From contig JAUYKW010000008.1 of assembly GCA_030698395.1 (NCBI GenBank), positions 1,662 through 65,661 of the forward strand: a DNA stretch of 64,000 nt, in the 5' to 3' direction. This document shows, piece by piece, positions 1-64,000 of this stretch; the stretch's first letter is position 1, and each line of letters begins with the position of its first letter. Below the pieces are notes generated by a model that was not told the DNA's origin, did no database searches, and worked only from the letters and a program-made list of their open reading frames with translations. The translations under genes were made by a program, and so were the position numbers. The stretch is from a bacterium. Its GTDB lineage: Bacteria > Patescibacteriota > Patescibacteriia > UBA9570.

Positions 1-2258
1 GTATTGCAGATTTTGCTGGTAATGCAGGATTAGGTACCACTGTTGATACAACGCGGTCTATGGTTACGGTATCTAGCTATACTCTAGATCCTGGAGCTAC
101 TGAAACTACTGGTTTAGTTACTGGCAAACTTATCACCGATGTTACTATCTCAGCGGAAAGAGCAGTTACTGGATATGACACAGTAGTTTTTTATCAAGTT
201 ATTGAGTTTGCAAAACCGGTTACCGTTCAATCAGGAGAGGTTACTCTGGGTTCTGGTAGCGTAAATATTACTGATCTATTAGGTACATCTGTAGATTTAG
301 ATAGGTCTTGGATTTATTGTTCTTGGGACGCGAGTAATGTTGGTATAAGGCAATCTGCAATTGGTTGTGAGTTACTTAATTCAGATCTAGCATCATTTTA
401 TAGATATAATACAGGTGCTTACACAAACCGAATAAGATACTATGTTATTGAGTTTCCGAGTGGATCTGTTGATGTAGAGCGGGGTAGTGTTTATGATAAT
501 CCAGAAGGAACAGACGGTGTCCAGTATGATCAAGATATTTCAATAAGCGACGTAGTTGATGTACAGAAAGCCTTTCCGTATGTCACTAATACTGCAAATG
601 GCACAGGCACAGCATTGCCGCGTAATAGATGGATAGAGTATTTAGTAGGAACAACAATTTTACGGACGTCAAATTGGCGTACATATACAGGCGGTACAGC
701 AGATGCCAATACAAAATACTGGCAGATTATAAGGTTTACACCATATTATGAAGCACTTGGCTGGGGATGGGTTGGAAATGCAATTGGCCCCGCAGATAAT
801 GCCACTATTGGTTTGGTGAGTTTTAACTGTGCCAGTTTAGATGAAGGTATTTTTGGGGTGTGTGATGATGTAGTTAGAAATAACTATGGAGTAAAACTTC
901 AATATGGTGGTTGCAGAATTGAGTGTGATGTAATAGGGCAAGCCTGGGTTGGTGGTTATGATACTGGCGATAGCGTTCCAGAATCTCCCTTAGGCATAAT
1001 AGATTTTAATCCTGATTTAACGGATGCTCCATCTGTAATAACTGGCCCTGATAATGGTGGAACGGATATTATTGAGGGAGATGATCCTTCTACTGTAGAA
1101 AATGATAGCTTGGATGCGCATTGGAATGAGGAGACAGGGGAGTTGTATGGTTGGGCAAGATTTAGATCATTGCGTGATGAGGAAATTGCCCTTGGCGGTG
1201 TAGCAAATGATTGGGGCTGGATAAAATTGAGGGGAAAAATTAATGATGGAGCTAGCAATGAGTATGGGGTAACTTTTGATACTGATACGCTTGAGTTTAC
1301 GGGGTGGGCATGGAATGAAAATGGTACAAATCCAGTAACGGGATTTGAATCTGATGGTACGGGAATTGGATGGGTGAAATTCGATATAGATTTAACATCT
1401 CTTGTGGGAACTTCATTTTTAGAAACTGTTCAAGGAGATGTTTATTCGAAATTAGGAGTTAGTAATAGCCAAACAAATCCAGTAGGTGAGCATAATGCAA
1501 CATATTTAATTGAGACGAGTGGTACAGTTACGGATTTTACATCAGAATTAGATATTAATCCGCCTGGTTCACCTGAGGATTATACTCCACGTGAAAACAT
1601 AGATATAAAATTTTACCCATATGAACGTGGTACTAATGTTTGGGGAGGAAAAGAACCAGCATATATTGGTAACATTTATGTTAATGAGTTAATAACTGAT
1701 GCAATGAAACAAGATAATGACTTCGTTGGTCCATGTACAGAATCTATATTGACAGGTCGTACTAATCCATTAGATCATCAGGTATTTTACTGTAACGGTG
1801 ATTTAACGATTAATAATAATTTAACTTTCTATAATGCAGTCGCTGATGGTAATGGCAGCGGTACAATTGTAGTAAATGGGGATTTAAATATTCGTGATAA
1901 TATGACATATTTTAATAATACAATTTCTAGTCATATTAATAATTTAGCATCTGTTTCTTGGATAGTTTTAGGAGAAATAAATATTGATCCGACAGTTACA
2001 GAGATAGTTGGAGCCTTTATTGCACTAAAGGAAGATGCTGGAGATCCTGATTTAATTAATTTTTATACAGGTTATGGCAATTTACCTTTAGAAATATATG
2101 GCTTGGTAATGGCTAAGGGTTATGCATTCAATAGACAAGATGTTGGTGTTAGTCCAGATCCAAAACCAGCAGAGAAAATCATCTATGATGGTAGAGTTAT
2201 TGCTAATACCCCGCCCGGATTAGAAGACTTTTCAAAAGTATTACCTACGATTCAATAA
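1..2258 (+). CDS. Large secreted/surface protein, 5'-partial (reading frame continues upstream of the window; codons in phase with nt 3). Rich in Gly/Thr/Asn/Asp and probably beta-rich. Possibly a pilus-associated adhesin.
   Basis: The open frame runs from the window edge to a stop at 2258, with no stop between nt 3 and 60. It is compositionally typical of secreted beta-rich proteins and sits immediately upstream of pilM. No recognisable catalytic motifs. Confidence 0.5.
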   Translation, partial: IADFAGNAGLGTTVDTTRSMVTVSSYTLDPGATETTGLVTGKLITDVTISAERAVTGYDTVVFYQVIEFAKPVTVQSGEVTLGSGSVNITDLLGTSVDLDRSWIYCSWDASNVGIRQSAIGCELLNSDLASFYRYNTGAYTNRIRYYVIEFPSGSVDVERGSVYDNPEGTDGVQYDQDISISDVVDVQKAFPYVTNTANGTGTALPRNRWIEYLVGTTILRTSNWRTYTGGTADANTKYWQIIRFTPYYEALGWGWVGNAIGPADNATIGLVSFNCASLDEGIFGVCDDVVRNNYGVKLQYGGCRIECDVIGQAWVGGYDTGDSVPESPLGIIDFNPDLTDAPSVITGPDNGGTDIIEGDDPSTVENDSLDAHWNEETGELYGWARFRSLRDEEIALGGVANDWGWIKLRGKINDGASNEYGVTFDTDTLEFTGWAWNENGTNPVTGFESDGTGIGWVKFDIDLTSLVGTSFLETVQGDVYSKLGVSNSQTNPVGEHNATYLIETSGTVTDFTSELDINPPGSPEDYTPRENIDIKFYPYERGTNVWGGKEPAYIGNIYVNELITDAMKQDNDFVGPCTESILTGRTNPLDHQVFYCNGDLTINNNLTFYNAVADGNGSGTIVVNGDLNIRDNMTYFNNTISSHINNLASVSWIVLGEINIDPTVTEIVGAFIALKEDAGDPDLINFYTGYGNLPLEIYGLVMAKGYAFNRQDVGVSPDPKPAEKIIYDGRVIANTPPGLEDFSKVLPTIQ

Positions 2259-2264
2259 TTGCTG

Positions 2265-2293
2265 TTGATTTTATGTTAGAAACGTGCTATAAT
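2265..2293 (+). promoter_or_regulatory. Sigma70-like promoter for the pilus operon: TTGATT, 17-nt spacer, extended -10 TGCTATAAT.
   Basis: The sequence is ttgatt-ttatgttagaaacgtgc-tataat, about 10 nt upstream of the pilM ATG. Confidence 0.5.
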
Positions 2294-2303
2294 TTTATAT
2301 AAT

Positions 2304-3425
2304 ATGGCTATTAAATCTTCCGACGGTATTGTCGGTGTCGATATCGGCGGCTCCAGTCTAAAAATGGTGGAGTTACGCAACGAAAAGGGGCGACCAAAGC
2401 TTGTAACTTATGGTTATATTGAGCGACCCAATCAAATATTAAAAGCTGATTCTGCTGAGGCAAAGCAGAGAGTAGTAGAAACCATTAAAGAGGTTGCCGC
2501 GAAAGCAAATATTACAAGTAAGCGAATAGTTGCCGGCTTACCAAGCTTTACTGTATTTTCATCAATTATTACTCTGCCAGAGATGAAAGAGAAAGAGTTG
2601 GCTGCAGCAGTAAAGTGGGAGGCGAAAAAATTTGTGCCAATGCCGATAGAAAAGATGATTCTTGATTATCAAATATTAGAAGATGCTGATGATACTATTA
2701 CAACATCTGATGCAAGTGTTGCACAGACAACTGCTGAAAATAGTGGTGATGCTGCAGGTGCTCAGGTTACAACACAACCAAAGAAATATAGTAAAATTTT
2801 GCTAACAGCGGCACCATCAGATTTGGTTAGTAGGTATGTAGAAATATTCCAGATGGCAGGTTTAACCTTAGAGAGTTTAGAAACTGAGGCATTTGCTCTA
2901 GAAAGAGCATTAGTAGGACACGATCCTTCTCCTGTACTAATCGTAGATATTGGAGCAACTACTACTAATATATCCGTTGTAGTTTCTAGCGTACCAGTTA
3001 TTAATCGTAGTATTGATTTAGGAGGACAGACTATAACAAAAACAATTGCTAGTAGTTTAAATGTAGATCCAGATAGAGCAGAGCAGTTTAAACGTGATTT
3101 TGGTTTAGTACCTTCAGGCTCAACTGGAAATCAAATTCCAAAACGTATTGAGTTTATGGTGTCTTCTGTTATCAATGAAATTAAGTATGTAATGAATCTT
3201 TATCATAATCAGAGCAGTAAACAGATTGAGAAGATTGTCTTGTCTGGAGGATCTGCGTGGTTACCGAATTTACCACAATATTTATCTCAATCATTAAATA
3301 ATAAAGTTATTATTGGTGATCCATGGGCTAGAGTAATCTATCCTGTTGAATTAAAACCAGTACTACAAGAGATTGGCCCTCGTTTAGGTGTTGCAGTTGG
3401 TTTAGCAATGCGTGAAATAGTTTAA
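2304..3425 (+). CDS. pilM: Type IV pilus assembly protein PilM (actin-like ATPase fold).
   Basis: The N-terminus GIVGVDIGGSSLKMVEL is typical of PilM/FtsA-like proteins. Length is 373 aa, and it is followed by pilN/O-like genes. Confidence 0.85.
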   Translation: MAIKSSDGIVGVDIGGSSLKMVELRNEKGRPKLVTYGYIERPNQILKADSAEAKQRVVETIKEVAAKANITSKRIVAGLPSFTVFSSIITLPEMKEKELAAAVKWEAKKFVPMPIEKMILDYQILEDADDTITTSDASVAQTTAENSGDAAGAQVTTQPKKYSKILLTAAPSDLVSRYVEIFQMAGLTLESLETEAFALERALVGHDPSPVLIVDIGATTTNISVVVSSVPVINRSIDLGGQTITKTIASSLNVDPDRAEQFKRDFGLVPSGSTGNQIPKRIEFMVSSVINEIKYVMNLYHNQSSKQIEKIVLSGGSAWLPNLPQYLSQSLNNKVIIGDPWARVIYPVELKPVLQEIGPRLGVAVGLAMREIV

Positions 3426-3427
3426 TA

Positions 3428-4972
3428 ATGGGCACTGTTGACTTCCTACAAGGAGATGAAAAAAAGTCTAAGAAGTCAGACAAAAATCAGCCTGCTCAAT
3501 ATGGTATTGAATATACGAATCCAGACGGAGATTATTCAGAACCATTAAAAGCAAAGAAGGAGAAAAAGAAATTTTCTTTATTTGGAGGGAAAAAGAATAA
3601 ACAAAGAATGCAAAAAGATAATGTCTTAGGTGTTGATTTGGTGAAATCTAGTGAAGAACAGAAGAATAAAATAAAGAGAGTAAAAATTGCAAAAATTAAG
3701 AAAAAGAAAGATAAAAAAGATGTTGATGATTCTGTTGTTGAGAGTGAGGCTTTAGATGTTGAACAACCAGTAAGTGTGAAGGCATCTTTGCCGACAGCTA
3801 ATGTTATGTCTAAAGATAAGGTGATAATTGCGTCTGATACCATAGATACTACTGTAATGAAAAATGATGAGACATTAAAAATAGAGGAGAAAAAGCCAAC
3901 TATACCAATAGCTCCAGTGGTACCTCCAGTTGTGCCAGTTATTCCATCACCGCAAACAGTGATAAAAGAAATGCCTGTTATGTCTGTGCCTTCTAAAAAA
4001 ACAACACCAGATGCAGTAAAAACAAGTGATGAAAGTTTGCCACATTTTGCTGTACCAGAAAAAAAAGTAAAAATTCCAACACCTCCGCCACCACCAGTAC
4101 ATGCTCAACCAGTGCCAAAAAAGGTGGAACCAAAAGTGGAACCTAGTATTAAAGTACCTCCGCCACCAGCTATAGTTACTCCAACTCAAATGCCAACAAC
4201 AGAGTTACCATTAAGTACTGCACAGTCTGGTAGGGTACATTCGAAGAATGTGCAGGCAATTCATGGCAAAGAGACAGATCCTGAACTTGGTCTTGCTTCA
4301 AATTTTTTAATTAATCTTTTGCCATCTGATCTTGTTGATGAATTCAGGCCAATATCGAGAATAGCCAATTTAATCAAAGTGGCAATATATACGGTAGTTG
4401 GCATTGGTGTGCTTTATGGTGCAATGATTGCGTACCAATTCTTTTTTATAATTCAAACTCAAAATAACTTAGAAGAGATATCAAAATTAGATCAAGAGAT
4501 ATTAACATATAAAGATTTACAAACAGATATCAATGAAAGTGATAAAAAAATTGAAGCTTTTAATTCTATAGTTACACAACACGTTTATTGGTCTAACTTT
4601 TTTGAGCTCTTAGAAAAATATACTTTACCTAACGTACATTACACGACTTTCGCTGGAACCGTAGATGGTAAGATAACTTTGCAGGCTACAACTACAGATT
4701 ATGCATCAGTAAGTAGACAAGTAGCTGTATTAAAAGACGCAACTGATTTTATTAAATCAGTTTACGTTACTAACGCTTCGAGCACAGTGACATCATCTGG
4801 AGAAGAAGCGAATACTGAAAATCAAGATGCTTTAGTTGAGGAATTGCCGATCGATGAGTTGCCTAGTGATGATTCAGTTGCAGTTGCACCTAAATCAAAT
4901 GAAGTTTTATTTGCGATTTCTGCTGAACTAAACCCTGATATTTTCTTATATAAGCGTTATGAAATTGAATAG
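3428..4972 (+). CDS. pilN: PilN-like inner-membrane pilus assembly protein, with a ~300-aa Lys/Pro-rich low-complexity N-terminal region.
   Basis: A single TM segment (IANLIKVAIYTVVGIGVLYGAMIAYQFFFII) is followed by a coiled-coil and a ferredoxin-like periplasmic part, as in PilN. The N-terminal half is K/E/P-rich, with PPVVPVIP and PPPPPVHAQP repeats. Confidence 0.6.
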   Translation: MGTVDFLQGDEKKSKKSDKNQPAQYGIEYTNPDGDYSEPLKAKKEKKKFSLFGGKKNKQRMQKDNVLGVDLVKSSEEQKNKIKRVKIAKIKKKKDKKDVDDSVVESEALDVEQPVSVKASLPTANVMSKDKVIIASDTIDTTVMKNDETLKIEEKKPTIPIAPVVPPVVPVIPSPQTVIKEMPVMSVPSKKTTPDAVKTSDESLPHFAVPEKKVKIPTPPPPPVHAQPVPKKVEPKVEPSIKVPPPPAIVTPTQMPTTELPLSTAQSGRVHSKNVQAIHGKETDPELGLASNFLINLLPSDLVDEFRPISRIANLIKVAIYTVVGIGVLYGAMIAYQFFFIIQTQNNLEEISKLDQEILTYKDLQTDINESDKKIEAFNSIVTQHVYWSNFFELLEKYTLPNVHYTTFAGTVDGKITLQATTTDYASVSRQVAVLKDATDFIKSVYVTNASSTVTSSGEEANTENQDALVEELPIDELPSDDSVAVAPKSNEVLFAISAELNPDIFLYKRYEIE

Positions 4973-5606
4973 TGAAAAATTAAACTCTTTTCTTGAAAAG
5001 TACAATAAATTGTTAATATTGGTTATTGTAGTATTGATTGGAAGTGTTGGTATTTTTGCCTTATTGGTTCCCCAATTTTATAGCTTGAGTACTTCAGGTG
5101 TACTAGAATATAAAGAAACTGAAGAGAAAGTAGTGAAACGACAACAGTATCTCGTAGATTTACAAATGATGAAACGGAATTTTGAAGAGCTGGATTTTAG
5201 AATATTTAGATTAATAGATACTATCTTACCTCCACAACAGGAGTCGGCACGATTATTTGAAGAATTGGAGTTATTTTTTGCAGATACGAATATTGAAATT
5301 AAAAGTATTAATATAGCAGCAGTTAATGAACCAGTAGCTACAGAGGCAACGAACAGAGATACAGCAAAACCTTATAACAGCGATGATATTATTCAGCTAA
5401 GTCTTACGGTTAATGTGGATGCAACAGCTGCAAGTTATGAGGATTTCAAAGACGTGTTAATAAAAATTGAAGAATATGATCATCTTTTAGAGTTAGAATC
5501 GTTAGTATATGCACCTGAAAATAGCGCATATACATTTACTTTTATTACATATCAAAGAAGTACCGAAGTAGAACAAGTAATAGATAATATTAACGACGAT
5601 GTCTAG
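4959..5606 (+). CDS. pilO: PilO-like pilus assembly protein.
   Basis: An N-terminal TM segment is followed by a coiled-coil and a C-terminal globular domain. It occupies the position after pilM/pilN, and its start overlaps the pilN stop. Confidence 0.6.
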   Translation: MKLNSEKLNSFLEKYNKLLILVIVVLIGSVGIFALLVPQFYSLSTSGVLEYKETEEKVVKRQQYLVDLQMMKRNFEELDFRIFRLIDTILPPQQESARLFEELELFFADTNIEIKSINIAAVNEPVATEATNRDTAKPYNSDDIIQLSLTVNVDATAASYEDFKDVLIKIEEYDHLLELESLVYAPENSAYTFTFITYQRSTEVEQVIDNINDDV

Positions 5607-6510
5607 AAAATCAAAAAAACAACCTAACATTACTTTATTGGTTATTGTATTAATGCTAGCAATATTTGGTTTAGTAGCTGCATTTTTAATTGCTACTACA
5701 TATTTTCAGGCAAGTTTGGAAAATATGGTATTGCAAAAGCAACAGCAAAATGACATTACTGTTGAGAATGTAGTTACAAAAATATCTACTGATATCTTAG
5801 AAGGAGAGCAAGTGCATGATTTATCAGATTTAAGATATTCAGAGTATGCCAGTCAATTATCTGGTACTGCACAGTTTTATCCAGAACCTGCAGAGCCTAA
5901 TAATTTTAGAGCGGAAAATATTGGTATTGGTGATAGAATATTATTAACTTGGGAAGTGCCTTTCGGACAATCGTATGAAGGAGTTGAAATAAATAGAGAT
6001 GGAGTTTTATTAGAATCAATACCAAGTGAAAGTGGTAGCTTTATTGATGTAAACGTTGTTAATGGGGAGACTTATAAATATTCAATTAGGTCTTATCGTA
6101 CTATTGATGATGTAGTTAATTACTCCAAAACAACAGAAGCAATAAAAGTAAAAGTAAAAGATGATGTTCCACCAGCTGCTCCAAAAAATGTTTCTGTGGT
6201 AGTTAGTGCTGATAATCCAGTTGAGTTAATAGTATCATGGGATAATGGGGACGAAGCTGATACAGATCATTATGTGATATACAGGTCTACAGAGTATGGG
6301 GTTAAAGGGGAAAATATTGGAAATATAGAAAAATCATTTACTGAGGCAAGTGATTCTACCGTAGAGCCAGGAGTTACATACTATTACACAGTAACTGCAG
6401 TTGATTTATCAGGAAATGAATCTACTGGAATATTACCTCACGCTACACCGGGTAACACCACTCCATTTGGTAAGAGTATTGAAGGTGATAATATTGAAGA
6501 ATCACTATAA
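5599..6510 (+). CDS. Membrane-anchored protein with fibronectin type III-like domain(s). It sits where pilP/pilQ would be in diderm pilus loci.
   Basis: There is an N-terminal TM helix. FN3-like signatures (PKNVSVVVSADNPVELIVSWDNG...TYYYTVTAVDLSGNES) are present. Confidence 0.5.
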   Translation: MSRKSKKQPNITLLVIVLMLAIFGLVAAFLIATTYFQASLENMVLQKQQQNDITVENVVTKISTDILEGEQVHDLSDLRYSEYASQLSGTAQFYPEPAEPNNFRAENIGIGDRILLTWEVPFGQSYEGVEINRDGVLLESIPSESGSFIDVNVVNGETYKYSIRSYRTIDDVVNYSKTTEAIKVKVKDDVPPAAPKNVSVVVSADNPVELIVSWDNGDEADTDHYVIYRSTEYGVKGENIGNIEKSFTEASDSTVEPGVTYYYTVTAVDLSGNESTGILPHATPGNTTPFGKSIEGDNIEESL

Positions 6511-6517
6511 ATAAAAT

Positions 6518-8254
6518 ATGATTGCTGATTTTTCATCACGCGTGTTGCAGCAGCTACAAGATAAACAGTTGATTACTCCAGATCAGGGAGTTCAATTATT
6601 ACAGCAAGCCACTGGTTTGAATGTGAGTGTTTTGCAATTAATTGAAGAACAAAGGTTGATTCGAACTGAAGAAATTGCAAAAGCAAAATCAGAGGTTTTA
6701 AATATGGAATACATTGATTTATCTGGTGTTGAAGTAAAGGCTGACGTTTTAAAAGTTATTGCTGAAGAGACAGCTCAAAACTATTTATTGGCACCTTTTC
6801 ATAGAGAGGATGACATTGTGAGTGTGGCCTTTGTAAATCCAGAAGATATTAGAGCAAATGAAGCGTTGGATTTTATAGCTCGTCAAGAAAGAGTGCATTT
6901 TAAAAATTACGTAGCTAGCCCAATGAGTGTTAAACACATATTGCGGCAATACGGTAATTTACATGAAGAAGTAGAGGAGGCTTTAGCAACAGCAGATGTA
7001 ACCGATATAGAATTAGGCGATAAAGAAATAATTGAGGATGAGGTTGTAAAGACGGCACCAGTATCAAAAATGATATCAGTGATTTTAAAGCATGCTATAG
7101 AAGGAGTATCTTCTGATGTTCACATAGAACCAATGGGAGATGAAACTAGAGTAAGGTATCGCGTTGATGGAGTTTTGCATACATCATTAGTTATTCCGGG
7201 AAAAGTTCATCAGGCATTAGTATCTCGTATTAAAGTTTTGGCAAATTTAAAATTGGATGAAACTAGATTACCGCAAGATGGTAGATTTAAAATGAAATTT
7301 GAAGGAAGAGATGTGGAATTTCGTGTTTCAACATTGCCTTTGATAGAGAATGAGAAAGTAGTAATGCGTATTTTGGATACATCTTCTAGTGTTTTAAGTT
7401 TAGAAGATCTTGGTTTTCATGATTATAATTTAACTAGAGCTAGTCGTAATTTACAGCAACCTCATGGAATGTTATTGATTACAGGTCCGACTGGTTCAGG
7501 TAAAAGTACTACTTTATATTCAATGTTATCTTTACTAAATAAAGAAGGAATAAACATCATTACTCTTGAGGATCCGGTGGAATATGATTTGCCTGGGATA
7601 GCTCAATCACAGATGAAACCAGAAATTGGTTTAACTTTTTCTGCTGGATTGCGTTCTGTTTTACGTCAAGATCCGGATGTAATTATGGTTGGTGAAATTA
7701 GAGATCAAGAAACTGCTGATTTAGCTGTGCATGCGGCTTTAACCGGACATATGATGCTTTCTACATTGCATACGAATAATGCTGTTGGTGCAATTCCACG
7801 TTTAATTGATATGGGCATTGAGCCATTTTTGTTAGCAAGTTCTTTGAATGTAGTAGTGGGTCAACGTTTGATAAGAAAAATCTGTGAGCATTGTAAAGAG
7901 ATGGTAGAATTAAATAGTAGCCAAATTAAAGATATTGAAGCAGAAATACAAGCAATGCCAGCAAAATTTTTACCTCATGATGTTTCTTTATTACCGCCAT
8001 ATACAGTTTATAAGGGAATGGGATGTAGTAGGTGCGATGATGGCGGTTATCACGGTAGAATATCAATTAACGAGGTGCTAGAAAATACAAAGGCATTAAA
8101 GAAAATTATTGATGATGGTGATATTGGAAAAACTGATATAGTCTTAAAAGAGATGCACGATCAAGGAATGTTCACTTTACGTCAGGATGGTCTTATTAAA
8201 GTGTTTCGTGGCCAGACAACTTTTGAAGAAGTTTGGAATGCTACTAAAGAATAA
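6518..8254 (+). CDS. pilB: Type IV pilus assembly ATPase PilB (GspE family).
   Basis: It has an N-terminal T2SSE_N-like domain. The Walker A motif is GPTGSGKSTT. A tetracysteine motif (CEHC...CSRC) is present. Length is 578 aa. Confidence 0.9.
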   Translation: MIADFSSRVLQQLQDKQLITPDQGVQLLQQATGLNVSVLQLIEEQRLIRTEEIAKAKSEVLNMEYIDLSGVEVKADVLKVIAEETAQNYLLAPFHREDDIVSVAFVNPEDIRANEALDFIARQERVHFKNYVASPMSVKHILRQYGNLHEEVEEALATADVTDIELGDKEIIEDEVVKTAPVSKMISVILKHAIEGVSSDVHIEPMGDETRVRYRVDGVLHTSLVIPGKVHQALVSRIKVLANLKLDETRLPQDGRFKMKFEGRDVEFRVSTLPLIENEKVVMRILDTSSSVLSLEDLGFHDYNLTRASRNLQQPHGMLLITGPTGSGKSTTLYSMLSLLNKEGINIITLEDPVEYDLPGIAQSQMKPEIGLTFSAGLRSVLRQDPDVIMVGEIRDQETADLAVHAALTGHMMLSTLHTNNAVGAIPRLIDMGIEPFLLASSLNVVVGQRLIRKICEHCKEMVELNSSQIKDIEAEIQAMPAKFLPHDVSLLPPYTVYKGMGCSRCDDGGYHGRISINEVLENTKALKKIIDDGDIGKTDIVLKEMHDQGMFTLRQDGLIKVFRGQTTFEEVWNATKE

Positions 8255-8256
8255 TT

Positions 8257-8634
8257 ATGAGTATTGAAAAGAAAAAAATATTACTAGTTGAAGATGATAC
8301 GTTTATTTCTGATATGTACAGGAAAAAACTAGAGAGTTCTGGATTTAATGTAGTATCATCAACTGATGGCATGAGCGCTTTAGTATTAGCAGCGTCAGAG
8401 TATCCCGATTTAATTTTATTGGATATTATGTTGCCAAAGATGGATGGTTGGGATGCACTTGATAGACTAAAAGATGATCCGGATACTAAAGATATTCCAG
8501 TAATCATTATGACAAACCTTGGGAGCCAAGAGGATGTTAAGCGGGGATTAGAGATGGGAGCTGTAGATTATTTAATCAAAGCTCATTTTGTTCCATCGGA
8601 AGTAGTTAAAAAAATAAGTGCAATTATTCAATAG
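8257..8634 (+). CDS. Stand-alone CheY-like response-regulator receiver (PilH-like).
   Basis: The receiver motifs LLVEDD...LILLDIMLPKMDG...K are present. It is 125 aa and has no output domain. Confidence 0.85.
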   Translation: MSIEKKKILLVEDDTFISDMYRKKLESSGFNVVSSTDGMSALVLAASEYPDLILLDIMLPKMDGWDALDRLKDDPDTKDIPVIIMTNLGSQEDVKRGLEMGAVDYLIKAHFVPSEVVKKISAIIQ

Positions 8635-9667
8635 TATGTCATCAGTTGATTCAGCTTCAGAAATTCAAATTCAAAAATTGTTATCAGCAGTTGCAGAGTA
8701 TAAAGCGACCGATTTACATTTGAGCGTGGGCAGTACCCCAGTTCTGAGGATGGGCGGAAAATTAGTGCCATTAACATCAGAGCCTTTGTTAACAAGTGAA
8801 TTTATTCAAACTGTAGCGTCATTGATGCTAACTCCAGAATTGAATGCAAAATTACAAGAACAGAAATCAATTTTATTTATTTATTATTCTAAATCAAAGG
8901 CCAGGTACAAGGTGCATATGTATTTTCAGGGTGGATTTATTTCTATTAGTTTAAGATTAATTCCGTCTTTAGCTACACCAATCAATGGATTGGAGTTGCC
9001 ACAAGAAGTTAAGAATCTAGTTCAGGTGGAATCTGGTATGATTATAGTTTGTGGACCGTATGGATCAGGAAAATCTACAATTTTAGCTGGTTTTATTGAG
9101 TATTATAATCAAAATCTTGGTAAGCATATAGTTACTTTTGAAAAACCTGTAGAATTCTTAATTAATGATAGTAAATCAATAGTTGAACAACGCGAGATAG
9201 GTAAAGATATTAATTCCATTAATCAAATATCAGAATTTGTTTCTACTGAGGATGTGGATATTGTGTTATTAGCAGATTTATTCAATCATGAAACTATGCA
9301 GGTGGCTTTTGATGCCGCTCGCATGGGTAAGTTGGTTTTAGTGGAAGCTAACACTGATAGTATTCGTGATACCCTGGAAAGTATTATTGGAATGTATAAA
9401 ATAGATGAACAACCTGCAATTATAGCCACAATGGTAAAATCTCTCAAAGCTATAGTAGCATTAGAAAGTCTACCAAATACATCTGGATCCGTGTCGATCG
9501 CGGCAGAGGTATTAGTGATGACGCCAAGCGTACAAGGCTTGTTACAGCAAGGAGCATTGGAGAAAGTTGATATGATTATTGAAGGAGGTAGAAATGAAGG
9601 AATGATTTCTATAAAAGAAGCAAAAGAGGCAATGGCGCAGGCAGGTATTATTAACTTACGTATGTAA
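8618..9667 (+). CDS. pilT: PilT-like twitching-motility/retraction ATPase.
   Basis: It has a Walker A motif (GPYGSGKSTILAG). At about 350 aa it matches the PilT/PilU size class. It lies between pilB and pilC. Confidence 0.7.
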   Translation: MQLFNSMSSVDSASEIQIQKLLSAVAEYKATDLHLSVGSTPVLRMGGKLVPLTSEPLLTSEFIQTVASLMLTPELNAKLQEQKSILFIYYSKSKARYKVHMYFQGGFISISLRLIPSLATPINGLELPQEVKNLVQVESGMIIVCGPYGSGKSTILAGFIEYYNQNLGKHIVTFEKPVEFLINDSKSIVEQREIGKDINSINQISEFVSTEDVDIVLLADLFNHETMQVAFDAARMGKLVLVEANTDSIRDTLESIIGMYKIDEQPAIIATMVKSLKAIVALESLPNTSGSVSIAAEVLVMTPSVQGLLQQGALEKVDMIIEGGRNEGMISIKEAKEAMAQAGIINLRM

Positions 9668-9668
9668 A

Positions 9669-10880
9669 ATGGCACTTTATTCATATACAGCAAAAAATAC
9701 TATTGGTGGTACAACAAAAGGAGTTGTGGATGCACCTGATGAGGAATCAGCTAAAAATTTGTTACGCGAACGTCAGTTAATTGTATTAACGCTTAAAACA
9801 AAATCAAGGCATAATCCATACGAGTTGTTGATGAATGCCATGAATAAGGTAAAAGTTAAGGAGGTTACTTTTTTTGCTAGACAATTATCTGTATTAATAA
9901 ATGCTACTATACCAGTAGTGAGGGCATTGAAAGTGTTAGTAAAACAAACTGAGAATAAGGTTTTTAAAGAAATTATTTCAGATGTTGCATCAGAAGTTGA
10001 TGGTGGTGCAAAATTATCGCAAGCAATGGCTCGTTATCCTCATGTGTTTGATGGTTTCTTTGTTCATATGGTGAGAGCAGGAGAAACTACTGGTAGATTG
10101 GATCAGGTATTGAACTATTTAGCGGATCAGAAAGAGAAAGATTATGCATTGCGAAGTCAGATAACTGGCGCGATGATGTATCCTGGCTTTATTATGATGG
10201 CCATGATTGGAATTGGTGTTGTAATGCTTATTTGGGTAGTTCCAAAGTTGGCTGGCATTATTACACAGGGTGGGGGAGAGCTACCTTTTGCAACCGCTGT
10301 ATTGCTTGGCTTGAGTTCTTTCTTTGTTGGATATTGGTGGTTAATAATATTATTAGTAGGAATAATAGGTGGGGGTGTTTATTTTTTTGCTAGAACAGCT
10401 CAAGGTAAATATTATATAGATGTATTAAAACTCAAACTGCCAGTTATAGGGCCATTATTTCAAAAGGTTGCTCTTGCTCGTTTTGCTGTAAGTTTTTCCA
10501 ATTTATTATCCAGTGGTGTGCCTGTTACAAAATCTTTGGGTATTGCTGGAGATGTGATTGGAAATGCTGTTTATCAAGATATTATAAAGAGGACAATCGT
10601 AGAAGTCGAAGGTGGTAATTCAATATCTACTATATTTGCTACTAGTAAGTATGCACCACCAATTGTTGCACAGATGATAAGTGTAGGTGAAGAAACTGGT
10701 AAATTGGACCAAATCTTAGGTAAATTAGCTGATTTCTATTCCAAAGAGGTGGAAAACTCTGTTGCGACTCTTACTAGTTTAATGGAGCCGATGATTATTG
10801 TTACTTTGGGATTAGGAGCTGCTTTTATGGTTTATGCGATATTGATGCCAATGTATAATATTACAGACTCTATTGGCTAA
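9669..10880 (+). CDS. pilC: Type IV pilus platform protein PilC (GspF family).
   Basis: It is 403 aa with a duplicated GspF-like architecture and three TM regions. It follows the ATPases. Confidence 0.85.
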   Translation: MALYSYTAKNTIGGTTKGVVDAPDEESAKNLLRERQLIVLTLKTKSRHNPYELLMNAMNKVKVKEVTFFARQLSVLINATIPVVRALKVLVKQTENKVFKEIISDVASEVDGGAKLSQAMARYPHVFDGFFVHMVRAGETTGRLDQVLNYLADQKEKDYALRSQITGAMMYPGFIMMAMIGIGVVMLIWVVPKLAGIITQGGGELPFATAVLLGLSSFFVGYWWLIILLVGIIGGGVYFFARTAQGKYYIDVLKLKLPVIGPLFQKVALARFAVSFSNLLSSGVPVTKSLGIAGDVIGNAVYQDIIKRTIVEVEGGNSISTIFATSKYAPPIVAQMISVGEETGKLDQILGKLADFYSKEVENSVATLTSLMEPMIIVTLGLGAAFMVYAILMPMYNITDSIG

Positions 10881-10904
10881 GAAGTAGAATTATTGATATA
10901 TGTA

Positions 10905-10933
10905 TTGCAACAGAATATAAAATGTGCTATAAT
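10905..10933 (+). promoter_or_regulatory. Near-consensus sigma70 promoter for pilA: TTGCAA, 17-nt spacer, TATAAT with an upstream TG.
   Basis: The sequence is ttgcaa-cagaatataaaatgtgc-tataat, about 50 nt upstream of the pilin ATG. Confidence 0.55.
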
Positions 10934-10984
10934 AAACTTAATTAATTAAGAACCTTATCTAACTAATATTGTATAAATAAAAAT

Positions 10985-11473
10985 ATGCGTAAAGGTTTTA
11001 CCCTAATCGAGCTCTTAATCGTTATTGCGATTATTGGATTACTTGCCACTTTGGCAATCGTGTCCCTAACAACTGCGCAACAAAAAGCGCGTGACACAAA
11101 ACGTATAGCTGATCTTAAACAGCTACAAAATGCAACAGAGTTATATTTCAGCGAAGTTACTCCAGGATCATACCCAGCTGCTACTACTTGGGCTGCTTAT
11201 GCTGCGGATGTAGCTGATTATATTTCTGTAATGCCAATCGATCCAACAAATGATACTGATTTTTATTATGTCTACGCAGATAATGATACTGGCGATGAGT
11301 ATGTACTCGGAGCTACGTTGGAAAATACTACTCACTCAGCCTTAAATGGTGATGATGATACTAACTATACTGCAGCAGGTGCATGGTTAGCTATTACACC
11401 AATTTCATCTTCCATTGCTACACCAGCAACAGTTAACTGTAGTCTTGCTGGAGCATATTGTTTATCTGAATAA
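10985..11473 (+). CDS. pilA: Type IV major pilin (PilA-like).
   Basis: The prepilin leader is MRKG|FTLIELLIVIAIIGLLA, with Glu at +5. Two C-terminal cysteines (NCSLAGAYC) could form a disulfide loop. Confidence 0.85.
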   Translation: MRKGFTLIELLIVIAIIGLLATLAIVSLTTAQQKARDTKRIADLKQLQNATELYFSEVTPGSYPAATTWAAYAADVADYISVMPIDPTNDTDFYYVYADNDTGDEYVLGATLENTTHSALNGDDDTNYTAAGAWLAITPISSSIATPATVNCSLAGAYCLSE

Positions 11474-11494
11474 TCTCACTAGTTGATTATCCAA

Positions 11495-11522
11495 AGAGCG
11501 CTCTAACGGGCGCTCTTTTTGG
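11495..11522 (+). terminator. Rho-independent terminator after the first pilin gene.
   Basis: Stem agagcgc / gcgctct, 8-nt loop, followed by a T-run. Confidence 0.6.
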
Positions 11523-11609
11523 TTTAAATAGTGTAAGTATTTTGCTATTCTTATTTCCATTAATAATGATATACTTACCGTAGTGTATTTAATTTTTTAT
11601 AGGCAAGCT

Positions 11610-12098
11610 ATGCGTAAAGGTTTTACCCTAATCGAGCTTTTAATCGTTATTGCGATTATTGGATTACTTGCCACTTTGGCAATTGTGTCTTTAACATCTG
11701 CACAACAAAAATCACGTGATGCAAAACGTATAGCTGATATTAAACAACTACAAAATGCAACGGAGCTGTATTTCAATGAGATTACGGTTGGTTCATATCC
11801 TGATCCAGCCAATTGGACAGAGTATACAAATAATTTAGTACCAATTATGTCATCTATGCCTACAGATCCAACTAATGATGCCACTAGATTTTATATATAC
11901 GCTACAAATGACAGTGCAGATGAATATGTGATTGGTACTAGATTAGAAGATGTAAATCATCCTGCACTGAGTGGTGATGATGATACAAACTATACTGCAG
12001 TAGGTGCATGGTTAGGAATTTCACCAGTAACTTCTTCAGTGGCAACTCCTACTACTGTAAATTGTAGTTTAGCAGGTGTTTATTGCCTTTCAGAGTAA
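11610..12098 (+). CDS. pilA: Second type IV pilin, a paralog of the upstream pilA.
   Basis: The leader is the same, MRKG|FTLIELLIVIAIIGLLA. The C-terminus is the same (NCSLAGVYCLSE), while the central region has diverged. The start is set at the internal ATG, 11610. Confidence 0.8.
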   Translation: MRKGFTLIELLIVIAIIGLLATLAIVSLTSAQQKSRDAKRIADIKQLQNATELYFNEITVGSYPDPANWTEYTNNLVPIMSSMPTDPTNDATRFYIYATNDSADEYVIGTRLEDVNHPALSGDDDTNYTAVGAWLGISPVTSSVATPTTVNCSLAGVYCLSE

Positions 12099-12168
12099 TT
12101 AATATTTGATGTTATAAAGGGGCGTATTCATGGGGCGCTCTTTTTAATTCTTGTGATATACTAAAGGC

Positions 12169-12939
12169 ATGACAATACCAGTGTTATTTGCAGTATTAAT
12201 GGCCGCTCTATTTGGGCTAGGATTTGGTAGTTTTCTAAACGTATTTGTGTTGCGTACTTTTAGTGGTGAAACCCTAACGGGGCGTTCGCATTGTGTTTCT
12301 TGCCAAAAACAGATAGCATGGTTTGATTTAATTCCAGTTTTTTCATATCTTTTTTTGTTAGGAAAGTGTAGATATTGCAAGAAAGGTATATCTGCTCAAT
12401 ATCCAATTGTTGAATTTTGTTGTGCTACTTTGTTAGTTATCATTGCAGTATGGTTTTATGGTGAGCCAATTCAGATGGCAATTTATATGATGTATGTATT
12501 TTTTTTGTTAGCCATCTTTATATATGATCTTAAATACTATCTAATACCTGATATTTTGACACTACCTGGCATTGTTCTTGCTGTGATTGGTAGTTTAATT
12601 CTTGGATTTTCTTGGTGGAATATTTTTTTAGGCATGCTTGTGGGTGGAGGAATATTTTTCGCGCAATATGTTTTTTCTAAAGGCAGGTGGATCGGTGGCG
12701 GAGATATTAGACTTGGCTTGTTAATGGGTGCAATGTTAGGATTTCCAAATATAATAGTTGCATTATTTTTAGCTTATTTATTTGGTGCGGCCATAGCAGT
12801 TCCACTTGTAATTACTAGAAAAAAAAATCGTAAGGATAAATTACCATTTGGAACTTTTTTAACCTTCGCAACATTTATTACAATACTTTTTGGAGATAAA
12901 ATAATGAATTGGTATTTATATGGAGTCATCGGGTTATAG
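12169..12939 (+). CDS. pilD: Prepilin peptidase PilD (A24 family).
   Basis: It has CxxC...CxxC zinc motifs (CVSCQK...CRYCKK), is polytopic in the membrane, and is 256 aa long. Confidence 0.85.
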   Translation: MTIPVLFAVLMAALFGLGFGSFLNVFVLRTFSGETLTGRSHCVSCQKQIAWFDLIPVFSYLFLLGKCRYCKKGISAQYPIVEFCCATLLVIIAVWFYGEPIQMAIYMMYVFFLLAIFIYDLKYYLIPDILTLPGIVLAVIGSLILGFSWWNIFLGMLVGGGIFFAQYVFSKGRWIGGGDIRLGLLMGAMLGFPNIIVALFLAYLFGAAIAVPLVITRKKNRKDKLPFGTFLTFATFITILFGDKIMNWYLYGVIGL

Positions 12940-13465
12940 TTTAGTAGAGCTGATTGCGGTTATGGCCGTTATGGTAATTTTATTTACTGTCACGTCTTTA
13001 CAAATTGGCAAGTCTAATCCGAACGGCACGGTTCATGATGACGGTAATAGTTTGAAATCTACAATTACATTAGCCAGAACATATGCTAGAACGGGTCATC
13101 ATTGTTGTGGTGATATTTTGCCACCGGCTTATGGAGTGCGATTTAAGATGGACGGGCCTCCTGATAGTACATATTTTTTGTATGCTGATTTGGATGGAGA
13201 TAATGTATTTTCACCTGCTGATGAAATTTTAATAAAGCGTGCATTAAGCGAGAATGTAGATTTCTATGAATGCACCGACGGTGTAACAACTTATACTGCA
13301 TTAGGAAAATGCGATATTGCATTCTTAACCGATTTATCTCGAACTGCTACTTTTGAAGGTGGCGAATTTGCTGGAGATTTATATTTATTAATTCGATATA
13401 GGAGTGATGTATCAATTACTGATCAGATAGTTATAGATAAAAATACTCTCAATATTGAAAATTAG
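12920..13465 (+). CDS. Minor pilin/pseudopilin.
   Basis: A class III signal, G|YSLVELIAVMAVMVILF, is present. Confidence 0.6.
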   Translation: MESSGYSLVELIAVMAVMVILFTVTSLQIGKSNPNGTVHDDGNSLKSTITLARTYARTGHHCCGDILPPAYGVRFKMDGPPDSTYFLYADLDGDNVFSPADEILIKRALSENVDFYECTDGVTTYTALGKCDIAFLTDLSRTATFEGGEFAGDLYLLIRYRSDVSITDQIVIDKNTLNIEN

Positions 13466-13468
13466 AAG

Positions 13469-14146
13469 ATGAAATTTAATATATTTAAAAATACATCAGG
13501 TCAGACGTTATTGGAGTCATTATTAGCAATCACGGTTATTGTAGTTGGAGTTGTTAGTTTGATTTCGTTATTGGTAAATGCCAGAGTGTCTGCAGAAGCA
13601 AGCTTGGAAGAAGCTGTTGCTGGTCAAATTGGCAGAGAGACTATTGAGGCTGTAAGATTTATCCGAGACAGCAATTGGTTGAAGAGAGAAGCTGGACTAG
13701 GAGTAAATTATTATGATGGATTGCGCGGTGGTTCTGATGCGGATGATTATAATGGAATTTATGCTTGGAATCCTGAAGGTTCAGCGGAGACCGCAGTATT
13801 ATTTGATTTTACTGACAATTCTATTAATGATGATAGTGCAATTGTTTACCAGGATGTCATGAATTATTATCGCCAGAGCATAATTCCTCAGCCGGGCTGG
13901 GTGGATACTGGATTTAGGCGCTGGGTATCACTTTATCCAATTTGCTTTGATACCACTACTGGCCTAGAATATTTATTAACAAGTGATGGAACTAATTGTG
14001 CCTATGATTTAGAGGTGGGTATTCAAGTTATTGTTCAGGTGCAATGGAAGGGTAGGGCAGGATTAGTCCATGATAGATTAATCGAAGATAGATTATATAA
14101 TTGGAAATACCCAGAGGGGGATGATTTTTCTGATGTAGTTTTTTAA
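13469..14146 (+). CDS. Minor pilin/pseudopilin.
   Basis: A prepilin-type N-terminus, G|QTLLESLLAITVIVVGV, is present. Confidence 0.6.
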   Translation: MKFNIFKNTSGQTLLESLLAITVIVVGVVSLISLLVNARVSAEASLEEAVAGQIGRETIEAVRFIRDSNWLKREAGLGVNYYDGLRGGSDADDYNGIYAWNPEGSAETAVLFDFTDNSINDDSAIVYQDVMNYYRQSIIPQPGWVDTGFRRWVSLYPICFDTTTGLEYLLTSDGTNCAYDLEVGIQVIVQVQWKGRAGLVHDRLIEDRLYNWKYPEGDDFSDVVF

Positions 14147-14147
14147 T

Positions 14148-14700
14148 ATGAAAAATATTCATTCAAAACAATCTGGTTTTACAATAGTTGAGATGATGAT
14201 CTCAACGGCTGTATTTGTAATAGTTATTGTAGTATTAATGGATTTGACTTTTATTTTTATTAGAGATCCGCTTAATTTAGCTAAGCAAAAGGAGCTAGAG
14301 CAAGACATGACGTATGCAATGGATGAAATGAGTTTTATTATTCGGCATGGTGCTATAAATTGGGATAGATATCCTGTTGGAGTACCGCCAAATCCATATC
14401 CATTGTTATATTTTCTGAAGAATGATAAATCACCTGGTCTCTTTCATATAAGTACGCATAAGCGCACGGGATTACAAGAATCTTTAACAATTGGTGACGG
14501 AGTAATGGATAGATATTTAGTAGGTGATGATGTAATTATTGATGAGTTAAATTTCTTTGTGTATCCCACGAAGGATCCTTATGATCTGACTAATGATGTA
14601 CATGCACAGCCAATGGTAATAATATCGCTCACAGGACATCATATTGATGATGATTCAATTAAACCTATTACAATGCAAACAATAGCAACAACAAGATATT

Positions 14701-14711
<11 letters not shown>
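14148..14711 (+). CDS. Minor pilin/pseudopilin.
   Basis: A prepilin-type N-terminus, G|FTIVEMMISTAVFVIVIVV, is present. Confidence 0.6.
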
Positions 14712-17552
<2,841 letters not shown>

Positions 17553-17575
17553 TTGTTTATGCTATACTACGCTGT

Positions 17576-17884
17576 ATGGAATTATCAAAAGCCGAGGTAA
17601 AAAAAATTGCAGATTTAGCTAGAATCGCATTAACCGCAGAGGAAGTTGATAAATATAGTAAAGAATTATCAACTATTTTGGAATTTGTTGATCAGCTCAA
17701 TGAATTAAACACAGATGGTATTGAACCCACTAGCCAAGTTACTGGCTTAGTTAATGTATGGCGGAAGGATGAAGTAAATCATGAAAATACTAGAGAGGAA
17801 ATGTTGAAGTCTGCAATAGAGACAGCAGAGGATCACTTAAAAGTACAGGGTGTTTTTAATGTTAACGAAGATGAAGAAAAGTAG
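17576..17884 (+). CDS. gatC: Glu-tRNA(Gln) amidotransferase subunit C.
   Basis: It is about 100 aa, has a typical GatC N-terminus (KIADLARIALTAEEV), and lies immediately upstream of gatA. Confidence 0.8.
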   Translation: MELSKAEVKKIADLARIALTAEEVDKYSKELSTILEFVDQLNELNTDGIEPTSQVTGLVNVWRKDEVNHENTREEMLKSAIETAEDHLKVQGVFNVNEDEEK

Positions 17885-17885
17885 C

Positions 17886-19289
17886 ATGATTTTAGAATTA
17901 CGAAAAAAATTGGATCAAAAAAAAGTTTCTGCTGTAGAGTTAACGCAGGATTATTTAGCAACTATTAAAAAGAAGAATTCTGAGTTGAATTCTTTTATTT
18001 CTGTTGAAGAAGAATTCGCATTAAAGCAGGCTAAACATGCAGATATGATGATTGCAGATGGTGATGCAAACATTCTAACTGGCATACCATATACTTTAAA
18101 AGATTTATTTTGTGTGAAAGGTGTAGAAACAACGGCCGGATCAAATATATTAAAAGGTTACATTCCTCCTTATACAGCTACTGCAGTGGAGCGATTGAAT
18201 GGTGCAGTTATGCTTGGAAAAACAAATACAGATGAATTTGCAATGGGAGCATCAACTGAAACTTCATGTTTTGGTCCAACAAAGAATCCGTATGATTTAT
18301 CACGAGTAGCCGGTGGATCATCTGGAGGACCCGTAGCAGCAGTAGCAACAGATATGGCTGTGTTTGCATTAGGTACAGATACAGGTGGATCCATCAGACA
18401 ACCAGCTGCGTTTAGTGGTGTTGCGGGATTAAGAGTTACGTATGGTCGTGTGTCTAGATACGGAGCAATAGCTATGGCATCATCTTTAGATACTGTTGGT
18501 CCAATTGCTAAGACGGTTGAAGATTTGGCAATTATTTTAGAGCAGATAGCTGGGATCGATGTGCTTGATGGTACAACGTTAGATAAACCAGTAGAGGAAT
18601 ATACAAAAGCGTTAGGAAAGTTAAAGAAAAATATTACAATTGGTATACCTAAGGAGTATTTTGAATTAGAAGGGCTCGATATTGGGGTTCAACAGAAGGT
18701 TGAAAACGTAATCGCTGAGCTAAAGAAGCAGGGGATTAAATTTAAGGAGATTTCTTTGCCACATACAAAATATGCTGTGCCAGCATATTATATAATTACT
18801 CCTAGTGAGGTGAGTTCTAATATGGCTAGATATGATGGTATAAAATTTGGATATCGTGCAGAAAATGCTAGTGAATTAATGGAAGTTTATAAACAATCAA
18901 GATCGGCCGGTTTTGGTGATGAAGTAAAACGTAGAATTATGTTAGGTACATATGCGTTATCAGCTGGTTATTATGATGCTTATTATTTAAAGGCCATGAA
19001 GGTTAGAACTTTGATCAGGAATGATTTTACTACAGCCTTTAAGGATGTTGATCTGATTATTACACCAACAACACCAACTACAGCCTTTAAAATTGGTGAG
19101 AATATGGATGATCCGATTAAGATGTATTTGGCTGATATTTATACCGCACCAGCATCATTGGCGGGAATTCCTGGATTAGCAATCCCATGCGGTGAAGTTG
19201 ATAATTTGCCTGTTTCTGTGCAGATTTTAGGTCCTCAATGGTCTGAATCTTCCGTATTACAGTTAGGGAAGGTGATAGAAGAGCTGTAA
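17886..19289 (+). CDS. gatA: Glu-tRNA(Gln) amidotransferase subunit A (amidase signature family).
   Basis: The amidase signature GGSSGG...GTDTGGSIRQPA is present. The start is set at MILELRKKL (ATG at 17886), directly after the gatC stop. Confidence 0.9.
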   Translation: MILELRKKLDQKKVSAVELTQDYLATIKKKNSELNSFISVEEEFALKQAKHADMMIADGDANILTGIPYTLKDLFCVKGVETTAGSNILKGYIPPYTATAVERLNGAVMLGKTNTDEFAMGASTETSCFGPTKNPYDLSRVAGGSSGGPVAAVATDMAVFALGTDTGGSIRQPAAFSGVAGLRVTYGRVSRYGAIAMASSLDTVGPIAKTVEDLAIILEQIAGIDVLDGTTLDKPVEEYTKALGKLKKNITIGIPKEYFELEGLDIGVQQKVENVIAELKKQGIKFKEISLPHTKYAVPAYYIITPSEVSSNMARYDGIKFGYRAENASELMEVYKQSRSAGFGDEVKRRIMLGTYALSAGYYDAYYLKAMKVRTLIRNDFTTAFKDVDLIITPTTPTTAFKIGENMDDPIKMYLADIYTAPASLAGIPGLAIPCGEVDNLPVSVQILGPQWSESSVLQLGKVIEEL

Positions 19290-19382
19290 AAGTTGAAATT
19301 TAATGAGATTTGTCTTGTATAAAGTATGATATTGTAGTATAATAAATATCTATTTAATAAATATTTCAGATAATACACGAAT

Positions 19383-19754
19383 ATGGCAAAAAAAATATTG
19401 TTGGTCGAGGATGATGAGATGCTACATAACATGTATACGCAGAAATTCAAGAAACATGGATATGAAGTATTATCAGCATATAATGGAGCAGATGGTGTAA
19501 AGATGGCGATCTCTGAAAATCCTGACTTAATTCTACTAGATGTAATTATGCCAAAAATGGATGGTTTTGTTGCATTGAAGAAAATTAGAAAAACTCCTGC
19601 GTTAGAAAAAACTCCAATTATATTGTTAACAAATTTAGGCCAAGAAGAGGACGTTAGAAAAGGCAATGAACTAGGTGCTGATGATTACTTCATTAAAGCT
19701 AATCACACACCACAGGAAATAGTAGATAAAGTTAAAACTTTTTTAAAGGAATAA
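19383..19754 (+). CDS. Stand-alone CheY-like receiver, a paralog of the 8257-8634 gene.
   Basis: The motifs ILLVEDDEML...DLILLDVIMPKMDG are present. Length is 123 aa. Confidence 0.85.
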   Translation: MAKKILLVEDDEMLHNMYTQKFKKHGYEVLSAYNGADGVKMAISENPDLILLDVIMPKMDGFVALKKIRKTPALEKTPIILLTNLGQEEDVRKGNELGADDYFIKANHTPQEIVDKVKTFLKE

Positions 19755-19758
19755 TATT

Positions 19759-20223
19759 ATGGTTCAGAAATCACTTATAATTGTAAAGCCTGATGCTTTA
19801 CAGAGAAATTTGCTTGGAGAAATTGTTAGTCGCTTCGAGCGTAAAGGATTAAAAATTGCCGGCATGAAAATGATGGCTATTGATGATGTAATGATTGAAA
19901 GTCATTACGAACATCATGTAGATAAACCTTTTTTTGAAGGATTAAAAAAATATATGCAATCATCCCCAGTTGTAGTTATGGCTGTTGAAGGCTATGAAGC
20001 AATTGATGCAATTAGATTGATTGTTGGGCCAACTAAGGGTAGGGAAGCGGATGCTGGAAGTATTCGTGGTGATTTTGCTATGAGTGTACAATATAATATT
20101 GTGCATGCATCAGACTCTGCTGAGAATGCCGAAGCTGAAGTAGCTAGATTTTTCAAAGATGATGAATTGTTCGATTATAGAAAGGTTGACTTTGATTACA
20201 TATACGGCGAAGACGAAAGATAA
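19759..20223 (+). CDS. ndk: Nucleoside diphosphate kinase.
   Basis: The NDK motifs GSIRGDFA and NIVHASDS are present. Length is 154 aa. Confidence 0.9.
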   Translation: MVQKSLIIVKPDALQRNLLGEIVSRFERKGLKIAGMKMMAIDDVMIESHYEHHVDKPFFEGLKKYMQSSPVVVMAVEGYEAIDAIRLIVGPTKGREADAGSIRGDFAMSVQYNIVHASDSAENAEAEVARFFKDDELFDYRKVDFDYIYGEDER

Positions 20224-20261
20224 TTTGACAAAAAAACAATACGAATTTATACTCTTTCTAT

Positions 20262-20342
20262 ATGATACATTTAAATAAAAATTTCTGGTTTTACTTTAGC
20301 TATATACAGCTCCGGAAGGTGTGTGCATTTGACGTGTCATAA
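20262..20342 (+). CDS. Candidate 26-aa attenuator leader peptide rich in aromatic codons: MIHLNKNFWFYFSYIQLRKVCAFDVS.
   Basis: This is a direct translation. The run FWFYFSY (3 Phe, 1 Trp, 2 Tyr) lies immediately before and overlapping segment 1 of the attenuator. No strong SD was seen. Confidence 0.45.
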   Translation: MIHLNKNFWFYFSYIQLRKVCAFDVS

Positions 20343-20396
20343 AAAAAGACATTAGATAGAAATAGCAACCTTCCGGAGCAACCGGAAGGTTTTTTT
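20309..20396 (+). promoter_or_regulatory. Transcription attenuator. Segment 1 (gctccggaagg, 20309-20319) can pair with segment 2 (ccttccggagc, 20370-20380) as an antiterminator. The alternative is an intrinsic terminator (aaccttccgg-agcaa-ccggaaggtt plus a T-run, 20367-20396). It lies upstream of the DAHP synthase/trp/aro operon.
   Basis: The 11-nt and 10-nt complementarities were read directly from the sequence. The terminator stem is followed by TTTTTTT. Confidence 0.6.
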
Positions 20397-20432
20397 ATTA
20401 AAAACCTTATCAATAAATAATTCAAGAAAAAT

Positions 20433-21449
20433 ATGATTATAGTTATGAAACAACAAACTCCAAAACAAATGGCACTAGATGTCATGGAGCGTATTAAGGA
20501 GATGGATTTAGAACCCGTACTATTAGAAGGCACAGAGCGTAATGTAATTGCAGTAATTGGTGATGAACGGATAGTGGATGAACATGTACTGAATTCTTTA
20601 GAGGGTGTAGAAAAAGTTATGCCGGTGCTAGCTCCATTTAAACTTGCTTCAAAGGAACATTCATCTGAGAAATCAGCAATTGTAATTGCACCAGGCGTTA
20701 CAGTTGGCGGAAAACGTTTAGCAATTATGGCAGGAAACTGTGCAGTAGAAACAATTGAAACATCTTTAGCAACTGCAGCTGCAGTTAAAAAAGTTGGTGC
20801 AAATATTCAGCGGGGTGGTGCATATAAGCCACGATCATCCCCATACTCTTTTCAAGGTTTAGGTGCAGAAGGATTAGAAATTTTGCAACAAGCTAAAGAA
20901 AAAAGTGGATTACCAATTGTTACAGAAGTTTTAGACACTAGACATGTGGAGCTAGTTGCAAAACATGCAGATATTTTACAAGTTGGTACTAGAAATATGC
21001 AGAATTTTGAATTACTGCGTGAAGTTGGTAATTCAAAAAAGCCGGTATTGTTGAAGCGGGGAATGGCTGCAACACTTGATGAATTCCTAATGTCTGCAGA
21101 ATATGTTTTATCTAGTGGAAATCCAAATGTAATTCTTTGCGAACGAGGTATTAGAACATACGAAACTGCAACTAGAAATACATTAGATATTTCTGCGATT
21201 CCTGTATTAAAACAAATGACGCATTTACCAGTGATAGTTGATCCTTCACATGCTGCGGGTAAGCGTGATTATGTTTCTGCGTTAGCAAGAGCGGCAATTG
21301 CTGCTGGAGCTGATGGTTTGTTATTGGATGTACATCCTAATCCTTCTCAGTCGTTAGTAGATCCGGATCAGGCATTAACATTCGAACATTTCGCTGAATT
21401 GATGGATGAAATAAAATTAATCGCTACAGCCGTTGGTAGGGAAGTATAA
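20433..21449 (+). CDS. 3-deoxy-D-arabino-heptulosonate-7-phosphate synthase (type I-beta / KDO8PS-like, with an N-terminal regulatory extension).
   Basis: A GGAYKPRSSPYSFQGLG-type motif is present. The C-terminal TIM-barrel motifs (VDPSH) are present. Confidence 0.8.
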   Translation: MIIVMKQQTPKQMALDVMERIKEMDLEPVLLEGTERNVIAVIGDERIVDEHVLNSLEGVEKVMPVLAPFKLASKEHSSEKSAIVIAPGVTVGGKRLAIMAGNCAVETIETSLATAAAVKKVGANIQRGGAYKPRSSPYSFQGLGAEGLEILQQAKEKSGLPIVTEVLDTRHVELVAKHADILQVGTRNMQNFELLREVGNSKKPVLLKRGMAATLDEFLMSAEYVLSSGNPNVILCERGIRTYETATRNTLDISAIPVLKQMTHLPVIVDPSHAAGKRDYVSALARAAIAAGADGLLLDVHPNPSQSLVDPDQALTFEHFAELMDEIKLIATAVGREV

Positions 21450-21451
21450 CT

Positions 21452-22927
21452 ATGTTTTATACCCGGGATGTAGAATCAATAAAATATGATACTGCATTAA
21501 GCTATTTTAAGCAGTTTGCTGAAGATGTACCGGGTTTTTTGCTGGAGTCTGTTGATATTGCTCCAATTTATGGACGCTTAAGCATTTTTAGCATTGATCC
21601 TCCTTTGGAAGTGGTTGGTAGTGGTGAAGATTTTTATATCAGGGCTTTAAATGATTATGGTAAAGTTTTGTTGAGTTACATTACTGAAGAGACCTTCGCT
21701 TTTTGTTCAACGTTCACTAAAACTGAATCGGAGTGTCGTGGAACAGTAAAGCGTGCTATGGAGATGTTGGATGAATCTAAGCGACAGCAACAAACAAATA
21801 TTTCATCAGTAATTCGTGCGTTATTAAAAATCTTTGCTATAGATGATCCTTATTTAGGATTATACGGTGCATTTAGTTATGATTTTGTGAGGCAATTTGA
21901 GGATATTCCAAATGTTCATGCAGAAGGTGCAATTCCTGATTTTCATTTGTTTTTACCAGATGTATTATATGTATTTGATCATCTTAAGCAGACGGCAGAA
22001 ATACGTTATTATAATTTTTCTCAAGTTAGTTTAAGTTCTAGATTAACAGGGTTACCTCGGACAAATGAATTATCGCAACCTTTCTCAGTTACAGGATTAG
22101 AATCTTCATGTCAAAGAAGTGAGTATGAAGAAAGTGTATTGAAGGCAAAAAATTATATGAAAAAAGGTGATATTTTTGAAATAGTTATATCCAGAAAATT
22201 TTCTGGTTCATGCACGGGTTCTACAATAGATTTATATACGCAATATTGTGAAATTAATCCGTCTCCTTATATGTTTTATTATCGCTTTCCGATTGCTGAA
22301 TCTAAACAGCTAAGAACTTTATTAGGTGCTTCGCCAGAAATGTTTGTACGCGTTGAAGATAACATAGTGATGACAAGACCAATATCTGGCACTGCTATTA
22401 GGAGTAATGATCCAATTGAAGATTATGAAAATATGCTAGATTTATTGAATAGTCAGAAAGAAAAAAGTGAACTTGATATGTTAATTGATTTAGCAAGGAA
22501 TGATGTATCTAGAGTTTGTGAGCCGGGCATTGCGGTAAAGGATTATCGGTATGTAGAAAAATATTCAAAAGTGATGCACACTATCGCACATGTTGAAGGA
22601 AATCTTGATGTAGAAAATTTTTCTGCTTTTGATGCTTTCATTGCTTGTTTGAATGCTGGTACTTTAACTGGCGCGCCGAAAATTCGAGCAATGGAATTAA
22701 TTGAAGAAATGGAAATCGAACGGAGAGGCTATTATGGTGGTAATGTTGGCTATATAACTTTTAACAATGAACTGAATACAGGTATAATTATCAGATCTGC
22801 AGTAATTGAGGATGGCTCTGTATCTACTCAAGTTGGTGCAACATTATTGTTGGATTCACAGCCCACGGCAGAATTCGATGAAACAACTAATAAGGCATCT
22901 GCTCTTTTATCAGTATTAACACCATAG
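21452..22927 (+). CDS. trpE: Anthranilate synthase component I.
   Basis: The chorismate-binding motifs LLGASPEMFVRV...GTLTGAPKIRAMELIEE...RGYYGGNVGY are present. Confidence 0.9.
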   Translation: MFYTRDVESIKYDTALSYFKQFAEDVPGFLLESVDIAPIYGRLSIFSIDPPLEVVGSGEDFYIRALNDYGKVLLSYITEETFAFCSTFTKTESECRGTVKRAMEMLDESKRQQQTNISSVIRALLKIFAIDDPYLGLYGAFSYDFVRQFEDIPNVHAEGAIPDFHLFLPDVLYVFDHLKQTAEIRYYNFSQVSLSSRLTGLPRTNELSQPFSVTGLESSCQRSEYEESVLKAKNYMKKGDIFEIVISRKFSGSCTGSTIDLYTQYCEINPSPYMFYYRFPIAESKQLRTLLGASPEMFVRVEDNIVMTRPISGTAIRSNDPIEDYENMLDLLNSQKEKSELDMLIDLARNDVSRVCEPGIAVKDYRYVEKYSKVMHTIAHVEGNLDVENFSAFDAFIACLNAGTLTGAPKIRAMELIEEMEIERRGYYGGNVGYITFNNELNTGIIIRSAVIEDGSVSTQVGATLLLDSQPTAEFDETTNKASALLSVLTP

Positions 22928-22930
22928 GAT

Positions 22931-23512
22931 ATGAAACAAGTAGTAGTTATCGACAATTTTGATTCATTCACTTTTAATTTAGTTGATTATCTTAAACAAT
23001 GTGATGTGAATGTGATGGTTTATAGAAACACTGTGGACTTTAATATTATTGAAGATCTGCAACCAGATTTAATTGTACTATCTCCGGGTCCTGGTAACCC
23101 ACAACAAGCTGGAAAATTAATTGATTATATAAAACATTTTTCAGAACAGGTGCCAATCTTTGGTGTGTGTTTAGGTATGCAAGCAATTACAGAAGCGTTT
23201 GGTGGAAGCTTGCGATTACTAGATCAACCGAAGCATGGTAAATCTTCTTTAATCGAGCATGATGGCAAAAGTATTTTTGCAGGCATTACAAATCCTGCAG
23301 AAGTTGGCAGATATCATTCTTTGGCTGTTGATTTAATGCCAGATGACTTTGAAATTTCTGCTAGCACAAAGGATGGGAAGGATGAAGTGGTAATGGCAAT
23401 GCGTCATAATACTTTACCAATTGAAGGGGTGCAGTTTCATCCAGAATCTGTTTTGTCTTTCAAACAGCAAGTTGGATTAAAAATGATACAGAATTTAATT
23501 GCTCAATTATGA
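22931..23512 (+). CDS. trpG: Anthranilate synthase component II (class I glutamine amidotransferase).
   Basis: The motifs GVCLGMQA...VQFHPES are present. Confidence 0.9.
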   Translation: MKQVVVIDNFDSFTFNLVDYLKQCDVNVMVYRNTVDFNIIEDLQPDLIVLSPGPGNPQQAGKLIDYIKHFSEQVPIFGVCLGMQAITEAFGGSLRLLDQPKHGKSSLIEHDGKSIFAGITNPAEVGRYHSLAVDLMPDDFEISASTKDGKDEVVMAMRHNTLPIEGVQFHPESVLSFKQQVGLKMIQNLIAQL

Positions 23513-24486
23513 AGCAGTATCTTCAAATCATTGAGGATGGTGATACACTTTCTGAAGATCAAGCGGAGCAGGCTTTAAATTTAATCATGACAGGAAATGC
23601 AGATGAATCTGAAGTAGCTGCGTTACTTTCTGGTATGGCTAAACGAGGCGAGAGTGAATCTGAAATAATTGGTATGTTACGTGGTATGAGATCACAAATG
23701 GTGAAGATTGATTTAGGAAATGATTTGCTTGATACTTGTGGTACGGGTGGTGATGGTTTGAGTACTTTTAATATTTCTACAACCGTTGCATTAATTTGTG
23801 CGGCGTTGGGAGTTAAAGTGGCAAAGCATGGTAATAGAGCGGCTAGTTCTAAGAGTGGAAGTGCGGATGTGCTGGAAGCTTTAGGTGTGCCAATTGAATT
23901 ATCTGGTGGTGATGCAAAAGAATATTTTAATGAACATAATTTTGTCTTCCTTTTTGCTCGTACCTATCATCCTGCAATGAAACACGTTGCATCTGTAAGA
24001 AAAGAATTGGGCATTAGGACGATATTTAATTTCTTAGGACCCTTGGCTAATCCAGCCGGTGTAACAAGACAAATTGTAGGTGTTTCAAATCCAGAAAAAG
24101 CAAAGAGTATTGGCAATGCATTAATGGCTTTGGGAGCAGAACATGTATTAGTAATTTTTAGTGAAGACGGCATGGATGAGGCTAGCATTGCTACGCCAAC
24201 TAGCGTGCTAGATTTTAAACTAGGTCATATGGAAGAATTTACAGTGCAACCGCGTCAAATATTTTCTTTAGCCGACATAGCTGGTGGAGAGCCTGAAGAA
24301 AATGCACAGTTAATTAAAAACTTAGCAATCGGTAATGTGCATGCAGCTGTAAAAGAAGCAGTAATCCTTAATGCTGGCTTAGCATTGTATACTGCTGATG
24401 ACGTTTCTTCATATCAACAGGGGATAGAAAAAGTTGAAGAGTTTTTAAACAGTGGGGAGTTTGATAATTATCTGCAAAAGTTATGA
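23509..24486 (+). CDS. trpD: Anthranilate phosphoribosyltransferase.
   Basis: The motifs DTCGTGGDG...KHGNRA are present. Confidence 0.9.
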   Translation: MKQYLQIIEDGDTLSEDQAEQALNLIMTGNADESEVAALLSGMAKRGESESEIIGMLRGMRSQMVKIDLGNDLLDTCGTGGDGLSTFNISTTVALICAALGVKVAKHGNRAASSKSGSADVLEALGVPIELSGGDAKEYFNEHNFVFLFARTYHPAMKHVASVRKELGIRTIFNFLGPLANPAGVTRQIVGVSNPEKAKSIGNALMALGAEHVLVIFSEDGMDEASIATPTSVLDFKLGHMEEFTVQPRQIFSLADIAGGEPEENAQLIKNLAIGNVHAAVKEAVILNAGLALYTADDVSSYQQGIEKVEEFLNSGEFDNYLQKL

Positions 24487-25907
24487 TTACTCTGGAAGAT
24501 ATTTTAATAAAAAAACGTCAACGTTTAGAAGCAACGAAAAAGCAACAACCCTTAGTAGAATTAAAAAAAGCGCTAGCAGTTGTAGCGGATTCAAAACATA
24601 GTTTAGTTGATGCACTTACAGGTAAGGACAAAGTAAACGTTATTGCTGAATACAAAACTGCTTCGCCAAGTGGAGGGGTATTGATTGAGCAACCGAATTT
24701 AGAGAAAATTATTGCCAGCTATATATCTGGTGGTGCAACAGCTATATCAGTTTTAACAGAGCAAGACTTTTTTCTTGGAAATCTTTCTAGATTATCGTAT
24801 GTAAAATCTATGGTTGATGTACCAGTGTTGCGCAAGGATTTTATTATCGATCCGTATCAAATATATGAAAGTAAGGTACAACAAGCTGATGCAATATTAC
24901 TGATTGCTAATATACTGTCCGCTGAGCAGTTGCTAGAGTTTTCTCAGTTAGCAAAAGAATTAAAGTTGGATGTTTTATTTGAGATTCATGATGAACAAGA
25001 TCTTGAAAAAGTATTAGCATGCAAGCCACGTTTAATTGGCGTGAATGCACGTGATTTATCAACTATGGAAGTTGATTTGAGGAGGATAAATAAATTAATA
25101 AAAAAGATTCCTGATAATATTACGATAGTTGCTGAATCTGGAATTACTACTAAGCAAGATATCGATCACTTAAAAGATTTAGGAGTCAGTGCTGCGTTAA
25201 TTGGAACAACATTAATAAAATCTGATGATCCTCAAGGTAAGTTGCACGAACTGTTAGGCATTGATGACAATAAACAGTTTGTTGCTAAACAACAGTGTAA
25301 AGTAAAGGTGTGTGGAATAACTAATGAGGCTGATGCTTTTTTAGCTGTTCAATGTGGAGCTAATTATCTTGGATATATTTTAAATTATCCAAATAGTTCA
25401 AGATTTATTTCTATTAGTGATGCGAGTAAAATAATAAAAAGTGTTAGCTTGTTATATCCAGATATTAAGCATGTAGGCGTATTTGTAGATGCGACGGTAG
25501 ATACTATAACTAGAATGCAAAAACAATTGGATCTTGATGTAGTGCAGTTGCATGGCGATGAATCCATAGAGGAGGTTAGGGCAATAGGTAATGTAGAGAA
25601 ATGGAAGGCAGTTGAGATTCATCATACATCAGATGTTTCTTTAATCGAAAAATACATTGATGATGTGGATGCGATTGTAGTTGATGCTGGTAAAGGGTCT
25701 GGTAAGAGGATCGATCATGATATTTTACAGCAGATTAAATTTTCTAAACAGTTAGTGCTAGCTGGCGGTTTGGCGCCGGACAATGTTAGAATGTTAGTAG
25801 CAGATTATAGGCCAGCTATAGTTGATGTAAGTTCTGGAGTAGAAGCGATGCCCGGAAAAAAGGATCGTGCAAAGTTAGAAGCTTTTTTTGAGGCTGTGTT
25901 AATATAA
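24483..25907 (+). CDS. trpC: Bifunctional indole-3-glycerol-phosphate synthase / phosphoribosylanthranilate isomerase (TrpC-TrpF fusion).
   Basis: The N-terminal half has IGPS motifs (IAEYKTASPSGG, GVNARDL). The C-terminal half has the PRAI motif (KVCGITNEADA). Total length is 474 aa. Confidence 0.85.
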   Translation: MITLEDILIKKRQRLEATKKQQPLVELKKALAVVADSKHSLVDALTGKDKVNVIAEYKTASPSGGVLIEQPNLEKIIASYISGGATAISVLTEQDFFLGNLSRLSYVKSMVDVPVLRKDFIIDPYQIYESKVQQADAILLIANILSAEQLLEFSQLAKELKLDVLFEIHDEQDLEKVLACKPRLIGVNARDLSTMEVDLRRINKLIKKIPDNITIVAESGITTKQDIDHLKDLGVSAALIGTTLIKSDDPQGKLHELLGIDDNKQFVAKQQCKVKVCGITNEADAFLAVQCGANYLGYILNYPNSSRFISISDASKIIKSVSLLYPDIKHVGVFVDATVDTITRMQKQLDLDVVQLHGDESIEEVRAIGNVEKWKAVEIHHTSDVSLIEKYIDDVDAIVVDAGKGSGKRIDHDILQQIKFSKQLVLAGGLAPDNVRMLVADYRPAIVDVSSGVEAMPGKKDRAKLEAFFEAVLI

Positions 25908-25916
25908 ATTATCAAT

Positions 25917-27152
25917 ATGAGCAAAGAACTTTTTTTTAAAACTCAATATGAGCCAGATGAGAATGGCCATTTTGGGGAGTTTGGTGGACGATATGTGCCG
26001 GAATTATTAATGCCGGTTTTGATTGAATTAGAACAAGCTTATAAAAAAGCTATTCAAGATGAAAGTTTTTTAGCAGATATAAAAAAAGTTTTTAAGAATT
26101 TTGTGGGTCGTCCTACGCCATTACATTATGCAAATAATCTTTCGGATGAGTTAGGCGGTGCTAGAATCTATTTAAAAAATGAAGGTCAGGCGCATACGGG
26201 AGCACATAAGATTAATCATTGCGTCGGACAAGCATTACTTGCAAAACGCATGGGAAAGAAACGAATCATTGCAGAAACTGGTGCTGGTCAGCATGGCATA
26301 GCTGCAGCTACGGTAGCTGCCAAGTTTGGTTTTTCATGCACGGTTCATATGGGAGCAGTTGATGCTAAACGGCAAGCACCAAACGTTTTTTGGATGCAAC
26401 AGTTAGGTGCAGAGGTGAAGATTGTAGAGCATGGAACTAAAACATTGAAGGATGCAGTAACTAGCGCATTACAAGATTGGATTGGAGATCCAGCAGAGAG
26501 TTACTATTTATTAGGATCCGCGTTAGGTCCACATCCTTATCCAATGATGGTGCGAGATTTTCAGAGTATCATCGGTATAGAAGTATCAGAACAAATTCAG
26601 GAATACATTGGAGAAAATAAAAAGCCAGATTATTTAGTAGCCTGCGTGGGTGGAGGTAGTAATGCAATTGGATTATTCAATGCATTTTTGGATGATCCTG
26701 AGGTACACATGATTGGTGTAGAGGCTGGCGGTAGAGATGTCACTAAACCTGGTGAGCATGCAACTAGATTGGCTAATAATTCTAAAGTAGGAGTGATTGA
26801 TGGGTATAAATCTTACTTTTTACAAGATGATCAAGGTAATGTGGAATCAACCCATAGTATTTCTGCTGGATTAGATTATGCAGGCATTGGTCCGGAGCAT
26901 GCTTATTTACATAGTGTAGGCAGAGTAGAATATACGTCGGTCTCAGATGAAGAAGCTAGAGCAGCTTTTACAAAACTCAGTCGTAGTGAAGGAATTATTC
27001 CAGCTTTGGAATCCGCACATGCTGTGGCGCATGCGCTTAAACTTGCACCAGAGTTATCATCTGATAAGAATATTGTGGTGAACATTTCTGGAAGAGGGGA
27101 TAAAGATTTATTTATTGTTAACGAAAAATTGAATGCCAAGATCAATAACTGA
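25917..27152 (+). CDS. trpB: Tryptophan synthase beta chain.
   Basis: The PLP motifs HTGAHKINH and GGGSNAIG are present. Confidence 0.95.
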   Translation: MSKELFFKTQYEPDENGHFGEFGGRYVPELLMPVLIELEQAYKKAIQDESFLADIKKVFKNFVGRPTPLHYANNLSDELGGARIYLKNEGQAHTGAHKINHCVGQALLAKRMGKKRIIAETGAGQHGIAAATVAAKFGFSCTVHMGAVDAKRQAPNVFWMQQLGAEVKIVEHGTKTLKDAVTSALQDWIGDPAESYYLLGSALGPHPYPMMVRDFQSIIGIEVSEQIQEYIGENKKPDYLVACVGGGSNAIGLFNAFLDDPEVHMIGVEAGGRDVTKPGEHATRLANNSKVGVIDGYKSYFLQDDQGNVESTHSISAGLDYAGIGPEHAYLHSVGRVEYTSVSDEEARAAFTKLSRSEGIIPALESAHAVAHALKLAPELSSDKNIVVNISGRGDKDLFIVNEKLNAKINN

Positions 27153-27906
27153 ACAAATTAAGTTAGCCAAGCAGGAAAATCGCATGGCACTTATGACTCA
27201 TGTAGTAATGGGTTATCCAAGCTTAGAAGATACTAGGCAGAGAGTTTTATTGATGGTACAAGCTGGCGTTGATATTATTGAGTTACAACTTCCGTTTTCT
27301 GATCCTTTAGCGGACGGACCAATTATTACCGTGGCGAATCAGACTGCTGTGAAAAATGGGGTTACAATTAAGCAATGTATGGATCTTGCTACAGAATTAT
27401 CCAGCCAAGTTGAAATACCTTTGCAATGGGTTGGTTATTATAATACAGTTTTTAATTATGGCATCGAGAAATTTATTAAGGATAGTAGGAGGGCAGGAAT
27501 TCAGGCATTTACTTTTCCAGACTTACCAATTGATGAAGAACCATATGAACATTTTTTTGAATTAGCTAGTCTGGCTGGTATTCCAGTGATTCAGTTAGTG
27601 TCACTAATAACACCAGTGGAGAGACTTAAAGAAATTAACAAATTAGCTCATTCATATATTTATTGCGTGGCTCGTTTTGGTGTGACGGGTACTGATTCTA
27701 AGATGTCAGATGAGATTGTTTCATATCTGCAGAAGGTACGAAAATATGTTACAGTACCTTTAGCAGTTGGTTTTGGCATTTCGCAACCACAGCATATTCG
27801 GGATTTGCGTGATAGTGCTGATGTGGTAGTTGTAGGAAGTGCTCTACTAAATTTATCTTTACCAGAGTTAAAAGACCAAATTCAAACATTATGCGCAGCT
27901 TTGTAA
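27133..27906 (+). CDS. trpA: Tryptophan synthase alpha chain.
   Basis: The size is right, it overlaps trpB, and it has a typical TrpA core (ELQLPFSDPLADGP). Confidence 0.85.
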   Translation: MPRSITEQIKLAKQENRMALMTHVVMGYPSLEDTRQRVLLMVQAGVDIIELQLPFSDPLADGPIITVANQTAVKNGVTIKQCMDLATELSSQVEIPLQWVGYYNTVFNYGIEKFIKDSRRAGIQAFTFPDLPIDEEPYEHFFELASLAGIPVIQLVSLITPVERLKEINKLAHSYIYCVARFGVTGTDSKMSDEIVSYLQKVRKYVTVPLAVGFGISQPQHIRDLRDSADVVVVGSALLNLSLPELKDQIQTLCAAL

Positions 27907-28910
27907 AAACTTTATCAAAAAAATATCCAGTTATTATTGAGCAAGGTATTGTGAAGAAATTTAAGTTTCCAAAAAATGCATTTGTTATCAGTGATGATAG
28001 TTTGCGGATAAAATTTAAAAATGAATTACCAAATCATCAATGGATTAGTTTTTCTGCTGGTGAACATTCTAAAAATTTAACTACAGTTGAAGAACTGTGT
28101 GAAAAATTAGTAAAGTTGGGAGCAAATCGTAGTTCTAGTATTATTGCGTTTGGTGGCGGTATAGTTGGTGATATTGCAGGATTTGTAGCATCTATATATA
28201 TGAGAGGGATTCCGTTTTATCAAGTTCCAACATCTTTGCTAGCAATGGTGGATGCGAGTGTTGGTGGTAAAACAGGTGTAGATTTAAATGCCGGAAAAAA
28301 TTTAATTGGATCTTTTTATCAGCCCGAAGCTGTACTGATTGATCCGACATTTTTAGTTAAGCTTCCGCAACTAGAGTTTAGTCATGGTATGGCAGAAGTT
28401 ATTAAACATGGAGTTATTGATGGTAAGTTTTTTAATTGGCTAGAAAATAATCAGGATAAGATAAAACAGCGTGATGTAGAAACTTTGTCTACGATGATTG
28501 CAAAAAATGTGAAAATTAAATCTGATATTGTCGAGCAGGACGAGAAAGAGGGCAATGTAAGGATGTTGCTAAATCTGGGACACACCTTTGGTCATGCAAT
28601 TGAAAAATTAAGTGAATATGCAATACCACATGGTGAAGCAGTTGCGATGGGAATGATTTACGCTGCTGAATTTTCTGAATCGAAAGATGTATTAAGAATA
28701 ACTAAGTTATTATATGAATTTGGTTTATCAAGCCATTTAGAAAAACCATATACTGCAAAATCTATGGTTGGCGTGATGATGTCTGATAAAAAAAATAAAG
28801 ATAATAAGATTAATTTAGTTTTACCTCAATCGATTGGTGATGTAAAAATCAATTCTGCATTTAGTTCAGAAAAATTAGAGAAGTTTATCTCGAACTATTA
28901 TGAGCGCTAA
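27891..28910 (+). CDS. aroB: 3-dehydroquinate synthase.
   Basis: A glycine-rich NAD motif (GGGIVGDIAGFVA) and metal-binding His residues are present. Confidence 0.9.
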   Translation: MRSFVKTLSKKYPVIIEQGIVKKFKFPKNAFVISDDSLRIKFKNELPNHQWISFSAGEHSKNLTTVEELCEKLVKLGANRSSSIIAFGGGIVGDIAGFVASIYMRGIPFYQVPTSLLAMVDASVGGKTGVDLNAGKNLIGSFYQPEAVLIDPTFLVKLPQLEFSHGMAEVIKHGVIDGKFFNWLENNQDKIKQRDVETLSTMIAKNVKIKSDIVEQDEKEGNVRMLLNLGHTFGHAIEKLSEYAIPHGEAVAMGMIYAAEFSESKDVLRITKLLYEFGLSSHLEKPYTAKSMVGVMMSDKKNKDNKINLVLPQSIGDVKINSAFSSEKLEKFISNYYER

Positions 28911-30621
28911 AAAGATTGCTGTATTAGCAAAACCGATTAAATATTCAATTTCGGTTCCTGGTTCTAAATCTCTAATGAACCGAGCATTAATTTGTGCAGC
29001 TCTTGCTAGTGGACAGACAAAACTTACGAATCCAAATTATTGCGAGGATACAGTTTATCTTATTAAGGCATTGCAATCTCTTGGCGTAACTATCAAGCAA
29101 CATGCTGATTATTTATTAGTTAAAGGAATTGCTGGCAAGTTCAAAAAACCAAGTCGAGCATTATTTTTAGGCAATGCAGGAACAGCGACTAGATTTTTAA
29201 CTCCACTAGTTCCAGTGGGAACAAGCATAACTGGTGACAAACATATGCAGCAAAGACCACTAGATGATTTGTTAAAAGCATTGTATCAGTTAGGATTTGA
29301 TTTTGAATCGAAAACTGGATGTCCACCAGTAAAAATTATATCTCGCGAACAAACATCAGAAACAATAGATATTCCAGGAAAGATAAGTAGTCAATATTTA
29401 TCGGCCATATTAATGATGGCACCAACTTTAAAGAAGCCATTAACTATTAATGTACGCGGAACATTGGTATCGAAGCCATATGTAGAAATGACTATTGCGG
29501 TAATGAAGCAATTTGGTGTGAGCATTAGGCATGAAGATTTTAAGAAATTTTTTATTAAGCCCCAAGTTTATCAATTTACAAAATATGAAGTGCCAGCAGA
29601 TGCAAGTAGTGCAACTTACTGGTGGACACTTGCAGCGATTACAGGTAGCTCAATTACAGTGGATAATTTACATGATAATAAGCAAGCAGATTTTGGTTAT
29701 TTGCAGATTTTAAAAAAGATGGGTTGCCAGGTTAAAGGAACTACAGTTACTGGCTCGGAAGAATTGTGGGCAGTTTCTCAAAATATGAAAGATATGCCGG
29801 ATGCAGTTATGAGTTTAGCAATGGTCGCAGCATGCGCAACAGGTGTAACTGAGATAAAAAATATTTCTCACTTAAAAGCTAAAGAAACTAATAGGCTAAA
29901 GTTGTTAATTTCTAATTTACGAAAAGTTGGAATTAGAGCAAGTACTAATGGCACGAATTTAAAAATCACAGGGGATGTTGGTAAAATAAATGGGAAGCGG
30001 ATAACAACAGAAGATGATCATCGGTTTGCAATGGCTTTTGCTATTCTAGGTTTGCGTTTTTCTAATATGTCGATTGATAAATCGGAATGTGTAAAAAAAA
30101 GCTATCCAGCTTTTTGGCAAGATATTCAGAAATGCCAGCAAGCCAGTAAGAAACAAACCATCTTGTTAACTGGCATGAGGGGTTCTGGTAAAAGTACAAT
30201 TGGAAAAAATTGGGCAAAAAAGTATGGTGCAAGTTTTATAGATCTTGATGAAGAGATTGAAAAAGAAATTAGCATGAGTATTTCGCAATATGTTAAAAAC
30301 TATGGTTGGAAAAAGTTCAGAAATGTTGAAATTAAAATTACGAAACGGTTCATAGATATTGAAAATGCTGTTATAGCGACAGGGGGCGGTACATTGATGA
30401 ATCAGCATAATTATGTTAATCTTAAACACTACTATATAGTTTTAATGTATGCGCCAGTCTCAGAATTAAGACGCAGGGTGCAGAATGACAAGAAAACAAG
30501 TAAGTCTCGCCCAGCATTATTATCTGATACACAAGATGAATTAGGTGATATTTGGAAAAAACGCAAATATAAATATTATCAGGTAGCTGATAAAATATAT
30601 GATAGCCGTAACCCTCGCTAA
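28900..30621 (+). CDS. aroA: Bifunctional EPSP synthase / shikimate kinase (AroA-AroK fusion).
   Basis: The N-terminal ~420 aa have EPSPS motifs (LFLGNAGTATRFL). The C-terminal ~150 aa carry a P-loop (LTGMRGSGKSTIGK) typical of shikimate kinase. Confidence 0.85.
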   Translation: MSAKKIAVLAKPIKYSISVPGSKSLMNRALICAALASGQTKLTNPNYCEDTVYLIKALQSLGVTIKQHADYLLVKGIAGKFKKPSRALFLGNAGTATRFLTPLVPVGTSITGDKHMQQRPLDDLLKALYQLGFDFESKTGCPPVKIISREQTSETIDIPGKISSQYLSAILMMAPTLKKPLTINVRGTLVSKPYVEMTIAVMKQFGVSIRHEDFKKFFIKPQVYQFTKYEVPADASSATYWWTLAAITGSSITVDNLHDNKQADFGYLQILKKMGCQVKGTTVTGSEELWAVSQNMKDMPDAVMSLAMVAACATGVTEIKNISHLKAKETNRLKLLISNLRKVGIRASTNGTNLKITGDVGKINGKRITTEDDHRFAMAFAILGLRFSNMSIDKSECVKKSYPAFWQDIQKCQQASKKQTILLTGMRGSGKSTIGKNWAKKYGASFIDLDEEIEKEISMSISQYVKNYGWKKFRNVEIKITKRFIDIENAVIATGGGTLMNQHNYVNLKHYYIVLMYAPVSELRRRVQNDKKTSKSRPALLSDTQDELGDIWKKRKYKYYQVADKIYDSRNPR

Positions 30622-31939
30622 TCCAAGACACCTCAAGCGTGCTAATAGCACTAAGGCGGATCTTATTGAAATCCGAACTGATTTATATCCTGAATCAAAC
30701 ATAGCCGGTTTAATTGCAAAATGTGAGAAACCGGTTATTTTAACTATCAAATCTCCACGCACTGTTTGGCTGGATTATATTGATTCACCAAAAGTTAAAT
30801 ATGTTGATATTGATTATCGCTTAACTGGTTTGATTAAGGAATTTCATAAAGAGAGATCAAAACGTGTAAAGCTAATTGTATCTTTTCATGATTACAAGGA
30901 AACTCCATCTTGGGAAAGAATTCAAAAACGATTAGTACAATTACAAAAGTTAAATCCAGATGTTATCAAAGTCGCTACTATGATAGAGGAGTTTGATGAT
31001 ATTAGTGTGATTGCGCGATTACAAAAGAAACTAGGTAAGAAAGTGATTGCAGTTGGCATGGGAGATTTAGGTATGATGACCAGAATATATAACAGGGGAT
31101 TACTAACATACGCGCGGTTAAGTGCAACAGATAAGCAAACGTTGGAAAATGTTAGTGCAGCACCAGGACAACTTACCGTAGAACAATTAAAGGAGAGAAA
31201 GATTTTTGGGCTAGTCGGTGATGCTATTAAATATAGCTTAAGTCCTTTGATGTATAATAACTCTTTTCAGCATTATGATTTGCCACATATTTATCAGTTG
31301 TGGGATACGTCAAAGTTTTCTACATTTAAAGAGGTATTCAATTTTTTTAAGCTTCCTGGAGCATCAGTAACACAGCCTTTTAAAACTAACGCATTAAAGA
31401 TGGTTGACCACGCAGATGCAGATTCGGTAAAAATTGGTGCAGTAAATACAGTGGTCCGAGATTCTGATGATAAGTTGATTGGATATAATACAGATTGGGT
31501 AGGTGCAGAAAAAGCTTTGCATGGAGAATTAAAAGATAAAAAAATATTAATTCTTGGGGCTGGCGGTGCGTCAGCAGCTGTGGCATATGCAGCTGAAAAA
31601 AATGGTGCAACTAAGGTAACAGTATTATCTCGGAGGGATATGCCAACTGATGAAGATGATTTTGATGTTTTAGTTAATGCAACACCGGTTTACGATACAG
31701 TTTTAGTTCCAGAAGATTCTTTGTATAGTAAAGTTGTAATGGATTGTAATTATGGAACAATTACAGAGTTAGTACGTCATGCTGAGAAAAAAGCGCGAGT
31801 TGTCATGGATGGCTTGCCCATGTTATTGTATCAGGGTGAACCGCAATTTAAATATTGGACTGGAAAAAAAATGCCAGTAGAGAAAATTATGACAGCATTA
31901 AAAAAACATAAGAAAGCAAAAACTGGGTATGGCAGGTAA
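30599..31939 (+). CDS. Bifunctional 3-dehydroquinate dehydratase (type I) / shikimate dehydrogenase (AroD-AroE fusion).
   Basis: The N-terminus is DHQase-I-like. The C-terminus has the NADP Rossmann motif ILGAGGASAAVAYAA. Confidence 0.75.
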   Translation: MIAVTLANPRHLKRANSTKADLIEIRTDLYPESNIAGLIAKCEKPVILTIKSPRTVWLDYIDSPKVKYVDIDYRLTGLIKEFHKERSKRVKLIVSFHDYKETPSWERIQKRLVQLQKLNPDVIKVATMIEEFDDISVIARLQKKLGKKVIAVGMGDLGMMTRIYNRGLLTYARLSATDKQTLENVSAAPGQLTVEQLKERKIFGLVGDAIKYSLSPLMYNNSFQHYDLPHIYQLWDTSKFSTFKEVFNFFKLPGASVTQPFKTNALKMVDHADADSVKIGAVNTVVRDSDDKLIGYNTDWVGAEKALHGELKDKKILILGAGGASAAVAYAAEKNGATKVTVLSRRDMPTDEDDFDVLVNATPVYDTVLVPEDSLYSKVVMDCNYGTITELVRHAEKKARVVMDGLPMLLYQGEPQFKYWTGKKMPVEKIMTALKKHKKAKTGYGR

Positions 31940-32906
31940 TACATTTGGACAATTATTTCGAGTAACAACATGGGGAGAATCTCATGGTCATGCTATTGGT
32001 GGTGTAATTGATGGATGTCCAGCTGGAATCTCACTATCCATAGATGATATTCAGGTAGATTTGGATAGGCGCAGGCCAGGGCAAAGTATTATTACAACAC
32101 CGCGCAAAGAACTTGATAAGATAAAAATTTTATCTGGAGTTTTTGAAGGAAAAACTACTGGTACGCCAATTAGTTTAGCGATTAAGAATCAGGATCAGCG
32201 ATCTCAGGATTATGCCAAATTAAAAACGAGTTATCGAAAAGGACACGCAGATGAGGTGTATGATTTGAAGTATGGTTTTCGTGATCATCGTGGAGGTGGT
32301 AGAGCAAGTGCACGTGAGACTGCTGTGCGAGTAGCTGCAGGTGCAGTGGCAAAAAAAATATTACCGAAGAAAACCAAAGTAATTGCTTATACTAAACAGA
32401 TTCAAGATTTGGTAGTAGCAATACCAAAGTTTAATCAGATAGAGCAGAATCCAGTTAGAGCAGCAGATAATAAAGTAGCAGCTGAGATGGTGACATTAAT
32501 AAAGCAGGCTATGAGAGCTAAAGATTCCGTGGGTGGAATTATTGAGATAGTAATTAAAAATTGTCCGGTTGGTCTGGGTGAGCCTGTGTTTGATAAATTA
32601 AAAGCAGATTTAGCGAAAGGCTTATTAAGTATTCCAGCAGTTGTTGGATTTGAGTATGGTGCGGGTTTTGATGTAGTTGCAATGTATGGTTCAGAGCATA
32701 ATGATATTGAAGTTGGTATGTATGGTGGAATTTCTGATGGTAAAGACATAACAATGAGGGTAGCAGTTAAGCCTACTTCTTCAATAAAAATAAATGGTCG
32801 TCACGATCCATGTTTACTGCCTCGAGCAGTTCCAGTTTGTGAGGCAATGGTTAATTTAGTATTGATAGATTTTTATTTACGTAATAAGATTGTTCGTTCT
32901 AAATAA
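31929..32906 (+). CDS. aroC: Chorismate synthase.
   Basis: The motifs GESHG...RPGQS are present. Confidence 0.95.
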   Translation: MAGNTFGQLFRVTTWGESHGHAIGGVIDGCPAGISLSIDDIQVDLDRRRPGQSIITTPRKELDKIKILSGVFEGKTTGTPISLAIKNQDQRSQDYAKLKTSYRKGHADEVYDLKYGFRDHRGGGRASARETAVRVAAGAVAKKILPKKTKVIAYTKQIQDLVVAIPKFNQIEQNPVRAADNKVAAEMVTLIKQAMRAKDSVGGIIEIVIKNCPVGLGEPVFDKLKADLAKGLLSIPAVVGFEYGAGFDVVAMYGSEHNDIEVGMYGGISDGKDITMRVAVKPTSSIKINGRHDPCLLPRAVPVCEAMVNLVLIDFYLRNKIVRSK

Positions 32907-32931
32907 CTATTTTTAATGAACTTATATTTAT

Positions 32932-34266
32932 ATGGCAGATCCATTTAAGCCAGGGAGTGTAGCAAGAAAAATAGATTCTGATGTTCCACCAGCTGAAGAA
33001 GATGACTTAGGTATTTCTGTTGAGCATGCTGCTGTTTTAGATCGAGCAGCTCGTTATGGTGATCTTGAGAATGATGTTGAAGAGGGCTTGAGTGAAGCAG
33101 AGAAAAAAAATAAGGTGGCAGAGCTGGCAACTACTTTTGCTAGTGAGGATCATAGATTTGATAGAGAATTGATGAATGCGATAGATATAAAGCTTGGTGC
33201 TAAACATATGGCCATGGAGCAAAGTCTATCTGGTTTCGTTGAATATATAAATGAACCTGATTTGGAATCTTGTAATAAATTATTGGAGATTTTTGGTGAA
33301 ACTAGAATGGAATTTGAGGAACGATTTGGATATTTAGAGATGTTCAAGAGTAGAATGCAACGATCAGAGTTTCCAGAAGTTCGAGCGATGGCGTTAATAA
33401 TTGAAAAATCATACGCAGCGATGCTGCAGTACGCAGATTTATTATCGGCAGCTGAGAATTTAATGGGTAAGATAAAGAACCAGGTCGAGATGACTGGATT
33501 ACCAGAAGATATTGCATTACAGCAATTAAAAAAATTGAGTAATAAAATAGCTACATTGTATCGAAATGAGCTCCACAAAGTCGGTAGAAATGTTCGTCAC
33601 GCGTTAGCGTACGAAGGATATCGTGCATATATTGATAGTACTGATGATAAAGAAAATTTAAGAGAAGGCGATGTTGATGAGGATTATCTTTATGAATCTG
33701 GGATAAAGTTGGATGATGTGAAATTAAATGAAGGAGATATAAAAACACTCCAAGCATTGGATTTTAGAATGAAAGGTAGAGTTGGAGCTATTACGACTGA
33801 GTTGTTTAATTCCACCAGCGAAGAGAGATTAGAAAAAAATAGACAATCACTAGAAACGATACAGAAAGTTAAAATGTACTTTCAGGATCGTATGCAAATT
33901 ATATCTGATATATTACCAACACTAAACGAGGCTGATTCTATCTTTTTGCAAGAATTGCACATGCCAATGAGAGAGTTCATTATAGAAATGGAAAATCTAT
34001 TTAGCGTTTTGGATCGAGCTATTGTTGAATTGAATAAGTTAGTAGAAAGTAATTTATCAATTGAAGATAGATCTCTAATACAAATTAAATTGGATGAAAT
34101 GCAGAATGAAGTTGAGAGAATTTATCAACAAAAACTACAACCATTTGCAAATGTGGTCGCTACAAATTTAGCTTATATGAAGTACCGTAAAGGCGTGACT
34201 GAAACTCAAAGAGACGAGACGCCTGAATTGGTAGGTGAAGATTATCAATTAAATGTTGCTAAGTAA
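32932..34266 (+). CDS. Hypothetical acidic, probably helical protein (444 aa) embedded in the aromatic operon.
   Basis: The ORF is intact in the host low-GC composition. No motifs were recognised. Confidence 0.4.
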   Translation: MADPFKPGSVARKIDSDVPPAEEDDLGISVEHAAVLDRAARYGDLENDVEEGLSEAEKKNKVAELATTFASEDHRFDRELMNAIDIKLGAKHMAMEQSLSGFVEYINEPDLESCNKLLEIFGETRMEFEERFGYLEMFKSRMQRSEFPEVRAMALIIEKSYAAMLQYADLLSAAENLMGKIKNQVEMTGLPEDIALQQLKKLSNKIATLYRNELHKVGRNVRHALAYEGYRAYIDSTDDKENLREGDVDEDYLYESGIKLDDVKLNEGDIKTLQALDFRMKGRVGAITTELFNSTSEERLEKNRQSLETIQKVKMYFQDRMQIISDILPTLNEADSIFLQELHMPMREFIIEMENLFSVLDRAIVELNKLVESNLSIEDRSLIQIKLDEMQNEVERIYQQKLQPFANVVATNLAYMKYRKGVTETQRDETPELVGEDYQLNVAK

Positions 34267-34272
34267 ATTATA

Positions 34273-34893
34273 ATGATGAAAATAGCAGTATCCGGAGAAA
34301 AGGGTAGTTTTTCACATCAAGCAGCGCAGCTTTATGCTACAGCTCACAGTTTAAGTGATATTGATATTATCTTTTGTGGTGATAGCGCTGGTGCATTTAG
34401 TGCTTTATCTAATAAAGAAGCAGATAAAATTATTATTCCAATATATAATTCAACAGGAGGTTTTGTGAACATGACGTTGCAAGCTATGGGAGAGTTTTTG
34501 TTTCAGATTGAAGAAATGTTCGAAATGAATGTATTGCAATGTTTGCTGATAGATAAAAATATTAATGCTGATCAGATTGAGCAGATTGCATCTCATCCTC
34601 AGGCATTGAAACAATGCAAAGATTATTTACAAGAGAATTGGTCCGGTAGAGAGTTATTAGAATATCAAGATACAGCCAAGGCAGCCAAAGATTTAGCAAG
34701 CGGTAAATTAGATAACACCACAGCTGTGATAGCACCTGAATTAGCTGCAGAAATTTATGGGCTCAAGGTACTGGAAGAATCAATTCAAGATTTGAAATTT
34801 AATGCTACAACTTTTTTAGTAGTAGCTTCACCAGGTGGTGAAAAACAATCTGAAGAGATTAAACAGGAAAAATTAAAGGAGGAACTAGAATAG
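34273..34893 (+). CDS. pheA: Prephenate dehydratase-like (PDT domain only, no ACT domain).
   Basis: The N-terminus IAVSGEKGSFSHQAA resembles the PDT start (GxxGSFS/TE.A). It is in aromatic-pathway context. Confidence 0.65.
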   Translation: MMKIAVSGEKGSFSHQAAQLYATAHSLSDIDIIFCGDSAGAFSALSNKEADKIIIPIYNSTGGFVNMTLQAMGEFLFQIEEMFEMNVLQCLLIDKNINADQIEQIASHPQALKQCKDYLQENWSGRELLEYQDTAKAAKDLASGKLDNTTAVIAPELAAEIYGLKVLEESIQDLKFNATTFLVVASPGGEKQSEEIKQEKLKEELE

Positions 34894-34894
34894 T

Positions 34895-35584
34895 ATGAAC
34901 ATAGGAATTATAGGTGCTGGTAGATTTGGTAAGTTGCTCGCTGAACAATTGGAAAATGATAATAAAATTTTTCTTTTTGATAAGTTAGATGATAAAGATG
35001 AATTAGAGTCTTGTAATTTAGTTATTTATGCAGTACCAAATAGTTTATTGCAAGACGTAATAAATGAAACAAAAGAATTTATTCAATCAGATGCGATTGT
35101 AATGGATGTTGGTTCGGTTAAAATAAAACCATGTGCTGTGTTACAGGAAGCATTTGGAGAAAATATTTTAGGTACGCATCCGCTGTTTGGCCCAGATAGT
35201 GCTAGTGATTCTTGGGAGGGACATAAGATGGTTTTTTGCAAATTGAATATTCCTGATGATCAGTATAATAAAGTAAAAGAATTATTTATTAGCAGGGGAG
35301 TTAAAGCAATTGAATGTTCACCAGAGGAACATGATAAAATGATGGCTAAAACTCAAGCTTTAGTACACTACATTGGACGAGCACTTTCTGGAATTAAAGA
35401 GCAAGAAATATCTACGCCAGATTATGCAAATTTATTACGCATGATGGAGAAAGTTACTCATGATACTTGGGAATTATTTTATGACATGCAAAATTTGAAT
35501 CCGTATGCTAAATTAGAAAGAGAAAAGTTCAGTAAAAATATTGCTGAGTTAGAAGAAAAAATTAACCAAGAGTTAGATAAATAA
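34895..35584 (+). CDS. tyrA: Prephenate/arogenate dehydrogenase.
   Basis: The NAD(P) motif is IGIIGAGRFG. It is in aromatic-pathway context. Confidence 0.7.
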   Translation: MNIGIIGAGRFGKLLAEQLENDNKIFLFDKLDDKDELESCNLVIYAVPNSLLQDVINETKEFIQSDAIVMDVGSVKIKPCAVLQEAFGENILGTHPLFGPDSASDSWEGHKMVFCKLNIPDDQYNKVKELFISRGVKAIECSPEEHDKMMAKTQALVHYIGRALSGIKEQEISTPDYANLLRMMEKVTHDTWELFYDMQNLNPYAKLEREKFSKNIAELEEKINQELDK

Positions 35585-35587
35585 AGT

Positions 35588-35854
35588 ATGATCGAAAAAT
35601 CTTTAGAAGAATTAAGAGAGCAGATTGATAATATTGATGAAAAGATAATAAAATCAATTGGTGAAAGGTTTTTGGTTGTTGAGAAAATTGGAAAACTAAA
35701 GCAGGCGACTGGAATTCCAGTGCAAGATCCACACCGAGAAGCAAAATTATTATTGAAATTAAATACTTTAGCTCAGAAATATAACGTGTCCATTGAGGTA
35801 GTTACTCATATATATGACTATTTAATGCATCATTCCAGAGATAGCCAGCAGTAG
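35588..35854 (+). CDS. AroQ-class chorismate mutase.
   Basis: It is an 88-aa helical protein, with LEELREQIDNID...IGKLK typical of AroQ chorismate mutase. Confidence 0.8.
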   Translation: MIEKSLEELREQIDNIDEKIIKSIGERFLVVEKIGKLKQATGIPVQDPHREAKLLLKLNTLAQKYNVSIEVVTHIYDYLMHHSRDSQQ

Positions 35855-35871
35855 CATTATTAAAGAAAATT

Positions 35872-35900
35872 TTGACACTTTATAAAGTATAAATTATAAT
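35872..35900 (+). promoter_or_regulatory. Perfect consensus sigma70 promoter: TTGACA, 17 nt, TATAAT.
   Basis: The sequence is ttgaca-ctttataaagtataaat-tataat. Confidence 0.55.
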
Positions 35901-35906
35901 GTTCTT

Positions 35907-36095
35907 AAGTTTATGAATTTTATACACAGCAACAACTTATCTAAGCTTAAATGGACAGTGGTCTCTTCTATTAAGACACTGGTACGTATTTATTTACATA
36001 TAGCGCGGGCAAGGATAAGCAATGCAATTACATAAGTTGCATAATAAACAGAAAAGCTGCAACCTTAGCCCGCGAAAAAAACGCGGGATTTTTAT
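35907..36095 (+). ncRNA. Candidate ~190-nt small RNA or leader transcript, running from the consensus promoter to an intrinsic terminator. It contains a long imperfect stem (36003-36014 with 36063-36074) that competes with the terminator stem, and an optional 30-codon sORF.
   Basis: The promoter and terminator were read from the sequence, with no gene in between. It could not be matched to SRP RNA, 6S RNA, tmRNA or RNase P consensus motifs. Confidence 0.3.
36068..36095 (+). terminator. Intrinsic terminator: stem cccgcg / cgcggg, a 7-A loop, and a T-run.
   Basis: The sequence is gcccgcg-aaaaaaa-cgcggg-atttttat. Confidence 0.55.
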
Positions 36096-36230
36096 ATATT
36101 ATTTCTAGACTACTCGACTGGTATCCTCCGCACTAGTTGAGTCGCCTGGAAAGTAATTTCCAGATTATCGTTCTTTGTAAAGTATTTATCCCTATTTTTA
36201 GAAGTTATTCTGTTAATGGTGATAAAACAA

Positions 36231-36251
36231 TTTTAGAGGCAACGTGAAATT
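36231..36251 (+). repeat. Conserved leader box TTTTAGAGGCAACGTGAAATT, copy 1. Copy 2 is at 37283-37303, and a degenerate copy 3 is at about 37815-37835.
   Basis: Two copies are identical over 21 nt. Each lies upstream of a GC-rich ORF in the island. Confidence 0.6.
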
Positions 36252-36275
36252 AAATCTGGTTTAAAACGTAGCAGA

Positions 36276-36342
36276 GCGAGGAAAATGGTTTTTGTAGATA
36301 CGCGATTAATCGCGTATCTACGGATAAAAATATTTTCCTCGC
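36276..36342 (+). repeat. 67-nt inverted repeat. The outer arms are gcgaggaaaat / attttcctcgc. They enclose a perfect 28-bp palindrome, GTAGATACGCGATTAATCGCGTATCTAC (36294-36321).
   Basis: Read directly from the sequence. It lies about 80 nt upstream of the first GC-rich ORF. Confidence 0.7.
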
Positions 36343-36422
36343 TCCGGCTACCTAGTAGACCGGATTTCTCGGGTCATAGACCCATCCTCATACTCCTGCT
36401 GAAAAGCATGTGGAGATTCTCG

Positions 36423-37064
36423 ATGTCTGTTCGCCCTTCCAGTCCCTGCTCCAAGCTCGTCGTGCTCGCCGATGATGCTCCTGCCCTCTCCGTTCTCTGC
36501 GAGTTCATCGAGCCCAAGGCTATCGGTGGTCGCTGCATGTCCTTCGAAAGCACTCAGGTGCTGTTCTTCAACCGGAACAATCTGCAGGGCCTCGTGGCTC
36601 GGGTCGTGGTTCGGCGCACTGCTCGACCGCTCGGCGACAACATCGTATCTGTGCGCACGGTCGACGTGATCGTGGTGAACAGCGAAGATGATCTTCGACA
36701 CTACTTGCAGGACTCCCAGGTGTTGCATCTGCGCAGCACCGATCAGCGCCAGCCTGCCATGTACACCTTCACCCACAGCAAGATGTTCCCCAAGCCGCCC
36801 AGTGGTAGTGCTCACATCTGTCAGTTCGAGACTGGTCACCTGCAGAGTCACCTCCGGAACCTGGTGTCGGTTCTCTACTCGGGATGGTTCTCCCGCAAAC
36901 CGCAGGATGCCACGGTCTGCACGCCGAACAGCGCCATCGCCCAGATGTCTGGCTACATCGGACGTTCCACCCTGGCCTTCGAGGAAGGAGGTTATGGCGG
37001 AAGCGTGCAGTTCGGTCAGGACGACGCTTACGACGCGATCCGCGAGGACGGTTCTCGCTTGTAG
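36423..37064 (+). CDS. GC-rich (~60% GC) hypothetical protein of 213 aa, with strong G/C bias at codon third positions.
   Basis: The + frame has about 85% G/C at third positions with very few A, while all other frames look like wrong-frame GC-rich noise (R/P/S-rich). An SD (GGAGA) lies 8 nt upstream of the ATG at 36423. No known motifs were recognised. Confidence 0.5.
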   Translation: MSVRPSSPCSKLVVLADDAPALSVLCEFIEPKAIGGRCMSFESTQVLFFNRNNLQGLVARVVVRRTARPLGDNIVSVRTVDVIVVNSEDDLRHYLQDSQVLHLRSTDQRQPAMYTFTHSKMFPKPPSGSAHICQFETGHLQSHLRNLVSVLYSGWFSRKPQDATVCTPNSAIAQMSGYIGRSTLAFEEGGYGGSVQFGQDDAYDAIREDGSRL

Positions 37065-37080
37065 AAGAGCGAATAGAGGG

Positions 37081-37197
37081 CACGATTCGTCGTGGACAGT
37101 GATGGTAGACCGCATGACACCTCCTGTCGGGCTTCTTCTTTTCACGTTGCCCACCTCTCCTTTGTTTATCTATTAGCCCTTGCTAAATGGTAGAAAA
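37081..37197 (+). repeat. Conserved ~115-nt 3' trailer element, copy 1. H1 is CACGA-UUCG-UCGUG. H2 is gacag...ctgtc. H3 is gggc...gccc. Then follows ACCTCTCCTTTG and an AATGGTAGAAAA box.
   Basis: It is about 85% identical to 37633-37745, and a degenerate third copy is at about 38166-38240. Compensatory changes keep the stems intact: H2 is gacag/ctgtc in copy 1 and gacaa/ttgtc in copy 2; H3 is gggc/gccc in copies 1 and 2 and aggc/gcct in copy 3. Confidence 0.65.
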
Positions 37198-37320
37198 TAA
37201 GGTAAATAATGTAGTGGTAATAATTAGTCGTTCCTTTTATTTGTACTGGATGAATAACACTATTCTTTCAGTATTAACAGTATTTTAGAGGCAACGTGAA
37301 ATTCTAGCTGGTAATGTCCT

Positions 37321-37362
37321 AGGGTGAGGATATTGGTTTTATAACCAATGCCCCCACCCTGG
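37321..37362 (+). repeat. Conserved 5' leader stem-loop, copy 2: AGGGTG-AGGATATTGGTTTT-hairpin-ATGCCCCC-CACCCT. Copy 3 is at 37866-37919: TGTTGGGGT-AAGGATATGGGTTTTT-...-ATGCCCCC-ACCCCAACA.
   Basis: The closing stem differs in sequence but keeps its pairing in the two copies. A related AGGAAAATGGTTTTT motif sits in the 67-nt IR upstream of ORF1. Confidence 0.5.
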
Positions 37363-37620
37363 CTTACATTCGTAAAGCTGGAAATTGGGTTTCGACCCAC
37401 CCCTCAACCCCTCGAAAGGATCCTCCAGGTGGCTAAGAAAAAGCGGAAGAAGGAAGTTTGTAGAAGTGGTAGCAAGAAGATTCGTGTTGTGCAAATCAGC
37501 GATGCGGAACTTCGCAGGAGTACTATATCTGAGCTTTGTCGGAAGTATCATGGACGCATGGTCGTTGTTAACGGTCAGCGGTTCCTGATGACGAACGAAG
37601 AGCACAGCGAACACACCTGA
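37348..37620 (+). CDS. Small basic protein (63-90 aa depending on start), moderately GC-rich, a paralog of the 37933-38136 ORF.
   Basis: The ATG at 37348 lies inside the conserved noncoding ATGCCCCCACCC motif. A GTG at 37429 preceded by AAAGGA is a plausible alternative start. It shares ELCRKYHGRMVVVNG with EFCRRYNGQQVTIGS in the next ORF. Confidence 0.4.
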   Translation: MPPPWLTFVKLEIGFRPTPQPLERILQVAKKKRKKEVCRSGSKKIRVVQISDAELRRSTISELCRKYHGRMVVVNGQRFLMTNEEHSEHT

Positions 37621-37632
37621 GCAACCTGGGGT

Positions 37633-37745
37633 CACGATTCGTCGTGGACAATGATGATGGACTATTCGTCGTCACTTGTCGGGCTTCAACTCTTCACGTT
37701 GCCCACCTCTCCCTTGACTATTATCATTAAAAATGGTAGACAAAG
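37633..37745 (+). repeat. 3' trailer element, copy 2.
   Basis: See copy 1. The identical H1 hairpin cacgattcgtcgtg is present. Confidence 0.65.
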
Positions 37746-37932
37746 GATTGGTGAAAGTCATTCGTTCTTTATAACTAATGTGATGACTCACAATAATATT
37801 GTGATAGTTACTATTTTTTTCAGGCAATATGAATAGATCGTGGGCTAAACGTCCAAAAGGACTATGTTGGGGTAAGGATATGGGTTTTTCGATAAAAATC
37901 TATGCCCCCACCCCAACAAGTAAGGAGTGCTC

Positions 37933-38136
37933 ATGAATGCACCAGATGCTGAGCCCGGCGGTGTACGTGGCAGCGAGAGAGAGGTAGATCGAGACATGCA
38001 GAGATTTTCAGCGCGGGAGTTCTGCCGGCGTTACAATGGTCAGCAGGTCACTATCGGCTCCATGCGGATTCACATTCGCTACGAGCCCACTCCCTCGTTG
38101 CCGCGCGATCGGCCGGAGGCGCAGCTGTCCATCTAG
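37933..38136 (+). CDS. Small protein (67 aa) paralogous to the 37348-37620 ORF.
   Basis: A strong SD, AAGGAG, lies 5 nt upstream of the ATG at 37933. About 68% of third positions are G/C. The upstream ATGCCCCCACCCC motif is out of frame and terminated, so it is noncoding here. Confidence 0.45.
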   Translation: MNAPDAEPGGVRGSEREVDRDMQRFSAREFCRRYNGQQVTIGSMRIHIRYEPTPSLPRDRPEAQLSI

Positions 38137-38165
38137 GGCAGCGGAGGTTGTGGCTGGTGGTGCAG

Positions 38166-38240
38166 TCATAGACAAGATGGTAGGCTACGCCCCATCCTGT
38201 TAGGCTTACCGTTTTCATATTGCCTACCTCTCTTTTGATT
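38166..38240 (+). repeat. 3' trailer element, degenerate copy 3.
   Basis: It aligns to copies 1 and 2 over GATGGTAG...TCCTGT..GGCTT...TTTTCA..TTGCC.ACCTCTC.TTTG, with stem covariation. Confidence 0.5.
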
Positions 38241-38374
38241 AGCTAGTAAGCTAGTTGTTTAGAAGAGAGGTAAGTTTCAACAGGATCTTTCCCAAGTACG
38301 TTTAGTTGCACTAGCGACTTTGCGTCAACAGTTTTTTTGACAACGTCAGTTATGCACCTACCTAGCAGGAGGAG

Positions 38375-38467
38375 ATGGTAGGGAAGTTGCAGCAAGAGGT
38401 GCTGCAGGTGGGATTTTTCGTCTCCATCCCATTGGACAACCCGCTGACGTTGTCCCTTTCCTTATAA
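38375..38467 (+). CDS. Possible 30-codon sORF (MVGKLQQEVLQVGFFVSIPLDNPLTLSLSL) bracketed by an 11-nt inverted repeat (gacaacgtcag at 38338-38348, ctgacgttgtc at 38444-38454).
   Basis: An AGGAGG lies immediately upstream of the ATG. It is short and unsupported otherwise. Confidence 0.15.
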   Translation: MVGKLQQEVLQVGFFVSIPLDNPLTLSLSL

Positions 38468-38573
38468 ATATCATTTGTTGGTACTTATAAGGATTTGGAT
38501 AATTGTGAATAAGTTAAATAATATAAGTTGACTTATTAAAAAAATAATATATTCTTTATTTTAAGAAGTATTT

Positions 38574-38663
38574 ATGAATATTCTTTTTGCCCAAATAAAT
38601 CTTATTAGCATTATTAGCCTGCTTATTAGCCATGGTTCTTTGCGTTATGAACAAACTTAAGTA
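38574..38663 (+). CDS. Possible 29-aa hydrophobic peptide (MNILFAQINLISIISLLISHGSCVMNKLK), followed by a terminator.
   Basis: It is a short ORF in host-like AT-rich composition. An intrinsic terminator lies 25 nt downstream. No clear SD was seen. Confidence 0.2.
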
Positions 38664-38684
38664 AAAAAGTAATTCAAACGTAAA

Positions 38685-38713
38685 GAACCCTGTCAAATAT
38701 CGCAGGGTTTTTT
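38685..38713 (+). terminator. Intrinsic terminator: aaccctg-tcaaatatcg-cagggtt-ttttttt.
   Basis: Read from the sequence. Confidence 0.55.
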
Positions 38714-38811
38714 TATTGCCTCATTAATTTCTCCTTTAACAGGGGATGAGAACCGTACGGCGGTAGGAGGAGTCTATCGTTCTTCCTGTACGCTTCGGCA
38801 ACGAGGATACA

Positions 38812-39036
38812 ATGTACCGGCGCGGTACCTGGGAGTTTTATCAGTTCAACGCCGTGTTTCACGCTGAGCTGGTCAGGTGTTCGAATGGCATCGTGGCGCT
38901 GATGTGGCGCAACGAGGTGCACAAGACCGGTGCCAACGAAGTGACCATTGCGTACCGACGGTTCGAGCGTCAGCAGTGGAGCTTCTGGGCTCATTCGGCC
39001 ACAGGAGGCACCTGTGACACGTCCGCGGTCTACTAG
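38812..39036 (+). CDS. GC-rich hypothetical protein (74 aa) with high G/C at third positions.
   Basis: About 78% of third positions are G/C. A GGAGG lies about 45 nt upstream and the proximal SD is weak (GAGGAT). It is flanked by an inverted repeat: gcgagacggcgg (39083-39094) and ccgtcgtctcg (39137-39147). Confidence 0.35.
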   Translation: MYRRGTWEFYQFNAVFHAELVRCSNGIVALMWRNEVHKTGANEVTIAYRRFERQQWSFWAHSATGGTCDTSAVY

Positions 39037-39231
39037 CAGCTCCGAGAGCGTTGCTACGCCTGACGCAAATACGGAATCTCACGCGAGACGGCGGCATGGG
39101 TTGACTAGATGTATTTATGTACGTCTTGCTATCACCAGCCGTCGTCTCGACCGTTCATCTTATTTATTGTTTAATTTGCTCTAAGAAATAAAATCATTTA
39201 TACTCATTAAAGTTAAGTTAAAGGATATATC

Positions 39232-41829
39232 ATGCAAAATTCTTTCGAACAATTACAAAATTACCTTGCTAAAAATCCAGATTTAGTTGCAGAAACTACG
39301 CGGCGGAAGCGAACATTAGTTTACATCGCTGGAATGTCTTTGGATCAAGAGGAGCTTGCTAAGGTACGAGGTATTGAGTTTTACGAAGAACGTTTATTAT
39401 ACGTTGTTGGCTTATTACGAGATCCAAACACTAAGATTGTTTTTGTATCCTCAAAGCAAATTGATCCAGTTATTATTGATTATTATTTTGATTTATTTAG
39501 TAGATCTCAGAAAGAGCGGATTAGCATGGAGAAAAGATGGCATCATTTTTATATTGGTAATAGTAGAATTCATAAAACTTTAACTCAAAAAGTTTTAACA
39601 TCAAAACGGTTGGTTATTCAAATTAATCAGCAAATTGATAATACTAAGCAAGCTGTATTACGGTGTTTTAATTCGTCTGAAGATGAAAAAGCCCTAGCAG
39701 TTAAATTAAATATTCCTTTATATGCTCCAGATCCTAAATTTTTACATTATGGATCGAAATCCGGAGCTCGTCAGGTGTTCAAGCAAGCAGGTTTAAAACC
39801 ACCATATGGAGTAGAAAATATTACCTCAATGTTGGAGTTGATTAACTCAATTAGAAAAATTAAACAGCATGAGAAGGGGGTTGAACAAGTTGTTGTAAAA
39901 TTTGATTACAGCTTTTCTGGAGTAGGTAATGCTAATTTGACGGTAAGCAAATTTCCACGTACAAATGTAGCTGCCGAGAAGTACATTAAAACTCATCTTA
40001 AACCAAATGAATCAGATGTTACTGCGATTCAGTATTTAAAAAAGTTATTTGATATTGGTGGAATTGTTGAAACGTGGTTACAAGGAATACGAATCTTTTC
40101 ACCAAGTGTTCAGTTAGCAATAGATCCAGATAAGAGTGTCCGGATTATTTCTAGTCATGAGCAGTTGCTTGATGAAGAAACAAAACAAGTTTTTTTAGGA
40201 GCTAGATTTCCGGCTCGTAAATCGATGAGACAACCTTTGTTACTACAGGCAGAAAAGGTGGGAAAAGAATTAGCTGATGCAGGAGTGATTGGATTTTTTG
40301 GAATAGATTTTATTGCTGTGAAAGAGAAAACAAAATATGTTGCGTATCCTATTGAAATAAATTTGCGCAAAGGTGGAGCAACACATCCTTTTCAGATAGC
40401 TAGAATGTTAACGCAAGGTAGCTATAAAAAAGATGGAGCTATGCGTGATGATTCACGACAGAGGATTGCATATTATTCTTTTGATAACATTAAATCTACA
40501 GATTACGTTGGTTTGAAGCCTGAGGAAATTATTAAAATAGTTAAGCAAGCAGGGCTAGAATTTGATCATGAAAATAATGGTGGAGTTTCTTTACACTTGT
40601 TAGGAAGCTTAAAAAAATATGGAAAATTTGGTACAGTTTGTATTGCACGTTCACCACGAGCAGCTGAGCAATTATTTATCATTTTAACTAAGGTTGTTGA
40701 TGCGTATGTGGCACGAAAATCAGAAATTGAAATTGTTACACCTCAAGTAGTTTCTGTAAATCAAAAGAGATTGGTTGATACTTTTATAAAATTAGTTAAG
40801 ATTGCTAGTCCTTCAGGAGAAGAAGCAAAAATTAGATTATTGCTTAGAGAAGAATTAGTGAGATTGGGCGTAAAAACAAGAGTTGATAAGTCAGGAAATT
40901 TAATCGGTAAAAAACCAGGTGTAGGTACCGTACCGTTTTTGTTATCAGCACATATGGATACTGTAAAACCATGTGAAAATGTTAATCCCGTAATTAGGGG
41001 AAATACTATCATGACAGATGGCACTACTATATTGGGCGCAGACAACAAGGCTGGAATTGTATATATTTTGGAGCTACTGCGATTATTGCATGAATTTGAT
41101 ATTAAACATCGGCCATTAGAAATAGTAATGTCTGTCTGTGAAGAACAGTTTTCGGGTGGAGCAGACGAACTTGATGTTTCTAAATTAAAATCTCCAGTTG
41201 GTCTGGTTGTGGATGGTGCTGATTTAGGGGAGGTTGATTATATTTCACCTTATATAGCAACCATTAATGTATCTGTTATTGGTAAAGCTGCTCATTCTGG
41301 AGTAGAGCCAGAAAATGGTGTAAGTGCGATTCAGATAGCATCTAACGCTATTGCAAATATGCCATTAGGAAGACTTGATCATGATACGACTGCAAATATT
41401 GGCTTAATTACTGGTGGGACTAATAGAAATGCAATTCCAGATCGAGTAGAATTAGAAGGAGAAGTACGAAGTTTAACAAAACGATATTTAGAAGAACAGT
41501 TAGAGCGAATGCATAAGGCTTTAGAAGATGCTGCTGAGTTATATGGCGGGTTACTTGATATTTCTAGTAAGATAGCTGTTCAAGGTTACAAATTTTCCAA
41601 AAATGATCCTGATTTAAAGAAGATTATGCAGATTATGAAAGAAGTAGACATTAAACCAGATTTAAGGAAAGCTGGGGGTGGTTCAGATGCGAATGTATTT
41701 GTTGCTAGAGGCATAAAAACTATTGATGTTGGGACAGGTGTACAGAAGCCACATACTGTTGAAGAGAGTATAAAAATAGACGACATGACGAAGATGGTAG
41801 AATTTTTATTAAAGATTGTCCAAGTTTAG
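39232..41829 (+). CDS. Two-domain protein: an N-terminal ATP-grasp-type ligase domain fused to a C-terminal M20-family metallopeptidase domain (peptidase T/ArgE/DapE-like).
   Basis: The ATP-grasp signatures are VVVKFDYSFSGVGN (compare VxxKP..GSxGxGV) and GIDFIAV...YPIEINLRKGG (compare EVNxxPG). The M20 signatures are SAHMDTV, GADNKAG and IGKAAHSG. Confidence 0.55.
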   Translation: MQNSFEQLQNYLAKNPDLVAETTRRKRTLVYIAGMSLDQEELAKVRGIEFYEERLLYVVGLLRDPNTKIVFVSSKQIDPVIIDYYFDLFSRSQKERISMEKRWHHFYIGNSRIHKTLTQKVLTSKRLVIQINQQIDNTKQAVLRCFNSSEDEKALAVKLNIPLYAPDPKFLHYGSKSGARQVFKQAGLKPPYGVENITSMLELINSIRKIKQHEKGVEQVVVKFDYSFSGVGNANLTVSKFPRTNVAAEKYIKTHLKPNESDVTAIQYLKKLFDIGGIVETWLQGIRIFSPSVQLAIDPDKSVRIISSHEQLLDEETKQVFLGARFPARKSMRQPLLLQAEKVGKELADAGVIGFFGIDFIAVKEKTKYVAYPIEINLRKGGATHPFQIARMLTQGSYKKDGAMRDDSRQRIAYYSFDNIKSTDYVGLKPEEIIKIVKQAGLEFDHENNGGVSLHLLGSLKKYGKFGTVCIARSPRAAEQLFIILTKVVDAYVARKSEIEIVTPQVVSVNQKRLVDTFIKLVKIASPSGEEAKIRLLLREELVRLGVKTRVDKSGNLIGKKPGVGTVPFLLSAHMDTVKPCENVNPVIRGNTIMTDGTTILGADNKAGIVYILELLRLLHEFDIKHRPLEIVMSVCEEQFSGGADELDVSKLKSPVGLVVDGADLGEVDYISPYIATINVSVIGKAAHSGVEPENGVSAIQIASNAIANMPLGRLDHDTTANIGLITGGTNRNAIPDRVELEGEVRSLTKRYLEEQLERMHKALEDAAELYGGLLDISSKIAVQGYKFSKNDPDLKKIMQIMKEVDIKPDLRKAGGGSDANVFVARGIKTIDVGTGVQKPHTVEESIKIDDMTKMVEFLLKIVQV

Positions 41830-42214
41830 CGAAAAAAGTGTCAATTTATTTGGTGTATAAATTGTGACTATTTTGGATTGAAAAGAACCTCTTTTTTTGC
41901 TATACTTGTAATACCCTGTTCCGTACCTTAAACAACTTTCGACAAACGATTCTCATCAGGGAGTTTTACATTCATGATAGTCGGTGAACTCAAAAAAGGT
42001 ATTGATAATAAATGTTGATACAATTGAGTATCTAAGAATATCAGATGCGAACACCCACTTAAAATCAGAGGGGAGTTGAAAAAGTGATGAAACAGGGCAA
42101 AAAAATATCCTATAAATATGGGGTATTTTTTTATTTATTAAAGTTTTTTATGGCTAGCGTGAATAACGACTTTTCGTTATACTAAGCACGTAAAAATATT
42201 AATATTCAATAATC

Positions 42215-43390
42215 ATGACAGATAAAATACCGGCATTAACCCTAGATCTCGAACAAGACGGTTGGCAAACATCCAAAGGCTTTATTAAACGCGATGTTGA
42301 TATGCCGGTTTTGGATGAAGCTGTTAATAGCAGTGATGCTTTATCAGTGATAGTTAAAATTCAATACGCTGGAATGTGTGGATCGGATAGAGGAATATGG
42401 AACCGAACGGCGTTTTCAGATATGTTTAAGGAATCTCTTGTAGCTGAAACAAAAAGTCTCAGAATTTTGGGTCATGAATTTGTTGGTGAGGTAGTATCTG
42501 CAGGCTCCCAAGTAGAAAATTTATATGGTATTAAAGTAGGTGAACCGGTATCTGGAGATTCGCATGTAACATGTGGTCGGTGTTTTCAGTGTCGCGTTGG
42601 TGAGCAGGAAGTATGTCAGGATCAGGCAATTTTAGGAATCAGCATTGATGGAATATTTGCTCATTATGTAAAAATTCCTGCAAAGAATTTATGGGTAGTA
42701 GATAATGATAGAGTAAGGCCAGAAGTTTGTGCTTTATACGATCCATTTGGAAATGCAGTGCACTCATTATCTAAAACAGATGTGCGAGGAGCTCGAGTTG
42801 CGGTGTTTGGTTGTGGACAAATTGGAATGTTTTCAATACTTTTGGCTCGTCAATTTGGAGCAGCTAAGGTTATTGGCATAGATGTAAATCAAGCGAATTT
42901 AGATATAGCTAAAGAACTAGGTGCTCATGAAACTATTTTGATTGAAAAATCAGACAAGAAAAATGATTACGATGTGGATCGGAATGTTGTTGATGAAATA
43001 ATGGAATTAACGTATGGCAAGGGAGTTGATGTGAGCTTGGAAATGGCAGGATTCAATTCTTCTGTGAATAATGCAATTGCGTCTACTAGATTTGGTGGTG
43101 ATGTAATTTTATTTGGCATAAAAGATGGCGAATTCATGATTCCGGATTTTTCTAAAATGATTGTAAAAGGAATTACCTTACATAATGTGATTGGCCGACA
43201 GATATTTCAAACCTGGCAAACTGCACAACGCGTGTTATCGGATTCTACTAATGGAGTACAAGAAAAGATATGGAAAACTATTCTTAAGGGTGGTAACGAT
43301 ACTATTATCAAGTTATCTGAGTTCTCTCCAGAAGACATGGAGAAGAAGATGGCGGCTCATCCAAAATTAATTTTTGATATTCAAAATTAA
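42215..43390 (+). CDS. tdh: Zn-dependent medium-chain dehydrogenase, probably L-threonine 3-dehydrogenase.
   Basis: It has the zinc-ADH fold with a Rossmann motif (VAVFGCGQIG) and a GHE catalytic zinc motif. It lies immediately upstream of kbl. Confidence 0.7.
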   Translation: MTDKIPALTLDLEQDGWQTSKGFIKRDVDMPVLDEAVNSSDALSVIVKIQYAGMCGSDRGIWNRTAFSDMFKESLVAETKSLRILGHEFVGEVVSAGSQVENLYGIKVGEPVSGDSHVTCGRCFQCRVGEQEVCQDQAILGISIDGIFAHYVKIPAKNLWVVDNDRVRPEVCALYDPFGNAVHSLSKTDVRGARVAVFGCGQIGMFSILLARQFGAAKVIGIDVNQANLDIAKELGAHETILIEKSDKKNDYDVDRNVVDEIMELTYGKGVDVSLEMAGFNSSVNNAIASTRFGGDVILFGIKDGEFMIPDFSKMIVKGITLHNVIGRQIFQTWQTAQRVLSDSTNGVQEKIWKTILKGGNDTIIKLSEFSPEDMEKKMAAHPKLIFDIQN

Positions 43391-43403
43391 AATTTAAAAT
43401 AAT

Positions 43404-44591
43404 ATGTACGATTCTTTAAAAAAAGTAGTAAGCTCTGGATTAGCAGAAATTAATGAAGCTGGTTTATATAAAGGTCAGCGTTTGATTAGCGGTCATCAGG
43501 GAACAATAGTAGAAGTGGAAGGTAAGGAGTTGATAAATTTTTGTGCAAATAATTATCTTGGTTTGTCTGGTAAGCAAGAGTTAGTGGATGTGGCAAAAGA
43601 AAATTTAGATAAGTATGGCTATGGTTTATCATCTGTGCGATTCATTTGTGGTACTCAGACAGTTCATAAAGAATTAGAAGCAAAGATTGCGGAATTTTTA
43701 CATAAAGAAGATGCTATTACATTCACATCTTGTTGGGATGCTAATGAGGCTGTATTTGCCAGTTTGTTAACAGCAGATGATGCGGTTCTTACGGATGCAC
43801 TTAATCATGCTAGCTTGATAGATGGCATTAGATTGTGTAAAGCAGAACGACGTATTTTTAAGCACATGGACATGTCAGATTTGGAGCAACAACTACAAGA
43901 TACGCAAGATAAAAGATTGCGCTGTATCGTAACTGACGGAGTATTTAGTATGGATGGAGATGTAGCACCATTAAAAGAAATTTGTGATTTAGCAGACAAA
44001 TATGATGCTTATGTAGTTGTTGATGATTCACATGCAACAGGATTCATGGGTGAAACTGGTAGGGGAGCAGTAGAGCAGGAAGGTGTACTGGATCGTGTCG
44101 ATATTATTACTACAACTTTTGGTAAAGCATTAGGTGGCGCAAATGGCGGTTGCATTGCAGGACCAAAGGAAGTAATTGAATTGTTGCATCAAAAAGCAAG
44201 AACAACATTATTTACAAACTCTCTAGCACCAGTGATTGCTGGAACTACAATATTTGTATTGGACTATATCGATCAACATCCAGAACTACGTGAGCAATTG
44301 TGGACTAACACAAATTATTTTAGAGAAAAGATGATAGCAGCAGGATTTACGGTGCCGGAATCAGTTCATCCGATTGTTCCAGTAATGATTGGAGATGGTA
44401 AGGCAGCGGGCGATATGGCAGCAGATATGTTAGAAGAAGGTATCTATGTAATTGGTTTCAGCTATCCAGTTGTACCAATGGATACAGCTAGAATTCGTGT
44501 TCAGATATCTGCCGAGCACACAATTGAACAAATTGACGTTTTGGTTACAGCTTTCACTAAACTAGGTAAAAAATACGGTATTATTGATTAG
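43404..44591 (+). CDS. kbl: 2-amino-3-ketobutyrate CoA ligase (glycine C-acetyltransferase), PLP-dependent.
   Basis: An alpha-oxoamine synthase family PLP-lysine region (TFGKALGG) is present. It is paired with tdh. Confidence 0.8.
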   Translation: MYDSLKKVVSSGLAEINEAGLYKGQRLISGHQGTIVEVEGKELINFCANNYLGLSGKQELVDVAKENLDKYGYGLSSVRFICGTQTVHKELEAKIAEFLHKEDAITFTSCWDANEAVFASLLTADDAVLTDALNHASLIDGIRLCKAERRIFKHMDMSDLEQQLQDTQDKRLRCIVTDGVFSMDGDVAPLKEICDLADKYDAYVVVDDSHATGFMGETGRGAVEQEGVLDRVDIITTTFGKALGGANGGCIAGPKEVIELLHQKARTTLFTNSLAPVIAGTTIFVLDYIDQHPELREQLWTNTNYFREKMIAAGFTVPESVHPIVPVMIGDGKAAGDMAADMLEEGIYVIGFSYPVVPMDTARIRVQISAEHTIEQIDVLVTAFTKLGKKYGIID

Positions 44592-44620
44592 CAAAAGCAC
44601 CTGCGCTATACTGTGATTCT

Positions 44621-44899
44621 ATGGCAAAAGTAAAATTTATAGCAGATGATATAGAAGTCGAAGTACCAGATGGTACGGGTCTTCGTAAATGTTGTCAGGA
44701 AAATGATATGACTCTTCCATTTGGTTGTGAAAATGGAATTTGTGGCACATGTTTAATTGCAGTGAAAGAAGGGGAAAAGAACATATCAGAAAAGACAGAG
44801 CAAGAAAAGGAAACATTAGAGATGTTAATGGCGTATGAGGATCAACGACTAGCATGTCAATGCAAAGTTAACGGAGACGTAACGTTTGATTTAGATTAA
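44621..44899 (+). CDS. Small 2Fe-2S ferredoxin-like protein.
   Basis: Four cysteines sit in the spacing C..C....CENGICGTC...C. Length is 92 aa. Confidence 0.5.
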   Translation: MAKVKFIADDIEVEVPDGTGLRKCCQENDMTLPFGCENGICGTCLIAVKEGEKNISEKTEQEKETLEMLMAYEDQRLACQCKVNGDVTFDLD

Positions 44900-45537
44900 T
44901 GTTATTTGCAATATTTGGTGTAGATCCGTTATTTATTGTGCCGTGGATTGTCACGATCTTACTTTCGATTGGTGTACATGAGTTTGCTCATGCCTTGGCT
45001 GGTTATTGGCAGGGAGATGACACTGCACAGCGACAAGGTAGATTAACACTTAATCCAATTGCTCATGTTGATTGGTTGGGGTTGATGTTGTTATTAGTAA
45101 TTGGATTTGGTTGGGGTAAACCAACGCCGTTTAATCCTTATAACCTTAAATATAAGAAGTGGGGTAGCGCATTAGTTTCTGTTGCTGGACCAATCTCGAA
45201 TGTGATTATGGTATTAGTGGCTCTAATTGTATTTAAAGTACTTGGTTTTATACACATAGATTGGTCATTATCAACAAATTTACTGGAAGTTTTCTTATTA
45301 TTCATGGTGCAATTAAATGTAGTATTGTTTGTATTTAATTTGATCCCAGTACCACCTTTAGATGGTTCGAAAGTACTATACACTTTCCTAGGCTATAAAA
45401 GGCAAGCATTAATACAAATGTTAGAAACTCAAGGGCCGTGGTTATTATTAATAGTAATAATTTTTGGACAAGGAATACTAAGTTGGATAATAAGTTTTGT
45501 AATGACTCTACTGTATGCCTTATTTGGCATAATATAG
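44899..45537 (+). CDS. Membrane metalloprotease, M50/site-2-protease-like.
   Basis: A HEFAHAL (HExxH) motif sits in the first TM helix. The protein is polytopic. Confidence 0.6.
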   Translation: MLFAIFGVDPLFIVPWIVTILLSIGVHEFAHALAGYWQGDDTAQRQGRLTLNPIAHVDWLGLMLLLVIGFGWGKPTPFNPYNLKYKKWGSALVSVAGPISNVIMVLVALIVFKVLGFIHIDWSLSTNLLEVFLLFMVQLNVVLFVFNLIPVPPLDGSKVLYTFLGYKRQALIQMLETQGPWLLLIVIIFGQGILSWIISFVMTLLYALFGII

Positions 45538-45616
45538 CCAAATTGACAGTGTTGTTGAGTAACGTGTATGCTCAAAGTAACGTATAAAATAAGGTAATTA
45601 GCTAAACATAAAAAAT

Positions 45617-46330
45617 ATGCTAAAAAAACTATTTAAAATGGCACTAATCACAAGTTTAGTGTTTGTACCTGTAGTGTCAGTAAATGCTGCAACACCTGCA
45701 TTCACTAATCAACCAGCGATTTCGTCTGCTGAGCGTGAAGGTAATAGACCATTGCCAGTGCAAATTTCGTGGGAATCATCTGGTAGAGTAGCAGATGGTG
45801 ATGAAGTGTTAGATCATTATAATGTCGTGATAAAAAATAATTCAGGTTCTGAGATTTGTAGTTTAGAAATTAATCCAGATGAAGTTGGGGTAGTTATTAC
45901 AAAAACTTTATGTGGAAGTTTGTATAAGGTATATAAAAAATATACAGTATATTTATCCGAAGTAAGGGTAGGGGATGAAGAAACTAATGCATCAAGTAAG
46001 AAATTTTATACTGGACCGCCAAAACTTCGTAATGTAAGAATGAGGAATAAAGAATTACAAAGCGATGGTACTGTTAATGCAACTATTAAATGGAGAAAAC
46101 CTACAGCACTAAATGGGGTATCTATTAAATATGCATACAAAATTTCTCGGCGGAATAATAAAACAAGCTTAATTAAATCTGATTATCAGTATGGAGATAT
46201 TAATAGCATTGATGTAACTGGTCTTCCACAACGTAAAATGAGAATAAAAGTACGTGCTGAAGGTAGTTCAACTTCATATGGAAATGGCAGATGGTCCGAT
46301 GTTAAATTCTTCAATGTGCCTAGAGAATAA
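45617..46330 (+). CDS. Secreted hypothetical protein with FN3-like repeats.
   Basis: It has a signal peptide. The repeat units are beta-rich. Confidence 0.4.
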   Translation: MLKKLFKMALITSLVFVPVVSVNAATPAFTNQPAISSAEREGNRPLPVQISWESSGRVADGDEVLDHYNVVIKNNSGSEICSLEINPDEVGVVITKTLCGSLYKVYKKYTVYLSEVRVGDEETNASSKKFYTGPPKLRNVRMRNKELQSDGTVNATIKWRKPTALNGVSIKYAYKISRRNNKTSLIKSDYQYGDINSIDVTGLPQRKMRIKVRAEGSSTSYGNGRWSDVKFFNVPRE

Positions 46331-46393
46331 AGCAAGAATTAGTCATAGTTTGGAAATAAGGGGCATGTGTATACGTGCCTCTTTTATTATCGC

Positions 46394-46428
46394 TTGACAT
46401 ATATTTCAAGCTTGATATAGTAATCGTC
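46394..46428 (+). promoter_or_regulatory. Promoter for rpsL-rpsG: TTGACA, 16 nt, TATAGT.
   Basis: Read directly upstream of rpsL. Confidence 0.45.
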
Positions 46429-46431
46429 GCT

Positions 46432-46845
46432 ATGCCAACAATAAATCAACTAATTAGAAAACCCCGCAAGAAGACTAAAAAGAAGTCTGTAGTGCCTGCA
46501 TTGGAGACAACTTTTAATGCTATAAAGAGAAGAAAAAGAACTTTACCAAAAGGTAGTCCTTTCAAACGTGGGGTTTGTACAAAAGTTACCACAGTAACAC
46601 CAAAAAAACCTAACTCAGCACTGCGAAAAATTGCTCGTATTCGATTATCAAATGGAATGGAAGTTACGGCTTATATTCCTGGAGAAGGGCACAACTTGCA
46701 AGAACATTCAATTGTTTTAGTACGTGGTGGTAGAGTTCGTGATTTACCTGGTGTACGTTATCATGTAATTAGAGGAGTTTATGATACTAGTGGAGTTGAA
46801 AGCAGAAAGAAGAGTCGATCCCTATACGGAACTAAAAAAAGTTAA
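46432..46845 (+). CDS. rpsL: 30S ribosomal protein S12.
   Basis: It has [14 protein letters not shown] and the PNSALRK motif. The start is set at the internal ATG, 46432. Confidence 0.95.
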
Positions 46846-46853
46846 TTTAAATT

Positions 46854-47318
46854 ATGCGCGGAAAACAAGCACCAAAAAGAGATATTAATCCAGATCCTGT
46901 TTATAACAGCACTACAGTTGCTAAATTTATTAATTACATAATGTTACATGGCAAGAAGACTGTAGCTCAGTCTGTTGTTTATGATGCATTTGATTTTATC
47001 GAGAAGAAAACTGGTGAGCAAGGATTAGATGTATTTGATAAAGCAGTACATAATGTAACACCAACTGTAGAAGTAAAGGCTCGTAGAATAGGTGGAGCTA
47101 ACTATCAAGTACCAATCGAAGTAAGAACTAGTCGTAGATTCACTTTAGCGTCTCGTTGGTTGATTACAGCAGCTCGAGCTCGCAAAGGTAAACCAATGCA
47201 TCAGAAATTAGCTTTAGAGCTTATGGAAGCCGCTGAGAACACTGGAGATGCAGTAAAGAAAAAGCAGGATGTTCATAGAATGGCTGAATCTAATAGAGCA
47301 TTTGCACATTTTGCGTAA
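46854..47318 (+). CDS. rpsG: 30S ribosomal protein S7.
   Basis: S7 signature residues are present. Length is 154 aa. Confidence 0.95.
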   Translation: MRGKQAPKRDINPDPVYNSTTVAKFINYIMLHGKKTVAQSVVYDAFDFIEKKTGEQGLDVFDKAVHNVTPTVEVKARRIGGANYQVPIEVRTSRRFTLASRWLITAARARKGKPMHQKLALELMEAAENTGDAVKKKQDVHRMAESNRAFAHFA

Positions 47319-47350
47319 GAAACTCTTTTAAACACGAAATTTACATATTA

Positions 47351-47375
47351 ACAGGGCTGGAAAGCCCTGTTTTGT
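47351..47375 (+). terminator. Intrinsic terminator after rpsG: acagggct-ggaa-agccctgt-tttt.
   Basis: Read from the sequence. Confidence 0.6.
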
Positions 47376-47430
47376 TATCTATTCATTATTTTGCTATAAT
47401 TAGACTATTAATATTTAAGTGGATTCATAA

Positions 47431-47868
47431 ATGTATATGAAGAAAAATCTTACAAGAGGCTTGGCAGTTTTGGCAGGATTTGCTTTGCCAGCACTAGCAT
47501 CAGCCCAAAATTTTAACTATGATTATGGTTATGATGATTATTACTACGATGATTACGGGACTAGCACCGGATCAGCTGCACTTGGAGTTGGTATTCTAAT
47601 ATTTATTGGAATCATGGGTCTTATCAGTTTAGTTGCATTAGCCTTTGTTATTTGGATGATCGTAGATGCAGCAAAACGAGATTTCGATCAGAAAGTACTA
47701 TGGATTCTACTAATGGTATTTATTGGATTTATTCCTGCTGTAATTTACTATTTCATGATCAAGAGAAAGAATGTAACTGGATCTGGAAAACCAGCAGCTA
47801 CAGTGCCACAAGCCACACCTGAGACACCTGCAGCAGAACCACCAAAACCTCAAGAACCACAACAATAA
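47431..47868 (+). CDS. Small membrane protein with a PLDc_N-like motif (IWMIVDAAKRDF...W..LM.F..P..IYYF.IKRK), an N-terminal signal and a DYGYDDYYYDDYG segment.
   Basis: It shares a motif with the adjacent paralog 47880-48260. It has 2 TM helices. Confidence 0.5.
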   Translation: MYMKKNLTRGLAVLAGFALPALASAQNFNYDYGYDDYYYDDYGTSTGSAALGVGILIFIGIMGLISLVALAFVIWMIVDAAKRDFDQKVLWILLMVFIGFIPAVIYYFMIKRKNVTGSGKPAATVPQATPETPAAEPPKPQEPQQ

Positions 47869-47879
47869 ATAATTATTCA

Positions 47880-48260
47880 ATGATTATAAAAAAATCATTA
47901 TCAAAAGTGGCGCGTATTATCGCGCCTCTATTGGTATTGTCATACCCTTTAAGTGTTTTTGCGGCCTCTGATGATGAGACTTGGGCAATTTTTGGCTTTC
48001 TTTTAATGATGATTCTGATATTCATGATCGTGGGAACGATATTGTTATCAGTGATGGCTATGTATGGATTCACTATTTGGATGATCGTAGATGCAGTTCA
48101 GCGTGATTTTGAACAACAGATGGTTTGGTTGGTTTTAATGCTAGTGTTCTTACTGTTTTTTCCATTTGTTGGTTTTGCAATTGCGTTTGTTTATTATTTT
48201 GCAGTGAGACGGAAGGATTTAGGAACGAAGAAGGACTCTCAATCAAAAAAGAGTAAATAA
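47880..48260 (+). CDS. Small membrane protein, a paralog of 47431-47868 (PLDc_N-like).
   Basis: It carries IWMIVDAVQRDFEQQMVWLVLMLVF...FAIAFVYYFAVRRK. Confidence 0.5.
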   Translation: MIIKKSLSKVARIIAPLLVLSYPLSVFAASDDETWAIFGFLLMMILIFMIVGTILLSVMAMYGFTIWMIVDAVQRDFEQQMVWLVLMLVFLLFFPFVGFAIAFVYYFAVRRKDLGTKKDSQSKKSK

Positions 48261-48307
48261 TAAATTTACCTCTTTACAAGCTAAATTGTATCCGTTATTA
48301 TACAGCA

Positions 48308-48330
48308 GTCTCAGTGATGAGACATTTTTT
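48308..48330 (+). terminator. Intrinsic terminator: gtctca-gtga-tgagac-atttttt.
   Basis: Read from the sequence. Confidence 0.55.
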
Positions 48331-48359
48331 CGCTAATGAATTAACAATAATATTAGGTA

Positions 48360-50495
48360 ATGTCAAATACTGAATTTAATCTCAAGAATGTGCGTAATAT
48401 CGGAATCATTGCACATATTGATGCTGGTAAAACAACTACTACTGAGCGTGTTTTGTTTTATACTGGAAAAAAACATAAGATTGGTGAAGTTCATGAAGGT
48501 GAAGCAGAAATGGATTGGATGGAACAGGAACAAGAGCGTGGTATTACAATTACATCTGCGGCAACAACAGCATTTTGGAAATTACCAGAATTTTTAGGTG
48601 GCGGTGAAGCGTGGATAAATATTATTGATACTCCAGGTCATGTAGATTTTACTGCAGAAGTAGAGCGTTCTCTGCGTGTTTTAGATGGAGGAGTTGTGGT
48701 ATTTGATGGAGTAGCTGGAGTGGAGCCACAATCAGAAACAGTTTGGCATCAAGCAGAAAAGTATAAGGTGCCAAGAATTTGTTTCATTAATAAGTTAGAT
48801 AGAACAGGTGCTGATTTTTATAAAGATGTTGATTCTATCCACGATCGTTTAACTAAACTTGCATTTCCAATTCAATTACCAATTGGAACTGAAGAAAACT
48901 TTAGTGGAGTAGTGGATTTAATCGAACAAAAGGCATTTATATATAAAGATGATTTAGGACAAGATATTGAAGAAGTCGAAATTCCAGAGGACATGAAGGA
49001 GAAAGCAGCAGAATATCGTAGTGCAATGCTTGATGCTGTAGTTGAACAGGATGAAGAGTTAATGAATTCATATTTAGATGGCACGGAGCCAACTCCAGAT
49101 CAGATTAGAGTAATGATGCGTAAAGGTGTGATTGCAAATGAATTCATTCCTATTATGTGTGGTACTGCTTTAAAGAATAAAGGAGTACAGCGTTTATTAG
49201 ATGCTGTAACGGCATTTTTACCATCTCCTTTAGATTTACCAGATGTTAGTGGTCATGATTATAAAGATGAAGAAAAAGAGCTTTCTTTTTCAGCTGATGC
49301 ATCTGGACCTTTGGCTGCTTTAGCATTTAAAGTTGCAACTGACCCGTTTGTGGGTAAATTAATTTTTGTGCGAGTGTATTCTGGTACATTAAAATCTGGA
49401 TCATATGTGTTTAATGCTACTACAGGTAAGAAAGAAAGAATTTCTAGAATTGTTCGTATGCACGCAAATAGCCGTGATGAGATTGATGAAATTCGAGCTG
49501 GAGACATTGCAGCAGTAGTAGGATTAAAGGAAACAGTTACTGCAGATACTTTGTGTGAACCAGAGAATCCAGTTATTCTTGAAAAGATTGTATTTCCAGA
49601 ACCAGTAATTTCGGTCGCTATTGAACCAAAAACTAAGTCAGATCAAGAAAAAATGTCAATTGCTTTACAGAAGCTTGGTGAAGAGGATCCCACCTTTAAG
49701 GTGGAGTCTAATGAGGAAACAGGGCAAACCTTAATTTCTGGAATGGGTGAGTTGCATTTAGAAATTCTAGTAGAACGCATGAAGCGTGAATTTACCGTAG
49801 AAGCAAATGTTGGAGCACCGCAGGTTGCATATCGTGAAACTATTAAAAAGATGGCTGACGCCGAAGGTAAGTACATTAAACAGTCTGGTGGACGTGGTCA
49901 GTATGGTCATTGCTTCTTAACTATCGAGCCATTAACCGATGAAGATAGAGGTGAAGATACAGATATGACATTTATGTTTATAGACAAGGTTAAGGGTGGT
50001 CGGATTCCAAAAGAATTTATTGGTCCGATTCAAAAAGGTGCACGCGAAGCTATGGATAAAGGTGTGTTAGCAGGATATCCATTATTGAATGTTAAAGTAA
50101 CAGTTACTGATGGTAGTTATCATGATGTGGATTCTTCGGAAATTGCATTTAAGATGGCTGGAATAATGGCATTTAAATCAGCTGTACAAAAGGCTGATGC
50201 TGTAATTCTAGAACCAGTTATGAAAACTAGCGTTATTACTCCAGAGGATTATATGGGTGATGTAGTTGGTGATTTGAACTCAAAACGTGGCCAGATTTTA
50301 GAGATGGGTGATCGCGGAAAAGCGAAGGTTATTGAAGCATTGGTGCCTTTAGCAGAAATGTTTGGTTATTCTACTTCACTGCGTTCCATGACCCAGGGTA
50401 GAGCATCTTATTCTATGCAGTTTGAGAAGTATGATGAGGTACCAAGAAATATTATGCAAGAATTAATGGAGAAACACACTACTGGAGATAAGTAA
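48360..50495 (+). CDS. fusA: Elongation factor G.
   Basis: G1 is [10 protein letters not shown]3 is DTPGHVDF. Length is 711 aa. Confidence 0.95.
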
Positions 50496-50498
50496 TAA

Positions 50499-50609
50499 AG
50501 ACCTCCCCTCCCAACCCTCCCCTCCTAATAGGAGGGGAGGTCTTTTTTTATATTTTAAATCCCCCTCTTTATAGGAGGGGGAAATAGGGGGAGGTCGCGA
50601 CCTACCCCT
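50499..50609 (+). terminator. Cluster of three GC-rich hairpins downstream of fusA. The first is a 13-bp stem (agacctcccctcc...ggaggggaggtct) plus TTTTTTT. The second is ccccctc-tttatag-gaggggg. The third is the near-palindrome agggggaggtcgcgacctacccct.
   Basis: Read from the sequence. The first hairpin is a strong intrinsic terminator. Confidence 0.6.
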
Positions 50610-50636
50610 ACATTTCATTTCTGGTATAGTAAACAC

Positions 50637-51878
50637 ATGCTCTCATTTTTATCAAAATATGCTCATCCATTTGAAAAGCAGGTAGATACTTTCTTCAAGC
50701 ATATTTCTAGTACCAGCGATCCGCAAAAGGTGCATAAATCAATTGAGCGTCTGTTGCAGAAAAATGTTGTAGTAGTAAACCTTTGGATGGAAAAACGATT
50801 TAAAAATTATCGTTATTTGTCTAATGCTAAGCGGAAGAAGTTATATGCAAATACTGAAACTATAGTTGAAGCTTTTATAAAATTTCAAGAAGCACACAAA
50901 TCAAATCCTGATAATTTACATCAAATTTTTATAACTCATCAAGTATCGTATCCAGAACAATATTCTGAACACCTTGCTTATATAGATGCGATTATGAACT
51001 TTCTGAAACCAGGAGGTAATTATCATTATATTAAGTCCGCTACTTTCGGAAAACTACTTCAAAATCCAGCACAGGGAAAGTTAACGGGGGATTGTAATCA
51101 AATAGTTACTTTATATGTTTATCTATATTCATTGAAATATCCGATTACTGATTTACAGATTAAAATTCTTCCAGAACATGTATGTTTGCACTTCAAAGGT
51201 ATTGATATAGAGGCTACAACAGCTACATTCACAAAATATACAGAATTTGATTATACGGCACCTATTAGCGAGCTTTTATCCGTTAATTTACTGGATGTAT
51301 CTGATTTTCGGGAGACTACTGCTACTATTTCTGAGCATTCCATCGTGAAAAGTGCTGAATTAGCATATACAGTTAGTAGTATGCGAGAATTGGTGACTAG
51401 AAATTTACGAATTTCGTATCATAATCTGGCATTAGTAACTACTGAACGGAAAAATTTTAAAACAGCAATGTTTTATGCAAAGAAAAATGGAGATCAGAAA
51501 TTATTGGAATATGTGAATTATCGTGCAACTATGCATTATGTAGAAAATAAAATGTACGACAAAGCTCGGTATTATGCAAAGCAATCTGGAGATGCAAAAT
51601 TAAATTCGTTTGTGATTACAAATGAGGCTAATAGGTATTTGAAGAAGGGAAGTTATAAGAAAGCCAGAGGAATTTATCAAAAAGTTGGAGATGCGAGAAT
51701 GGTTCAAGTTACTTATCAACAGGAATATAATTCTTTAGTAAAAACTGTACAAGCGTTAAAAACAGTTGAGCAAATGAAGAAGCGCAAAACAACATATCGA
51801 ACTTTATTGCAGTTGGCACAAAAAGGGGGATTGAGCGAACAGATGAATCAAATCAGAAATGTGTTAAAACAGCTGTAA
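50637..51878 (+). CDS. Hypothetical protein (413 aa) inserted between fusA and tuf.
   Basis: The ORF is intact in host composition. No motifs were recognised. Confidence 0.4.
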   Translation: MLSFLSKYAHPFEKQVDTFFKHISSTSDPQKVHKSIERLLQKNVVVVNLWMEKRFKNYRYLSNAKRKKLYANTETIVEAFIKFQEAHKSNPDNLHQIFITHQVSYPEQYSEHLAYIDAIMNFLKPGGNYHYIKSATFGKLLQNPAQGKLTGDCNQIVTLYVYLYSLKYPITDLQIKILPEHVCLHFKGIDIEATTATFTKYTEFDYTAPISELLSVNLLDVSDFRETTATISEHSIVKSAELAYTVSSMRELVTRNLRISYHNLALVTTERKNFKTAMFYAKKNGDQKLLEYVNYRATMHYVENKMYDKARYYAKQSGDAKLNSFVITNEANRYLKKGSYKKARGIYQKVGDARMVQVTYQQEYNSLVKTVQALKTVEQMKKRKTTYRTLLQLAQKGGLSEQMNQIRNVLKQL

Positions 51879-52034
51879 TTTTGCATATTATGGTATATTT
51901 TTGACATTGTGTCAATAATTTAGCTAATTAAACTACTTATCCACAGCTTTTAAATAGGTCCTTTCTTTACAGGGTTATGAATGTTGTTATAATAGCTTGG
52001 CTATTTTAACTTGATAACAACAATATTTTTCAAT

Positions 52035-53225
52035 ATGGCCGAAACTTTTGATCGCTCAAAACCACATTTAAATGTGGGAACACTGGGTCACGTAGACCAC
52101 GGTAAAACAACAACAACAGCAGCTATTTTATCTGTTTTAAACAAACAGGGTGGAGTTGCTCAGGATAAAAGCGTTGACCAAATTGATAACGCTCCTGAAG
52201 AAAAGGAACGTGGTATTACAATTAATACCGCTCATGTAGAGTATGAGACTGAAAATCGTCATTATGCTCATATTGATTGTCCAGGACATGCTGATTACAT
52301 TAAAAACATGATTACTGGTGCCGCTCAGATGGATGGTGCTGTTCTTGTAGTATCTGCATCTGATGGACCTATGCCTCAGACTCGTGAGCATATCTTATTA
52401 GCTCGCCAAGTAGGTGTGCCTGCGTTCGTTGTATTTTTAAACAAGGTTGATCAAGTTGAAGACGAAGAATTATTAATGTTGGTAGAAGAAGAGATTCGTG
52501 ATTTATTAACCAAATATGAATTTGATGGTGCAAATACACCAATTATTCGTGGTTCAGCTCTTAAAGCACTAGAAAATAAAGATGACGAATCTGCAACAAA
52601 ACCAATTGTTGATCTTTTAGCTGCTCTTGATGAATTCATTCCAGAACCAAAACGTGATGTTGATAAAGACTTCTTAATGGCTATTGAGGATGTAATGTCT
52701 ATCGAAGGTCGAGGAACAGTAGTTACTGGAAGAATTGAAAGCGGAATTATCAATGTTGGTGGTGAGGTTGAAATTGTTGGTGTTAGAGACACTACTAAAA
52801 CAACTGTAACTGGCATTGAAATGTTTAATAAAACATTAGATGAAGGTAGAGCAGGTGATAATGCTGGTATTTTGTTACGTGGAACAAAGAAAGAAGATGT
52901 TGAACGTGGACAAGTGCTTGCAAAACCAGGAACTGTTACTCCTCATACAGAATTTGAAGCAGAGGTGTATGTTTTATCAAAAGAAGAAGGTGGTCGACAC
53001 AAACCATTTATATCTGGTTATAAACCACAATTCTATATGCGTACAACTGATGTAACTGGTGAAGTTTTCTTACCTGAAGGAACTGAAATGGCTATGCCTG
53101 GAGATACATTAAATGTAACAGTTAAATTAATCGTGCCAGTAGCAATTACTGATAAACAAACTTTTTCAATTAGAGAAGGTGGACATACTGTAGGTGCTGG
53201 AGTAGTAACAAAGGTTGTAAAATAA
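52035..53225 (+). CDS. tuf: Elongation factor Tu.
   Basis: The motifs GHVDHGKTT and DCPGHADY are present. The start is set at [11 protein letters not shown]. Confidence 0.95.
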
Positions 53226-53228
53226 TAA

Positions 53229-53573
53229 ATGTCCGATACTAAGACTGACAATAAAACTGAGGAAGATTTTCAGCAGCGAATCAGAGTAAAGATTAGATCT
53301 TACGACAGTAAAATCATCGATCAGTCTAGTAAAACTATTCTTGAAACAGCGCAACGAACTGGGGCCAAAGTACGTGGTCCCATTCCGTTGCCAACGGAGC
53401 GTAATCGGTATACGGTTATGCGATCAACTTTTGTTCACAAAACTGCTCGTGATCAATATGAAATACGAGTACACAAGAGATTGATCGACATTTACAGCCC
53501 AACAGCAAAAACTATTGATGAACTGTCGCATTTGAATCTACCGGCTGGTGTGGACGTAGAAATAAAAATGTAA
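53229..53573 (+). CDS. rpsJ: 30S ribosomal protein S10.
   Basis: The S10 core [10 protein letters not shown]...GPIPLPT is present. Confidence 0.9.
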
Positions 53574-53779
53574 AATAAAAAAAATTAATAATAAGTTTTT
53601 ACTCGGTTACCGGTAGTGATCTTCAAAAAGAAGGAAGATATCAACCATCAATCGTATAGAAACAAGGAGAATAATTAATAAAAAATAATACCTCAATAAT
53701 CAATATGATCAATAGCTGTGATGTAACCACATCAAAAATATTATTCCGGTTTGGTTTGGGTGCATAACAGCTTTTTTTA

Positions 53780-54397
53780 ATGCAAAATATGAAAAAATTT
53801 ATTGTTGGAAAGAAAATTGAAATGACGCAGATTTACAATGACAGTGGAAATGTCGTTCCTGTTACTGTGGTTGATATTCAACCATGTGTTGTGACACAAG
53901 TAAAAAATAAAGAAACTGATGGATATATTGCAGTACAAGTGGGTTATGGAGTACAAAAGAAATCAAGAATTGCAAAACCACAACAAGGACACACAAAAGA
54001 TGTGGGATATTTTGCAGGGTTTAAAGAGTTCCGAACAGCAGAGGAGTATAAAGTTGGAGATAAGATTGATGTATCTCAATTTGAATTAGGTGATGAAGTA
54101 AAAGTTTCTGGAGTTAGTAAAGGTAAAGGTTTCCAAGGTGTAGTAAAGAGATATGGTTTTAAAGGTGCTCCTAAAAGTCATGGTACTAAAGATCAAGTAC
54201 GGATGCCTGGATCAATTGGTGCTACAGGACCGCAAAGAGTATTTAAAGGTACTAGAATGGGTGGTCAAATGGGAAATCAAGGATCTACAGTTTCTAATTT
54301 AACAGTTGAAAAAATTGATATTGAAAAGAATCAAGTTTATCTACGCGGTGCTGTTCCTGGTGCGCGAAATTCATTAGTAACGATCTATTGTAATTAG
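53780..54397 (+). CDS. rplC: 50S ribosomal protein L3.
   Basis: The L3 N-terminus (IVGKKIEMTQI) is present. About 200 aa. Confidence 0.95.
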   Translation: MQNMKKFIVGKKIEMTQIYNDSGNVVPVTVVDIQPCVVTQVKNKETDGYIAVQVGYGVQKKSRIAKPQQGHTKDVGYFAGFKEFRTAEEYKVGDKIDVSQFELGDEVKVSGVSKGKGFQGVVKRYGFKGAPKSHGTKDQVRMPGSIGATGPQRVFKGTRMGGQMGNQGSTVSNLTVEKIDIEKNQVYLRGAVPGARNSLVTIYCN

Positions 54398-54398
54398 T

Positions 54399-55064
54399 AT
54401 GGCAAACGTAAAAGTATACAATGTAAAAGGTGAAGTAGTTGGAGATCTAGAATTGGATCCAAAGATTTTTGAAGTAGCCGCAAAGAAAACTGTTATTCAT
54501 CAAGTTATGGTTGCACAGGGCGCAAATAGTCGCCAAGTAGTTGCTCACACAAAAACTCGTGGTGAAGTACAAGGTGGTGGTAAAAAACCATGGAAGCAAA
54601 AAGGTACCGGTAGAGCACGACACGGGTCTATTCGTTCACCATTATGGAAGGGTGGGGGAGTAACCTTTGGTCCAAGAAAGGATCGTAACTATACAAAACA
54701 AGTTAACAAAAAAATGAAGCTAGTTGCGTTACGCATGGTACTGTCTGATAAAGTGGCTCATGATCATTTGATTATAGTAGATAGTTTTGATATGCCTGAG
54801 ATGAAAACAAAGCAAATGAAAGAAGCATTGTCTAAATTACCATCAGCAAATGAAAAGAATTTAGTAGCTTTAGGAGCAAGGCAAGAGGCAGTTATTCGTT
54901 CAGCAATGAATTTGCCAAAAGTTAATTGTATTGCTGCGGATAGTTTGAATGTAGTGGATTTATTGAAATATGACTATTTAGTAATAGATCAAGCAGGTGT
55001 GGAGAAAGTGCAACAAGTTTTTGGAGTGCATGATAAAAAAATAGTTGAAAAAGCAAAAGCATAA
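54399..55064 (+). CDS. rplD: 50S ribosomal protein L4.
   Basis: Ribosomal-operon position and conserved family sequence (221 aa). Confidence 0.95.
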   Translation: MANVKVYNVKGEVVGDLELDPKIFEVAAKKTVIHQVMVAQGANSRQVVAHTKTRGEVQGGGKKPWKQKGTGRARHGSIRSPLWKGGGVTFGPRKDRNYTKQVNKKMKLVALRMVLSDKVAHDHLIIVDSFDMPEMKTKQMKEALSKLPSANEKNLVALGARQEAVIRSAMNLPKVNCIAADSLNVVDLLKYDYLVIDQAGVEKVQQVFGVHDKKIVEKAKA

Positions 55065-55066
55065 TT

Positions 55067-55573
55067 ATGGGAATTTTAGATAAAATCAAAAAATCAAAAC
55101 CACAAGCAACTGATGAAAAACAGAAGGATGCTGTTGTTAAATCTGATGATAAGAAAGAAGTAGAAAAGGATGTGGTTGCTAAAGATAAGAAAGTTGATAC
55201 CGATAAGTCTGGAGAAAAGAAAGGTTTATTAGGAAAACTTAAAAAAGATACAAAAGATGATTCTGCAAAAGTTAGTTCAAAAAAGTTAACTGCTGCTCAA
55301 GTACAAGCTATTAAAATCCTGTTGCAACCAATTGTTACTGAAAAATCTACAATGACAGGAACGTACACATTTAAAGTAAAATATGATACTAGCAGAAATG
55401 AAGTAAAGAAAGCCTTTAGTGCCATGTACGGTAAAACTCCGAGAAAAGTAAATGTGATGAATGTTAGAGGAAAAAAAGTAACTTTTGGTAGAATTGAAGG
55501 CAAACGTGCTAATTGGAAGAAAGCAGTAGTTTATTTAAAAAAAGGGGAGACAGTTGATATTTTTGTAGATTAA
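55067..55573 (+). CDS. rplW: 50S ribosomal protein L23 with a ~75-aa Lys-rich N-terminal extension.
   Basis: The core ILLQPIVTEKS...YTFKV is present. Total length is 168 aa. Confidence 0.85.
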   Translation: MGILDKIKKSKPQATDEKQKDAVVKSDDKKEVEKDVVAKDKKVDTDKSGEKKGLLGKLKKDTKDDSAKVSSKKLTAAQVQAIKILLQPIVTEKSTMTGTYTFKVKYDTSRNEVKKAFSAMYGKTPRKVNVMNVRGKKVTFGRIEGKRANWKKAVVYLKKGETVDIFVD

Positions 55574-55575
55574 TT

Positions 55576-56418
55576 ATGGGAGTTAAAGTATACAAACCAA
55601 CAACACCAGGAAGACGTAAATCTAGCGTAGATGATTTTGCTGATATTACTAGAAATACTCCTGAAAAAAGTTTAACTGTACCGATTAAACGAACTGGTGG
55701 TAGAAATAATCAGGGTAAAATTACAGTACGTCATCGTGGTGGTGGAGCAAAACGTCGATATAGAATCGTTGATTTTAAACGTTTGAAATTTGATGTTGAA
55801 GCAACAGTAATTACTATTGAATATGATCCAAATAGAAATGCCCGTATAGCACTTATTGAGTACACTGATGGAGTAAAAGCATACATGGTTGCTCCTCATC
55901 AATTACAGGTTGGTGCAAAAGTTATCTCATCTCAGTCACAGTTAGAAATTGAAATTGGAAATCGTATGCCTATAGGTTTTATTCCTGCTGGTATAACAGT
56001 TTATAATGTAGAGTTACAGCCTGAAAAAGGTGGAACAGTTGCAAGATCTGCAGGAAACGGTATTGTAGTGATGTCCGCAGAAGGGGATTTCGTACAAGTA
56101 CGAATGCCATCTGGAGAGATTAGAATGTTTAATAAAAAATGTTCAGCAACAATCGGACAAGTTAGTAATCCAGAATACAGAGGAATTAGATGGGGAAAAG
56201 CTGGTCGTATGCGACTAAAAGGTCGTCGACCAACAGTACGTGGTAAAGCAATGAATCCTGTAGATCATCCTCATGGTGGTGGAGAAGGTAATCAGCCTAT
56301 CGGATTGAAGCATCCAAAAACTGCACAAGGTAAACCTGCACTTGGCGTTAAGACGCGTAATCCTAATAAGTCATCTAATAAATTCATCCTAAAGAGAAGG
56401 AAGAAGAGAAAGAAATAG
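55576..56418 (+). CDS. rplB: 50S ribosomal protein L2.
   Basis: Ribosomal-operon position and conserved family sequence (280 aa). Confidence 0.95.
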
Positions 56419-56419
56419 T

Positions 56420-56707
56420 ATGGGAAGAAGCTTAAAAAAAGGGCCATTTATAGATGATAATTTGTTGAAAAAAGTTCAACAGGCTAAAAGTGGTGACAAT
56501 TCAAAAGTAATAAAAACTTGGTCAAGATCATCAACGATTACTCCGGAAATGGTTGGATTAAAGTTTGGTGTACATAATGGCAAGAATTTTATTGAAGTGT
56601 TAGTTACTGAAAATATGGTAGGTCATAAGTTAGGTGAGTTTTCTCCAACCAGAACCTTTAGAGGACATGGTGGAAAAATGGCTAAAGAACAAGCTAAGGA
56701 TTCATAG
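56420..56707 (+). CDS. rpsS: 30S ribosomal protein S19.
   Basis: Ribosomal-operon position and conserved family sequence (95 aa). Confidence 0.95.
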
Positions 56708-56719
56708 TATTAGATTTAT

Positions 56720-57250
56720 ATGGAAGTTAAAGCAAAATTACGAAGATTACGCATGGCACCACGAAAAGTGAGAGTTGTTGCTGATGAAATCAGAGGTTTA
56801 TCTGTTGATGCTGCAGAGAAGAAGTTAGAGGGTCTAACAAAGAGAGCTGCGATGCCGGTTTTGAAATTAGTAAAATCTGCTGTAGCGAATGCGGAACATA
56901 ATCAAAAATTGAAGAAAAATGATTTATTTATTAAAACTATAAGAGTTGATGAGGGTGTTACTTTAAAGAGATGGAAACCAAGAGCATTTGGTAGAGCTGC
57001 TCCAATTAGAAAGAGATCATCACAAATATTGTTAGTTTTAGATGTTACTGATGAAGCAAAGCAGGCTACTCAAGTAAAACAAGTAACTGCTAAAAAAGAG
57101 AAACCCGTAAAGGATGAAATAGCTAAAAAAGCAGATGTGAAGAAAGATTCAGAAAAGGAAGAAAAAATAAAGAGTGAAACAAACAAAAAAGAAGTTAACG
57201 AAGAGGATAAAACAACTGATAATTCTGAAACAACTAATAAAAAAAGCTAG
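56720..57250 (+). CDS. rplV: 50S ribosomal protein L22 with a ~60-aa Lys/Glu-rich C-terminal extension.
   Basis: The L22 core is present. Total length is 176 aa. Confidence 0.9.
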   Translation: MEVKAKLRRLRMAPRKVRVVADEIRGLSVDAAEKKLEGLTKRAAMPVLKLVKSAVANAEHNQKLKKNDLFIKTIRVDEGVTLKRWKPRAFGRAAPIRKRSSQILLVLDVTDEAKQATQVKQVTAKKEKPVKDEIAKKADVKKDSEKEEKIKSETNKKEVNEEDKTTDNSETTNKKS

Positions 57251-58066
57251 ATGGGAAAGAAAATAAATCCAGTAATATTAAGAATCAATACCACGGCTAA
57301 ACCGTTGTCTCGTTGGTTTGCGAATAAACAAACTTTTGCAGATTATTTACAACAAGATGTTCAGTTACGAAAAATGATTGCAACTCATTTGAAAGATAGT
57401 GGTGTTTCTAGAATTGAAATTAAGAGATCAAGTGATAAAGTAATATTGGTTATTTATACATCAAAACCTGGTGTAATTATTGGGCGAAGTGGTTCAGGAA
57501 TTGATGAATTAAAGAAACGGATCAAAAAGCAATTCTTTGGATCAGAAAAAGTAAAGATTAATATAGAAATTGAAGAAATTCGGCAGCCAGATTTAGACGC
57601 AGCATTGGTAATGCAAAGTATCGCATATCAGTTAGAAAAACGTGTTCCTTTCCGGAGAGCTATGAAAAGGGCTGTTGATTCAGTAATGCAGGCTGGTGGT
57701 AAGGGAGTAAAAGTTATATGTGCTGGAAGATTGAATGGTGTTGAAATTGCTCGAACGGAAACTTTAGTGAAGGGTTCTATTCCAACTCATACATTGCGAG
57801 CAAATTTAGATTACTCACGAGGAGCTGCTAATACAATTTATGGAAAAATTGGTATAAAAGTATGGATTTTTAAGGGATTGGTATTTGGTGACGAACCTGA
57901 GCAAGAAAGTAAGAGACCAAGACAGAGAAATCAAAGAAAACCACGTCCAAAAAAACAAGATCCAGATGTAAAGAAATCAACTCGAAGAAAAAAGCGAACT
58001 ATTGTTAAAGGTACTGTAAAAAACACTGAGGAATCTAAAAAAAGTAGTCCAGAAGTAGTCAACTAA
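57251..58066 (+). CDS. rpsC: 30S ribosomal protein S3 with a basic C-terminal extension.
   Basis: KH and S3-C domains are present. Total length is 271 aa. Confidence 0.95.
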   Translation: MGKKINPVILRINTTAKPLSRWFANKQTFADYLQQDVQLRKMIATHLKDSGVSRIEIKRSSDKVILVIYTSKPGVIIGRSGSGIDELKKRIKKQFFGSEKVKINIEIEEIRQPDLDAALVMQSIAYQLEKRVPFRRAMKRAVDSVMQAGGKGVKVICAGRLNGVEIARTETLVKGSIPTHTLRANLDYSRGAANTIYGKIGIKVWIFKGLVFGDEPEQESKRPRQRNQRKPRPKKQDPDVKKSTRRKKRTIVKGTVKNTEESKKSSPEVVN

Positions 58067-58086
58067 GGTAATATTTTGAAATAATT

Positions 58087-58494
58087 ATGTTAACACCAAG
58101 AAAATTAAAACACAGAAAGTGGCACCGAGCGAAGGTGAGGGGAATTGCTACAAAAAACACGACATTAGGTTTTGGTGATTATGGATTAAAAGCTATTACT
58201 GGTTCATGGATAACAGCAAGACAAATTGAGTCAGCGCGTAGAGCAATGACAAGATTCGTTCAGCGTGGTGGAAAGATTTGGATTAGAATATTCCCACATC
58301 ATCCAGTTACCTTAAAAGGTGGTGAAATCAGAATGGGTGGTGGAAAAGGAGCAGTTGATCATTTTATTGCAGAAGTTAAGCCTGGATCAATGTTGTTTGA
58401 AATGGGTGGTGTAACTGAAGAGCAGGCAATAGAGGCATTGCGGTTAGCTGCACATAAATTGCCAGTTAAAACCAAATTTGTAAAGAAAAATTAA
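58087..58494 (+). CDS. rplP: 50S ribosomal protein L16.
   Basis: Ribosomal-operon position and conserved family sequence (135 aa). Confidence 0.95.
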
Positions 58495-58498
58495 TAGT

Positions 58499-58684
58499 AT
58501 GAAATACAACGAGTTGAAGCAAAAATCTAAAGCTGAATTACAGGAATTACTTGTAAAATCAAGAGCAGAGCTACAAGCTGCGAGATTTAAAGATAGCAAT
58601 CAACAGTTAGCAAATGTTAGACAGATAAGAGTGTTGCGACAAGAGGTTGCACGAATTTTAACACTAATAAATCAAAGCTCGTAA
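58499..58684 (+). CDS. rpmC: 50S ribosomal protein L29.
   Basis: It is 61 aa, helical, in the operon position. Confidence 0.9.
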
Positions 58685-58950
58685 TGACTAAAGATAATAA
58701 AGTAACAAAAAGGCGTTTTCAAGGTGTGGTGGTTTCCGATAAAATGGATAAGACTATTGTTGTAAAAGTAAATCGTGTAAGAGTTCATGCTATTTATAAG
58801 AAACGCTATACTACTAGCAAAAAATACAAAGTACATGATGAAGCAAATAGATACAAAACAGGTGATGTAGTCGATTTCATGGAATGTAGACCACTTAGTA
58901 AAGATAAGAAATGGAGAGTAATTTACCCGGGAGATAAAGAGAAGCAATAA
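58684..58950 (+). CDS. rpsQ: 30S ribosomal protein S17.
   Basis: Operon position and conserved family sequence. Confidence 0.9.
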
Positions 58951-58985
58951 TTTTATAAGTTTAAAGTCACAATCAATATAAATCT

Positions 58986-59357
58986 ATGATCCAAGTTGAG
59001 TCAAAAATGAGAGTAACAGATAATAGCGGTGCTAAAGTAGTGCAGTGTATTAAGGTACTTGGAGGAAATAGTAAAAGATATGCTCGAGTGGGTGATATTA
59101 TCACAGTAGCTGTTAAAGAAGCGCAACCACACACACAAATGAAGAAAGGTCAGGTGGCTCATGCAGTTATCGTTAGAACAAAGAAGGAAATTAGACGAAA
59201 AGATGGTAGTTATATTAGATTCGATGATAATGCTTGCGTAATTGTTGATAAAAACTCAAAGGAACCAAAAGGTACAAGAATATTTGGTCCGATTCCTAGA
59301 GAGATTAAGGCGCACGGTTTTAATAAAATCGCTTCCTTAGCACCAGAAGTTTTATAA
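58986..59357 (+). CDS. rplN: 50S ribosomal protein L14.
   Basis: The MIQ...DNSGA N-terminus is present. Confidence 0.95.
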
Positions 59358-59364
59358 TAATTAT

Positions 59365-59676
59365 ATGAAGATAAAAAAAGGAGATACAGTAAAAATAATG
59401 GCGGGAAAGGATTCAGGAAAAACTGGAAAGGTTATTCAAATTTTGCCAAAGGATATGAAAGTTGTAGTTGATGGTGTTAATCAGGTTATTAAACATATGA
59501 AATCTCAAAGAAAAGAAGAAAAAGGTCAGAGATTTGAATTTTTTGCGCCTGTAGATGTTTCAAATGTACAGTTAATTGATGAAAAATCAAAAAAAGTAAT
59601 TCGAGTTGGTTATAAATTCTTGGAGAATGGACAGAAAGTAAGAATCTCAAGAAAAACTGGACAAGAACTTGATTAA
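59365..59676 (+). CDS. rplX: 50S ribosomal protein L24.
   Basis: A KOW motif is present. It is in operon position. Confidence 0.9.
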   Translation: MKIKKGDTVKIMAGKDSGKTGKVIQILPKDMKVVVDGVNQVIKHMKSQRKEEKGQRFEFFAPVDVSNVQLIDEKSKKVIRVGYKFLENGQKVRISRKTGQELD

Positions 59677-59686
59677 AATTAAAATC

Positions 59687-60235
59687 ATGAATGTATTAAA
59701 AGAACAATATAAAAAAGATATAGCACCGCAGCTCAAAAAAGAGTTTGAGATTAAAAATGCGATGGCTGTTCCAAAGTTAACTAAGATAACAGTTAATGTT
59801 GGCGTTGGTCGTGCAGCTGGAGACAAGAAAGTAATTGAAAATGTAGTTAGTAATATCACTAGAATTACCGGACAAAAACCTGTATTAGTTAAAGCTAGAA
59901 AATCTATTTCAAATTTTAAGCTTAGAGAAGGAATGATAGTTGGAGTAATGGTGACTTTAAGAGGAAAGAGTATGTATGATTTCATGTATAAATTAGTGAA
60001 TATCACCTTACCTCGAGTTCGTGATTTTCAGGGTATTGATCCAAAGGCTGTTGATACAGATGGAAACTTGAATATTGGTTTTAAAGAGCATATTGTGTTT
60101 CCAGAAATTAGCTCAGATGAAGTGGAGAGAGTTCATGGATTAGAAGTAGCGGTAACTACGTCAACGACAAGCCGAGAACAAGGTTATAGGCTACTTGAAT
60201 TAATGGGAGTACCTTTTAAGAAAAAAAATAAATAA
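59687..60235 (+). CDS. rplE: 50S ribosomal protein L5.
   Basis: The start is set at [10 protein letters not shown]. Conserved family sequence. Confidence 0.95.
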
Positions 60236-60236
60236 T

Positions 60237-60422
60237 ATGGCGAAGAAATCTCTAATTGCAAAAGCAAAGCGTAAACCTAAATTTTCGACTCGAAAAATAA
60301 ATCGATGTTGGAGATGTGGGAGAAACAGAGGATATATGAGAGATTTTAATTTGTGTCGGATTTGTTTCCGGGAGTTAGCTGAAAAAGGCGCAATTCCAGG
60401 AATGAGACGAGCCAGCTGGTAA
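60237..60422 (+). CDS. rpsN: 30S ribosomal protein S14, short Zn-ribbon type.
   Basis: It is 61 aa and has CxxC...CxxC. Confidence 0.95.
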
Positions 60423-60442
60423 TTAATAAATAAAGCACTAAG

Positions 60443-60835
60443 ATGACAGACCCAATTGCTGATATGCTAACTAGAATAAGGAATGCACAGGCTATAAACA
60501 AGCCCTTTGTTGACGTTCCTTCTTCAAAAATAAAACAAAGTCTTGCTAACATTCTTCAAGAAGAAGGATATATAATAAATTTTTCTGTTGAAGAGAAATA
60601 TGGTAGACCAAATCTAAAGATAGAACTAAAGTATTCAACAACTGGTGATTCAGTTATTAAATCTTTAAAAAGAATTAGTAAGCCTGGCAGGAGAGTCTAT
60701 TCAGGAAAGAAAGAATTGCCATACGTGTTAAATAATCTTGGTATTGCTGTTATTTCTACATCACATGGATTGATGACTAATAAACTTGCTCGCGAGCGTA
60801 ACCTTGGTGGCGAGGTATTATGTGAAATTTATTAA
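60443..60835 (+). CDS. rpsH: 30S ribosomal protein S8.
   Basis: Operon position and conserved family sequence. Confidence 0.95.
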   Translation: MTDPIADMLTRIRNAQAINKPFVDVPSSKIKQSLANILQEEGYIINFSVEEKYGRPNLKIELKYSTTGDSVIKSLKRISKPGRRVYSGKKELPYVLNNLGIAVISTSHGLMTNKLARERNLGGEVLCEIY

Positions 60836-60840
60836 AAAGT

Positions 60841-61392
60841 ATGTCTAGAAAATCAAATAAACCAATAGCATATCCGGAAACAGTTACTGTAACATTTGCA
60901 GATAATGTTTTAGTTGTTAAAGGAGCAAAGGCAGAGTTGAAGTTAGATGTTCATCCTTTTGTGAAAGTAGAAGTTAATGAAAAAGATAGAACAGTTATTT
61001 TAACCGTAGCAGAGCCAGAAAATAAGGAACAGAGATCACTTTGGGGAACATTTGGTGCTCATGTGCAAAATATGATCGTTGGTGTAACAGAAGGTTATAA
61101 GAAACAATTAGAAATAAATGGTGTAGGTTATGGATTTGATCTGGTTGGTAATAAATTAACTATTAAAGCTGGATATTCTCATCCTGTGATAATGGAAGTT
61201 CCAGTTGGTATTGAAGCATCTCAAGATAAGAATTTATTAACATTAGCGTCTCATGATAAACAGTTAGTAGGTCAGTTTGCTGCAGAAATTAGAAAGGTAA
61301 GGAAGCCCGAGCCATACAAAGGAAAGGGCATTAAATATGTAGATGAAGTTATTATTAGAAAACAAGGTAAACAATCTGCTAGTGCAGGATAA
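60841..61392 (+). CDS. rplF: 50S ribosomal protein L6.
   Basis: Operon position and conserved family sequence. Confidence 0.95.
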   Translation: MSRKSNKPIAYPETVTVTFADNVLVVKGAKAELKLDVHPFVKVEVNEKDRTVILTVAEPENKEQRSLWGTFGAHVQNMIVGVTEGYKKQLEINGVGYGFDLVGNKLTIKAGYSHPVIMEVPVGIEASQDKNLLTLASHDKQLVGQFAAEIRKVRKPEPYKGKGIKYVDEVIIRKQGKQSASAG

Positions 61393-61397
61393 TACGT

Positions 61398-61751
61398 ATG
61401 AACAAACAAATTATAAAAAATCAAAGACATTCACGACGTAAAGCTAGAGTTCGTGCTAAAGTAATGGGTACAAGCTCACGACCACGTTTGTCTGTGTATC
61501 GAAGTTTACAATATGTGTATGCACAGTTGATTGATGATGAGAATAGTAAAGTTCTTGCTGCTGCTACTGATAAAAAAATGGAGAAGAAAAGCACTAAAAC
61601 AGAAAATGCAAAAGCAGTAGGTTTAGCAATAGGTGAAGCAGCTAAGAAACAAGGCATCTTAGAAGCTGTATTTGATCGCGGTGGAAGAACATTCCATGGT
61701 CGAGTAAAAGCAGTAGCAGAAGGTGCACGTGAAAGTGGATTAAAATTTTAA
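61398..61751 (+). CDS. rplR: 50S ribosomal protein L18.
   Basis: Operon position and conserved family sequence. Confidence 0.9.
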   Translation: MNKQIIKNQRHSRRKARVRAKVMGTSSRPRLSVYRSLQYVYAQLIDDENSKVLAAATDKKMEKKSTKTENAKAVGLAIGEAAKKQGILEAVFDRGGRTFHGRVKAVAEGARESGLKF

Positions 61752-61754
61752 TAT

Positions 61755-62258
61755 ATGGCTAAGATAAGACGAAAAAAACAATCAGAACGAGATCGTCCTA
61801 AGGATGAATTTGAACAGCGAATCGTAGATTTGGCTCGTGTTACTCGAGTAATGGCGGGTGGAAAAAGAATGCGTTTTCGAGCTTGTGTTGTTGTGGGTGA
61901 TAAAAAAGGAAAAGTAGGTGCGGCTATTTCAAAAGGCCATGATGTTGCTGGTGCTGTAAATAAAGCTGTAAAAAAAGCCAAGAAGAACTTAATAACAGTT
62001 CCTCTAGTAAATGGTACAATTCCACATGAGGTTAACCTTAAGTATTCAAGCGCTCAGATTTTATTGAAGCCAGCTCGTAAGGGTAGAGGATTGATTGCTG
62101 GTGGTGCCGTGCGTTCTGTTTTGGAATTAGCCGGTGTACCAAATATCGTTGCAAAAATGAAAGGATCTCGAAATAAAATTAATAACGTTGGTGCAGTGAT
62201 GGAAGCTTTGAAATCATTGAGAACTAAAGAATCTATAGAGCGGACTAAATCAAGCTAA
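61755..62258 (+). CDS. rpsE: 30S ribosomal protein S5.
   Basis: Operon position and conserved family sequence. Confidence 0.95.
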   Translation: MAKIRRKKQSERDRPKDEFEQRIVDLARVTRVMAGGKRMRFRACVVVGDKKGKVGAAISKGHDVAGAVNKAVKKAKKNLITVPLVNGTIPHEVNLKYSSAQILLKPARKGRGLIAGGAVRSVLELAGVPNIVAKMKGSRNKINNVGAVMEALKSLRTKESIERTKSS

Positions 62259-62268
62259 ACTATAAATT

Positions 62269-62682
62269 ATGTTGTCATTAAAAACCGTATCATCTAGACA
62301 AAAGAGAAAACATAAAAAGCGCATTGGACGTGGTAATGCTTCTGGTACTGGTACTTATGCTGGGCGTGGACTTAAAGGTCAGCGTTCTCGATCTGGTGGT
62401 AAGGGTGGATTAAAGCTAAGAGGTTTAAAAGCTACTTTTAAGAGCGTACCGAAAAATAAAGGTTTTAAGAGTATTCAAGTAAAGAAAGACGTTACGAATG
62501 TAGGAACACTTGATAAAATGTATGAAGCTAACAGTATTGTACGACTAGATACACAAAAAATACTAGGACAAGGTGAGTTAACAAAATCTCTTACTGTATA
62601 TGCTGGTGAATTCTCAAAAACAGCTCAAGAAAAAATTGAACAACAAGGTGGAAAGGCAATCAAATGTGGGAAATCGTCTTAA
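62269..62682 (+). CDS. rplO: 50S ribosomal protein L15. It is directly adjacent to S5, with no L30 gene in between.
   Basis: A Gly/Arg-rich N-terminus typical of L15 is present. The 10-nt gap to rpsE leaves no room for rpmD. Confidence 0.9.
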   Translation: MLSLKTVSSRQKRKHKKRIGRGNASGTGTYAGRGLKGQRSRSGGKGGLKLRGLKATFKSVPKNKGFKSIQVKKDVTNVGTLDKMYEANSIVRLDTQKILGQGELTKSLTVYAGEFSKTAQEKIEQQGGKAIKCGKSS

Positions 62683-63932
62683 AAGTCTGGCGACATAAAG
62701 ATCTTAGAAAAAAGATTGGTTACGTATTAGGTTTGTTAGTAATTTTTAGATTTGCTGCTCATATTCCAATTCCGGGAATTGATATTTCAAATTTAGAAAG
62801 CTTTTTTAATTCTAATGCTTACTTAGGATTATTAAATGTATTTACTGGTGGAGCGTTAGAAAATTTTTCTATCGTGATGCTTGGTGTGGGTCCTTACATT
62901 ACGGCGTCAATTGTATTTCAATTGTTGAACATGATTGTGCCAAAGTTTGAAGAAATGCAAAAGGAAGCAGATGGTCAGAAGAAGATTCAACAATGGACCA
63001 GATATTTATCTGTACCGCTTGCTATGGCTCAGGGTTACGGAACAATCGCCTTATTACAAAGATCTGGTGGTGGAGTAATTGGTGAGTTAAGTGCTATACA
63101 GTGGGTAACAGCAATTACATTAGTTACTGCTGGTAGTGTATTTGTGATGTGGCTAGGTGAATTGATAACAGAAAAGAATATTGGAAATGGTATATCGTTA
63201 ATGATTTTTGCGGCTATTGTGGCTAGAATTCCAACTAGTATTCAACAAATGTTTACTACCTATGATCCGTCTCAATTACCTACAATTGTATTATTTGCAG
63301 CCTTTGCCTTGATAATGATTTATGGAATCGTATTTGTAACAGAAGGGCAACGTAATATTCCAATTGCTACAGCAAGACAATCTCGTGGACAGGCAGGTGT
63401 ACAAACACATTTACCGATTAGAGTGAATCAAGCAGGTGTAATTCCTATCATCTTTGCTGTTTCTTTAGTTTTATTCCCACCAATTATTGGTCAATTTATG
63501 ACTACATCAGCAATCGGCTGGGCTAGTACAGTTGGTTATTTTATAGTTGATGCGTTTAACAATCAATTTATCTATGGTGGATTATATTTTACTTTTGTAT
63601 TCATCTTTACATATTTTTATACAGCTGTGATTTTCAAACCAGAACAGATAGCGGAGAATTTACAAAAGCGTGGTTCTTTTATTCCAGGCGTTAGACCAGG
63701 TAAACCAACCTCAGATTATTTGAATTATATTTCTAATCATATTTTATTATTTGGTGCTATATTTTTAGGAGTTGTTGCAGTTTTACCAGTTGCTCTGCAA
63801 GCATTTGCAGTAGGTGGTGCTAATTCTATGGTGATAGGCGGTACATCTTTACTAATCGTTGTGTCAGTAGCAATTGAGACAGTTAAGCAAATACAAGCTC
63901 AATTACAAGTTAGAGACTACGAACGTTTCTAA
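62664..63932 (+). CDS. secY: Preprotein translocase SecY.
   Basis: It has 10 TM segments and the SecY signature region. Length is 422 aa. Confidence 0.95.
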   Translation: MWEIVLKVWRHKDLRKKIGYVLGLLVIFRFAAHIPIPGIDISNLESFFNSNAYLGLLNVFTGGALENFSIVMLGVGPYITASIVFQLLNMIVPKFEEMQKEADGQKKIQQWTRYLSVPLAMAQGYGTIALLQRSGGGVIGELSAIQWVTAITLVTAGSVFVMWLGELITEKNIGNGISLMIFAAIVARIPTSIQQMFTTYDPSQLPTIVLFAAFALIMIYGIVFVTEGQRNIPIATARQSRGQAGVQTHLPIRVNQAGVIPIIFAVSLVLFPPIIGQFMTTSAIGWASTVGYFIVDAFNNQFIYGGLYFTFVFIFTYFYTAVIFKPEQIAENLQKRGSFIPGVRPGKPTSDYLNYISNHILLFGAIFLGVVAVLPVALQAFAVGGANSMVIGGTSLLIVVSVAIETVKQIQAQLQVRDYERF

Positions 63933-63935
63933 AAT

Positions 63936-64000
63936 ATGAATAATATTTTATTATTTGGTCCACAGGGATCAGGCAAAGGTACGCAGGGAGAAAAATTGGC
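63936..64000 (+). CDS. adk: Adenylate kinase, 3'-truncated by the window edge.
   Basis: The N-terminus is MNNILLFGPQGSGKGTQ (P-loop). Confidence 0.9.
   Translation, partial: MNNILLFGPQGSGKGTQGEKL

Follow-up and report, generated by a model that had tools for sequence, protein, structure and literature searches.

A probable leader-peptide attenuator with Phe, Trp and Tyr control codons ahead of an aromatic amino acid operon in the Patescibacteria group

We describe a short element that very probably acts as a ribosome-mediated (leader-peptide) transcription attenuator and that would tie an entire operon for aromatic amino acid synthesis to the levels of charged tRNA-Phe, tRNA-Trp and tRNA-Tyr. 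The element lies in a window of 64,000 nucleotides, the whole stretch of DNA analysed here, to whose numbering all positions refer, with ndk (19759-20223) upstream of the leader and a DAHP synthase (DAHPS) gene (20433-21449) downstream of it. A ribosome-stalling attenuator had been proposed at this site from the letters of the window, and that reading is now supported by the conservation of the element in relatives and by compensatory changes in both of its helices. Members of CPR/Patescibacteria are commonly portrayed as auxotrophic symbionts in which few regulatory RNAs have been recognised. The presence of the whole pathway to chorismate, Trp, Phe and Tyr behind a sensor of starvation would imply that this organism makes its own aromatic amino acids and tunes their synthesis to charged-tRNA levels. 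It would also imply that transcription and translation are coupled there on a leaderless mRNA, in a genome nearly free of Shine-Dalgarno sites.

The element and its operon in the window

The features of the locus, from the promoter to the end of the operon, are as follows.

20225-20253, forward strand: promoter, with a -35 box TTGACA at 20225-20230, a 17-nt spacer and a -10 box TATACT at 20248-20253
20262-20342, forward strand: leader ORF of 26 codons, from ORF reading, encoding MIHLNKNFWFYFSYIQLRKVCAFDVS and ending at its stop codon
20283-20303, forward strand: control codons F8 W9 F10 Y11 F12 S13 Y14, 26 to 8 nt upstream of segment 1
20309-20320, forward strand: segment 1, GCTCCGGAAGGT, the 5' strand of the antiterminator, within leader codons Q16-V20
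20367-20379, forward strand: segment 2, AACCTTCCGGAGC, the shared strand, pairing with segment 1 through 20368-20379 and with segment 3 through 20367-20376
20382-20396, forward strand: segment 3, CCGGAAGGTT at 20382-20391 together with the T-run at 20390-20396, forming an intrinsic terminator with segment 2
20433-35854, forward strand: operon of 15 ORFs, about 15.4 kb, from Pfam assignments and ORF coordinates

The leader ORF reads as originally predicted, with 26 codons that include the run FWFYFSY, and its first Phe, Trp and Tyr codons stand 26, 23 and 17 nt before segment 1. The ORF had been thought to end inside segment 1; instead it crosses the segment, which encodes L17-R18-K19-V20, and reaches its stop codon (20340-20342) 20 nt farther downstream, in the loop between segments 1 and 2. 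Judged by geometry, a ribosome stalled at Y14, 8 nt from segment 1, would cover part of that segment. The aromatic run by itself is not rare in this AT-rich window, in whose six frames at least six F/W/Y residues out of seven occur seven times, against about two in shuffles.

The two helices predicted for the leader are both present, one of them longer than had been claimed. The perfect complementarity of GCTCCGGAAGG (20309-20319) and CCTTCCGGAGC (20369-20379) is extended by the pair T20320/A20368 to an antiterminator of 12 bp, formed by GCTCCGGAAGGT (20309-20320) and ACCTTCCGGAGC (20368-20379). The terminator scan finds the expected 10-bp stem between AACCTTCCGG (20367-20376) and CCGGAAGGTT (20382-20391), with six G-C pairs and a 5-nt loop; the run of seven T that follows GG includes two that lie within the stem. 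Folding had been suggested as a check; the intergenic RNA of 209 nt folds with an energy of -43.8 kcal/mol, a z-score of -4.0 relative to dinucleotide shuffles, and of 200 shuffles none was as stable. Perfect inverted repeats of at least 11 nt with a spacer of 20-80 nt are found at only four loci in the 64 kb. The window alone nevertheless makes a case that is suggestive and not compelling, and because the aromatic run is not rare in it, the weight of the argument rests on the relatives described below.

The leader is preceded by a strong promoter, a feature absent from the original prediction, which has 11 of 12 matches and is the top-scoring site within 3 kb in our promoter scan. The leader ATG lies 8 nt 3' of the -10 box, and promoter spacing predicts a transcription start that would leave the leader a 5' untranslated region of about 0-3 nt. 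We found no Shine-Dalgarno sequence before the leader ATG, and the gap between the -10 box and the ATG is too small to hold one. Even a loose Shine-Dalgarno-like motif in the 20 nt before the start codon occurs in only 7 of the 67 genes of the window, and several operon-first genes (for example at 12169, 17576, 44621 and 50637) have a TATAnT box 6-9 nt before their start codon. Translation of the leader mRNA without a 5' untranslated region, that is, as a leaderless message, is therefore the most likely reading of the sequence, since it fits a genome with almost no Shine-Dalgarno sites and with other start codons placed close to a -10 box. Of the two possibilities raised originally, a Shine-Dalgarno or a leaderless start, the spacing thus favours the latter, with the start site itself placed by inference. 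The terminator scan of the window shows no terminator between the end of ndk at 20223 and the leader, and transcripts reading through from ndk would carry the leader AUG internally and without a Shine-Dalgarno sequence, so that they would probably bypass the control.

Downstream of the element, the operon runs in the order DAHPS, trpE, trpG, trpD, trpCF, trpB, trpA, aroB, aroA-aroK, aroD-aroE, aroC, a 444-aa ORF, pheA, tyrA and chorismate mutase, with gaps between ORFs of at most 25 nt. The Pfam assignments agree with the genes originally listed (DAHP synthase, the trp and aro genes, pheA, tyrA and chorismate mutase), and the count is 15 ORFs rather than the 16 genes first reported for this supraoperon. 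According to Pfam, the DAHPS carries a ferredoxin-like (FXD) domain; TrpC-TrpF, AroA-AroK and AroD-AroE are fusions; pheA encodes prephenate dehydratase and tyrA prephenate dehydrogenase; and the chorismate mutase, of 88 aa, is of type II. The 444-aa ORF between aroC and pheA has no Pfam match, and a homologue search of 5.8 billion proteins with it returned only itself, as did a homologue search with a 213-aa ORF. As a separate observation, we compared the repeat that flanks GC-rich modules with viral contigs: one pattern had 0 matches, and a 16-mer had six, a number judged to be at chance level without a computed expectation.

Conservation and covariation among relatives

The DAHPS of the window has about 50 close homologues at 72-80% identity and a second tier at 59-66%. 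Their sources name the closest of them Candidatus Kerfeldbacteria or Patescibacteria group, in agreement with the CPR-like assignment made originally. From contig look-ups and a metagenome scan we assembled a family consisting of the window and 14 distinct upstream regions of relatives, all from a clade whose DAHPS is 63-80% identical to that of the window. A scan of genome contigs with a DAHPS alignment, which used universal DAHPS motifs, yielded distant homologues of at most 58% identity and no clade members among the matches listed.

The leader proposed for the window recurs, together with its hairpins, in all 14 distinct relatives. A leader ORF of 19-30 codons is present in 14 of 14, with its position and its frame relative to segment 1 unchanged, and the loss of the ORF from relatives that keep the hairpins, the outcome that would have spoken against the original prediction, did not occur: every relative retains an ORF with an aromatic run. 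Each of the 15 members encodes 6-8 aromatic residues in its leader ORF, and F, W and Y together make up 101 of 372 residues (27%). In every relative a segment resembling CTCCGGAAGG lies inside the ORF, with its complement 35-60 nt downstream, where it is reused by the terminator. The peptides themselves vary, as illustrated by leaders that begin MTTQHNYFDFYWFTKLRKV, MNNSHSFNWYWFYKPLRQV and MKNIIKTNGYFWFWNYKQLRKE and by one that ends at its stop codon as MNNLHRYYFWFSYTSLRKV. F, W and Y follow one another in a different order from member to member, and Phe and Tyr are each encoded by both of their codons (TTT 36, TTC 14, TAT 19, TAC 12), which argues that selection acts on the encoded amino acids. 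The promoter is likewise found in 15 of 15 members, in the form TTGAC(A/T/G), a spacer of 16-17 nt and a TAnAnT box, and the gap from the -10 box to the leader ATG is 7-11 nt in all 15. A close DAHPS relative that sits in a different context (L104) has no leader. When the family nhmmer profile was run against all 105 sequences, only clade members matched, with one copy in the window.

Leader codons also follow gene content. In tblastn searches with the operon proteins of the window, which covered 2-2.5 kb downstream of DAHPS, trpE directly follows DAHPS in ten members and trpB does so in one, L099, whose leader lacks a Tyr codon; Trp codons occur in 11 of the 11 leaders whose DAHPS adjoins trpE or trpB. 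Trp codons are absent from both lineages in which aroB comes directly after DAHPS, L088/L096 and L102, which belong to different sub-clades and whose leaders are MRSQPNTYYFFYFTRYYRKLC and MQNQLNKFYFFFTYTQLRKA. Such a perfect split has a probability of 1 in 78 if phylogeny is ignored, and it reflects two loss events and considers only the genes adjoining DAHPS. As a clean natural experiment, the association of Trp codons with trp genes favours a model in which the codons are what is sensed.

Both helices covary in the 15-sequence alignment (A2), where the antiterminator occupies columns 64-74/137-147 and the terminator columns 136-145/153-162. The antiterminator is 93.7% paired, both partners have changed in 5 of its 11 pairs, and not one of 500 shuffles attains its covariation score; sliding its partner strand by one column lowers the pairing to 53-60%. 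The terminator is 88.7% paired, with changes on both sides at 4 of its 10 pairs. RNAalifold, run unguided, returns the antiterminator as the consensus structure, and in all 15 members a transcript cut before segment 3 folds into it. Three-way covariation is seen at columns 69/142/156 and 68/143/155. One three-strand position reads G/C/G in ten sequences, A/U/G in two, A/U/A in one and U/G/C in one, and L103 has A/U/A at the position next to it; such covariation across three strands is expected when one strand has two alternative partners.

The geometry of the leader is equally constant. Throughout the 15-member family the codons of the main aromatic run stand 5-29 nt ahead of segment 1; in addition, L088 has two Tyr codons 2-5 nt before segment 1, and L099 has an isolated Phe codon 41 nt upstream. 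A distance of 10-29 nt, and in no member less, separates the first Phe, Trp or Tyr codon from segment 1. Each of the 15 ORFs reads across the segment 1 core and has its stop codon 13-36 nt short of segment 2; measured from the end of the extended helix, this codon comes at the earliest 8 nt before it and at the latest 26 nt after it.

Across the 15-member family we found no conserved pairing of the aromatic-codon region with segment 1, and the hairpins upstream differ from member to member. A candidate "segment 0", in which the F-W codons (UUCUGG) pair with CCGGAA of segment 1 or 3 in the minimum-free-energy fold of the window, was rejected: it can form in only about half of the members (seven sequences) and depends on codon choice. 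The layout is accordingly read from these sequences as one of three segments with no pause hairpin. The original prediction had called the element a textbook trp/pheA design, and its attenuation logic stands while the four-segment layout of those leaders does not.

Proposed mechanism and alternative readings

From the parts found in the window and from their conservation, covariation and geometry, we infer the following course of events. The transcript would begin some 0-3 nt ahead of the leader ATG and take up a ribosome on its 5'-terminal AUG. With all three aromatic aminoacyl-tRNAs in ample supply, the ribosome would pass the F/W/Y codons and segment 1 and reach the stop codon before segment 2; while it sits on segment 1, or in the loop just after it, it would block the pairing of segments 1 and 2 as segments 2 and 3 emerge. 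Segment 2 would then form a hairpin with segment 3, and this hairpin, followed by the U-run, would end transcription before the DAHP synthase gene. If any one of the aromatic aminoacyl-tRNAs became scarce, the ribosome would stall at the first codon short of its tRNA, 10-29 nt ahead of segment 1, and free segment 1 would capture segment 2 as it emerges, so that no terminator could form and RNA polymerase would enter the operon. A ribosome unwinds mRNA to about 9-13 nt past the first base of the A-site codon. Given this general footprint, a stalled ribosome would leave segment 1 free because the first aromatic codons are far enough upstream. Since there is no pause hairpin, a leader that is not translated should default to read-through.

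Other readings of the element make different demands on its position and on what is conserved in it. One of them, which the original prediction had named as its alternative, treats it as a plain intrinsic terminator of the ndk unit with an accidental short ORF. The element hairpin is indeed the only terminator-like site downstream of ndk in the window, and ndk transcripts are probably stopped there as a side effect, but its position in relatives contradicts this account and makes it extremely improbable. In several of them the element is separated from ndk, by a PIN toxin-antitoxin pair in L082, by a GDPD gene in L083, by other DNA in L098 and L099, and in L081 by some 0.9 kb, counted from the stop codon of ndk as far as the leader promoter; L088/L096 have a glycosyltransferase gene upstream instead of ndk; and L081 and L097 possess a separate hairpin directly after ndk. 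Wherever ndk lies, the element stands directly upstream of DAHP synthase with its own promoter, and because of this separation we assign it to DAHPS and not to ndk. Moreover, a plain terminator would need no covarying competitor strand upstream of it. The same competitor strand, together with a variable peptide, weighs on the idea that the product of the ORF is a small hydrophobic or aromatic peptide with a function, and that the ORF has a terminator of its own and is no sensor. Conservation of the ORF across the clade and a nearly invariant L-R-K-V would fit such a peptide; however, its length varies from 19 to 30 aa, its tail past LRKV is not conserved and its aromatic residues come in varying order. 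Since LRKV is the stretch that segment 1 encodes, pairing explains its conservation, and R is replaced by Q or W together with a compensatory change in segment 2. As a functional peptide would also leave the helix that competes with the terminator without a reason, we consider this reading highly improbable.

A terminator paired with an antiterminator is compatible with any antitermination mechanism, and the element could in principle be a switch of the riboswitch, T-box-like or TRAP-like kind that responds to a ligand, a tRNA or a protein, with the ORF incidental. We regard this as quite improbable. The family has kept the ATG, the frame through segment 1 and the aromatic residues, and its Trp codons follow the trp genes, whereas the stretch that separates segment 1 from segment 2 differs among members in both sequence and length and hence leaves no room for a ligand pocket; no riboswitch, T-box or other such Rfam family matches the window at E up to 10. 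In the window, three UAG triplets that follow the stop codon and precede segment 2 (20353-20365) would suit a TRAP-like protein, a candidate that we set aside as they are not kept in relatives. It is also conceivable, and in our view hardly probable, that translation of the leader acts by another route, such as Rho-dependent polarity, mRNA stability or translational coupling to DAHPS, with the hairpins secondary. The U-run after the stem is short in five relatives (TTTA or TTTG), and the distance from the terminator to the DAHPS ATG ranges from about 25 to about 180 nt, as such a route would allow. Most members, in contrast, have a canonical stem followed by T5-7, the DAHPS start codon lies outside any conserved pairing, and the covariation of both helices argues that each has been selected for. 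Attenuation by a ribosome that stalls on aromatic codons remains the reading that we prefer.

Known attenuators, other phyla and meaning

Searched against Rfam, neither the window nor 16 loci gave a match that attains the gathering score of any family. The best match in the window is Phe_leader (RF01859), whose sub-threshold 28.6 bits (E = 0.017) fall short of its gathering score of 55, and Trp_leader (RF00513) has no match in the window at E up to 10. Sub-threshold Rfam matches to PyrR, rimP and snoRNA were set aside as chance. Our literature search returned no paper joining leader-peptide attenuation with Patescibacteria, and papers that mention both the candidate phyla radiation and a leader peptide treat other topics, as judged from titles and abstracts.

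To place the element among other lineages we drew on the DAHPS loci among the matches listed in the contig scan with the DAHPS alignment, all of them outside the clade. Upstream ORFs rich in F/W/Y precede DAHPS at 14 of 88 such loci, against 3 of 104 reverse-complement controls, in lineages that include Geobacter/Geomonas, Syntrophia, Desulfurellales, Methylomirabilis, Verrucomicrobia, Gemmatimonadota and Clostridia. A hairpin with a U-run lies downstream at 10 of the 11 loci that we folded, the fold of the Methylomirabilis locus (L072) showing none cleanly. Geobacter/Geomonas and Syntrophia have the three-segment layout (an aromatic run, an ORF that runs through segment 1, a stop, segment 2 and a terminator) in unrelated sequences, and none of the leaders from other lineages matches an Rfam family. 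Because the profile of the CPR family matches clade members only, these leaders appear to be either analogous to the CPR family or too diverged to align with it. The original proposal that all three aromatic amino acids serve as sensors stands as far as the F, W and Y codons of the window are concerned, while mixed aromatic codons are not unique to this lineage. It is quite possible, although we would stop short of calling it probable, that the element is the CPR representative of a large uncatalogued class found before genes for FXD-domain (type I-beta) DAHP synthases, and that it works as a leaderless three-input OR gate whose codons evolve with gene content. If this is true, the leader would be a sequence-only readout of the aromatic amino acids that a reduced-genome bacterium still makes.

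Among characterised systems, the element bears clear parallels with trpL and pheL of E. coli, in which a short ORF rich in codons for the end product precedes the operon, the terminator and antiterminator share a strand, and the position of the ribosome decides between them. Despite this likeness, the E. coli leaders have four segments with a 1:2 pause or "protector" hairpin, and the element of the window has three and no such hairpin. Its stalled ribosome would stand upstream of the 5' strand of the antiterminator and mask no segment, its ORF passes fully through that strand, it has no Shine-Dalgarno sequence and is probably leaderless, and it would sense three amino acids where each E. coli leader senses one. 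By analogy, the design can be read as the logic of the E. coli trp attenuator minus its first (pause/protector) segment.

Mixed aromatic leaders before a DAHP synthase gene have been described elsewhere. In Corynebacterium glutamicum, the aroR leader before aroF, which encodes DAHP synthase, contains Phe-Tyr-Phe and acts by attenuation (Neshat et al. 2014, summarised in PMC11802643; also PMC4046766), and leader peptides in this species can arise without a ribosome-binding site (Morbach et al. 2000, cited in PMC4046766). The likeness between aroR and our element, a mixed aromatic leader before a DAHP synthase gene, is drawn from the description of aroR; the element differs in its 6-8 aromatic codons that include Trp, in a 15-ORF pathway in place of a small aroF operon, and in an unrelated lineage. 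Another candidate, uORFC-13-1, precedes aroF in Acholeplasma and in environmental sequences, where its combination of promoter, Phe-encoding upstream ORF and intrinsic terminator led to its proposal as an attenuator (Brewer et al. 2021, PMC8632094). It is described with a ribosome-binding site, a U-run that encodes Phe and an extra stem (PMC8632094), and by that description it is set apart from our element, which lacks a ribosome-binding site and uses F, W and Y. In Deinococcus deserti, leader peptides that begin at a 5'-end AUG, one of them before trpEGD, are predicted to act in attenuation (de Groot et al. 2014, PMC4007540); each responds to a single amino acid, and their transcription start was measured (PMC4007540). 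Our element resembles these in its probably leaderless leader peptide and differs in phylum, in its three amino acids and in a start that is deduced from promoter spacing.

In the light of these systems, the mechanism that we propose is a textbook one, and attenuators of DAHP synthase genes are already known, so that the value of our findings lies in the lineage and in the comparative data set and not in a new principle. What distinguishes the element is the lineage of its host, its three-amino-acid input, its minimal three-segment, probably leaderless design and the size of the operon that it would regulate.

Transcription and translation signals around the aromatic operon

No terminator was found between the ndk stop codon (20223) and the promoter of the aromatic leader, at 20224-20262. 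This distinguishes the window from L081 and L097, two leader-carrying DAHP synthase (DAHPS) loci of related genomes, where a separate hairpin lies downstream of ndk. The attenuator terminator in the window probably also ends ndk transcripts, and RNA polymerase reading on from ndk may pass into the aromatic operon without control.

Shine-Dalgarno-like motifs are very scarce in the window, occurring at only 7 of its 67 gene starts, and many operon-first genes, among them those at 2304, 12169, 17576, 44621 and 50637, have a TATAnT box 6-9 nt 5' of the ATG. The scarcity of the former, coupled with the closeness of the latter to the start codon, suggests that translation in this organism normally starts in a leaderless and Shine-Dalgarno-independent way.

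The operon also contains an acidic ORF of 444 aa (32932-34266), located between aroC and pheA. Pfam assigns no domain to it, and a search of 5.8 billion proteins returned its own sequence as the sole match. The ORF looks like an orphan gene that was inserted into a core biosynthetic operon and is co-regulated with it.

Elements downstream of the chorismate mutase gene

Directly 3' of the chorismate mutase gene, at 35873-36095, lies a second element laid out like the aromatic leader.

Parts of the second attenuator-like element
Within 35873-36095: promoter, TTGACA-17-TATAAT
35913: ATG of a 40-codon ORF, 12 nt past the promoter
About 36003: 5' strand, GCGCGGGCAAGG, crossed by the 40-codon ORF
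About 36064: complementary strand, CCTTAGCCCGCG, the complement of GCGCGGGCAAGG
Alternative terminator: CCCGCG-A7-CGCGGG-ATTTTT

The 40-codon ORF has no obvious run of a single amino acid, and the fold, evaluated on the window sequence alone, reaches a z of only -2.2.

The window also holds a GC-rich island at 36100-39200 (0.41-0.48, against a background of 0.35), built of three or four modules that are each closed by a long-range stem and have repeated flanks (D1 and D3).

Examples of module-closing stems of the GC-rich island
36238/37140 and 37290/37690: AGAGGCAACGTGAAA ... TTTCACGTTGCCCACCTCT
About 37822/38215: variant with compensating changes, GGCAATATGAA ... TTCATATTGCC

Module 2 folds with a z of -4.5 on the + strand. 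The island as a whole matched nothing in Rfam, and the small GC-rich ORFs within it matched nothing in Pfam; two of these are weak paralogues of each other, and a 213-aa ORF of the island had no homologues among 5.8 billion proteins.

Leaders upstream of DAHPS in other genomes

In another relative carrying the leader, L099, the leader (1757-1911, MNNKDLKFNQRNQGFFWFFTMLWKNQVRSL) has Phe and Trp codons and no Tyr codon. Its operon order is DAHPS-trpB-aroB, in which trpB stands alone and DAHPS has no trpE beside it.

The Gracilibacteria locus L001 (OY760177.1, 3816-3990) has an upstream ORF ending in ...SFNFYFF*, followed by two hairpins, a T8 run and then DAHPS; the boundaries of this ORF are uncertain because Gracilibacteria use an altered genetic code. 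Upstream ORFs rich in Phe, Trp and Tyr also stand 200-300 nt 5' of DAHPS at L012, L013, L017, L019, L036, L059, L070, L072, L080 and L091/93/94, in Geobacter/Geomonas, Syntrophia, Desulfurellales, Gemmatimonadota, Verrucomicrobia, Methylomirabilis and Clostridia. None of the loci in this latter set matched an Rfam family. Their ORFs include runs such as FSFYFWFGFYF and NYWFSYFYF, and most are followed by a hairpin and a U-run.

What the first reader, a model, noticed from the sequence alone, without database searches (positions are those of the whole stretch)
35855..39231. Compositionally anomalous island: tandem modules of GC-rich ORFs separated by repeated, structured AT-rich spacers
A 3.4 kb island lies between the aromatic supraoperon and the ATP-grasp/M20 gene. 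Genes on either side run at about 35% GC, and no such arrangement occurs elsewhere in the window.

GC-rich ORFs:
- 36423-37064, about 60% GC.
- 37348/37429-37620, about 50% GC.
- 37933-38136, about 60% GC.
- 38812-39036, about 60% GC.

Structure between the ORFs:
- Sharp GC/AT transitions occur at ORF boundaries.
- The AT-rich spacers are homologous to each other along their whole length (5' leader box, stem-loop, 3' trailer).
- This points to tandem duplication of a [leader - ORF - trailer] unit, with the ORFs diverging faster or being replaced.

Candidate explanations: (a) cassette-like capture of foreign genes without integron att sites; (b) a regulator-controlled accessory module from a high-GC donor; (c) a family of structured mRNAs or sRNAs.
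Basis: seen in the sequence. Interest (0 to 1): 0.85.

Follow-up and report, generated by a model that had tools for sequence, protein, structure and literature searches.

The report
End-paired GC-rich gene modules in CPR bacterium
In an AT-rich candidate-phyla-radiation bacterium, a conserved locus holds tandem modules in which fast-evolving GC-rich small genes are each enclosed by a covarying stem between their upstream and downstream flanks, an arrangement that fits no described RNA or mobile-element family.

Summary
Window 36.3-39.1 kb is the only GC-rich stretch (55-61% GC against about 35%) in 64 kb of a Patescibacteria chromosome, and an independent assembly is identical.

In units U1-U4 the "leader box" is complementary to the "trailer" of the same unit (11-12 bp). 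A second hairpin starts at the first base after this stem. Across nine units from six genomes the first 11 pairs are always paired, and nine pairs show compensatory changes.

The ORFs are real genes: GC3 exceeds GC2, they have Shine-Dalgarno sites, and they have weak paralogues or remote homologues. They evolve far faster than their neighbours and have almost no relatives among billions of proteins.

Relatives (50-66% identical flanking protein) carry equivalent GC-rich islands at the same place. One unrelated contig carries the same scaffold elsewhere. Cargo can also be non-coding (U4; a tRNA-like RNA in relatives).

My best reading is self-contained, end-sealed structured transcripts acting after transcription on stability or translation. 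An integron-like DNA cassette logic is not excluded. Simple recent transfer from a high-GC donor, giant non-coding RNAs and assembly artefact are not supported. The function of the proteins is unknown.

The parts
35872..35900 (+). Consensus sigma-70-type promoter (TTGACA, 17 nt, TATAAT) at the upstream edge of the island
   Evidence: 12 of 12 consensus matches. TTGACA-type boxes sit at the same place after the chorismate mutase gene in L047 and L048.
35913..36095 (+). Short ORF (40 aa, 35913-36035) followed by an intrinsic terminator (36069-36087 plus T run). An alternative stem, 36003-36014 with 36062-36075, shares CCCGCG with the terminator, giving an attenuator-like layout
   Evidence: ORF and terminator. 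The alternative stem was read from the sequence. A small ORF or RNA plus terminator occupies the same position in L047-L051 and L054. The attenuator function is inferred.
36238..36249 (+). U1 closing stem, 5' strand (GGCAACGTGAAA)
   Evidence: 12/12 complementary to 37140-37151 (0 of 300 shuffles). Retained in the MFE fold of the whole unit. Covariation shown.
36253..36367 (+). U1 leader hairpin, with the palindrome GTAGATACGCG ATTAAT CGCGTATCTAC at its tip (36294-36321)
   Evidence: Inverted repeats I6 and I11 and fold. The same palindrome type occurs three times in L048.
36423..37064 (+). ORF1, 213 aa, 60% GC, preceded by GGAG 7 nt upstream
   Evidence: GC1/2/3 = 0.61/0.44/0.75. Four remote homologues, P0124-P0127, at E = 2.5e-11 to 1e-6, share the motif KLVVLADD..EF..P..GGRC. 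No Pfam, PHROGs, PADLOC or PDB assignment.
37065..37151 (+). U1 trailer. The closing-stem 3' strand is 37140-37151 (TTTCACGTTGCC)
   Evidence: Homologous to 37619-37721 (76% over 103 nt). Alignments.
37152..37218 (+). U1 terminal hairpin. Its 5' arm is the CU-rich tail CACCTCTCC, and it starts at the first base after the closing stem
   Evidence: Fold (weakest of the set, z = -1.1). The equivalent hairpins in other units give z = -3 to -9.
37290..37300 (+). U2 closing stem, 5' strand (GGCAACGTGAA)
   Evidence: Pairs with 37693-37703. Retained in the MFE fold.
37318..37362 (+). U2 leader hairpin (GGGTGAGG...CCCCCACCC)
   Evidence: Fold. Homologous to the U3 hairpin (D13).
37429..37620 (+). ORF2, 63 aa from a GTG start (in frame with ATG 37348, which lies inside the leader hairpin)
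   Evidence: Paralogue of ORF3.
37621..37703 (+). U2 trailer. The closing-stem 3' strand is 37693-37703
37704..37753 (+). U2 terminal hairpin
   Evidence: Fold z = -3.2.
37822..37833 (+). U3 closing stem, 5' strand (AGGCAATATGAA). It carries CG-to-TA changes that are compensated in the trailer
   Evidence: 12/12 complementary to 38214-38225 (I18). Covariation.
37865..37918 (+). U3 leader hairpin
   Evidence: I2; fold.
37933..38136 (+). ORF3, 67 aa, 60% GC, with AAGGAG 5 nt upstream
   Evidence: The AlphaFold model reached pLDDT 69 and found no structural match.
38137..38225 (+). U3 trailer. The closing-stem 3' strand is 38214-38225 (TTCATATTGCCT)
38226..38272 (+). U3 terminal hairpin (ACCTCTCTTTTGA...TTAGAAGAGAGGT)
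   Evidence: Fold -29.5 kcal/mol, z = -5.7; I7.
38339..38454 (+). U4, an ORF-less mini unit. Closing stem GACAACGTCAGT / GCTGACGTTGTC around a 92-nt structured interior, followed by the CU-rich tail CCTTTCC
   Evidence: Compensatory changes relative to U1-U3.
38574..38714 (+). Small hydrophobic ORF (28 aa, MNILFAQINLISIISLLISHGSLRYEQT, 38574-38660) plus intrinsic terminator (stem 38688-38707, T run to 38714)
   Evidence: Read. Similar peptides sit at the same position in L047 (MNYSGKQLILIVLNLVINITLGSLWFKKEM) and L049 (MPQFKNTILIIINILVVITSGSLHMKR).
38812..39036 (+). ORF5, 74 aa, 59% GC, GAGGA 4 nt upstream. It lacks the GGYAACG scaffold
   Evidence: GC1/2/3 = 0.52/0.48/0.77. End pairing is no better than chance. 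A GC-rich, non-homologous ORF occupies this position in every relative.
39085..39148 (+). Long hairpin after ORF5 (GAGACGGCGGC ... GCCGTCGTCTC)
   Evidence: Read. Analogous long hairpins or terminators follow the last GC-rich ORF in L047, L048, L050 and L051.
39176..39204 (+). Promoter-like site of the ATP-grasp/M20 gene itself (TTGCTC, 17 nt, TATACT). The island is therefore not simply that gene's 5' UTR
   Evidence: Read. Equivalent TTGxxx-N17-TATAxT sites are seen in L047, L048 and L049. Inferred, and not reported by the scan.

Best explanation
**What it is.** The island is a vertically maintained, hypervariable accessory locus of one Patescibacteria lineage. It holds four tandem copies of a portable expression scaffold (U1-U4) and one unscaffolded GC-rich gene (ORF5).

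**The scaffold.**
- It is a self-contained unit, read here as a transcript whose two flanks pair.
- An 11-14 bp closing helix has a conserved 7-bp core, GGYAACG / CGTTRCC, and a freely covarying extension. It joins the 5' flank to the 3' flank.
- A second hairpin begins at the very next nucleotide. Its 5' arm is an anti-Shine-Dalgarno-like CU-rich tail. It can stack on the closing helix.
- A further hairpin lies between the closing helix and the ribosome-binding site.

**The cargo.** Usually the cargo is a fast-evolving, GC-rich, lineage-restricted small protein gene. It can also be non-coding: U4 in the window, and a tRNA-like RNA in L047 and L049.

**Proposed mechanism (inferred, not shown).** The sealed ends protect the RNA from end-dependent RNases. 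Together with the CU-rich tail, they hold the message in a stable state that is poorly translated or conditionally translated. This is analogous to the 5'-3' long-distance interaction of type I toxin mRNAs.

**How the array arose.** It grows by tandem duplication. Scaffold and cargo are reshuffled by recombination.

**Shown:** the anatomy, the covariation, the coding signal, the conservation of the locus, and the fast evolution of the ORFs.

**Inferred:** that the helix forms in RNA, where transcripts start and end, and the effect on stability or translation.

**Unknown:** what the proteins do, and why they are GC-rich.
For: **End pairing.**
- The leader and trailer of the same unit are complementary.
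- For ORF-carrying scaffolded units (W U1-U3, L048 U1, L050 U2, L085 U2), 0 of 300 shuffles reach the observed run.

**Covariation** (9 units, 6 genomes).
- Pairs 1-11 are paired in all nine units.
- Nine of 14 pairs show changes on both sides.
- 88% of cells are paired, against 33-54% when the partner column is slid.
- 0 of 500 shuffles reach the observed covariation score.
- Pairing is within a unit, not between neighbours. Trailer 2 against leader 3 and trailer 3 against leader 4 are mismatched, while leader 3 with trailer 3 and leader 4 with trailer 4 are perfect.

**Folding.**
- Whole units fold with the closing helix in the MFE structure and are far more stable than shuffles: z = -6.9, -3.7 and -6.3.
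- A terminal hairpin starts at the first base after the helix in each of the seven units from three genomes that were folded. Sequences differ but the position is kept.
- One G-U pair in L054 lies on the ORF-sense strand.

**The unit is a gene, not a TIR-bounded element.**
- All cargo ORFs have the same orientation relative to the scaffold and have Shine-Dalgarno sites.
- Conserved parts lie outside the inverted repeat: the terminal hairpin and an upstream GTTCTTT box. This argues for a transcription unit.

**The ORFs are coding.**
- GC3 of about 0.65-0.9 against GC2 of about 0.4-0.5 in most island ORFs.
- Paralogue or orthologue pairs exist, and ORF1 belongs to a small family.
- ORF interiors are not more structured than synonymous-codon shuffles.

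**Fast evolution.** Island ORFs are 36% and 25% identical where flanking proteins are 75-85% and 68% identical.

**Conserved locus.**

**Same scaffold elsewhere.** The same scaffold, with an ORF1 homologue, lies next to a different gene on contig L085.

**Precedent.** End-paired, anti-SD-locked mRNAs are described in PMC6733600.
Against: **No direct RNA evidence.**
- No expression or RNA-end data were available. Promoters in front of the individual units are weak and inconsistent between genomes (and reading of the sequences).
- Comparing fold energies of the two strands gives mixed results: the sense strand is favoured in the window, L047, L054 and L085, and the antisense strand in L048 and L050.

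**Hints of recognition or shuffling at the DNA level.**
- The strict sequence conservation of the 7-bp core is not needed for a helix. It suggests recognition by a protein, which could act on DNA.
- Unrelated ORFs sit in near-identical scaffolds (U1 and U2), with homology resuming exactly at the stop codon. That looks like cassette exchange.

**GC-richness is not explained by the scaffold.**
- ORF5, the last ORF of most relatives, and a second GC-rich locus in L047, L048 and L050 are GC-rich without the scaffold.

**Possible ascertainment bias.** The units in the covariation table were partly chosen because they pair.
Confidence: 0.45

Rival explanations
1. The units are DNA-level gene cassettes. 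The split inverted repeat (trailer core of a unit plus its own leader core) re-forms a folded recombination site when the unit is excised as a circle. This follows the logic of integron cassettes, but with a different site and an unknown recombinase. The array is a cassette store that is shuffled and reloaded.
For: - Homologous roughly 270-nt structured repeats separate mostly orphan ORFs of atypical composition, as in chromosomal integron arrays.
- Each leader pairs with its own downstream trailer rather than the upstream one. This is the relation expected if the leader core travels with the cassette.
- Unrelated ORFs sit in near-identical scaffolds, with homology resuming at the stop codon.
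- The 7-bp core is conserved in sequence.
- The number of units varies from 1 to 4 between relatives.
- An ORF1 homologue with the same scaffold lies in a different genomic context.
Against: - No tyrosine or serine recombinase, transposase or reverse transcriptase was found among the window ORFs scanned. The unscanned 22931-31939 corresponds to trp/aro biosynthesis genes in relatives. None appears in the annotated flanks of eight related loci.
- The site does not match attC. The order is GTT...AAC rather than AAC...GTT, and the core is GGYAACG rather than RYYYAAC/GTTRRRY (read).
- Adjacent trailer/leader pairs, which would have to fold in the array, are poorly complementary for U2/U3 and U3/U4.
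- The locus and some ORFs are inherited vertically.
- Exact-pattern scans of 596 Gb of genomes, JGI metagenomes and viral contigs found no further copies, so the element is not widely mobile.
Confidence: 0.2
2. This is recent horizontal transfer of foreign genes from one or more high-GC donors, for example a host bacterium or its phages. The scaffold is incidental local sequence.
For: - The composition is typical of high-GC organisms at all three codon positions, and in amino-acid usage too: GC1/2/3 of 0.58/0.45/0.71 against 0.49/0.34/0.22 in the flanking gene, with A rarest at third positions.
- One ORF1 homologue (P0126) lies on a contig of about 56% GC with no scaffold.
- Patescibacteria are commonly episymbionts of other microbes (general knowledge).
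Against: - Relatives as distant as 50-66% identity in the flanking protein have GC-rich ORFs at the same locus.
- Homologous island ORFs are GC-rich in two different AT-rich genomes at only about 34% identity. Conserved GC-rich genes exist at a second locus in L047, L048 and L050. The composition is therefore maintained over long times, not freshly imported.
- No homologues were found in named high-GC taxa. There is no match in phage or plasmid collections or in phage and defence profile libraries.
- There are no mobility genes and no flanking tRNA.
Confidence: 0.1
3. The GC-rich segments are large structured non-coding RNAs. The ORFs are by-products of GC-rich sequence, which has few stop codons.
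For: - GC-rich intergenic segments in AT-rich genomes are a classic signature of structured RNA.
- Both strands carry long ORFs.
- Units fold far better than shuffles.
- Some units (U4, L047 U1, L049) have no ORF and do carry conserved structure.
Against: - Codon-position periodicity is strong, with GC3 up to 0.91.
- Shine-Dalgarno sites sit at the right spacing.
- Conservation is seen at the protein level. One island ORF in L050 passes the Pfam threshold for class IV aminotransferases.
- In 13 of 15 cases ORF interiors are no more structured than synonymous-codon shuffles.
- No Rfam family matches at its threshold.
Confidence: 0.04
4. This is an assembly chimera, or contamination of the bin by a high-GC organism.
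For: The composition jumps sharply in a metagenome-assembled genome.
Against: - An independent assembly is identical over 7.7 kb spanning both junctions.
- AT-rich conserved spacers interleave with the GC-rich ORFs.
- The same architecture is found in eight further assemblies from other samples.
Confidence: 0.01

Closest known systems
Type I toxin mRNAs locked by a 5'-3' long-distance interaction (hok/Sok, aapA/IsoA)
   Same: A discrete message whose 5' and 3' ends pair. A pyrimidine-rich anti-SD-like element lies near the 3' end. Hairpins lie upstream of the ribosome-binding site. The pairing is conserved by covariation. Copies are often tandem or multiple (PMC6733600).
   Different: The cargo here is 63-213 aa and hydrophilic, and differs from unit to unit, rather than being a small hydrophobic toxin of under 60 aa. 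No antisense antitoxin is evident. Some units carry no ORF. The helix has a conserved sequence core. The cargo is strikingly GC-rich. Toxicity has not been tested.
Integron gene-cassette arrays and integrase-less attC clusters (CALINs)
   Same: An array of mostly orphan ORFs of atypical composition, all in one orientation, separated by homologous structured repeats containing inverted repeats. The 5' boundary sequence of a unit matches its own downstream repeat. The number of units varies between relatives.
   Different: There is no integrase. The core motif and its order differ from attC (GGYAACG with CGTTRCC, GTT before AAC). The repeat is 12 bp and spans the ORF. Adjacent sites are poorly complementary. 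The locus is vertically conserved in a core chromosomal region.
Bacterial Y RNA (YrlA) and viral tRNA-like elements
   Same: In the ORF-less units of L047 and L049, a stem formed by the two ends encloses a module with weak similarity to tRNA-like structures: Tymo_tRNA-like at 26.9 and 15.8 bits, YrlA at 14.8 bits.
   Different: All scores are below the Rfam thresholds (40 and 69 bits). ARAGORN finds nothing. The window's own units show no such similarity. No Ro/Rsr gene was seen.
MITEs and foldback elements with terminal inverted repeats (for example Correia elements, Rickettsia palindromic elements)
   Same: Short inverted repeats bracket a segment of variable length. A short 'empty' form exists (U4, 116 nt) beside longer forms.
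   Different: There are no target-site duplications. Conserved parts extend outside the repeats. The repeats covary unit by unit. Copies are clustered at one locus rather than dispersed in the 64 kb. The cargo is a complete gene with a ribosome-binding site.
Compositionally atypical genomic islands acquired by horizontal transfer
   Same: Sharp compositional contrast with the surrounding genome, and orphan genes.
   Different: The island is present at the same locus across deep relatives. It has no mobility genes, no tRNA or att flank, and no identifiable donor homologues.

Membership tests
Integron cassette array / attC | Adjacent intI tyrosine recombinase (or, for CALINs, bona fide attC sites) | tested here: not met
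   Pfam scans of window ORFs and the annotated flanks of related loci show pilus, ligase, aromatic biosynthesis, ATP-grasp and ribosomal genes only. ORFs at 22931-31939 were not scanned directly; they correspond to trp/aro genes in relatives.
Integron cassette array / attC | attC with R'' RYYYAAC ... R' GTTRRRY in that order downstream of each ORF | tested here: not met
   The repeat after each ORF reads CGTTRCC ... GGYAACG (GTT before AAC), and the purine/pyrimidine pattern differs. No attC covariance model was available to run.
Integron cassette array / attC | Cassettes excise as circles and reinsert | not testable with these tools
   This needs read-level population data or an experiment.
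Type I toxin-antitoxin | Toxin mRNA folded by 5'-3' end pairing | tested here: met
   The closing helix has covariation and is retained in MFE folds. It has not been shown in RNA.
Type I toxin-antitoxin | Small (under about 60 aa) hydrophobic membrane toxin | tested here: not met
   ORF1-3 are 213, 63 and 67 aa, and are charged or hydrophilic. Only the separate 28-aa ORF at 38574-38660 looks like such a peptide, and it lies outside the scaffolded units.
Type I toxin-antitoxin | Cis- or trans-encoded antisense RNA antitoxin | tested here: inconclusive
   The promoter scan found only weak consensus matches on the minus strand, no more than in shuffles. No expression data were available.
MITE / TIR transposon | Inverted repeats at the very termini, flanked by a target-site duplication | tested here: not met
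   No duplication flanks any unit. A conserved hairpin and an upstream box lie outside the repeats.
MITE / TIR transposon | Many dispersed copies in the genome | tested here: inconclusive
   None lies outside the island in the 64-kb window or in 10-22 kb of related loci. One contig shows another context. The whole genome was not available.
Retron (msr-msd) | Adjacent retron-type reverse transcriptase | tested here: not met
   No RT was found in the window ORFs scanned or in related loci.
Retron (msr-msd) | a1/a2 inverted repeats bracketing a short ncRNA of about 150-250 nt | tested here: not met
   Inverted repeats are present, but they bracket 116-914 nt that include translated genes.
Any Rfam family (including tmRNA, Y RNA, tRNA-like elements, large ncRNAs) | Score at or above the family's gathering threshold | tested here: not met
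   There are 0 hits at gathering threshold in the window and in L047-L049. Only sub-threshold hits were seen. ARAGORN found none.
Horizontally acquired genomic island | Atypical composition | tested here: met
Horizontally acquired genomic island | Absent from the same locus in relatives, or homologues present in a donor lineage | tested here: not met
   Relatives carry GC-rich islands at the same locus. The only homologues found lie on a few metagenome contigs, three of them too short to place, with none in a named high-GC taxon.
Horizontally acquired genomic island | Mobility genes, or a flanking tRNA or att site | tested here: not met

The most novel reading that the evidence does not exclude
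The scaffold is a portable cassette platform specific to a Patescibacteria lineage. A split inverted repeat with a conserved 7-bp core marks units that can be excised, swapped and reloaded with either protein genes or small RNAs. This would be an integrase-independent counterpart of integron cassettes. It would give these tiny-genome symbionts a store of rapidly evolving GC-rich accessory genes, possibly tuned to or derived from GC-rich partner organisms.
Probability: 0.15. Interest if true: 0.9.

Novelty: new variant of a known kind. Interest (0 to 1): 0.7.

Why it matters
Patescibacteria have tiny genomes and poorly understood accessory biology. Here a fixed locus in the core chromosome, between amino-acid biosynthesis genes and ribosomal operons, is given over to small genes with four unusual properties:
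- they evolve several times faster than their neighbours;
- they keep a GC content 15-25 points above the genome over long evolutionary times;
- they are nearly without relatives in billions of sequences;
- they are wrapped in a conserved RNA-like scaffold supported by covariation.

If the scaffold seals the transcripts, it would extend the end-pairing control known from small toxin mRNAs to a modular platform for arbitrary cargo. If it marks DNA cassettes, it would be a new cassette system.

Either way it defines a searchable motif: GGYAACG ... CGTTRCC followed by a CU-rich hairpin. It also raises a concrete, testable question: why do particular genes in an AT-rich symbiont stay GC-rich?

Tried and rejected
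**RNA family searches.**
- Rfam at gathering and permissive thresholds on the window and relatives gave nothing at threshold.
- ARAGORN found no tRNA or tmRNA.

**Exact-pattern scans for trailer and leader cores.** These covered GTDB species genomes, JGI metagenomes and viral contigs.
- All hits were single, had no partner strand and lay in unrelated contexts, so they are chance matches.
- The leader pattern mostly caught ordinary RBS-plus-start-codon contexts.

**Other homology searches.**
- A protein-based scan of JGI metagenomes with the ATP-grasp/M20 protein found no relatives.
- ORF1 against 5.8 billion proteins found only itself.
- Pfam, PHROGs, PADLOC and PDB sequence searches gave no assignment for the window ORFs.
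- blastn of the island against phage and plasmid collections gave no match.

**Hypotheses tested and dropped.**
- RNA structure inside the ORFs drives their GC content: rejected by synonymous-codon shuffles.
- Island GC3 tracks host GC3: no correlation was seen (r of about 0), though the L048 value in that calculation was out of frame.
- Every GC-rich ORF is end-paired: false for ORF5 and for most last-position ORFs in relatives.
- The leader box is an ECF-type -35 element or the start of a leader peptide: spacing and reading frames are inconsistent between units (reading).
- DGR-like adenine mutagenesis: the third-position base spectrum does not fit.

**Tests that did not work.**
- An unconstrained RNAduplex test of UTR pairing was uninformative and timed out.
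- Strand choice by fold energy was mixed.
- RNAalifold on the trailers found no robust internal consensus beyond a 4-bp stem.

Full report
**Setting**

The window comes from a Patescibacteria (candidate phyla radiation) metagenome-assembled genome. The flanking 865-aa protein is recorded at NCBI as "MAG: M20/M25/M40 family metallo-hydrolase [bacterium]". Its fused ATP-grasp(PGM1-like)/M20 relatives are named Patescibacteria where a name exists.

Every long ORF except one inside the island (36348-37154, taken here as spurious) lies on the + strand. The neighbourhood is core chromosome:
- type IV pilus genes, DNA ligase, gatA and ndk;
- an aromatic amino-acid supraoperon ending in prephenate dehydratase, prephenate dehydrogenase and chorismate mutase;
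- then the island;
- then the ATP-grasp/M20 gene, a dehydrogenase and an aminotransferase;
- then the str, S10 and spc ribosomal operons and secY.

No recombinase, transposase or reverse transcriptase was found among the ORFs scanned.

Yes.
- GC reaches 0.52-0.62 in 200-nt windows at 36300-37100, 37900-38200 and 38700-39100. No 400-nt window elsewhere in the 64 kb exceeds 0.42.
- The leader box and trailer core occur only in the island, with 0 expected by chance.
- The regions after ORF1-3 are homologous.
- An independent Logan assembly of another read set is identical over 7.7 kb across both junctions. A chimera is therefore excluded for practical purposes.

The leader box is the reverse complement of the trailer core of the same unit.

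| Unit | 5' strand | 3' strand |
|---|---|---|
| U1 | GGCAACGTGAAA (36238) | TTTCACGTTGCC (37140) |
| U2 | same core (37290) | same core (37693) |
| U3 | AGGCAATATGAA (37822) | TTCATATTGCCT (38214) |

The pairing is within units. The trailer of U2 does not match the leader of U3, and the trailer of U3 does not match the leader of U4. The differences between units are compensated inside each unit.

I then counted pairs over nine units from six genomes: four from the window, plus L047, L048, L050, L054 and L085.
- The first 11 pairs are paired in every unit.
- Nine of 14 pairs have changes on both sides.
- 88% of cells are paired, against 33-54% when the partner column is slid by 1-3 positions.
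- None of 500 shuffles reaches the observed covariation score.
- One caveat applies: several units were found because they pair, so there is some ascertainment bias. Even so, they are defined positionally, immediately around each GC-rich ORF, and by other conserved flanking features.

A simple test of the longest complementary run between 5' and 3' flanks gives 0 of 300 shuffles for the six ORF-carrying units whose stem it recovers: W U1-U3, L048 U1, L050 U2 and L085 U2.

The helix has a conserved 7-bp core, GGYAACG/CGTTRCC, and a freely varying extension.

**Further anatomy of the scaffold**

- A hairpin starts at the first nucleotide after the closing helix. Its 5' arm is the CU-rich tail: CACCTCTCC, TACCTCTC, or CGCCTTTC in L085. 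The hairpin sequences differ between units and genomes, but the position is constant. Folds are strongly non-random, with z from -3 to -9 in six of seven cases. This hairpin can stack on the closing helix, so the base of the unit is one long helix.
- Between the 5' strand and the ribosome-binding site lies another long hairpin.
- Whole units fold with the closing helix in the minimum-energy structure, at z = -6.9 (U1), -3.7 (U2) and -6.3 (U3).
- A GTTCTTT-like box recurs upstream of the 5' strand in several genomes.
- Because conserved elements lie outside the inverted repeat, and no target-site duplications exist, the unit is not a transposon bounded by terminal inverted repeats.

**Are the ORFs genes?**

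Yes.
- GC3 greatly exceeds GC2. ORF1 has 0.75 against 0.44, ORF5 has 0.77 against 0.48, and ORFs in relatives reach 0.91 against 0.45.
- Each has a Shine-Dalgarno motif 4-9 nt upstream.
- ORF2 and ORF3 are paralogues. So are two ORFs in L048. L050/L054 and L051/L087 share orthologues.
- A full HMMER scan of 1.84 billion representatives found four remote homologues of ORF1 with a shared N-terminal motif.
- One island ORF in L050 passes the Pfam threshold for class IV aminotransferases.
- Synonymous-codon shuffling shows that ORF interiors are generally no more structured than their codon composition predicts. The giant non-coding RNA reading therefore fails, and the excess structure of the units lies in the flanks.
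- Function remains unknown. There is no Pfam, PHROGs, PADLOC or PDB hit, and two AlphaFold models of moderate confidence gave no meaningful structural neighbour.

**Comparative evidence**

Genomes whose ATP-grasp/M20 protein is 50-66% identical all have a GC-rich island immediately upstream of that gene.
- The island is raised by about 7-25 GC points over each genome's background.
- One clade (L051, L087) lacks the aromatic operon between ndk and the island. The island therefore goes with the ATP-grasp/M20 side.
- That gene has its own promoter-like site, so the island is not simply its leader (reading).
- The number of scaffolded units varies from 1 to 4.
- The ORFs are mostly unrelated between genomes.
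- Where orthologues can be recognised, they are 36% and 25% identical, while flanking proteins are 75-85% and 68% identical.
- Cargo can be non-coding. L047 and L049 carry, inside a closing helix or upstream of a conserved trailer (L049), a conserved structured RNA with sub-threshold similarity to tRNA-like elements.
- Contig L085, an AT-rich fragment next to an mnmA-like gene, carries an ORF1 homologue followed by the same trailer, and then a second unit with exactly the window's GGCAACGTGAAA/TTTCACGTTGCC helix. The scaffold is therefore not tied to one locus.
- Another ORF1 homologue sits on a contig of about 56% GC without the scaffold.

**Origin of the GC-richness**

The composition looks like that of a high-GC organism at all codon positions. 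This is what prompted the transfer idea. Four points argue that it is a maintained property rather than a recent import:
- the locus is GC-rich in all relatives;
- homologous ORFs are GC-rich in different AT-rich genomes at about 34% identity;
- L047, L048 and L050 carry a second GC-rich locus with conserved orthologues at 51-54% identity;
- no homologues turned up in named high-GC taxa, phages or plasmids.

GC-richness is also not tied to the scaffold. ORF5 and most last-position ORFs lack significant end pairing. I could not determine what maintains the composition.

**Mechanism**

The best-supported reading is a family of self-contained structured transcripts whose two ends are sealed by the closing helix and the stacked terminal hairpin. 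The precedent is the 5'-3' long-distance interaction, with a 3' anti-SD element, that keeps type I toxin mRNAs stable and translationally inert until they are processed (PMC6733600).

Four observations fit this reading:
- the CU-rich tails are complementary to the units' GGAG-type ribosome-binding sites;
- all cargo has the same orientation;
- a G-U pair lies on the sense strand in L054;
- conserved elements extend beyond the repeat.

Against it:
- there are no RNA data;
- unit promoters are unclear;
- strand-energy comparisons are mixed;
- the sequence-conserved core, and the presence of unrelated ORFs in near-identical scaffolds with homology resuming exactly at the stop codon, point to recognition or shuffling at the DNA level.

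The main rival is therefore an integron-like cassette logic with a new site type. It shares the rule that each unit's 5' boundary pairs with its own 3' repeat. It fails on integrase, on attC motif and order, and on the complementarity of adjacent sites.

**Verdict**

This is a real, conserved and, to my searches, undescribed architecture. It is most conservatively filed as a new variant of end-paired structured mRNAs. The cassette-platform reading is not excluded and would be categorically new.

- Confidence in the anatomical description is high.
- Confidence in the RNA-level mechanism is moderate, at about 0.45.
- The biological role of the proteins and the cause of their GC content remain open.

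Noticed in passing
window 35872-36095: A perfect consensus promoter (12/12) drives a 40-aa ORF that ends inside a stem (36003-14 with 36062-75). That stem competes with the terminator at 36069-87. The layout looks like a leader-peptide attenuator feeding into unit U1. A comparable small ORF or RNA plus terminator follows the chorismate mutase gene (or ndk) in all relatives.
   Followed up: partly
window 38574-38714: A 28-aa hydrophobic, Ile/Leu-rich peptide gene with a strong terminator. It is conserved in L047 and L049, with a shared ...GSL(W/H/R)... motif near the C-terminus. It could be a type I toxin-like peptide or a branched-chain amino-acid leader peptide.
   Followed up: partly
window 36294-36321; L048 about 7833, 8449-8476 and about 9100: A 10-bp-arm palindrome, GTAGAKACGC-N8-GCGTMTCTAC, sits at the tips of hairpins in the window's U1 leader and three times in the L048 island. 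It occurs nowhere else in the window or in the other loci fetched. It may be a protein-binding site or a small palindromic insert.
   Followed up: partly
L047 8693-8972; L049 about 365-700: ORF-less units carry a conserved structured RNA (GGGAAnCCTAAGCCA ... GGTGACGGGTT ... CTCCCCTCG). Both hit the tymovirus tRNA-like element model below threshold (26.9 and 15.8 bits). L047 also weakly hits YrlA.
   Followed up: partly
L047 14250-17100; L048 14200-17050; L050 12950-14850: Relatives have a second GC-rich locus downstream of the ATP-grasp operon. It holds conserved orthologues: a 482-654 aa protein whose C-terminal part in L048 and L050 resembles a class III nucleotidyl cyclase motif, and in L047 and L048 a 137-142 aa protein on the opposite strand. 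Both have GC3 of 0.73-0.80. This locus is absent from the window.
   Followed up: partly
L050 6401-7492: A 363-aa GC-rich ORF (GC3 0.84) directly after the fused prephenate dehydrogenase/chorismate mutase gene passes the Pfam threshold for class IV aminotransferases (PabC/IlvE-like). Only two relatives (74% and 87% identity) were found in 5.8 billion proteins. The gene caller had instead called a spurious 539-aa ORF on the opposite strand.
   Followed up: yes
window 39232-41829: An ATP-grasp (PGM1-like peptide ligase) fused to an M20 peptidase. Among the search hits, the fused form appears only in a small set of contigs named Patescibacteria or left unnamed. It is followed by a dehydrogenase and aminotransferases, which suggests a ligate-then-cleave amino-acid or peptide pathway.
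   Followed up: no
window 20433-35854 versus L051 and L087: The whole aromatic amino-acid supraoperon lies between ndk and the island in the window's clade. It is absent from that position in the L051/L087 clade, so it was inserted or lost as a block.
   Followed up: no
window 32932-34266 and 50637-51878: Two sizeable ORFs (444 and 413 aa) have no Pfam match. One lies inside the aromatic operon and the other between EF-G and EF-Tu.
   Followed up: no
L054 3022-4155: An AAA ATPase gene (ATPase_2/DUF4143) is inserted between the island and the ATP-grasp/M20 gene in this relative only.
   Followed up: no
window 1-64000: All 55 ORFs of 150 aa or more, apart from the spurious antisense one inside the island, are on the + strand, with positive GC skew throughout. 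This is an extreme gene-strand bias over 64 kb.
   Followed up: no

Follow-up and report, generated by a model that had tools for sequence, protein, structure and literature searches.

A probable leaderless leader-peptide attenuator at the head of an array of GC-rich small genes in a Patescibacteria genome

The unit at 35872-36095 of the 64-kb stretch of DNA analysed here (the window), which we call W-1, is probably a ribosome-mediated (leader-peptide) attenuator, which would control whether transcription from a very strong promoter reads through into the genes downstream; judged from the sequence, the probability of this reading is about three in four. It draws on the sequence elements of the unit, on their conservation and covariation, on a fixed geometry between a short open reading frame (ORF) and an antiterminator, and on a bias in leader-peptide composition that is specific to each class of unit. 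One unit in the window fronts the trp/aro supraoperon and two front an array of small genes and a ligase-peptidase gene. These units are a new family of a well-known type of switch: the mechanism is known, whilst the family and its targets are new.

Patescibacteria (CPR) are uncultured bacteria with reduced genomes that obtain amino acids from hosts, and to our knowledge almost nothing is known of their gene regulation. No published description of attenuators in Patescibacteria was found in the literature searched. If the reading is right, leaderless attenuators would give the first concrete, testable picture of amino-acid or translation sensing in this group. Such a family would also mean that transcription and translation are functionally coupled and that initiation can be leaderless in this phylum; we know of no demonstration of either in Patescibacteria so far.

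The window is AT-rich core chromosome (about 35% GC) with all genes on the + strand. Type IV pilus genes, ligA, gatCA, a response regulator gene and ndk are followed by a 15-kb trp/aro supraoperon (DAHP synthase, trpEGDCFBA, aroB, aroA-K, aroD-E, aroC, a 444-aa gene with no assigned function, pheA, tyrA and chorismate mutase) and then by the flagged locus, 3' of which lie the ligase-peptidase fusion, a tdh-like gene, kbl, and the str and S10 ribosomal operons with secY. The segment 36100-39200 has 46-51% GC, against about 35% for the genome. The 64-kb window holds no integrase, recombinase or reverse transcriptase gene. The nearest genomes belong to Patescibacteria, carry the annotation Kerfeldbacteria or 'Patescibacteria group', and share 55-65% amino-acid identity with the window. 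The features discussed are collected in Table 1.

Table 1. Positions of the attenuator units, boxA-like motifs, modules and ligase-peptidase gene in the window
Feature	Position	Strand	Details
Aro-leader unit	20225-20398	+	TTGACA-17-TATACT; region 2 20307-20321; terminator 20367-20391, then U7 tract
W-1 promoter	35872-35900	+	TTGACA 35872-35877, 17-nt spacer, TATAAT 35895-35900
W-1 leader ORF (predicted)	35913-36035	+	MNFIHSNNLSKLKWTVVSSIKTLVRIYLHIARARISNAIT; 40 codons (35913-36032) plus TAA (36033-36035)
W-1 region 2	36003-36021	+	Antiterminator 5' strand, within the final 10 leader codons
W-1 region 3	36056-36074	+	Antiterminator 3' strand; last 6 nt (36069-36074) double as terminator 5' half-stem
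W-1 intrinsic terminator	36069-36095	+	CCCGCG-A7-CGCGGG (36069-36087), then AUUUUUAU (AUUUUU tract)
boxA-like motif	36170-36180	+	GTTCTTTGTAA; between W-1 terminator and module 1
Module 1	36235-37158	+	5' box AGAGGCAACGTGAAA (36235-36249) pairs with 3' box TTTCACGTTGCCCACCTCT (37140-37158)
Module 2	37287-37711	+	5' box 37287-37301; 3' box 37693-37711; possible ORF 37348-37620
boxA-like motif, second copy	37764-37774		
Module 3	37821-38232	+	5' box CAGGCAATATGAA, 3' box TTCATATTGCCTACCTCTC; CG to TA compensatory change
W-2 (second attenuator unit)	38528-38714	+	TTGACT-16-TATTCT; region 2 38630-38647; region 3 38675-38693
W-2 terminator	38688-38707	+	Followed by U7 tract
Module 4	38715-39231	+	GC-rich 74-aa ORF 38812-39036, GAGG SD; directly 5' of ligase-peptidase gene
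Ligase-peptidase gene	39232-41829	+	BesA/PGM1-like ATP-grasp amino-acid/peptide ligase and PepT-like M20 peptidase in one fusion, 865 aa

The original prediction named a perfect consensus promoter, an intrinsic terminator and an alternative partner for the 5' half of that terminator, and all three are borne out. The promoter (TTGACA-17-TATAAT) is the sole 12/12 match to the consensus in the 64-kb window and would place the start of transcription at about 35907, some 6 nt before the AUG. The ATG (35913) lies 12 nt past the -10 hexamer and is not preceded by a Shine-Dalgarno (SD) sequence. The lack of an SD, already remarked upon, is explained by a leaderless start; the length first given for the ORF, 30 codons, has to be corrected to 40, because the TAG at 36001-36003 is out of frame. 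The chance of the W-1 leader frame being open is small (p = 0.043).

The antiterminator includes the pairing of CGCGGGCAAGG (36004-36014) with CCTTAGCCCGCG (36063-36074). The full duplex has a predicted energy of -23.7 kcal/mol (z = -3.6, p <= 0.002) and beats 500 of 500 dinucleotide shuffles of the upstream sequence. Over the full-length transcript the two states are nearly isoenergetic, at -39.0 kcal/mol for the terminator and -37.4 kcal/mol for the antiterminated form (a gap of 1.6), and in predicted folds masking of region 2 leads to the terminator, whilst nascent RNA extending through region 3 goes directly to the antiterminator. The fold of the transcript as a whole is modestly above shuffles (z = -1.86); it is the specific competing helices of W-1, rather than its overall stability, that carry the non-random signal. 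The stop codon comes 12 nt past the end of region 2. A local hairpin is predicted within the ORF (35955-35982), with no pairing to region 2, and no clear candidate for a region 1 (anti-antiterminator) appears in the predicted folds of W-1, so that an untranslated transcript would read through, unlike classical trp. From 35900 to 37699 the + strand shows no promoter-like site, and hence none between the W-1 terminator and module 1.

The architecture and position of the unit are kept in every related locus retrieved; nucleotide similarity of the locus to its relatives is undetectable. A curated set of 18 units was assembled from Patescibacteria near Kerfeldbacteria, using GTDB genomes, metagenome contigs and contigs encoding ligase-peptidase homologues; the choice of ORF in this set was partly model-guided, and a blind composite scan recovers most of the units. 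The promoter scores 8-12 out of 12 in 17 of the 18 (the exception, L135-2, scores 5), the ATG follows the -10 hexamer by 9-13 nt in 16, and an SD is absent from all. In every one of the 18, the ATG frame stays open for 15-45 codons, up to the antiterminator (joint chance about 1e-15), and the remaining two frames usually contain 2-5 stops. The antiterminator duplex beats dinucleotide shuffles (p <= 0.05) in 17/18 units, and the stop codon falls between -4 and +38 nt relative to the start of region 2 in every one.

The strands that pair vary between units (CAAGG/CCTT, GGTTCTTTGCGTT/AACGTAAAGAACC, GGGTTAAAACGG/CCGTTTTAACCC, GGGTTTTTTATTG/CAATAAAAAACCC). In a cross-unit specificity control from which the shared GC core was excluded, five of the 18 units rank their own partner first, where about one is expected. 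W-1 is not positive in this control, its antiterminator extension ranking its own partner 10th of 18 once the shared core is removed; the W-1 helix is mostly shared core. Region 2 of the short-type units contains GGCGGTAG, identical to the core of the RfaH ops element, a match that probably follows simply from the ACCGCC/GGCGGT stem of the terminator. Taken together, the helices, the geometry and the conservation of position support one of the roles first suggested for the locus, that of a cis-regulatory leader, attenuator-like in kind, serving the island downstream.

The genes to which the unit belongs can be judged from the relatives L139-L144. These have no aro operon at the site; gatCA, a response regulator gene, ndk and an unknown gene lie upstream of their units, and one or two units are retained upstream of the same ligase-peptidase gene. 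The unit is therefore tied to its downstream genes and not to chorismate mutase, and the link to aromatic metabolites that had been drawn from the neighbouring genes is not supported. L142 and L144 additionally carry a different, riboswitch-like element with a terminator/antiterminator pair of its own.

To count in the composite scan, an ATG had to lie 8-14 nt past the end of a promoter, lack an SD and open an ORF of 12 codons or more; a terminator had to follow the stop codon by 12-80 nt, and an antiterminator had to overlap the ORF end. Across 386 kb of CPR loci the scan gave 23 matches on the coding strand, against 0 on the opposite one. It independently found the unit that lies directly 5' of DAHP synthase and the entire trp/aro supraoperon in the window, with its ATG at 20262, 8 nt past the -10 hexamer, a predicted peptide MIHLNKNFWFYFSYIQLRKVCAFDVS, and an antiterminator strand CAGCUCCGGAAGGUG that pairs with the terminator 5' half AACCUUCCG(G). 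This aro-leader unit serves as an internal positive control for the same design. Directly upstream of aroA in loci of Magasanikbacteria, Peregrinibacteria and Peribacteria, the predicted peptides contain SYFYFYF, FGYFFFYNF, NWFYFYNF and NWYYFYNF. Such putative F/W/Y leaders before aro genes are the textbook signature of amino-acid attenuation, on the same chassis as W-1. The second attenuator unit, W-2, stands ahead of the ligase-peptidase gene and of the small gene nearest to it, the last in the array; its ATG at 38574 opens an Ile/Leu-rich ORF of 28 codons (MNILFAQINLISIISLLISHGSLRYEQT), and its antiterminator has a dG of -20.0 (z = -8.2).

The composition of the peptides differs between classes of unit. 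Phe, Trp and Tyr make up 32% of residues in the aro leaders against a background of 8% (p = 7e-12), and the same proportions are seen in the short-type first units (32% vs 8%, p = 1e-5). Ligase-adjacent units from five genomes, W-2 included, are enriched in Ile (23% vs 7%, p = 4e-5), and long-type first units, the orthologues of W-1, in Thr (15% vs 6%, p = 5e-8). W-1 itself has no codon run for one amino acid, and its 25 sensing codons, two of them for Thr, show no significant enrichment. With Thr-rich orthologues but no codon run in W-1, its input would be one of two kinds: it may sense the supply of Thr or beta-branched amino acids weakly, or it may sense elongation speed generally. The leader peptides are weakly conserved (mean column identity 29%), and changes between orthologues are mostly non-synonymous, as is expected of leader peptides and not of functional small proteins.

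From these features we infer that the leader ORF is translated, which way the switch works and what it senses. The mRNA would be effectively leaderless, and a ribosome would load once the 5' end emerges. If the 40 codons were translated smoothly, the ribosome would pass over region 2 and then adjoin it; with region 2 unable to pair, region 3 would pair with region 4 as the terminator, and the transcript of about 188 nt would be released. An early stall, caused by uncharged tRNA or by any slowing of elongation, would leave region 2 free to pair with region 3, the terminator would not form and RNA polymerase would continue. The read-through RNA would contain a boxA-like site, which may render the polymerase resistant to termination, and then three GC-rich small genes enclosed by long-range helices, which may be processing or stabilising sites. 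W-2 would in turn gate the last small gene and the ligase-peptidase gene. The genes that would be regulated downstream of W-1 are not a biosynthetic operon, and this counts against the attenuator reading, as do the lack of a codon run in W-1, the lack of a clear region 1 and the rank of W-1 in the cross-unit specificity control.

The alternative that survives best is a free-standing trans-acting or dual-function RNA, in which the terminated transcript of about 188 nt is itself the product and pairs with targets elsewhere. The strong promoter and terminator would release an abundant short RNA, and activity in trans is known for RNAs derived from attenuators, rnTrpL of Sinorhizobium being an example (PMC6614838); such an activity is compatible with the attenuator reading. 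However, relatives share no conserved sequence beyond the competing stems and the frame of the ORF, and the unit is always co-oriented with, and immediately 5' of, the same type of downstream element. Nor does the locus match Rfam. There were no matches at gathering level in the window and 145 kb of relatives, and at E <= 10 no family was found for the locus, the best scores being 16.6 bits for Trp_leader (RF00513, cut-off 41) and 22.1 bits for Arrc14 (cut-off 99). ARAGORN found neither tRNA nor tmRNA. The Rfam scan and ARAGORN rule out 6S RNA, SRP RNA and tmRNA, which had been proposed for checking, and a stand-alone trans-acting sRNA, originally suggested as one identity for the unit, is not supported as its primary role and seems unlikely.

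An independent small-protein gene, for a membrane peptide or a type I toxin, is a poorer candidate still. The upstream stem would then be a stable 3' structure; the frame is open in all units, and some of the peptides are hydrophobic, such as that of W-2 (INLISIISLLIS). However, a conserved protein product sits badly with peptides that range widely in length (15-45 aa) and in sequence, with the low column identity and mostly non-synonymous changes given above. Conservation is seen instead in where the stop codon falls with respect to the antiterminator. A toxin would also leave the F/W/Y runs before aromatic operons unexplained, and nothing in the locus matches Pfam, PHROG or PADLOC.

Mutually exclusive helices are common to all classes of attenuator, and the same terminator/antiterminator pair could in theory be operated independently of translation, by a riboswitch or by a T-box, TRAP or PyrR-type leader. 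The riboswitch-like element with terminator and antiterminator in L142 and L144 favours such a possibility. It is nevertheless very unlikely for W-1, since no Rfam family was found at gathering or permissive thresholds and the sole stretch before region 2 is that of the ORF, AT-rich, with little structure and with no conservation of sequence. The short-type units have only about 55 nt there, which is below aptamer size, and the open frame and the leaderless ATG would go unexplained. The metabolite riboswitch of the original prediction accordingly finds no support: there is neither an Rfam match nor an aptamer-sized conserved non-coding stretch, the latter because the span from the start to the antiterminator is a poorly conserved ORF that is predicted to be translated. 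Finally, a chance promoter in the chorismate mutase 3' UTR, with the hairpin as terminator of the aro operon, is scarcely credible: although the hairpin is the first terminator past the last aro gene and may also end aro transcripts, no other 12/12 promoter occurs in the 64 kb, relatives that lack an upstream aro operon still have the whole unit, and W-2 and the aro-leader unit repeat the design in the same window.

If W-1 is an attenuator, the genes that it controls are unusual. The boxA-like pattern GYTCTTTRYAA has two matches in the window, against 0.6 expected, both of them 55-65 nt upstream of a 5' box, and it recurs at the same place in relatives. A complementary 3' box follows each 5' box at a distance of 270-900 nt. 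In 11 modules from eight genomes, 88% of cells of the box helix are paired, compared with 33-47% in slid-partner controls; compensatory changes are seen at 9 of the 14 pairs, some pairs are G-U, and none of 500 shuffles reaches the observed score. The helix of module 1 encloses a GC-rich gene for a protein of 213 aa (36423-37064), and module 3 contains a 67-aa ORF (37933-38136) with the SD AAGGAG.

Modules 1 to 4 fold far better as wholes than their shuffles (z = -6.5, -3.4, -9.1 and -2.8, respectively). The excess structure resides in the UTRs (z of -3 to -9), whilst the interiors of the coding sequences have z of about 0, like ordinary coding sequence. The interiors also have the GC1 > GC2 < GC3 signature of coding sequence and SDs. 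Structured non-coding RNAs were considered for the modules and rejected for their interiors on the grounds of this signature, the SDs, the fold z of about 0 and the existence of homologues at the protein level.

The module proteins have no match in Pfam, PHROGs, NCBIfam or PADLOC. No homologue of the 67-aa protein was found, and the 213-aa protein has only four remote homologues, two of which are in the same type of module, one of these behind a long-type attenuator. AlphaFold gave a pLDDT of 33 from a single sequence and of 63 overall from five sequences, with a confident core. The 213-aa gene is annotated in an NCBI MAG, where it has the locus tag Q8P90_01675. Precursors of RiPPs for the PGM1-like ligase were considered; the small proteins share no leader or core, and they differ from the host in composition.

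The GC3 of the modules is 0.44-0.91 irrespective of the GC3 of the host (0.15-0.80), which points either to transfer of the units from genome to genome or to selection that keeps their composition as it is. Homologues of the module genes are present at further loci and in further genomes (L145, L169), and with a composition of their own the modules could be mobile units. A phage or plasmid origin of the island was rejected, there being no blastn match in either collection, and in IMG/VR the 3' box has matches at chance level only, never with its partner 5' box. Integron cassettes with attC sites were rejected by inspection: the inverted repeats flank the ORFs and do not come after them, the R''/R' consensus (RYYYAAC / GTTRRRY) is unmatched and no integrase is present. 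No publication on the box sequences was found in the literature searched. The attenuator reading would mark the GC-rich, helix-enclosed ORFan modules as regulated genes and not as assembly noise.

A larger and distinctly tentative idea is that the attenuator is the front end of an undescribed cassette system specific to Patescibacteria, in which tandem exchangeable modules at a fixed site 5' of the ligase-peptidase gene are opened by ribosome stalling. It is a matter of speculation that the modules could be a stress regulon whose own codon dialect keeps it translatable when the A/U-ending codons of the host are starved.

The predicted mechanism of the W-1 family is closest to that of the classical leaders of Proteobacteria and Actinobacteria (trpL, pheL, thrL, ilvL, leuL and hisL). 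These too have a short promoter-proximal ORF and a terminator whose 5' half has an alternative upstream partner, the helix being selected by the position of the ribosome, as is predicted here. The peptides of the aro, ligase-proximal and long-type first units are likewise enriched in the amino acid that would be sensed, and the peptide of L144, MKHLSCEFYFFAFW, resembles that of E. coli pheL. In contrast to the classical leaders, starts in the W-1 family are leaderless or nearly so instead of SD-led, no region 1 or pause hairpin that pairs with region 2 is evident, and region 2 of the long-type units lies inside the ORF and not after it. W-1 differs further in having no codon run and in its targets, ORFan small genes and a ligase-peptidase gene.

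Leaderless short ORFs act in mycobacteria as cysteine-responsive attenuators that contain poly-Cys runs. The likeness is in a leaderless mini-ORF whose translation controls downstream genes, a role that is predicted for W-1; those attenuators are actinobacterial and poly-Cys. The leader-peptide attenuators of ermC, vmlR and bmrCD sense antibiotics or translation stress, and the mef/mel(msrD) leader is of this kind (PMC4335068). A stall on a short ORF there frees an antiterminator with no need for a run of a single amino acid, which would fit W-1, although the stress-sensing leaders have arrest motifs and resistance genes, whereas nothing seen in the present locus points to antibiotics.

In Sinorhizobium meliloti, both the terminated RNA and the leader peptide of a trp attenuator (rnTrpL/peTrpL) can act in trans (PMC6614838, PMC7298713). 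The parallel to W-1 is that of an attenuator with a possible dual function, as first suggested for the locus, the role in trans being known for the S. meliloti RNA and peptide. In the rrn leaders of E. coli and B. subtilis, a long-range stem processed by RNase III comes after a boxA antitermination site. The region downstream of W-1 has, as far as its sequence goes, a similar order, with a boxA-like G(C/U)UCUUU(A/G)(C/U)AA followed by a strand of a covarying helix that encloses a GC-rich segment. The enclosed segments are, however, variable protein-coding genes with SDs, instead of rRNA.

The trp/aro operon of the window carries its own probable leaderless leader-peptide attenuator, that is, a promoter followed by an ATG with no Shine-Dalgarno sequence, a short ORF, and an antiterminator that competes with a terminator. 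The promoter of this unit matches at 11/12 positions and its leader peptide, MIHLNKNFWFYFSYIQLRKVCAFDVS, has a run of F, W and Y. Units of the same kind stand directly in front of aroA at four loci from Peregrinibacteria, Peribacteria and Magasanikbacteria (L009, L010, L013 and L014). In W-2, the second unit near the flagged locus, the -10 hexamer lies 18 nt from the ATG, a longer distance than in the other units, and module 4 (38715..39231) and the ligase-peptidase gene follow directly.

Features of the window and of related loci
Feature	Position	Remark
Leaderless leader-peptide attenuator	20225-20398	heads trp/aro supraoperon
Its antiterminator	20307-20321	
Its terminator	20367-20391	followed by U7
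444-aa gene in aro operon	32932-34266	between aroC and pheA
GC-rich island	36100-39231	four or five modules
Attenuator unit W-2	38528-38714	28-codon ORF, Ile/Leu-rich
Genes downstream of units	39232-44591	ligase-peptidase fusion, then tdh-like gene, kbl
TGTGGA(A/T)AA sites in relatives, first part	L002 8966, L006 8936, L007 7624, L056 3403, L136 97, L137 1845	
TGTGGA(A/T)AA sites in relatives, remainder	L138 4702, L139 4476, L142 3340 and 4216, L144 2404 and 2861	

The first gene after the units encodes a BesA/PGM1-like amino-acid/peptide ligase fused to a PepT-like peptidase. The peptidase match is above the TIGR01883 cut-off, and the match of kbl is also above its cut-off. The presence of tdh and kbl downstream coincides with first units of the long type, whose leaders are Thr-rich. 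In the short-type clade both genes are absent, and the leaders are not rich in Thr. The tdh-like gene is itself preceded by a 385-nt intergenic region (41860-42215), which contains a sequence resembling a promoter, TTGAAA-17-TATACT plus an extended TG; a weak terminator-like hairpin lies near 42100-42135.

Each module of the GC-rich island consists of a small GC-rich ORFan gene inside a covarying long-range helix, formed by a 5' box, GGCAACGTGAA, and a 3' box, TTCACGTTGCC-CACCTCTC, with a boxA-like motif upstream. Secondary structure in the UTRs of the modules is extreme, with z as low as -9, and the island architecture is kept in relatives while its gene content differs. A further mini-module may be present at 38339-38455, where GACAACGTCAG pairs with CTGACGTTGTCC around a 30-codon ORF (38375-38467) that has the SD AGGAGGAG; alternatively, the pairing there is a mere local hairpin at 38434-38455.

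ORFs of at least 150 aa are all on the + strand across the window except inside the island, where ORFs overlap on both strands. The GC skew stays near +0.25 from end to end of the window, and the str operon lies about 7 kb downstream of the flagged locus. The 444-aa gene of the aro operon has no match in Pfam, NCBIfam or PADLOC, and at its place relatives carry shorter unknown ORFs or a gap.

In 12 of the 18 curated units, a DnaA-box-like TGTGGA(A/T)AA precedes the -35 hexamer by 12-25 nt; a transcription factor may bind there. The units of the window lack this motif and instead have near-consensus promoters.

Two relatives also carry a conserved riboswitch-like element separate from the attenuator units (L142 4460-4560, L144 3520-3625), with a terminator/antiterminator pair of its own, GGCTATTTTAG...CTGAAATAGCCCC...GGGGCTATTTTG, and a small ORF or the ligase gene just downstream. 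No Rfam family matches this element, and the window contains nothing that corresponds to it. Region 2, the 5' strand of the antiterminator, is AGCGGTAG in the short-type unit L139-1 and GGCGGTAG in three short-type units of these two relatives (L142-1, L144-1 and L144-2). The latter sequence matches the RfaH ops core exactly and probably arises as a side effect of the ACCGCC/GGCGGT terminator stem.

Follow-up and report, generated by a model that had tools for sequence, protein, structure and literature searches.

A 64-kb stretch of DNA from an AT-rich, Patescibacteria-like metagenome-assembled genome (the window) contains an array of four modules, each bracketed by two short boxes, the 3' one being the reverse complement of the 5' one in that module. 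This complementarity is found in all four modules, the last of which has no ORF, and in three sequence variants: GGCAACGTGAAA / TTTCACGTTGCC in modules 1 and 2, AGGCAATATGAA / TTCATATTGCCT in module 3, and GACAACGTCAG / CTGACGTTGTC in module 4. The closing helix has 10-14 bp, with the partner strand 100-900 nt downstream, past the cargo gene. In related bacteria of the candidate phyla radiation, this bracket surrounds unrelated cargo, mostly at a shared locus that precedes a gene for a PGM1-like ligase/M20 peptidase, and in these relatives it is conserved via compensatory changes. None of the described families matched it. The explanation we favour, and to which we give an even chance, is that the helix acts in RNA, where it would lock the 5' and 3' ends of each module transcript together as in the hok or aapA1 mRNAs.

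Paired boxes and hairpins of the array

A sequence-only reading of this DNA had drawn attention to a 21-nt box, TTTTAGAGGCAACGTGAAATT, and to a hairpin behind it. The box is indeed present in exactly two copies in the 64 kb (36231-36251 and 37283-37303), and the shuffled window gave zero matches to it, even at 3 mismatches. The degenerate third copy that had been reported is TTTTTCAGGCAATATGAATAG (37816-37836, 14 of 21 positions identical), and the boxes precede the start codons by 192 nt (ATG 36423), 146 nt (GTG 37429), and 117 nt (ATG 37933). That reading overlooked a conserved 3' box, TTCAYRTTGCCYACCTCTC, at 37141, 37693, and 38214. Its description of the 5' box as a self-contained leader, riboswitch, or operator is not supported; the box is the 5' strand of the 10-14 bp helix. 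The features of the island are the following.

35872..36095, + strand: small transcription unit opening the island, with a perfect sigma-70-type promoter (TTGACA-17-TATAAT, 35872-35900), a terminator (36069-36095) and, between them, an AT-rich ORF (40 codons) or sRNA
36231..36251, + strand: module 1, 5' box, with helix strand GGCAACGTGAAA at 36238-36249
36270..36346, + strand: module 1, hairpin 1, with basal arms 36274-36292 / 36326-36344 and, at the apex (36294-36321), the REP-like palindrome GTAGATACGCGATTAATCGCGTATCTAC
36423..37064, + strand: module 1, cargo ORF1, 213 aa, NCBI MDP3970388.1, GGAG 7 nt before the ATG, GC1/2/3 0.61/0.45/0.75
37081..37094, + strand: module 1, 3'-region hairpin CACGA-UUCG-UCGUG
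37140..37151, + strand: module 1, 3' box TTTCACGTTGCC, pairing with 36238-36249 at a predicted probability of 0.97
37152..37216, + strand: module 1, C/U-rich tail CACCTCTCC and hairpin 2
37283..37303, + strand: module 2, 5' box, with helix strand at 37290-37300
37321..37360, + strand: module 2, hairpin 1, AGGGUGAGGAUAUUGGUU / AACCAAUGCCCCCACCCU
37429..37620, + strand: module 2, cargo ORF2, start probably GTG 37429, behind AAGGA
37693..37703, + strand: module 2, 3' box TTCACGTTGCC, predicted pairing probability 0.98
37704..37753, + strand: module 2, tail CACCTCTCCC and hairpin 2
37816..37836, + strand: module 3, 5' box, with helix strand AGGCAATATGAA at 37822-37833
37829..37936, + strand: module 3, 35-codon upstream ORF that has its ATG inside the 5' box and spans hairpin 1
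37865..37918, + strand: module 3, hairpin 1
37933..38136, + strand: module 3, cargo ORF3, 67 aa, AAGGAG 6 nt before the ATG
38214..38225, + strand: module 3, 3' box TTCATATTGCCT, predicted pairing probability 0.91
38225..38272, + strand: module 3, tail and hairpin 2, ACCUCUCUUUUGA... / ...AGAAGAGAGGU
38339..38454, + strand: module 4, ORF-less bracket, 5' GACAACGTCAG at 38339-38349 and 3' CTGACGTTGTC at 38444-38454, predicted pairing probability 0.99; its interior (94 nt, + strand) is 3'-region-like and contains GAGATGGTAGG

The closing helix covaries across genomes. In a set of 10 complete modules from 6 genomes, 90.8% of the cells are paired over 13 pairs, and both sides change in 9 of these pairs (22 cells), a value equalled by none of 500 shuffles. 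When the partner strand was slid by 1-3 columns, pairing fell to 32-51%. The helix is nearly all Watson-Crick, with G.U in 2 of the 118 paired cells and a one-sided change in a single cell. Its predicted probability is 0.89-1.0 at spans of 105-902 nt, flanks included. Boxes of neighbouring modules lose complementarity (module 2 to 3, and module 3 to 4). Beyond the pairing, the GGYAACGU core of the box (GGYAACGT in DNA) is conserved across genomes in the sequence itself, and could therefore be recognised by a trans-acting host protein.

The motifs AAGGATATGGGTTTT and ATGCCCCCACCC are two arms of a single hairpin, and the latter is found in the window at 37348 and 37902 only. The ATG at 37902 is out of the frame of ORF3 (ATG 37933) and meets a stop after 16 codons; the motifs are, as had been proposed, non-coding signals common to the modules. 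The stem of module 2 (agggtg/caccct) lies where it had been placed, at 37321-37326 / 37355-37360. The pairing tgttggggt/accccaaca of module 3 is also present, but one base to the left of the positions in that reading, at 37865-37873 / 37910-37918. The suggestion that pairing is kept despite sequence change is borne out by compensatory change in 13 of 25 hairpin pairs (5 modules, 3 genomes). Modules L054-M2 and L049-B have unrelated hairpins in place of hairpin 1. The 3' box is always followed directly by hairpin 2, whose sequence differs from module to module, and in L049-B hairpin 2 pairs with the Shine-Dalgarno of the next ORF. The 3'-region hairpin of module 1 is repeated in module 2 (37632-37645), and a related form, GCACGAAUCGUGC, is present in the relative L047.

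Whole-module folds are much more stable than dinucleotide shuffles (z = -4.5, -5.6, -6.8, and -7.3), and in modules 2 and 3 the box helix closes the minimum-energy fold. The modules also show RNA-type features, namely UUCG loops, a folding energy that is lower on the + strand in 7 of 9 modules, and, in the helix of L053, a G.U pair, which would be C.A on the opposite strand. A consensus scan showed module promoters to be weak or absent and gave no terminator after hairpin 2; on the - strand, only weak promoter-like sites, within ORF2, were seen.

Rfam returned no family at E <= 1 for positions 34000-41000 of the window, and for L047-L049 one spurious snoRNA match only, outside the island. We rejected a tRNA/tmRNA identity for the T-arm-like GGGTTCGATTCCCC of L047, which had no Rfam match there (ARAGORN covered the window only). 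The apex of hairpin 1 in module 1 (36294-36321) has the REP-type form, opening with GTAG and closing with CTAC, in one copy in the window. A near-identical palindrome, GTAGAGACGC-N8-GCGTCTCTAC, occurs in 86 viral-contig stretches; a link to the bracket was rejected, as the boxes were in 0 of these 86.

The locus and its cargo

The bracket is confined to one array within the window, and further brackets were not found in the ~20 kb scanned around the locus in relatives. Between genomes, the number of modules at the locus varies from 1 to 4, and cargo varies as well. The modules are co-directional with the host genes. The opening layout of promoter, short AT-rich unit, terminator, and first 5' box recurs in L047, L048, L052, L053, L055, L057, L050, and L144, where the terminator has the form ..CCCGC..GCGGG-T run. 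L054 is set differently: its bracket, with cargo of the ORF1 family, is followed by a 108-aa ORF and by a partial one, the latter read from its sequence as mnmA-like. An exact scan for the 19-nt 3' box plus tail gave 15 single matches in genome contigs, 30 in metagenome contigs, and none in viral contigs, where a second scan was negative too. All lack a 5' partner and the neighbouring features, and many are a ribosome-binding site plus ATG on the opposite strand. The exact pattern was too strict, because true relatives have other tails (CGCCTTTCTG in L054).

The cargo differs sharply from its hosts in base composition, with a GC3 of 0.53-0.91 overall (mostly 0.64 or higher; 0.54-0.77 in the window) against 0.15-0.45 in the hosts. 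Its proteins have 63-365 aa and are hydrophilic and varied, some of them basic or Cys-rich. They are almost without homologues: annotation by Pfam, PHROGs, PADLOC, and PDB sequence search gave no matches, and a word-indexed homology search with ORF1 and ORF2/ORF3 returned only the queries themselves. The coding signal of ORF2 is weak (GC1/2/3 0.52/0.38/0.54), and its frame is also open from ATG 37348, inside hairpin 1. ORF3 is a weak paralogue of ORF2, and its ATG overlaps the TGA of the module 3 upstream ORF (ATGA). For module 1, one gene caller chose the - strand as the coding strand, which GC per codon position led us to reject; the 268-aa antisense ORF at 36348-37154 is the codon-mirrored frame and probably not real. 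For most cargo, selection for specific folds of the coding region was likewise rejected as the source of the GC richness, with z near 0 against dinucleotide shuffles (exceptions L048_B and L048_C).

Modules 1 and 2 have near-identical brackets with unrelated cargo, brackets are empty in module 4 of the window, in L047, and in L052, and relatives of ORF2/ORF3 are absent from other genomes that retain the bracket. Cargo of the ORF1 family is the first module past the opening terminator in three genomes (the window, L055, and L057). This position looks like vertical descent. One cargo gene family appears to have been kept in place across deep divergence.

Readings of the bracket in RNA and in DNA

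From the observed complementarity, covariation, conserved architecture, and orientation, we infer that the closing helix forms in RNA and has an effect there. Each unit of the array would be a self-contained, structured + strand transcript module. The 5' box and hairpin 1 come first, followed, unless the module is empty, by a GC-rich ORF with its Shine-Dalgarno. Small 3' hairpins and the 3' box come next, and then the tail, which is C/U-rich, anti-Shine-Dalgarno-like, and the opening of hairpin 2. Pairing of the ends, together with hairpins 1 and 2, would fold the RNA into a compact closed domain that could shield both ends from ribonucleases. In at least some modules it may also mask a ribosome-binding site and start codon (the upstream-ORF ATG of module 3, the cargo GTG of L049-A). 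Such a transcript would be stable and poorly translated until processing or unfolding, a control like that of the hok and aapA1 mRNAs. There is a precedent for such a mechanism: the full-length AapA1 mRNA is described as stable and poorly translated owing to a long-distance interaction of its 5' and 3' ends, which conceals the Shine-Dalgarno (PMC5416894).

Several observations count against this RNA reading. Near-pure Watson-Crick pairing is unusual for an RNA helix and is in keeping with repeats in DNA or with the site of a sequence-specific protein. Because the complementarity is the same for both strands, single-stranded DNA or the - strand would form the helix equally well. The modules have weak consensus promoters or none, no terminator was seen past hairpin 2, the GGYAACGT core is conserved in sequence, and the cargo proteins are not small hydrophobic toxins.

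Some of these features suit the main rival reading, in which the boxes are boundaries of DNA cassettes, that is, short inverted repeats for a recombinase or transposase encoded elsewhere, with RNA structure secondary. The enzyme would read double-stranded or folded single-stranded DNA and insert, exchange, or invert modules, on the model of integron cassettes, Xer-dependent pdif modules, or MITE-like elements. We regard this as possible but rather unlikely. It accords with the conserved core, the near-pure Watson-Crick helix, the foreign composition of the cargo, the empty brackets, and the recurrence of bracket and ORF1-family cargo in another context in L054. Moreover, the near-identical brackets of modules 1 and 2 with their unrelated cargo, and the differences in module number (1 to 4) and cargo between relatives at one locus, require some exchange at the DNA level. 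However, Pfam scans that covered 20 upstream ORFs (36 kb) and 4 downstream genes found no integrase or other recombinase, transposase, or reverse transcriptase, the array is single in 64 kb, the ~20 kb around the relatives' loci have no other brackets, and no target-site duplication is visible at the flanks. Binding by a transposase needs no position-by-position compensation between the ends, and the boxes of neighbouring modules do not stay complementary. Conservation is asymmetric between the 5' and 3' flanks, the internal hairpins look RNA-like, and the position of the ORF1 family resembles vertical descent. Nor does the locus look like an invertible segment: interior polarity is uniform among the complete modules seen, with hairpin 1 by the 5' box and the ORF on the + strand, which argues against frequent inversion, and the two assemblies of the window locus are identical.

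We consider it very unlikely that box and hairpin are a cis-regulatory 5' leader, a riboswitch or an operator, perhaps with small proteins of the array as regulator. Both elements sit ahead of the ORF and behind the point where transcription is likely to start, hairpin 1 shows conservation and covariation, and the GGYAACGU core is common to the genomes; yet the conserved property of the box is its complementarity to a site behind the ORF, and Rfam has no match. The replacement of hairpin 1 by unrelated hairpins in L054-M2 and L049-B implies that there is no conserved ligand-binding core. Binding of the box by the ORF2 and ORF3 proteins, as had been suggested, is unlikely because relatives, which have no ORF2/ORF3 homologues, keep the bracket around unrelated cargo or no ORF at all. 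That the repeats are due to chance, or to a chimeric metagenome assembly joining GC-rich and AT-rich DNA, would fit the origin of the window in a metagenome-assembled genome and a cargo composition unlike that of the host. This explanation, which we give practically no weight, is refuted by the shuffles, by the helix covariation, and by an independent Logan assembly that is 100% identical across 7.7 kb; the architecture also recurs in other samples and assemblers.

On a broader and more speculative level, which we think improbable, a lineage of Patescibacteria may keep a dedicated locus for bracketed cassettes, with a conserved nucleic-acid bracket, exchangeable genes, and a high cargo GC3 that persists long-term in low-GC3 genomes. 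If so, this persistence would need a novel mechanism, linked to the bracket, that maintains or exchanges the genes, strong selection in favour of mRNAs stored in ultra-stable form, or, most speculatively, messages tuned beyond the cell's own translation regime, e.g., to a GC-rich host of these presumed epibionts. Genes for proteins with a base composition opposite to that of their genome, and persistently so, are unexplained by current models of bacterial base composition, in RNA and DNA readings alike. Patescibacteria are hard to grow, and their post-transcriptional control and mobile DNA are almost uncharted. The locus, a covarying long-range helix around tandem gene modules, offers a compact, testable case. 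A bracket acting in RNA would bring hok-type end-to-end locking of mRNAs into a new phylum and into a system of modules with several genes, and one acting in DNA would be a cassette system without a known recombinase.

Comparison with known systems

A search of the literature on the palindrome, on GC-rich islands in this phylum, and on cassette systems found nothing relevant. Integron cassettes resemble the modules in being small tandem units with unrelated, often orphan cargo and complementary ends, and the boxes have AAC/GTT triplets at their centres. However, attC is a contiguous imperfect palindrome of 57-141 nt that immediately follows the ORF on its 3' side and contains R'' RYYYAAC and R' GTTRRRY, whereas the boxes read (A/G)GGYAACG, which does not fit RYYYAAC/GTTRRRY. 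Since the ORF lies between an upstream AAC box and a downstream GTT box, a folded attC-like site would have to enclose the gene. Nor does the array preserve such a site across the spacer, as the 3' box of module 2 and the 5' box of module 3 are not complementary. Unlike integron cassettes, the modules have a structured leader of 100-190 nt and their own ribosome-binding site. Integrons have an IntI tyrosine recombinase and attI beside the array, and no such recombinase was found here (20 upstream ORFs and 4 downstream genes, Pfam); integron arrays without an integrase are known, hence this absence is weak evidence.

The pdif (Xer) modules of Acinetobacter plasmids and MITE-like elements (Correia, ERIC) have short inverted repeats around small or no cargo, as do the modules here, and Correia and ERIC elements are transcribed and fold within mRNA. 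A pdif is a 28-bp two-arm Xer site, whereas the boxes have 10-14 bp. MITEs share with the array the inverted repeats, but here target-site duplication is not visible and there are not many dispersed copies. In rRNA operons, the flanks of 16S and 23S pair into processing stalks that are cut by RNase III, which, as in the array, gives tandem units each bracketed by a long-range helix from its own flanks. The helices described here have only 10-14 bp, mostly enclose mRNAs, and their processing is putative.

Type I toxin mRNAs (fbi-tac pairing in hok/Sok, aapA1/IsoA1 of Helicobacter pylori) share with the modules the 5'-3' long-distance interaction, which covariation and thermodynamic prediction support here and which would form in RNA. 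Pairing of the aapA1 type yields a compact, stable, poorly translated RNA (PMC5416894). Module 3 also resembles hok in its upstream ORF overlapping the main start, like mok. Type I mRNAs encode small hydrophobic membrane peptides of under ~60 aa, in contrast to the hydrophilic, varied cargo of 63-365 aa, and have an antisense antitoxin RNA, for which the array offers only the weak - strand promoter-like sites in ORF2. Unlike type I mRNAs, the modules stand in tandem and share one conserved bracket, some without an ORF and the others around compositionally foreign cargo.

The island and its modules

The window is ~35% GC, with sizeable ORFs nearly all on the + strand, and its compositional exception is an island at ~36350-39160 (GC 0.43-0.60). 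To its left lies a tryptophan/shikimate/aromatic amino-acid gene block ending in chorismate mutase (35588-35854), and to its right an 865-aa gene (39232-41829) encoding a PGM1-like ATP-grasp peptide ligase fused to an M20 peptidase. Among named relatives, those closest to the 865-aa protein come from 'Patescibacteria group bacterium'; the NCBI source label of MDP3970388.1 and MDP3970389.1 is only 'bacterium'. An independent Logan assembly is identical to the locus over 7.7 kb, which rules out an assembly artefact as the origin of the island. The window also contains, at 2304-12936, a type IV pilus cluster (PilM-like, two T2SSE ATPases, T2SSF, prepilin peptidase), ordinary for this bacterial group.

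Features of the island (window coordinates)
35872-36095: opening unit; perfect TTGACA-17-TATAAT promoter, short AT-rich unit (40-codon ORF or sRNA), terminator
36231-37216, + strand: module 1 with ORF1 (36423-37064); 5' box GGCAACGTGAAA, 3' box TTTCACGTTGCC
37283-37753, + strand: module 2 with ORF2 (37429-37620); boxes as in module 1
37816-38272, + strand: module 3 with ORF3 (37933-38136); 5' box AGGCAATATGAA, 3' box TTCATATTGCCT, central CG changed to TA on both sides
38339-38454, + strand: module 4, without ORF; 5' box GACAACGTCAG, 3' box CTGACGTTGTC
38528-38715: small unit; promoter-like site, 28-codon hydrophobic ORF at 38574-38660 (MNILFAQINLISIISLLISHGSLRYEQT), terminator AACCCTG..CAGGGTT plus T run
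38812-39036 (region 38740-39160): ORF4; GC3 0.77, no bracket boxes, directly upstream of the PGM1-M20 gene

The sequence-only reading had described a 21-nt box and a hairpin as a conserved 5' leader of GC-rich ORFs, and all that it states about the sequence holds up. The box is indeed exact at 36231 and 37283, with zero shuffle matches even at three mismatches, and the degenerate third copy at 37816 is 14/21 identical. That reading overlooked a conserved 3' element, TTCAYRTTGCCYACCTCTC, which closes modules at 37141, 37693, and 38214 and whose opening 11-12 bases, reverse-complemented, give the module's own 5' box. Because each module ends in this way, the 21-nt box is half of a bracket enclosing the cargo, with its partner at the module end. 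A stand-alone 5' leader is very improbable.

A single hairpin (hairpin 1) has AAGGATATGGGTTTT as its 5' arm and ATGCCCCCACCC, which occurs nowhere but at 37348 and 37902, as its 3' arm. Its closing stems in modules 2 and 3 lie where they had been placed, save for a shift of one base to the left in module 3, and the ATG at 37902 lies in a different frame from ORF3. When modules 1-3 were aligned with counterparts from two other genomes, 13 of the 25 predicted pairs of hairpin 1 had changed on both sides with pairing kept, so the earlier remark that the sequence differs while the pairing persists was correct.

From 5' to 3', a module consists of a T-rich stretch, the 5' box (core (A/G)GGYAACGU), hairpin 1 (starting 10-30 nt past the box), a Shine-Dalgarno sequence and ORF, small 3' hairpins (one being CACGA-UUCG-UCGUG), the 3' box, and a tail. 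The tail, e.g., CCACCUCUC, is always the first strand of a further hairpin (hairpin 2); in module L049-B of a relative, the Shine-Dalgarno sequence of the following ORF supplies its second strand. The 5' box frequently resembles a ribosome-binding site with a start codon (AGAGG-CAAC-GUG). In L049-A, the long cargo ORF begins at the GUG of the box. In module 3, the AUG of the box is the start of an upstream ORF of 35 codons, which extends across hairpin 1 and whose end overlaps the ORF3 start as AUGA. In several modules, hairpin 1 has the base GGGGUG.../...CCCACCCC and the apex palindrome GUAGAGACGC...GCGUCUCUAC.

A palindrome GTAGAGACGC-N8-GCGTCTCTAC (GTAGATACGCGATTAATCGCGTATCTAC in the window; commonest loop GATTAATC) occurs at 36294-36321 of the window, in the relatives L048 (7836-7863, 8448-8478, 9100-9128) and L057 (~283-312), and in 86 IMG/VR viral-contig stretches, L058-L137 among them, against ~0.2 expected by chance. 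There are often several per contig, and no bracket boxes on these IMG/VR contigs. The palindrome resembles a widespread REP-like hairpin repeat, copies of which would have inserted at the apices of hairpins 1 and 2.

The predicted closing helix across relatives

Searches with ORF1 and ORF2/ORF3 among 5.8 billion clusters gave only self-matches, and the cargo ORFs had zero matches in family libraries. As the cargo gave almost no handle, we reached relatives (50-66% identity) through the neighbouring 865-aa gene. Five such loci (L047, L048, L049, L052, L053) have small ORFs upstream of the orthologous PGM1-M20 gene that are GC-rich relative to the host (only mildly in L052), dissimilar to the window cargo, and with no Pfam match on record. 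They have the same bracket in different letters.

Boxes of modules in relatives
L048-A: 5' TGGGTAACGTAAT, 3' ATTACGTTACCCA
L048-B: 5' GGACAACGGT, 3' ACCGTTGTCC
L049-B: 5' GGTAACGTTAAGG, 3' CCTTAACGTTACC
L047 (module without ORF): 5' GGCAACGTGAT, 3' ATCACGTTGCC
L053: 5' GGTAACGTAAGG, 3' CCTTATGTTACC, one G.U

An exhaustive HMMER search of 1.8 billion representatives gave four distant ORF1 homologues (32-39% identity), all on small contigs and none beyond these. The bracket is present on three of the contigs: L054, whose genomic context differs from that of the window locus, has two modules, while L055 and L057 each run from opening terminator through 5' box and hairpin 1 to an ORF1-family gene, then end. 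In the more distant loci L050 and L144, the general layout is kept and the boxes are degenerate. In at least 8 related loci, the first 5' box follows an opening unit like that of the window. Since the peptide of this unit lacks conservation, the unit may instead be an sRNA. L047 and L052 have small peptides similar to that of 38574-38660, with a GSL motif, in the matching position: after the bracketed modules and before the last GC-rich ORF.

An in-register alignment of ten complete modules, drawn from six genomes, covered 13 pairs. Of the cells, 90.8% were paired; the 3' boxes were found partly via complementarity, although their position is fixed independently, immediately 5' of the C/U-rich tail and hairpin 2. 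Three of the 13 pairs are invariant and 9 change on both sides (22 cells), with a one-sided difference in only one cell. None of 500 shuffles reached these values, and sliding the 3' partner by 1-3 columns lowered pairing to 32-51%. ViennaRNA predicts the helix with probability 0.89-1.0, flanks included, over spans up to 902 nt. Whole modules have more structure than expected (z = -4.5 to -7.3), but most cargo coding regions show no gain over dinucleotide shuffles, and the surplus therefore lies mostly in untranslated parts. The ORF-less modules of L047 (8693-8975) and L052 (~365-700) have folds far more stable than those of shuffles (z = -6.8 and -7.3), and the two have in common a conserved core, GGGAACCUUAAGCC...GGUGACGGGUUCGAUUCCCCUCGGUCGCACGA, with a stretch resembling a tRNA T-arm. 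An Rfam scan of L047 gave no match, and the two modules may represent an undescribed structured RNA.

Cargo genes

GC by codon position (0.61/0.45/0.75 in ORF1, 0.53/0.49/0.77 in ORF4) marks the + strand cargo ORFs as real genes. By the same measure, the 268-aa antisense ORF chosen by one gene caller in module 1 (36348-37154, - strand) is a codon-mirrored frame of ORF1. In the whole island, NCBI annotates ORF1 alone, skipping ORF2, ORF3, and ORF4. The GC3 of the relatives' cargo reaches 0.80-0.91, compared with 0.15-0.45 in host genes. Members of the ORF1 family are only ~35% identical to each other, have GC3 of 0.69-0.86 throughout, and occupy the first module behind the opening terminator in the window, L055, and L057. 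For these reasons, the family looks like a long-term resident of AT-rich genomes whose GC richness was maintained, rather than a recent import from a GC-rich donor. No current model explains such persistent GC-rich cargo.

Both cargo proteins of L048 (7953-8306, 8617-8991) are Cys-rich with a common LPCGC motif, and may be paralogues, like ORF2 and ORF3. At the position of ORF4, the relatives examined each have an ORF of another, unrelated kind that is GC-rich relative to the host, a steady association with the peptide-ligase/peptidase gene.

ORFs at the ORF4 position in relatives
L047: 9460-9858
L048: 9480-9863
L049: 8486-8692
L050: 9568-9870
L052: 1076-1294
L144: 4578-4793

Possible mechanisms and known systems

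The 5' and 3' boxes of a module would pair in the transcript to form an RNA-level closing helix, a reading to which we give about an even chance. It is favoured by the covariation of the boxes, an interior whose polarity is constant with respect to the asymmetric flanks, the UUCG loops, the G.U pair of L053, and the greater stability of the + strand in 7 of 9 modules. The involvement of Shine-Dalgarno and anti-Shine-Dalgarno sequences in the hairpins and the single locus per window point the same way. However, the closing helix is almost purely Watson-Crick and has a conserved core sequence, features equally compatible with DNA repeats or a protein site. Cargo turnover inside the near-identical brackets of modules 1 and 2 also requires DNA-level exchange of some kind. 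The scanned parts of the window contain no recombinase, transposase, or reverse transcriptase, which favours the RNA-level helix. That the boxes are DNA cassette boundaries is about half as likely as the RNA-level helix.

Rfam has no matching family, and we found no description of such a system in the literature searched. Like integron cassettes, the window modules are tandem, small, and orphan-rich, but compared with attC sites their box order is wrong, their boxes are off consensus, and the scanned parts of the window contain no integrase. They share inverted repeats with MITEs, but lack target duplication and dispersed copies. The closest working analogue of the bracket, whose RNA pairing is predicted, is the end-to-end mRNA locking of type I toxin mRNAs (hok/aapA), although the modules encode no toxin of the small hydrophobic type and an antitoxin RNA was not found, which places them outside that family. 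In aapA1, the full-length RNA is kept stable, and its translation poor, by a 5'-3' long-distance interaction that lasts until 3'-end processing (PMC5416894).
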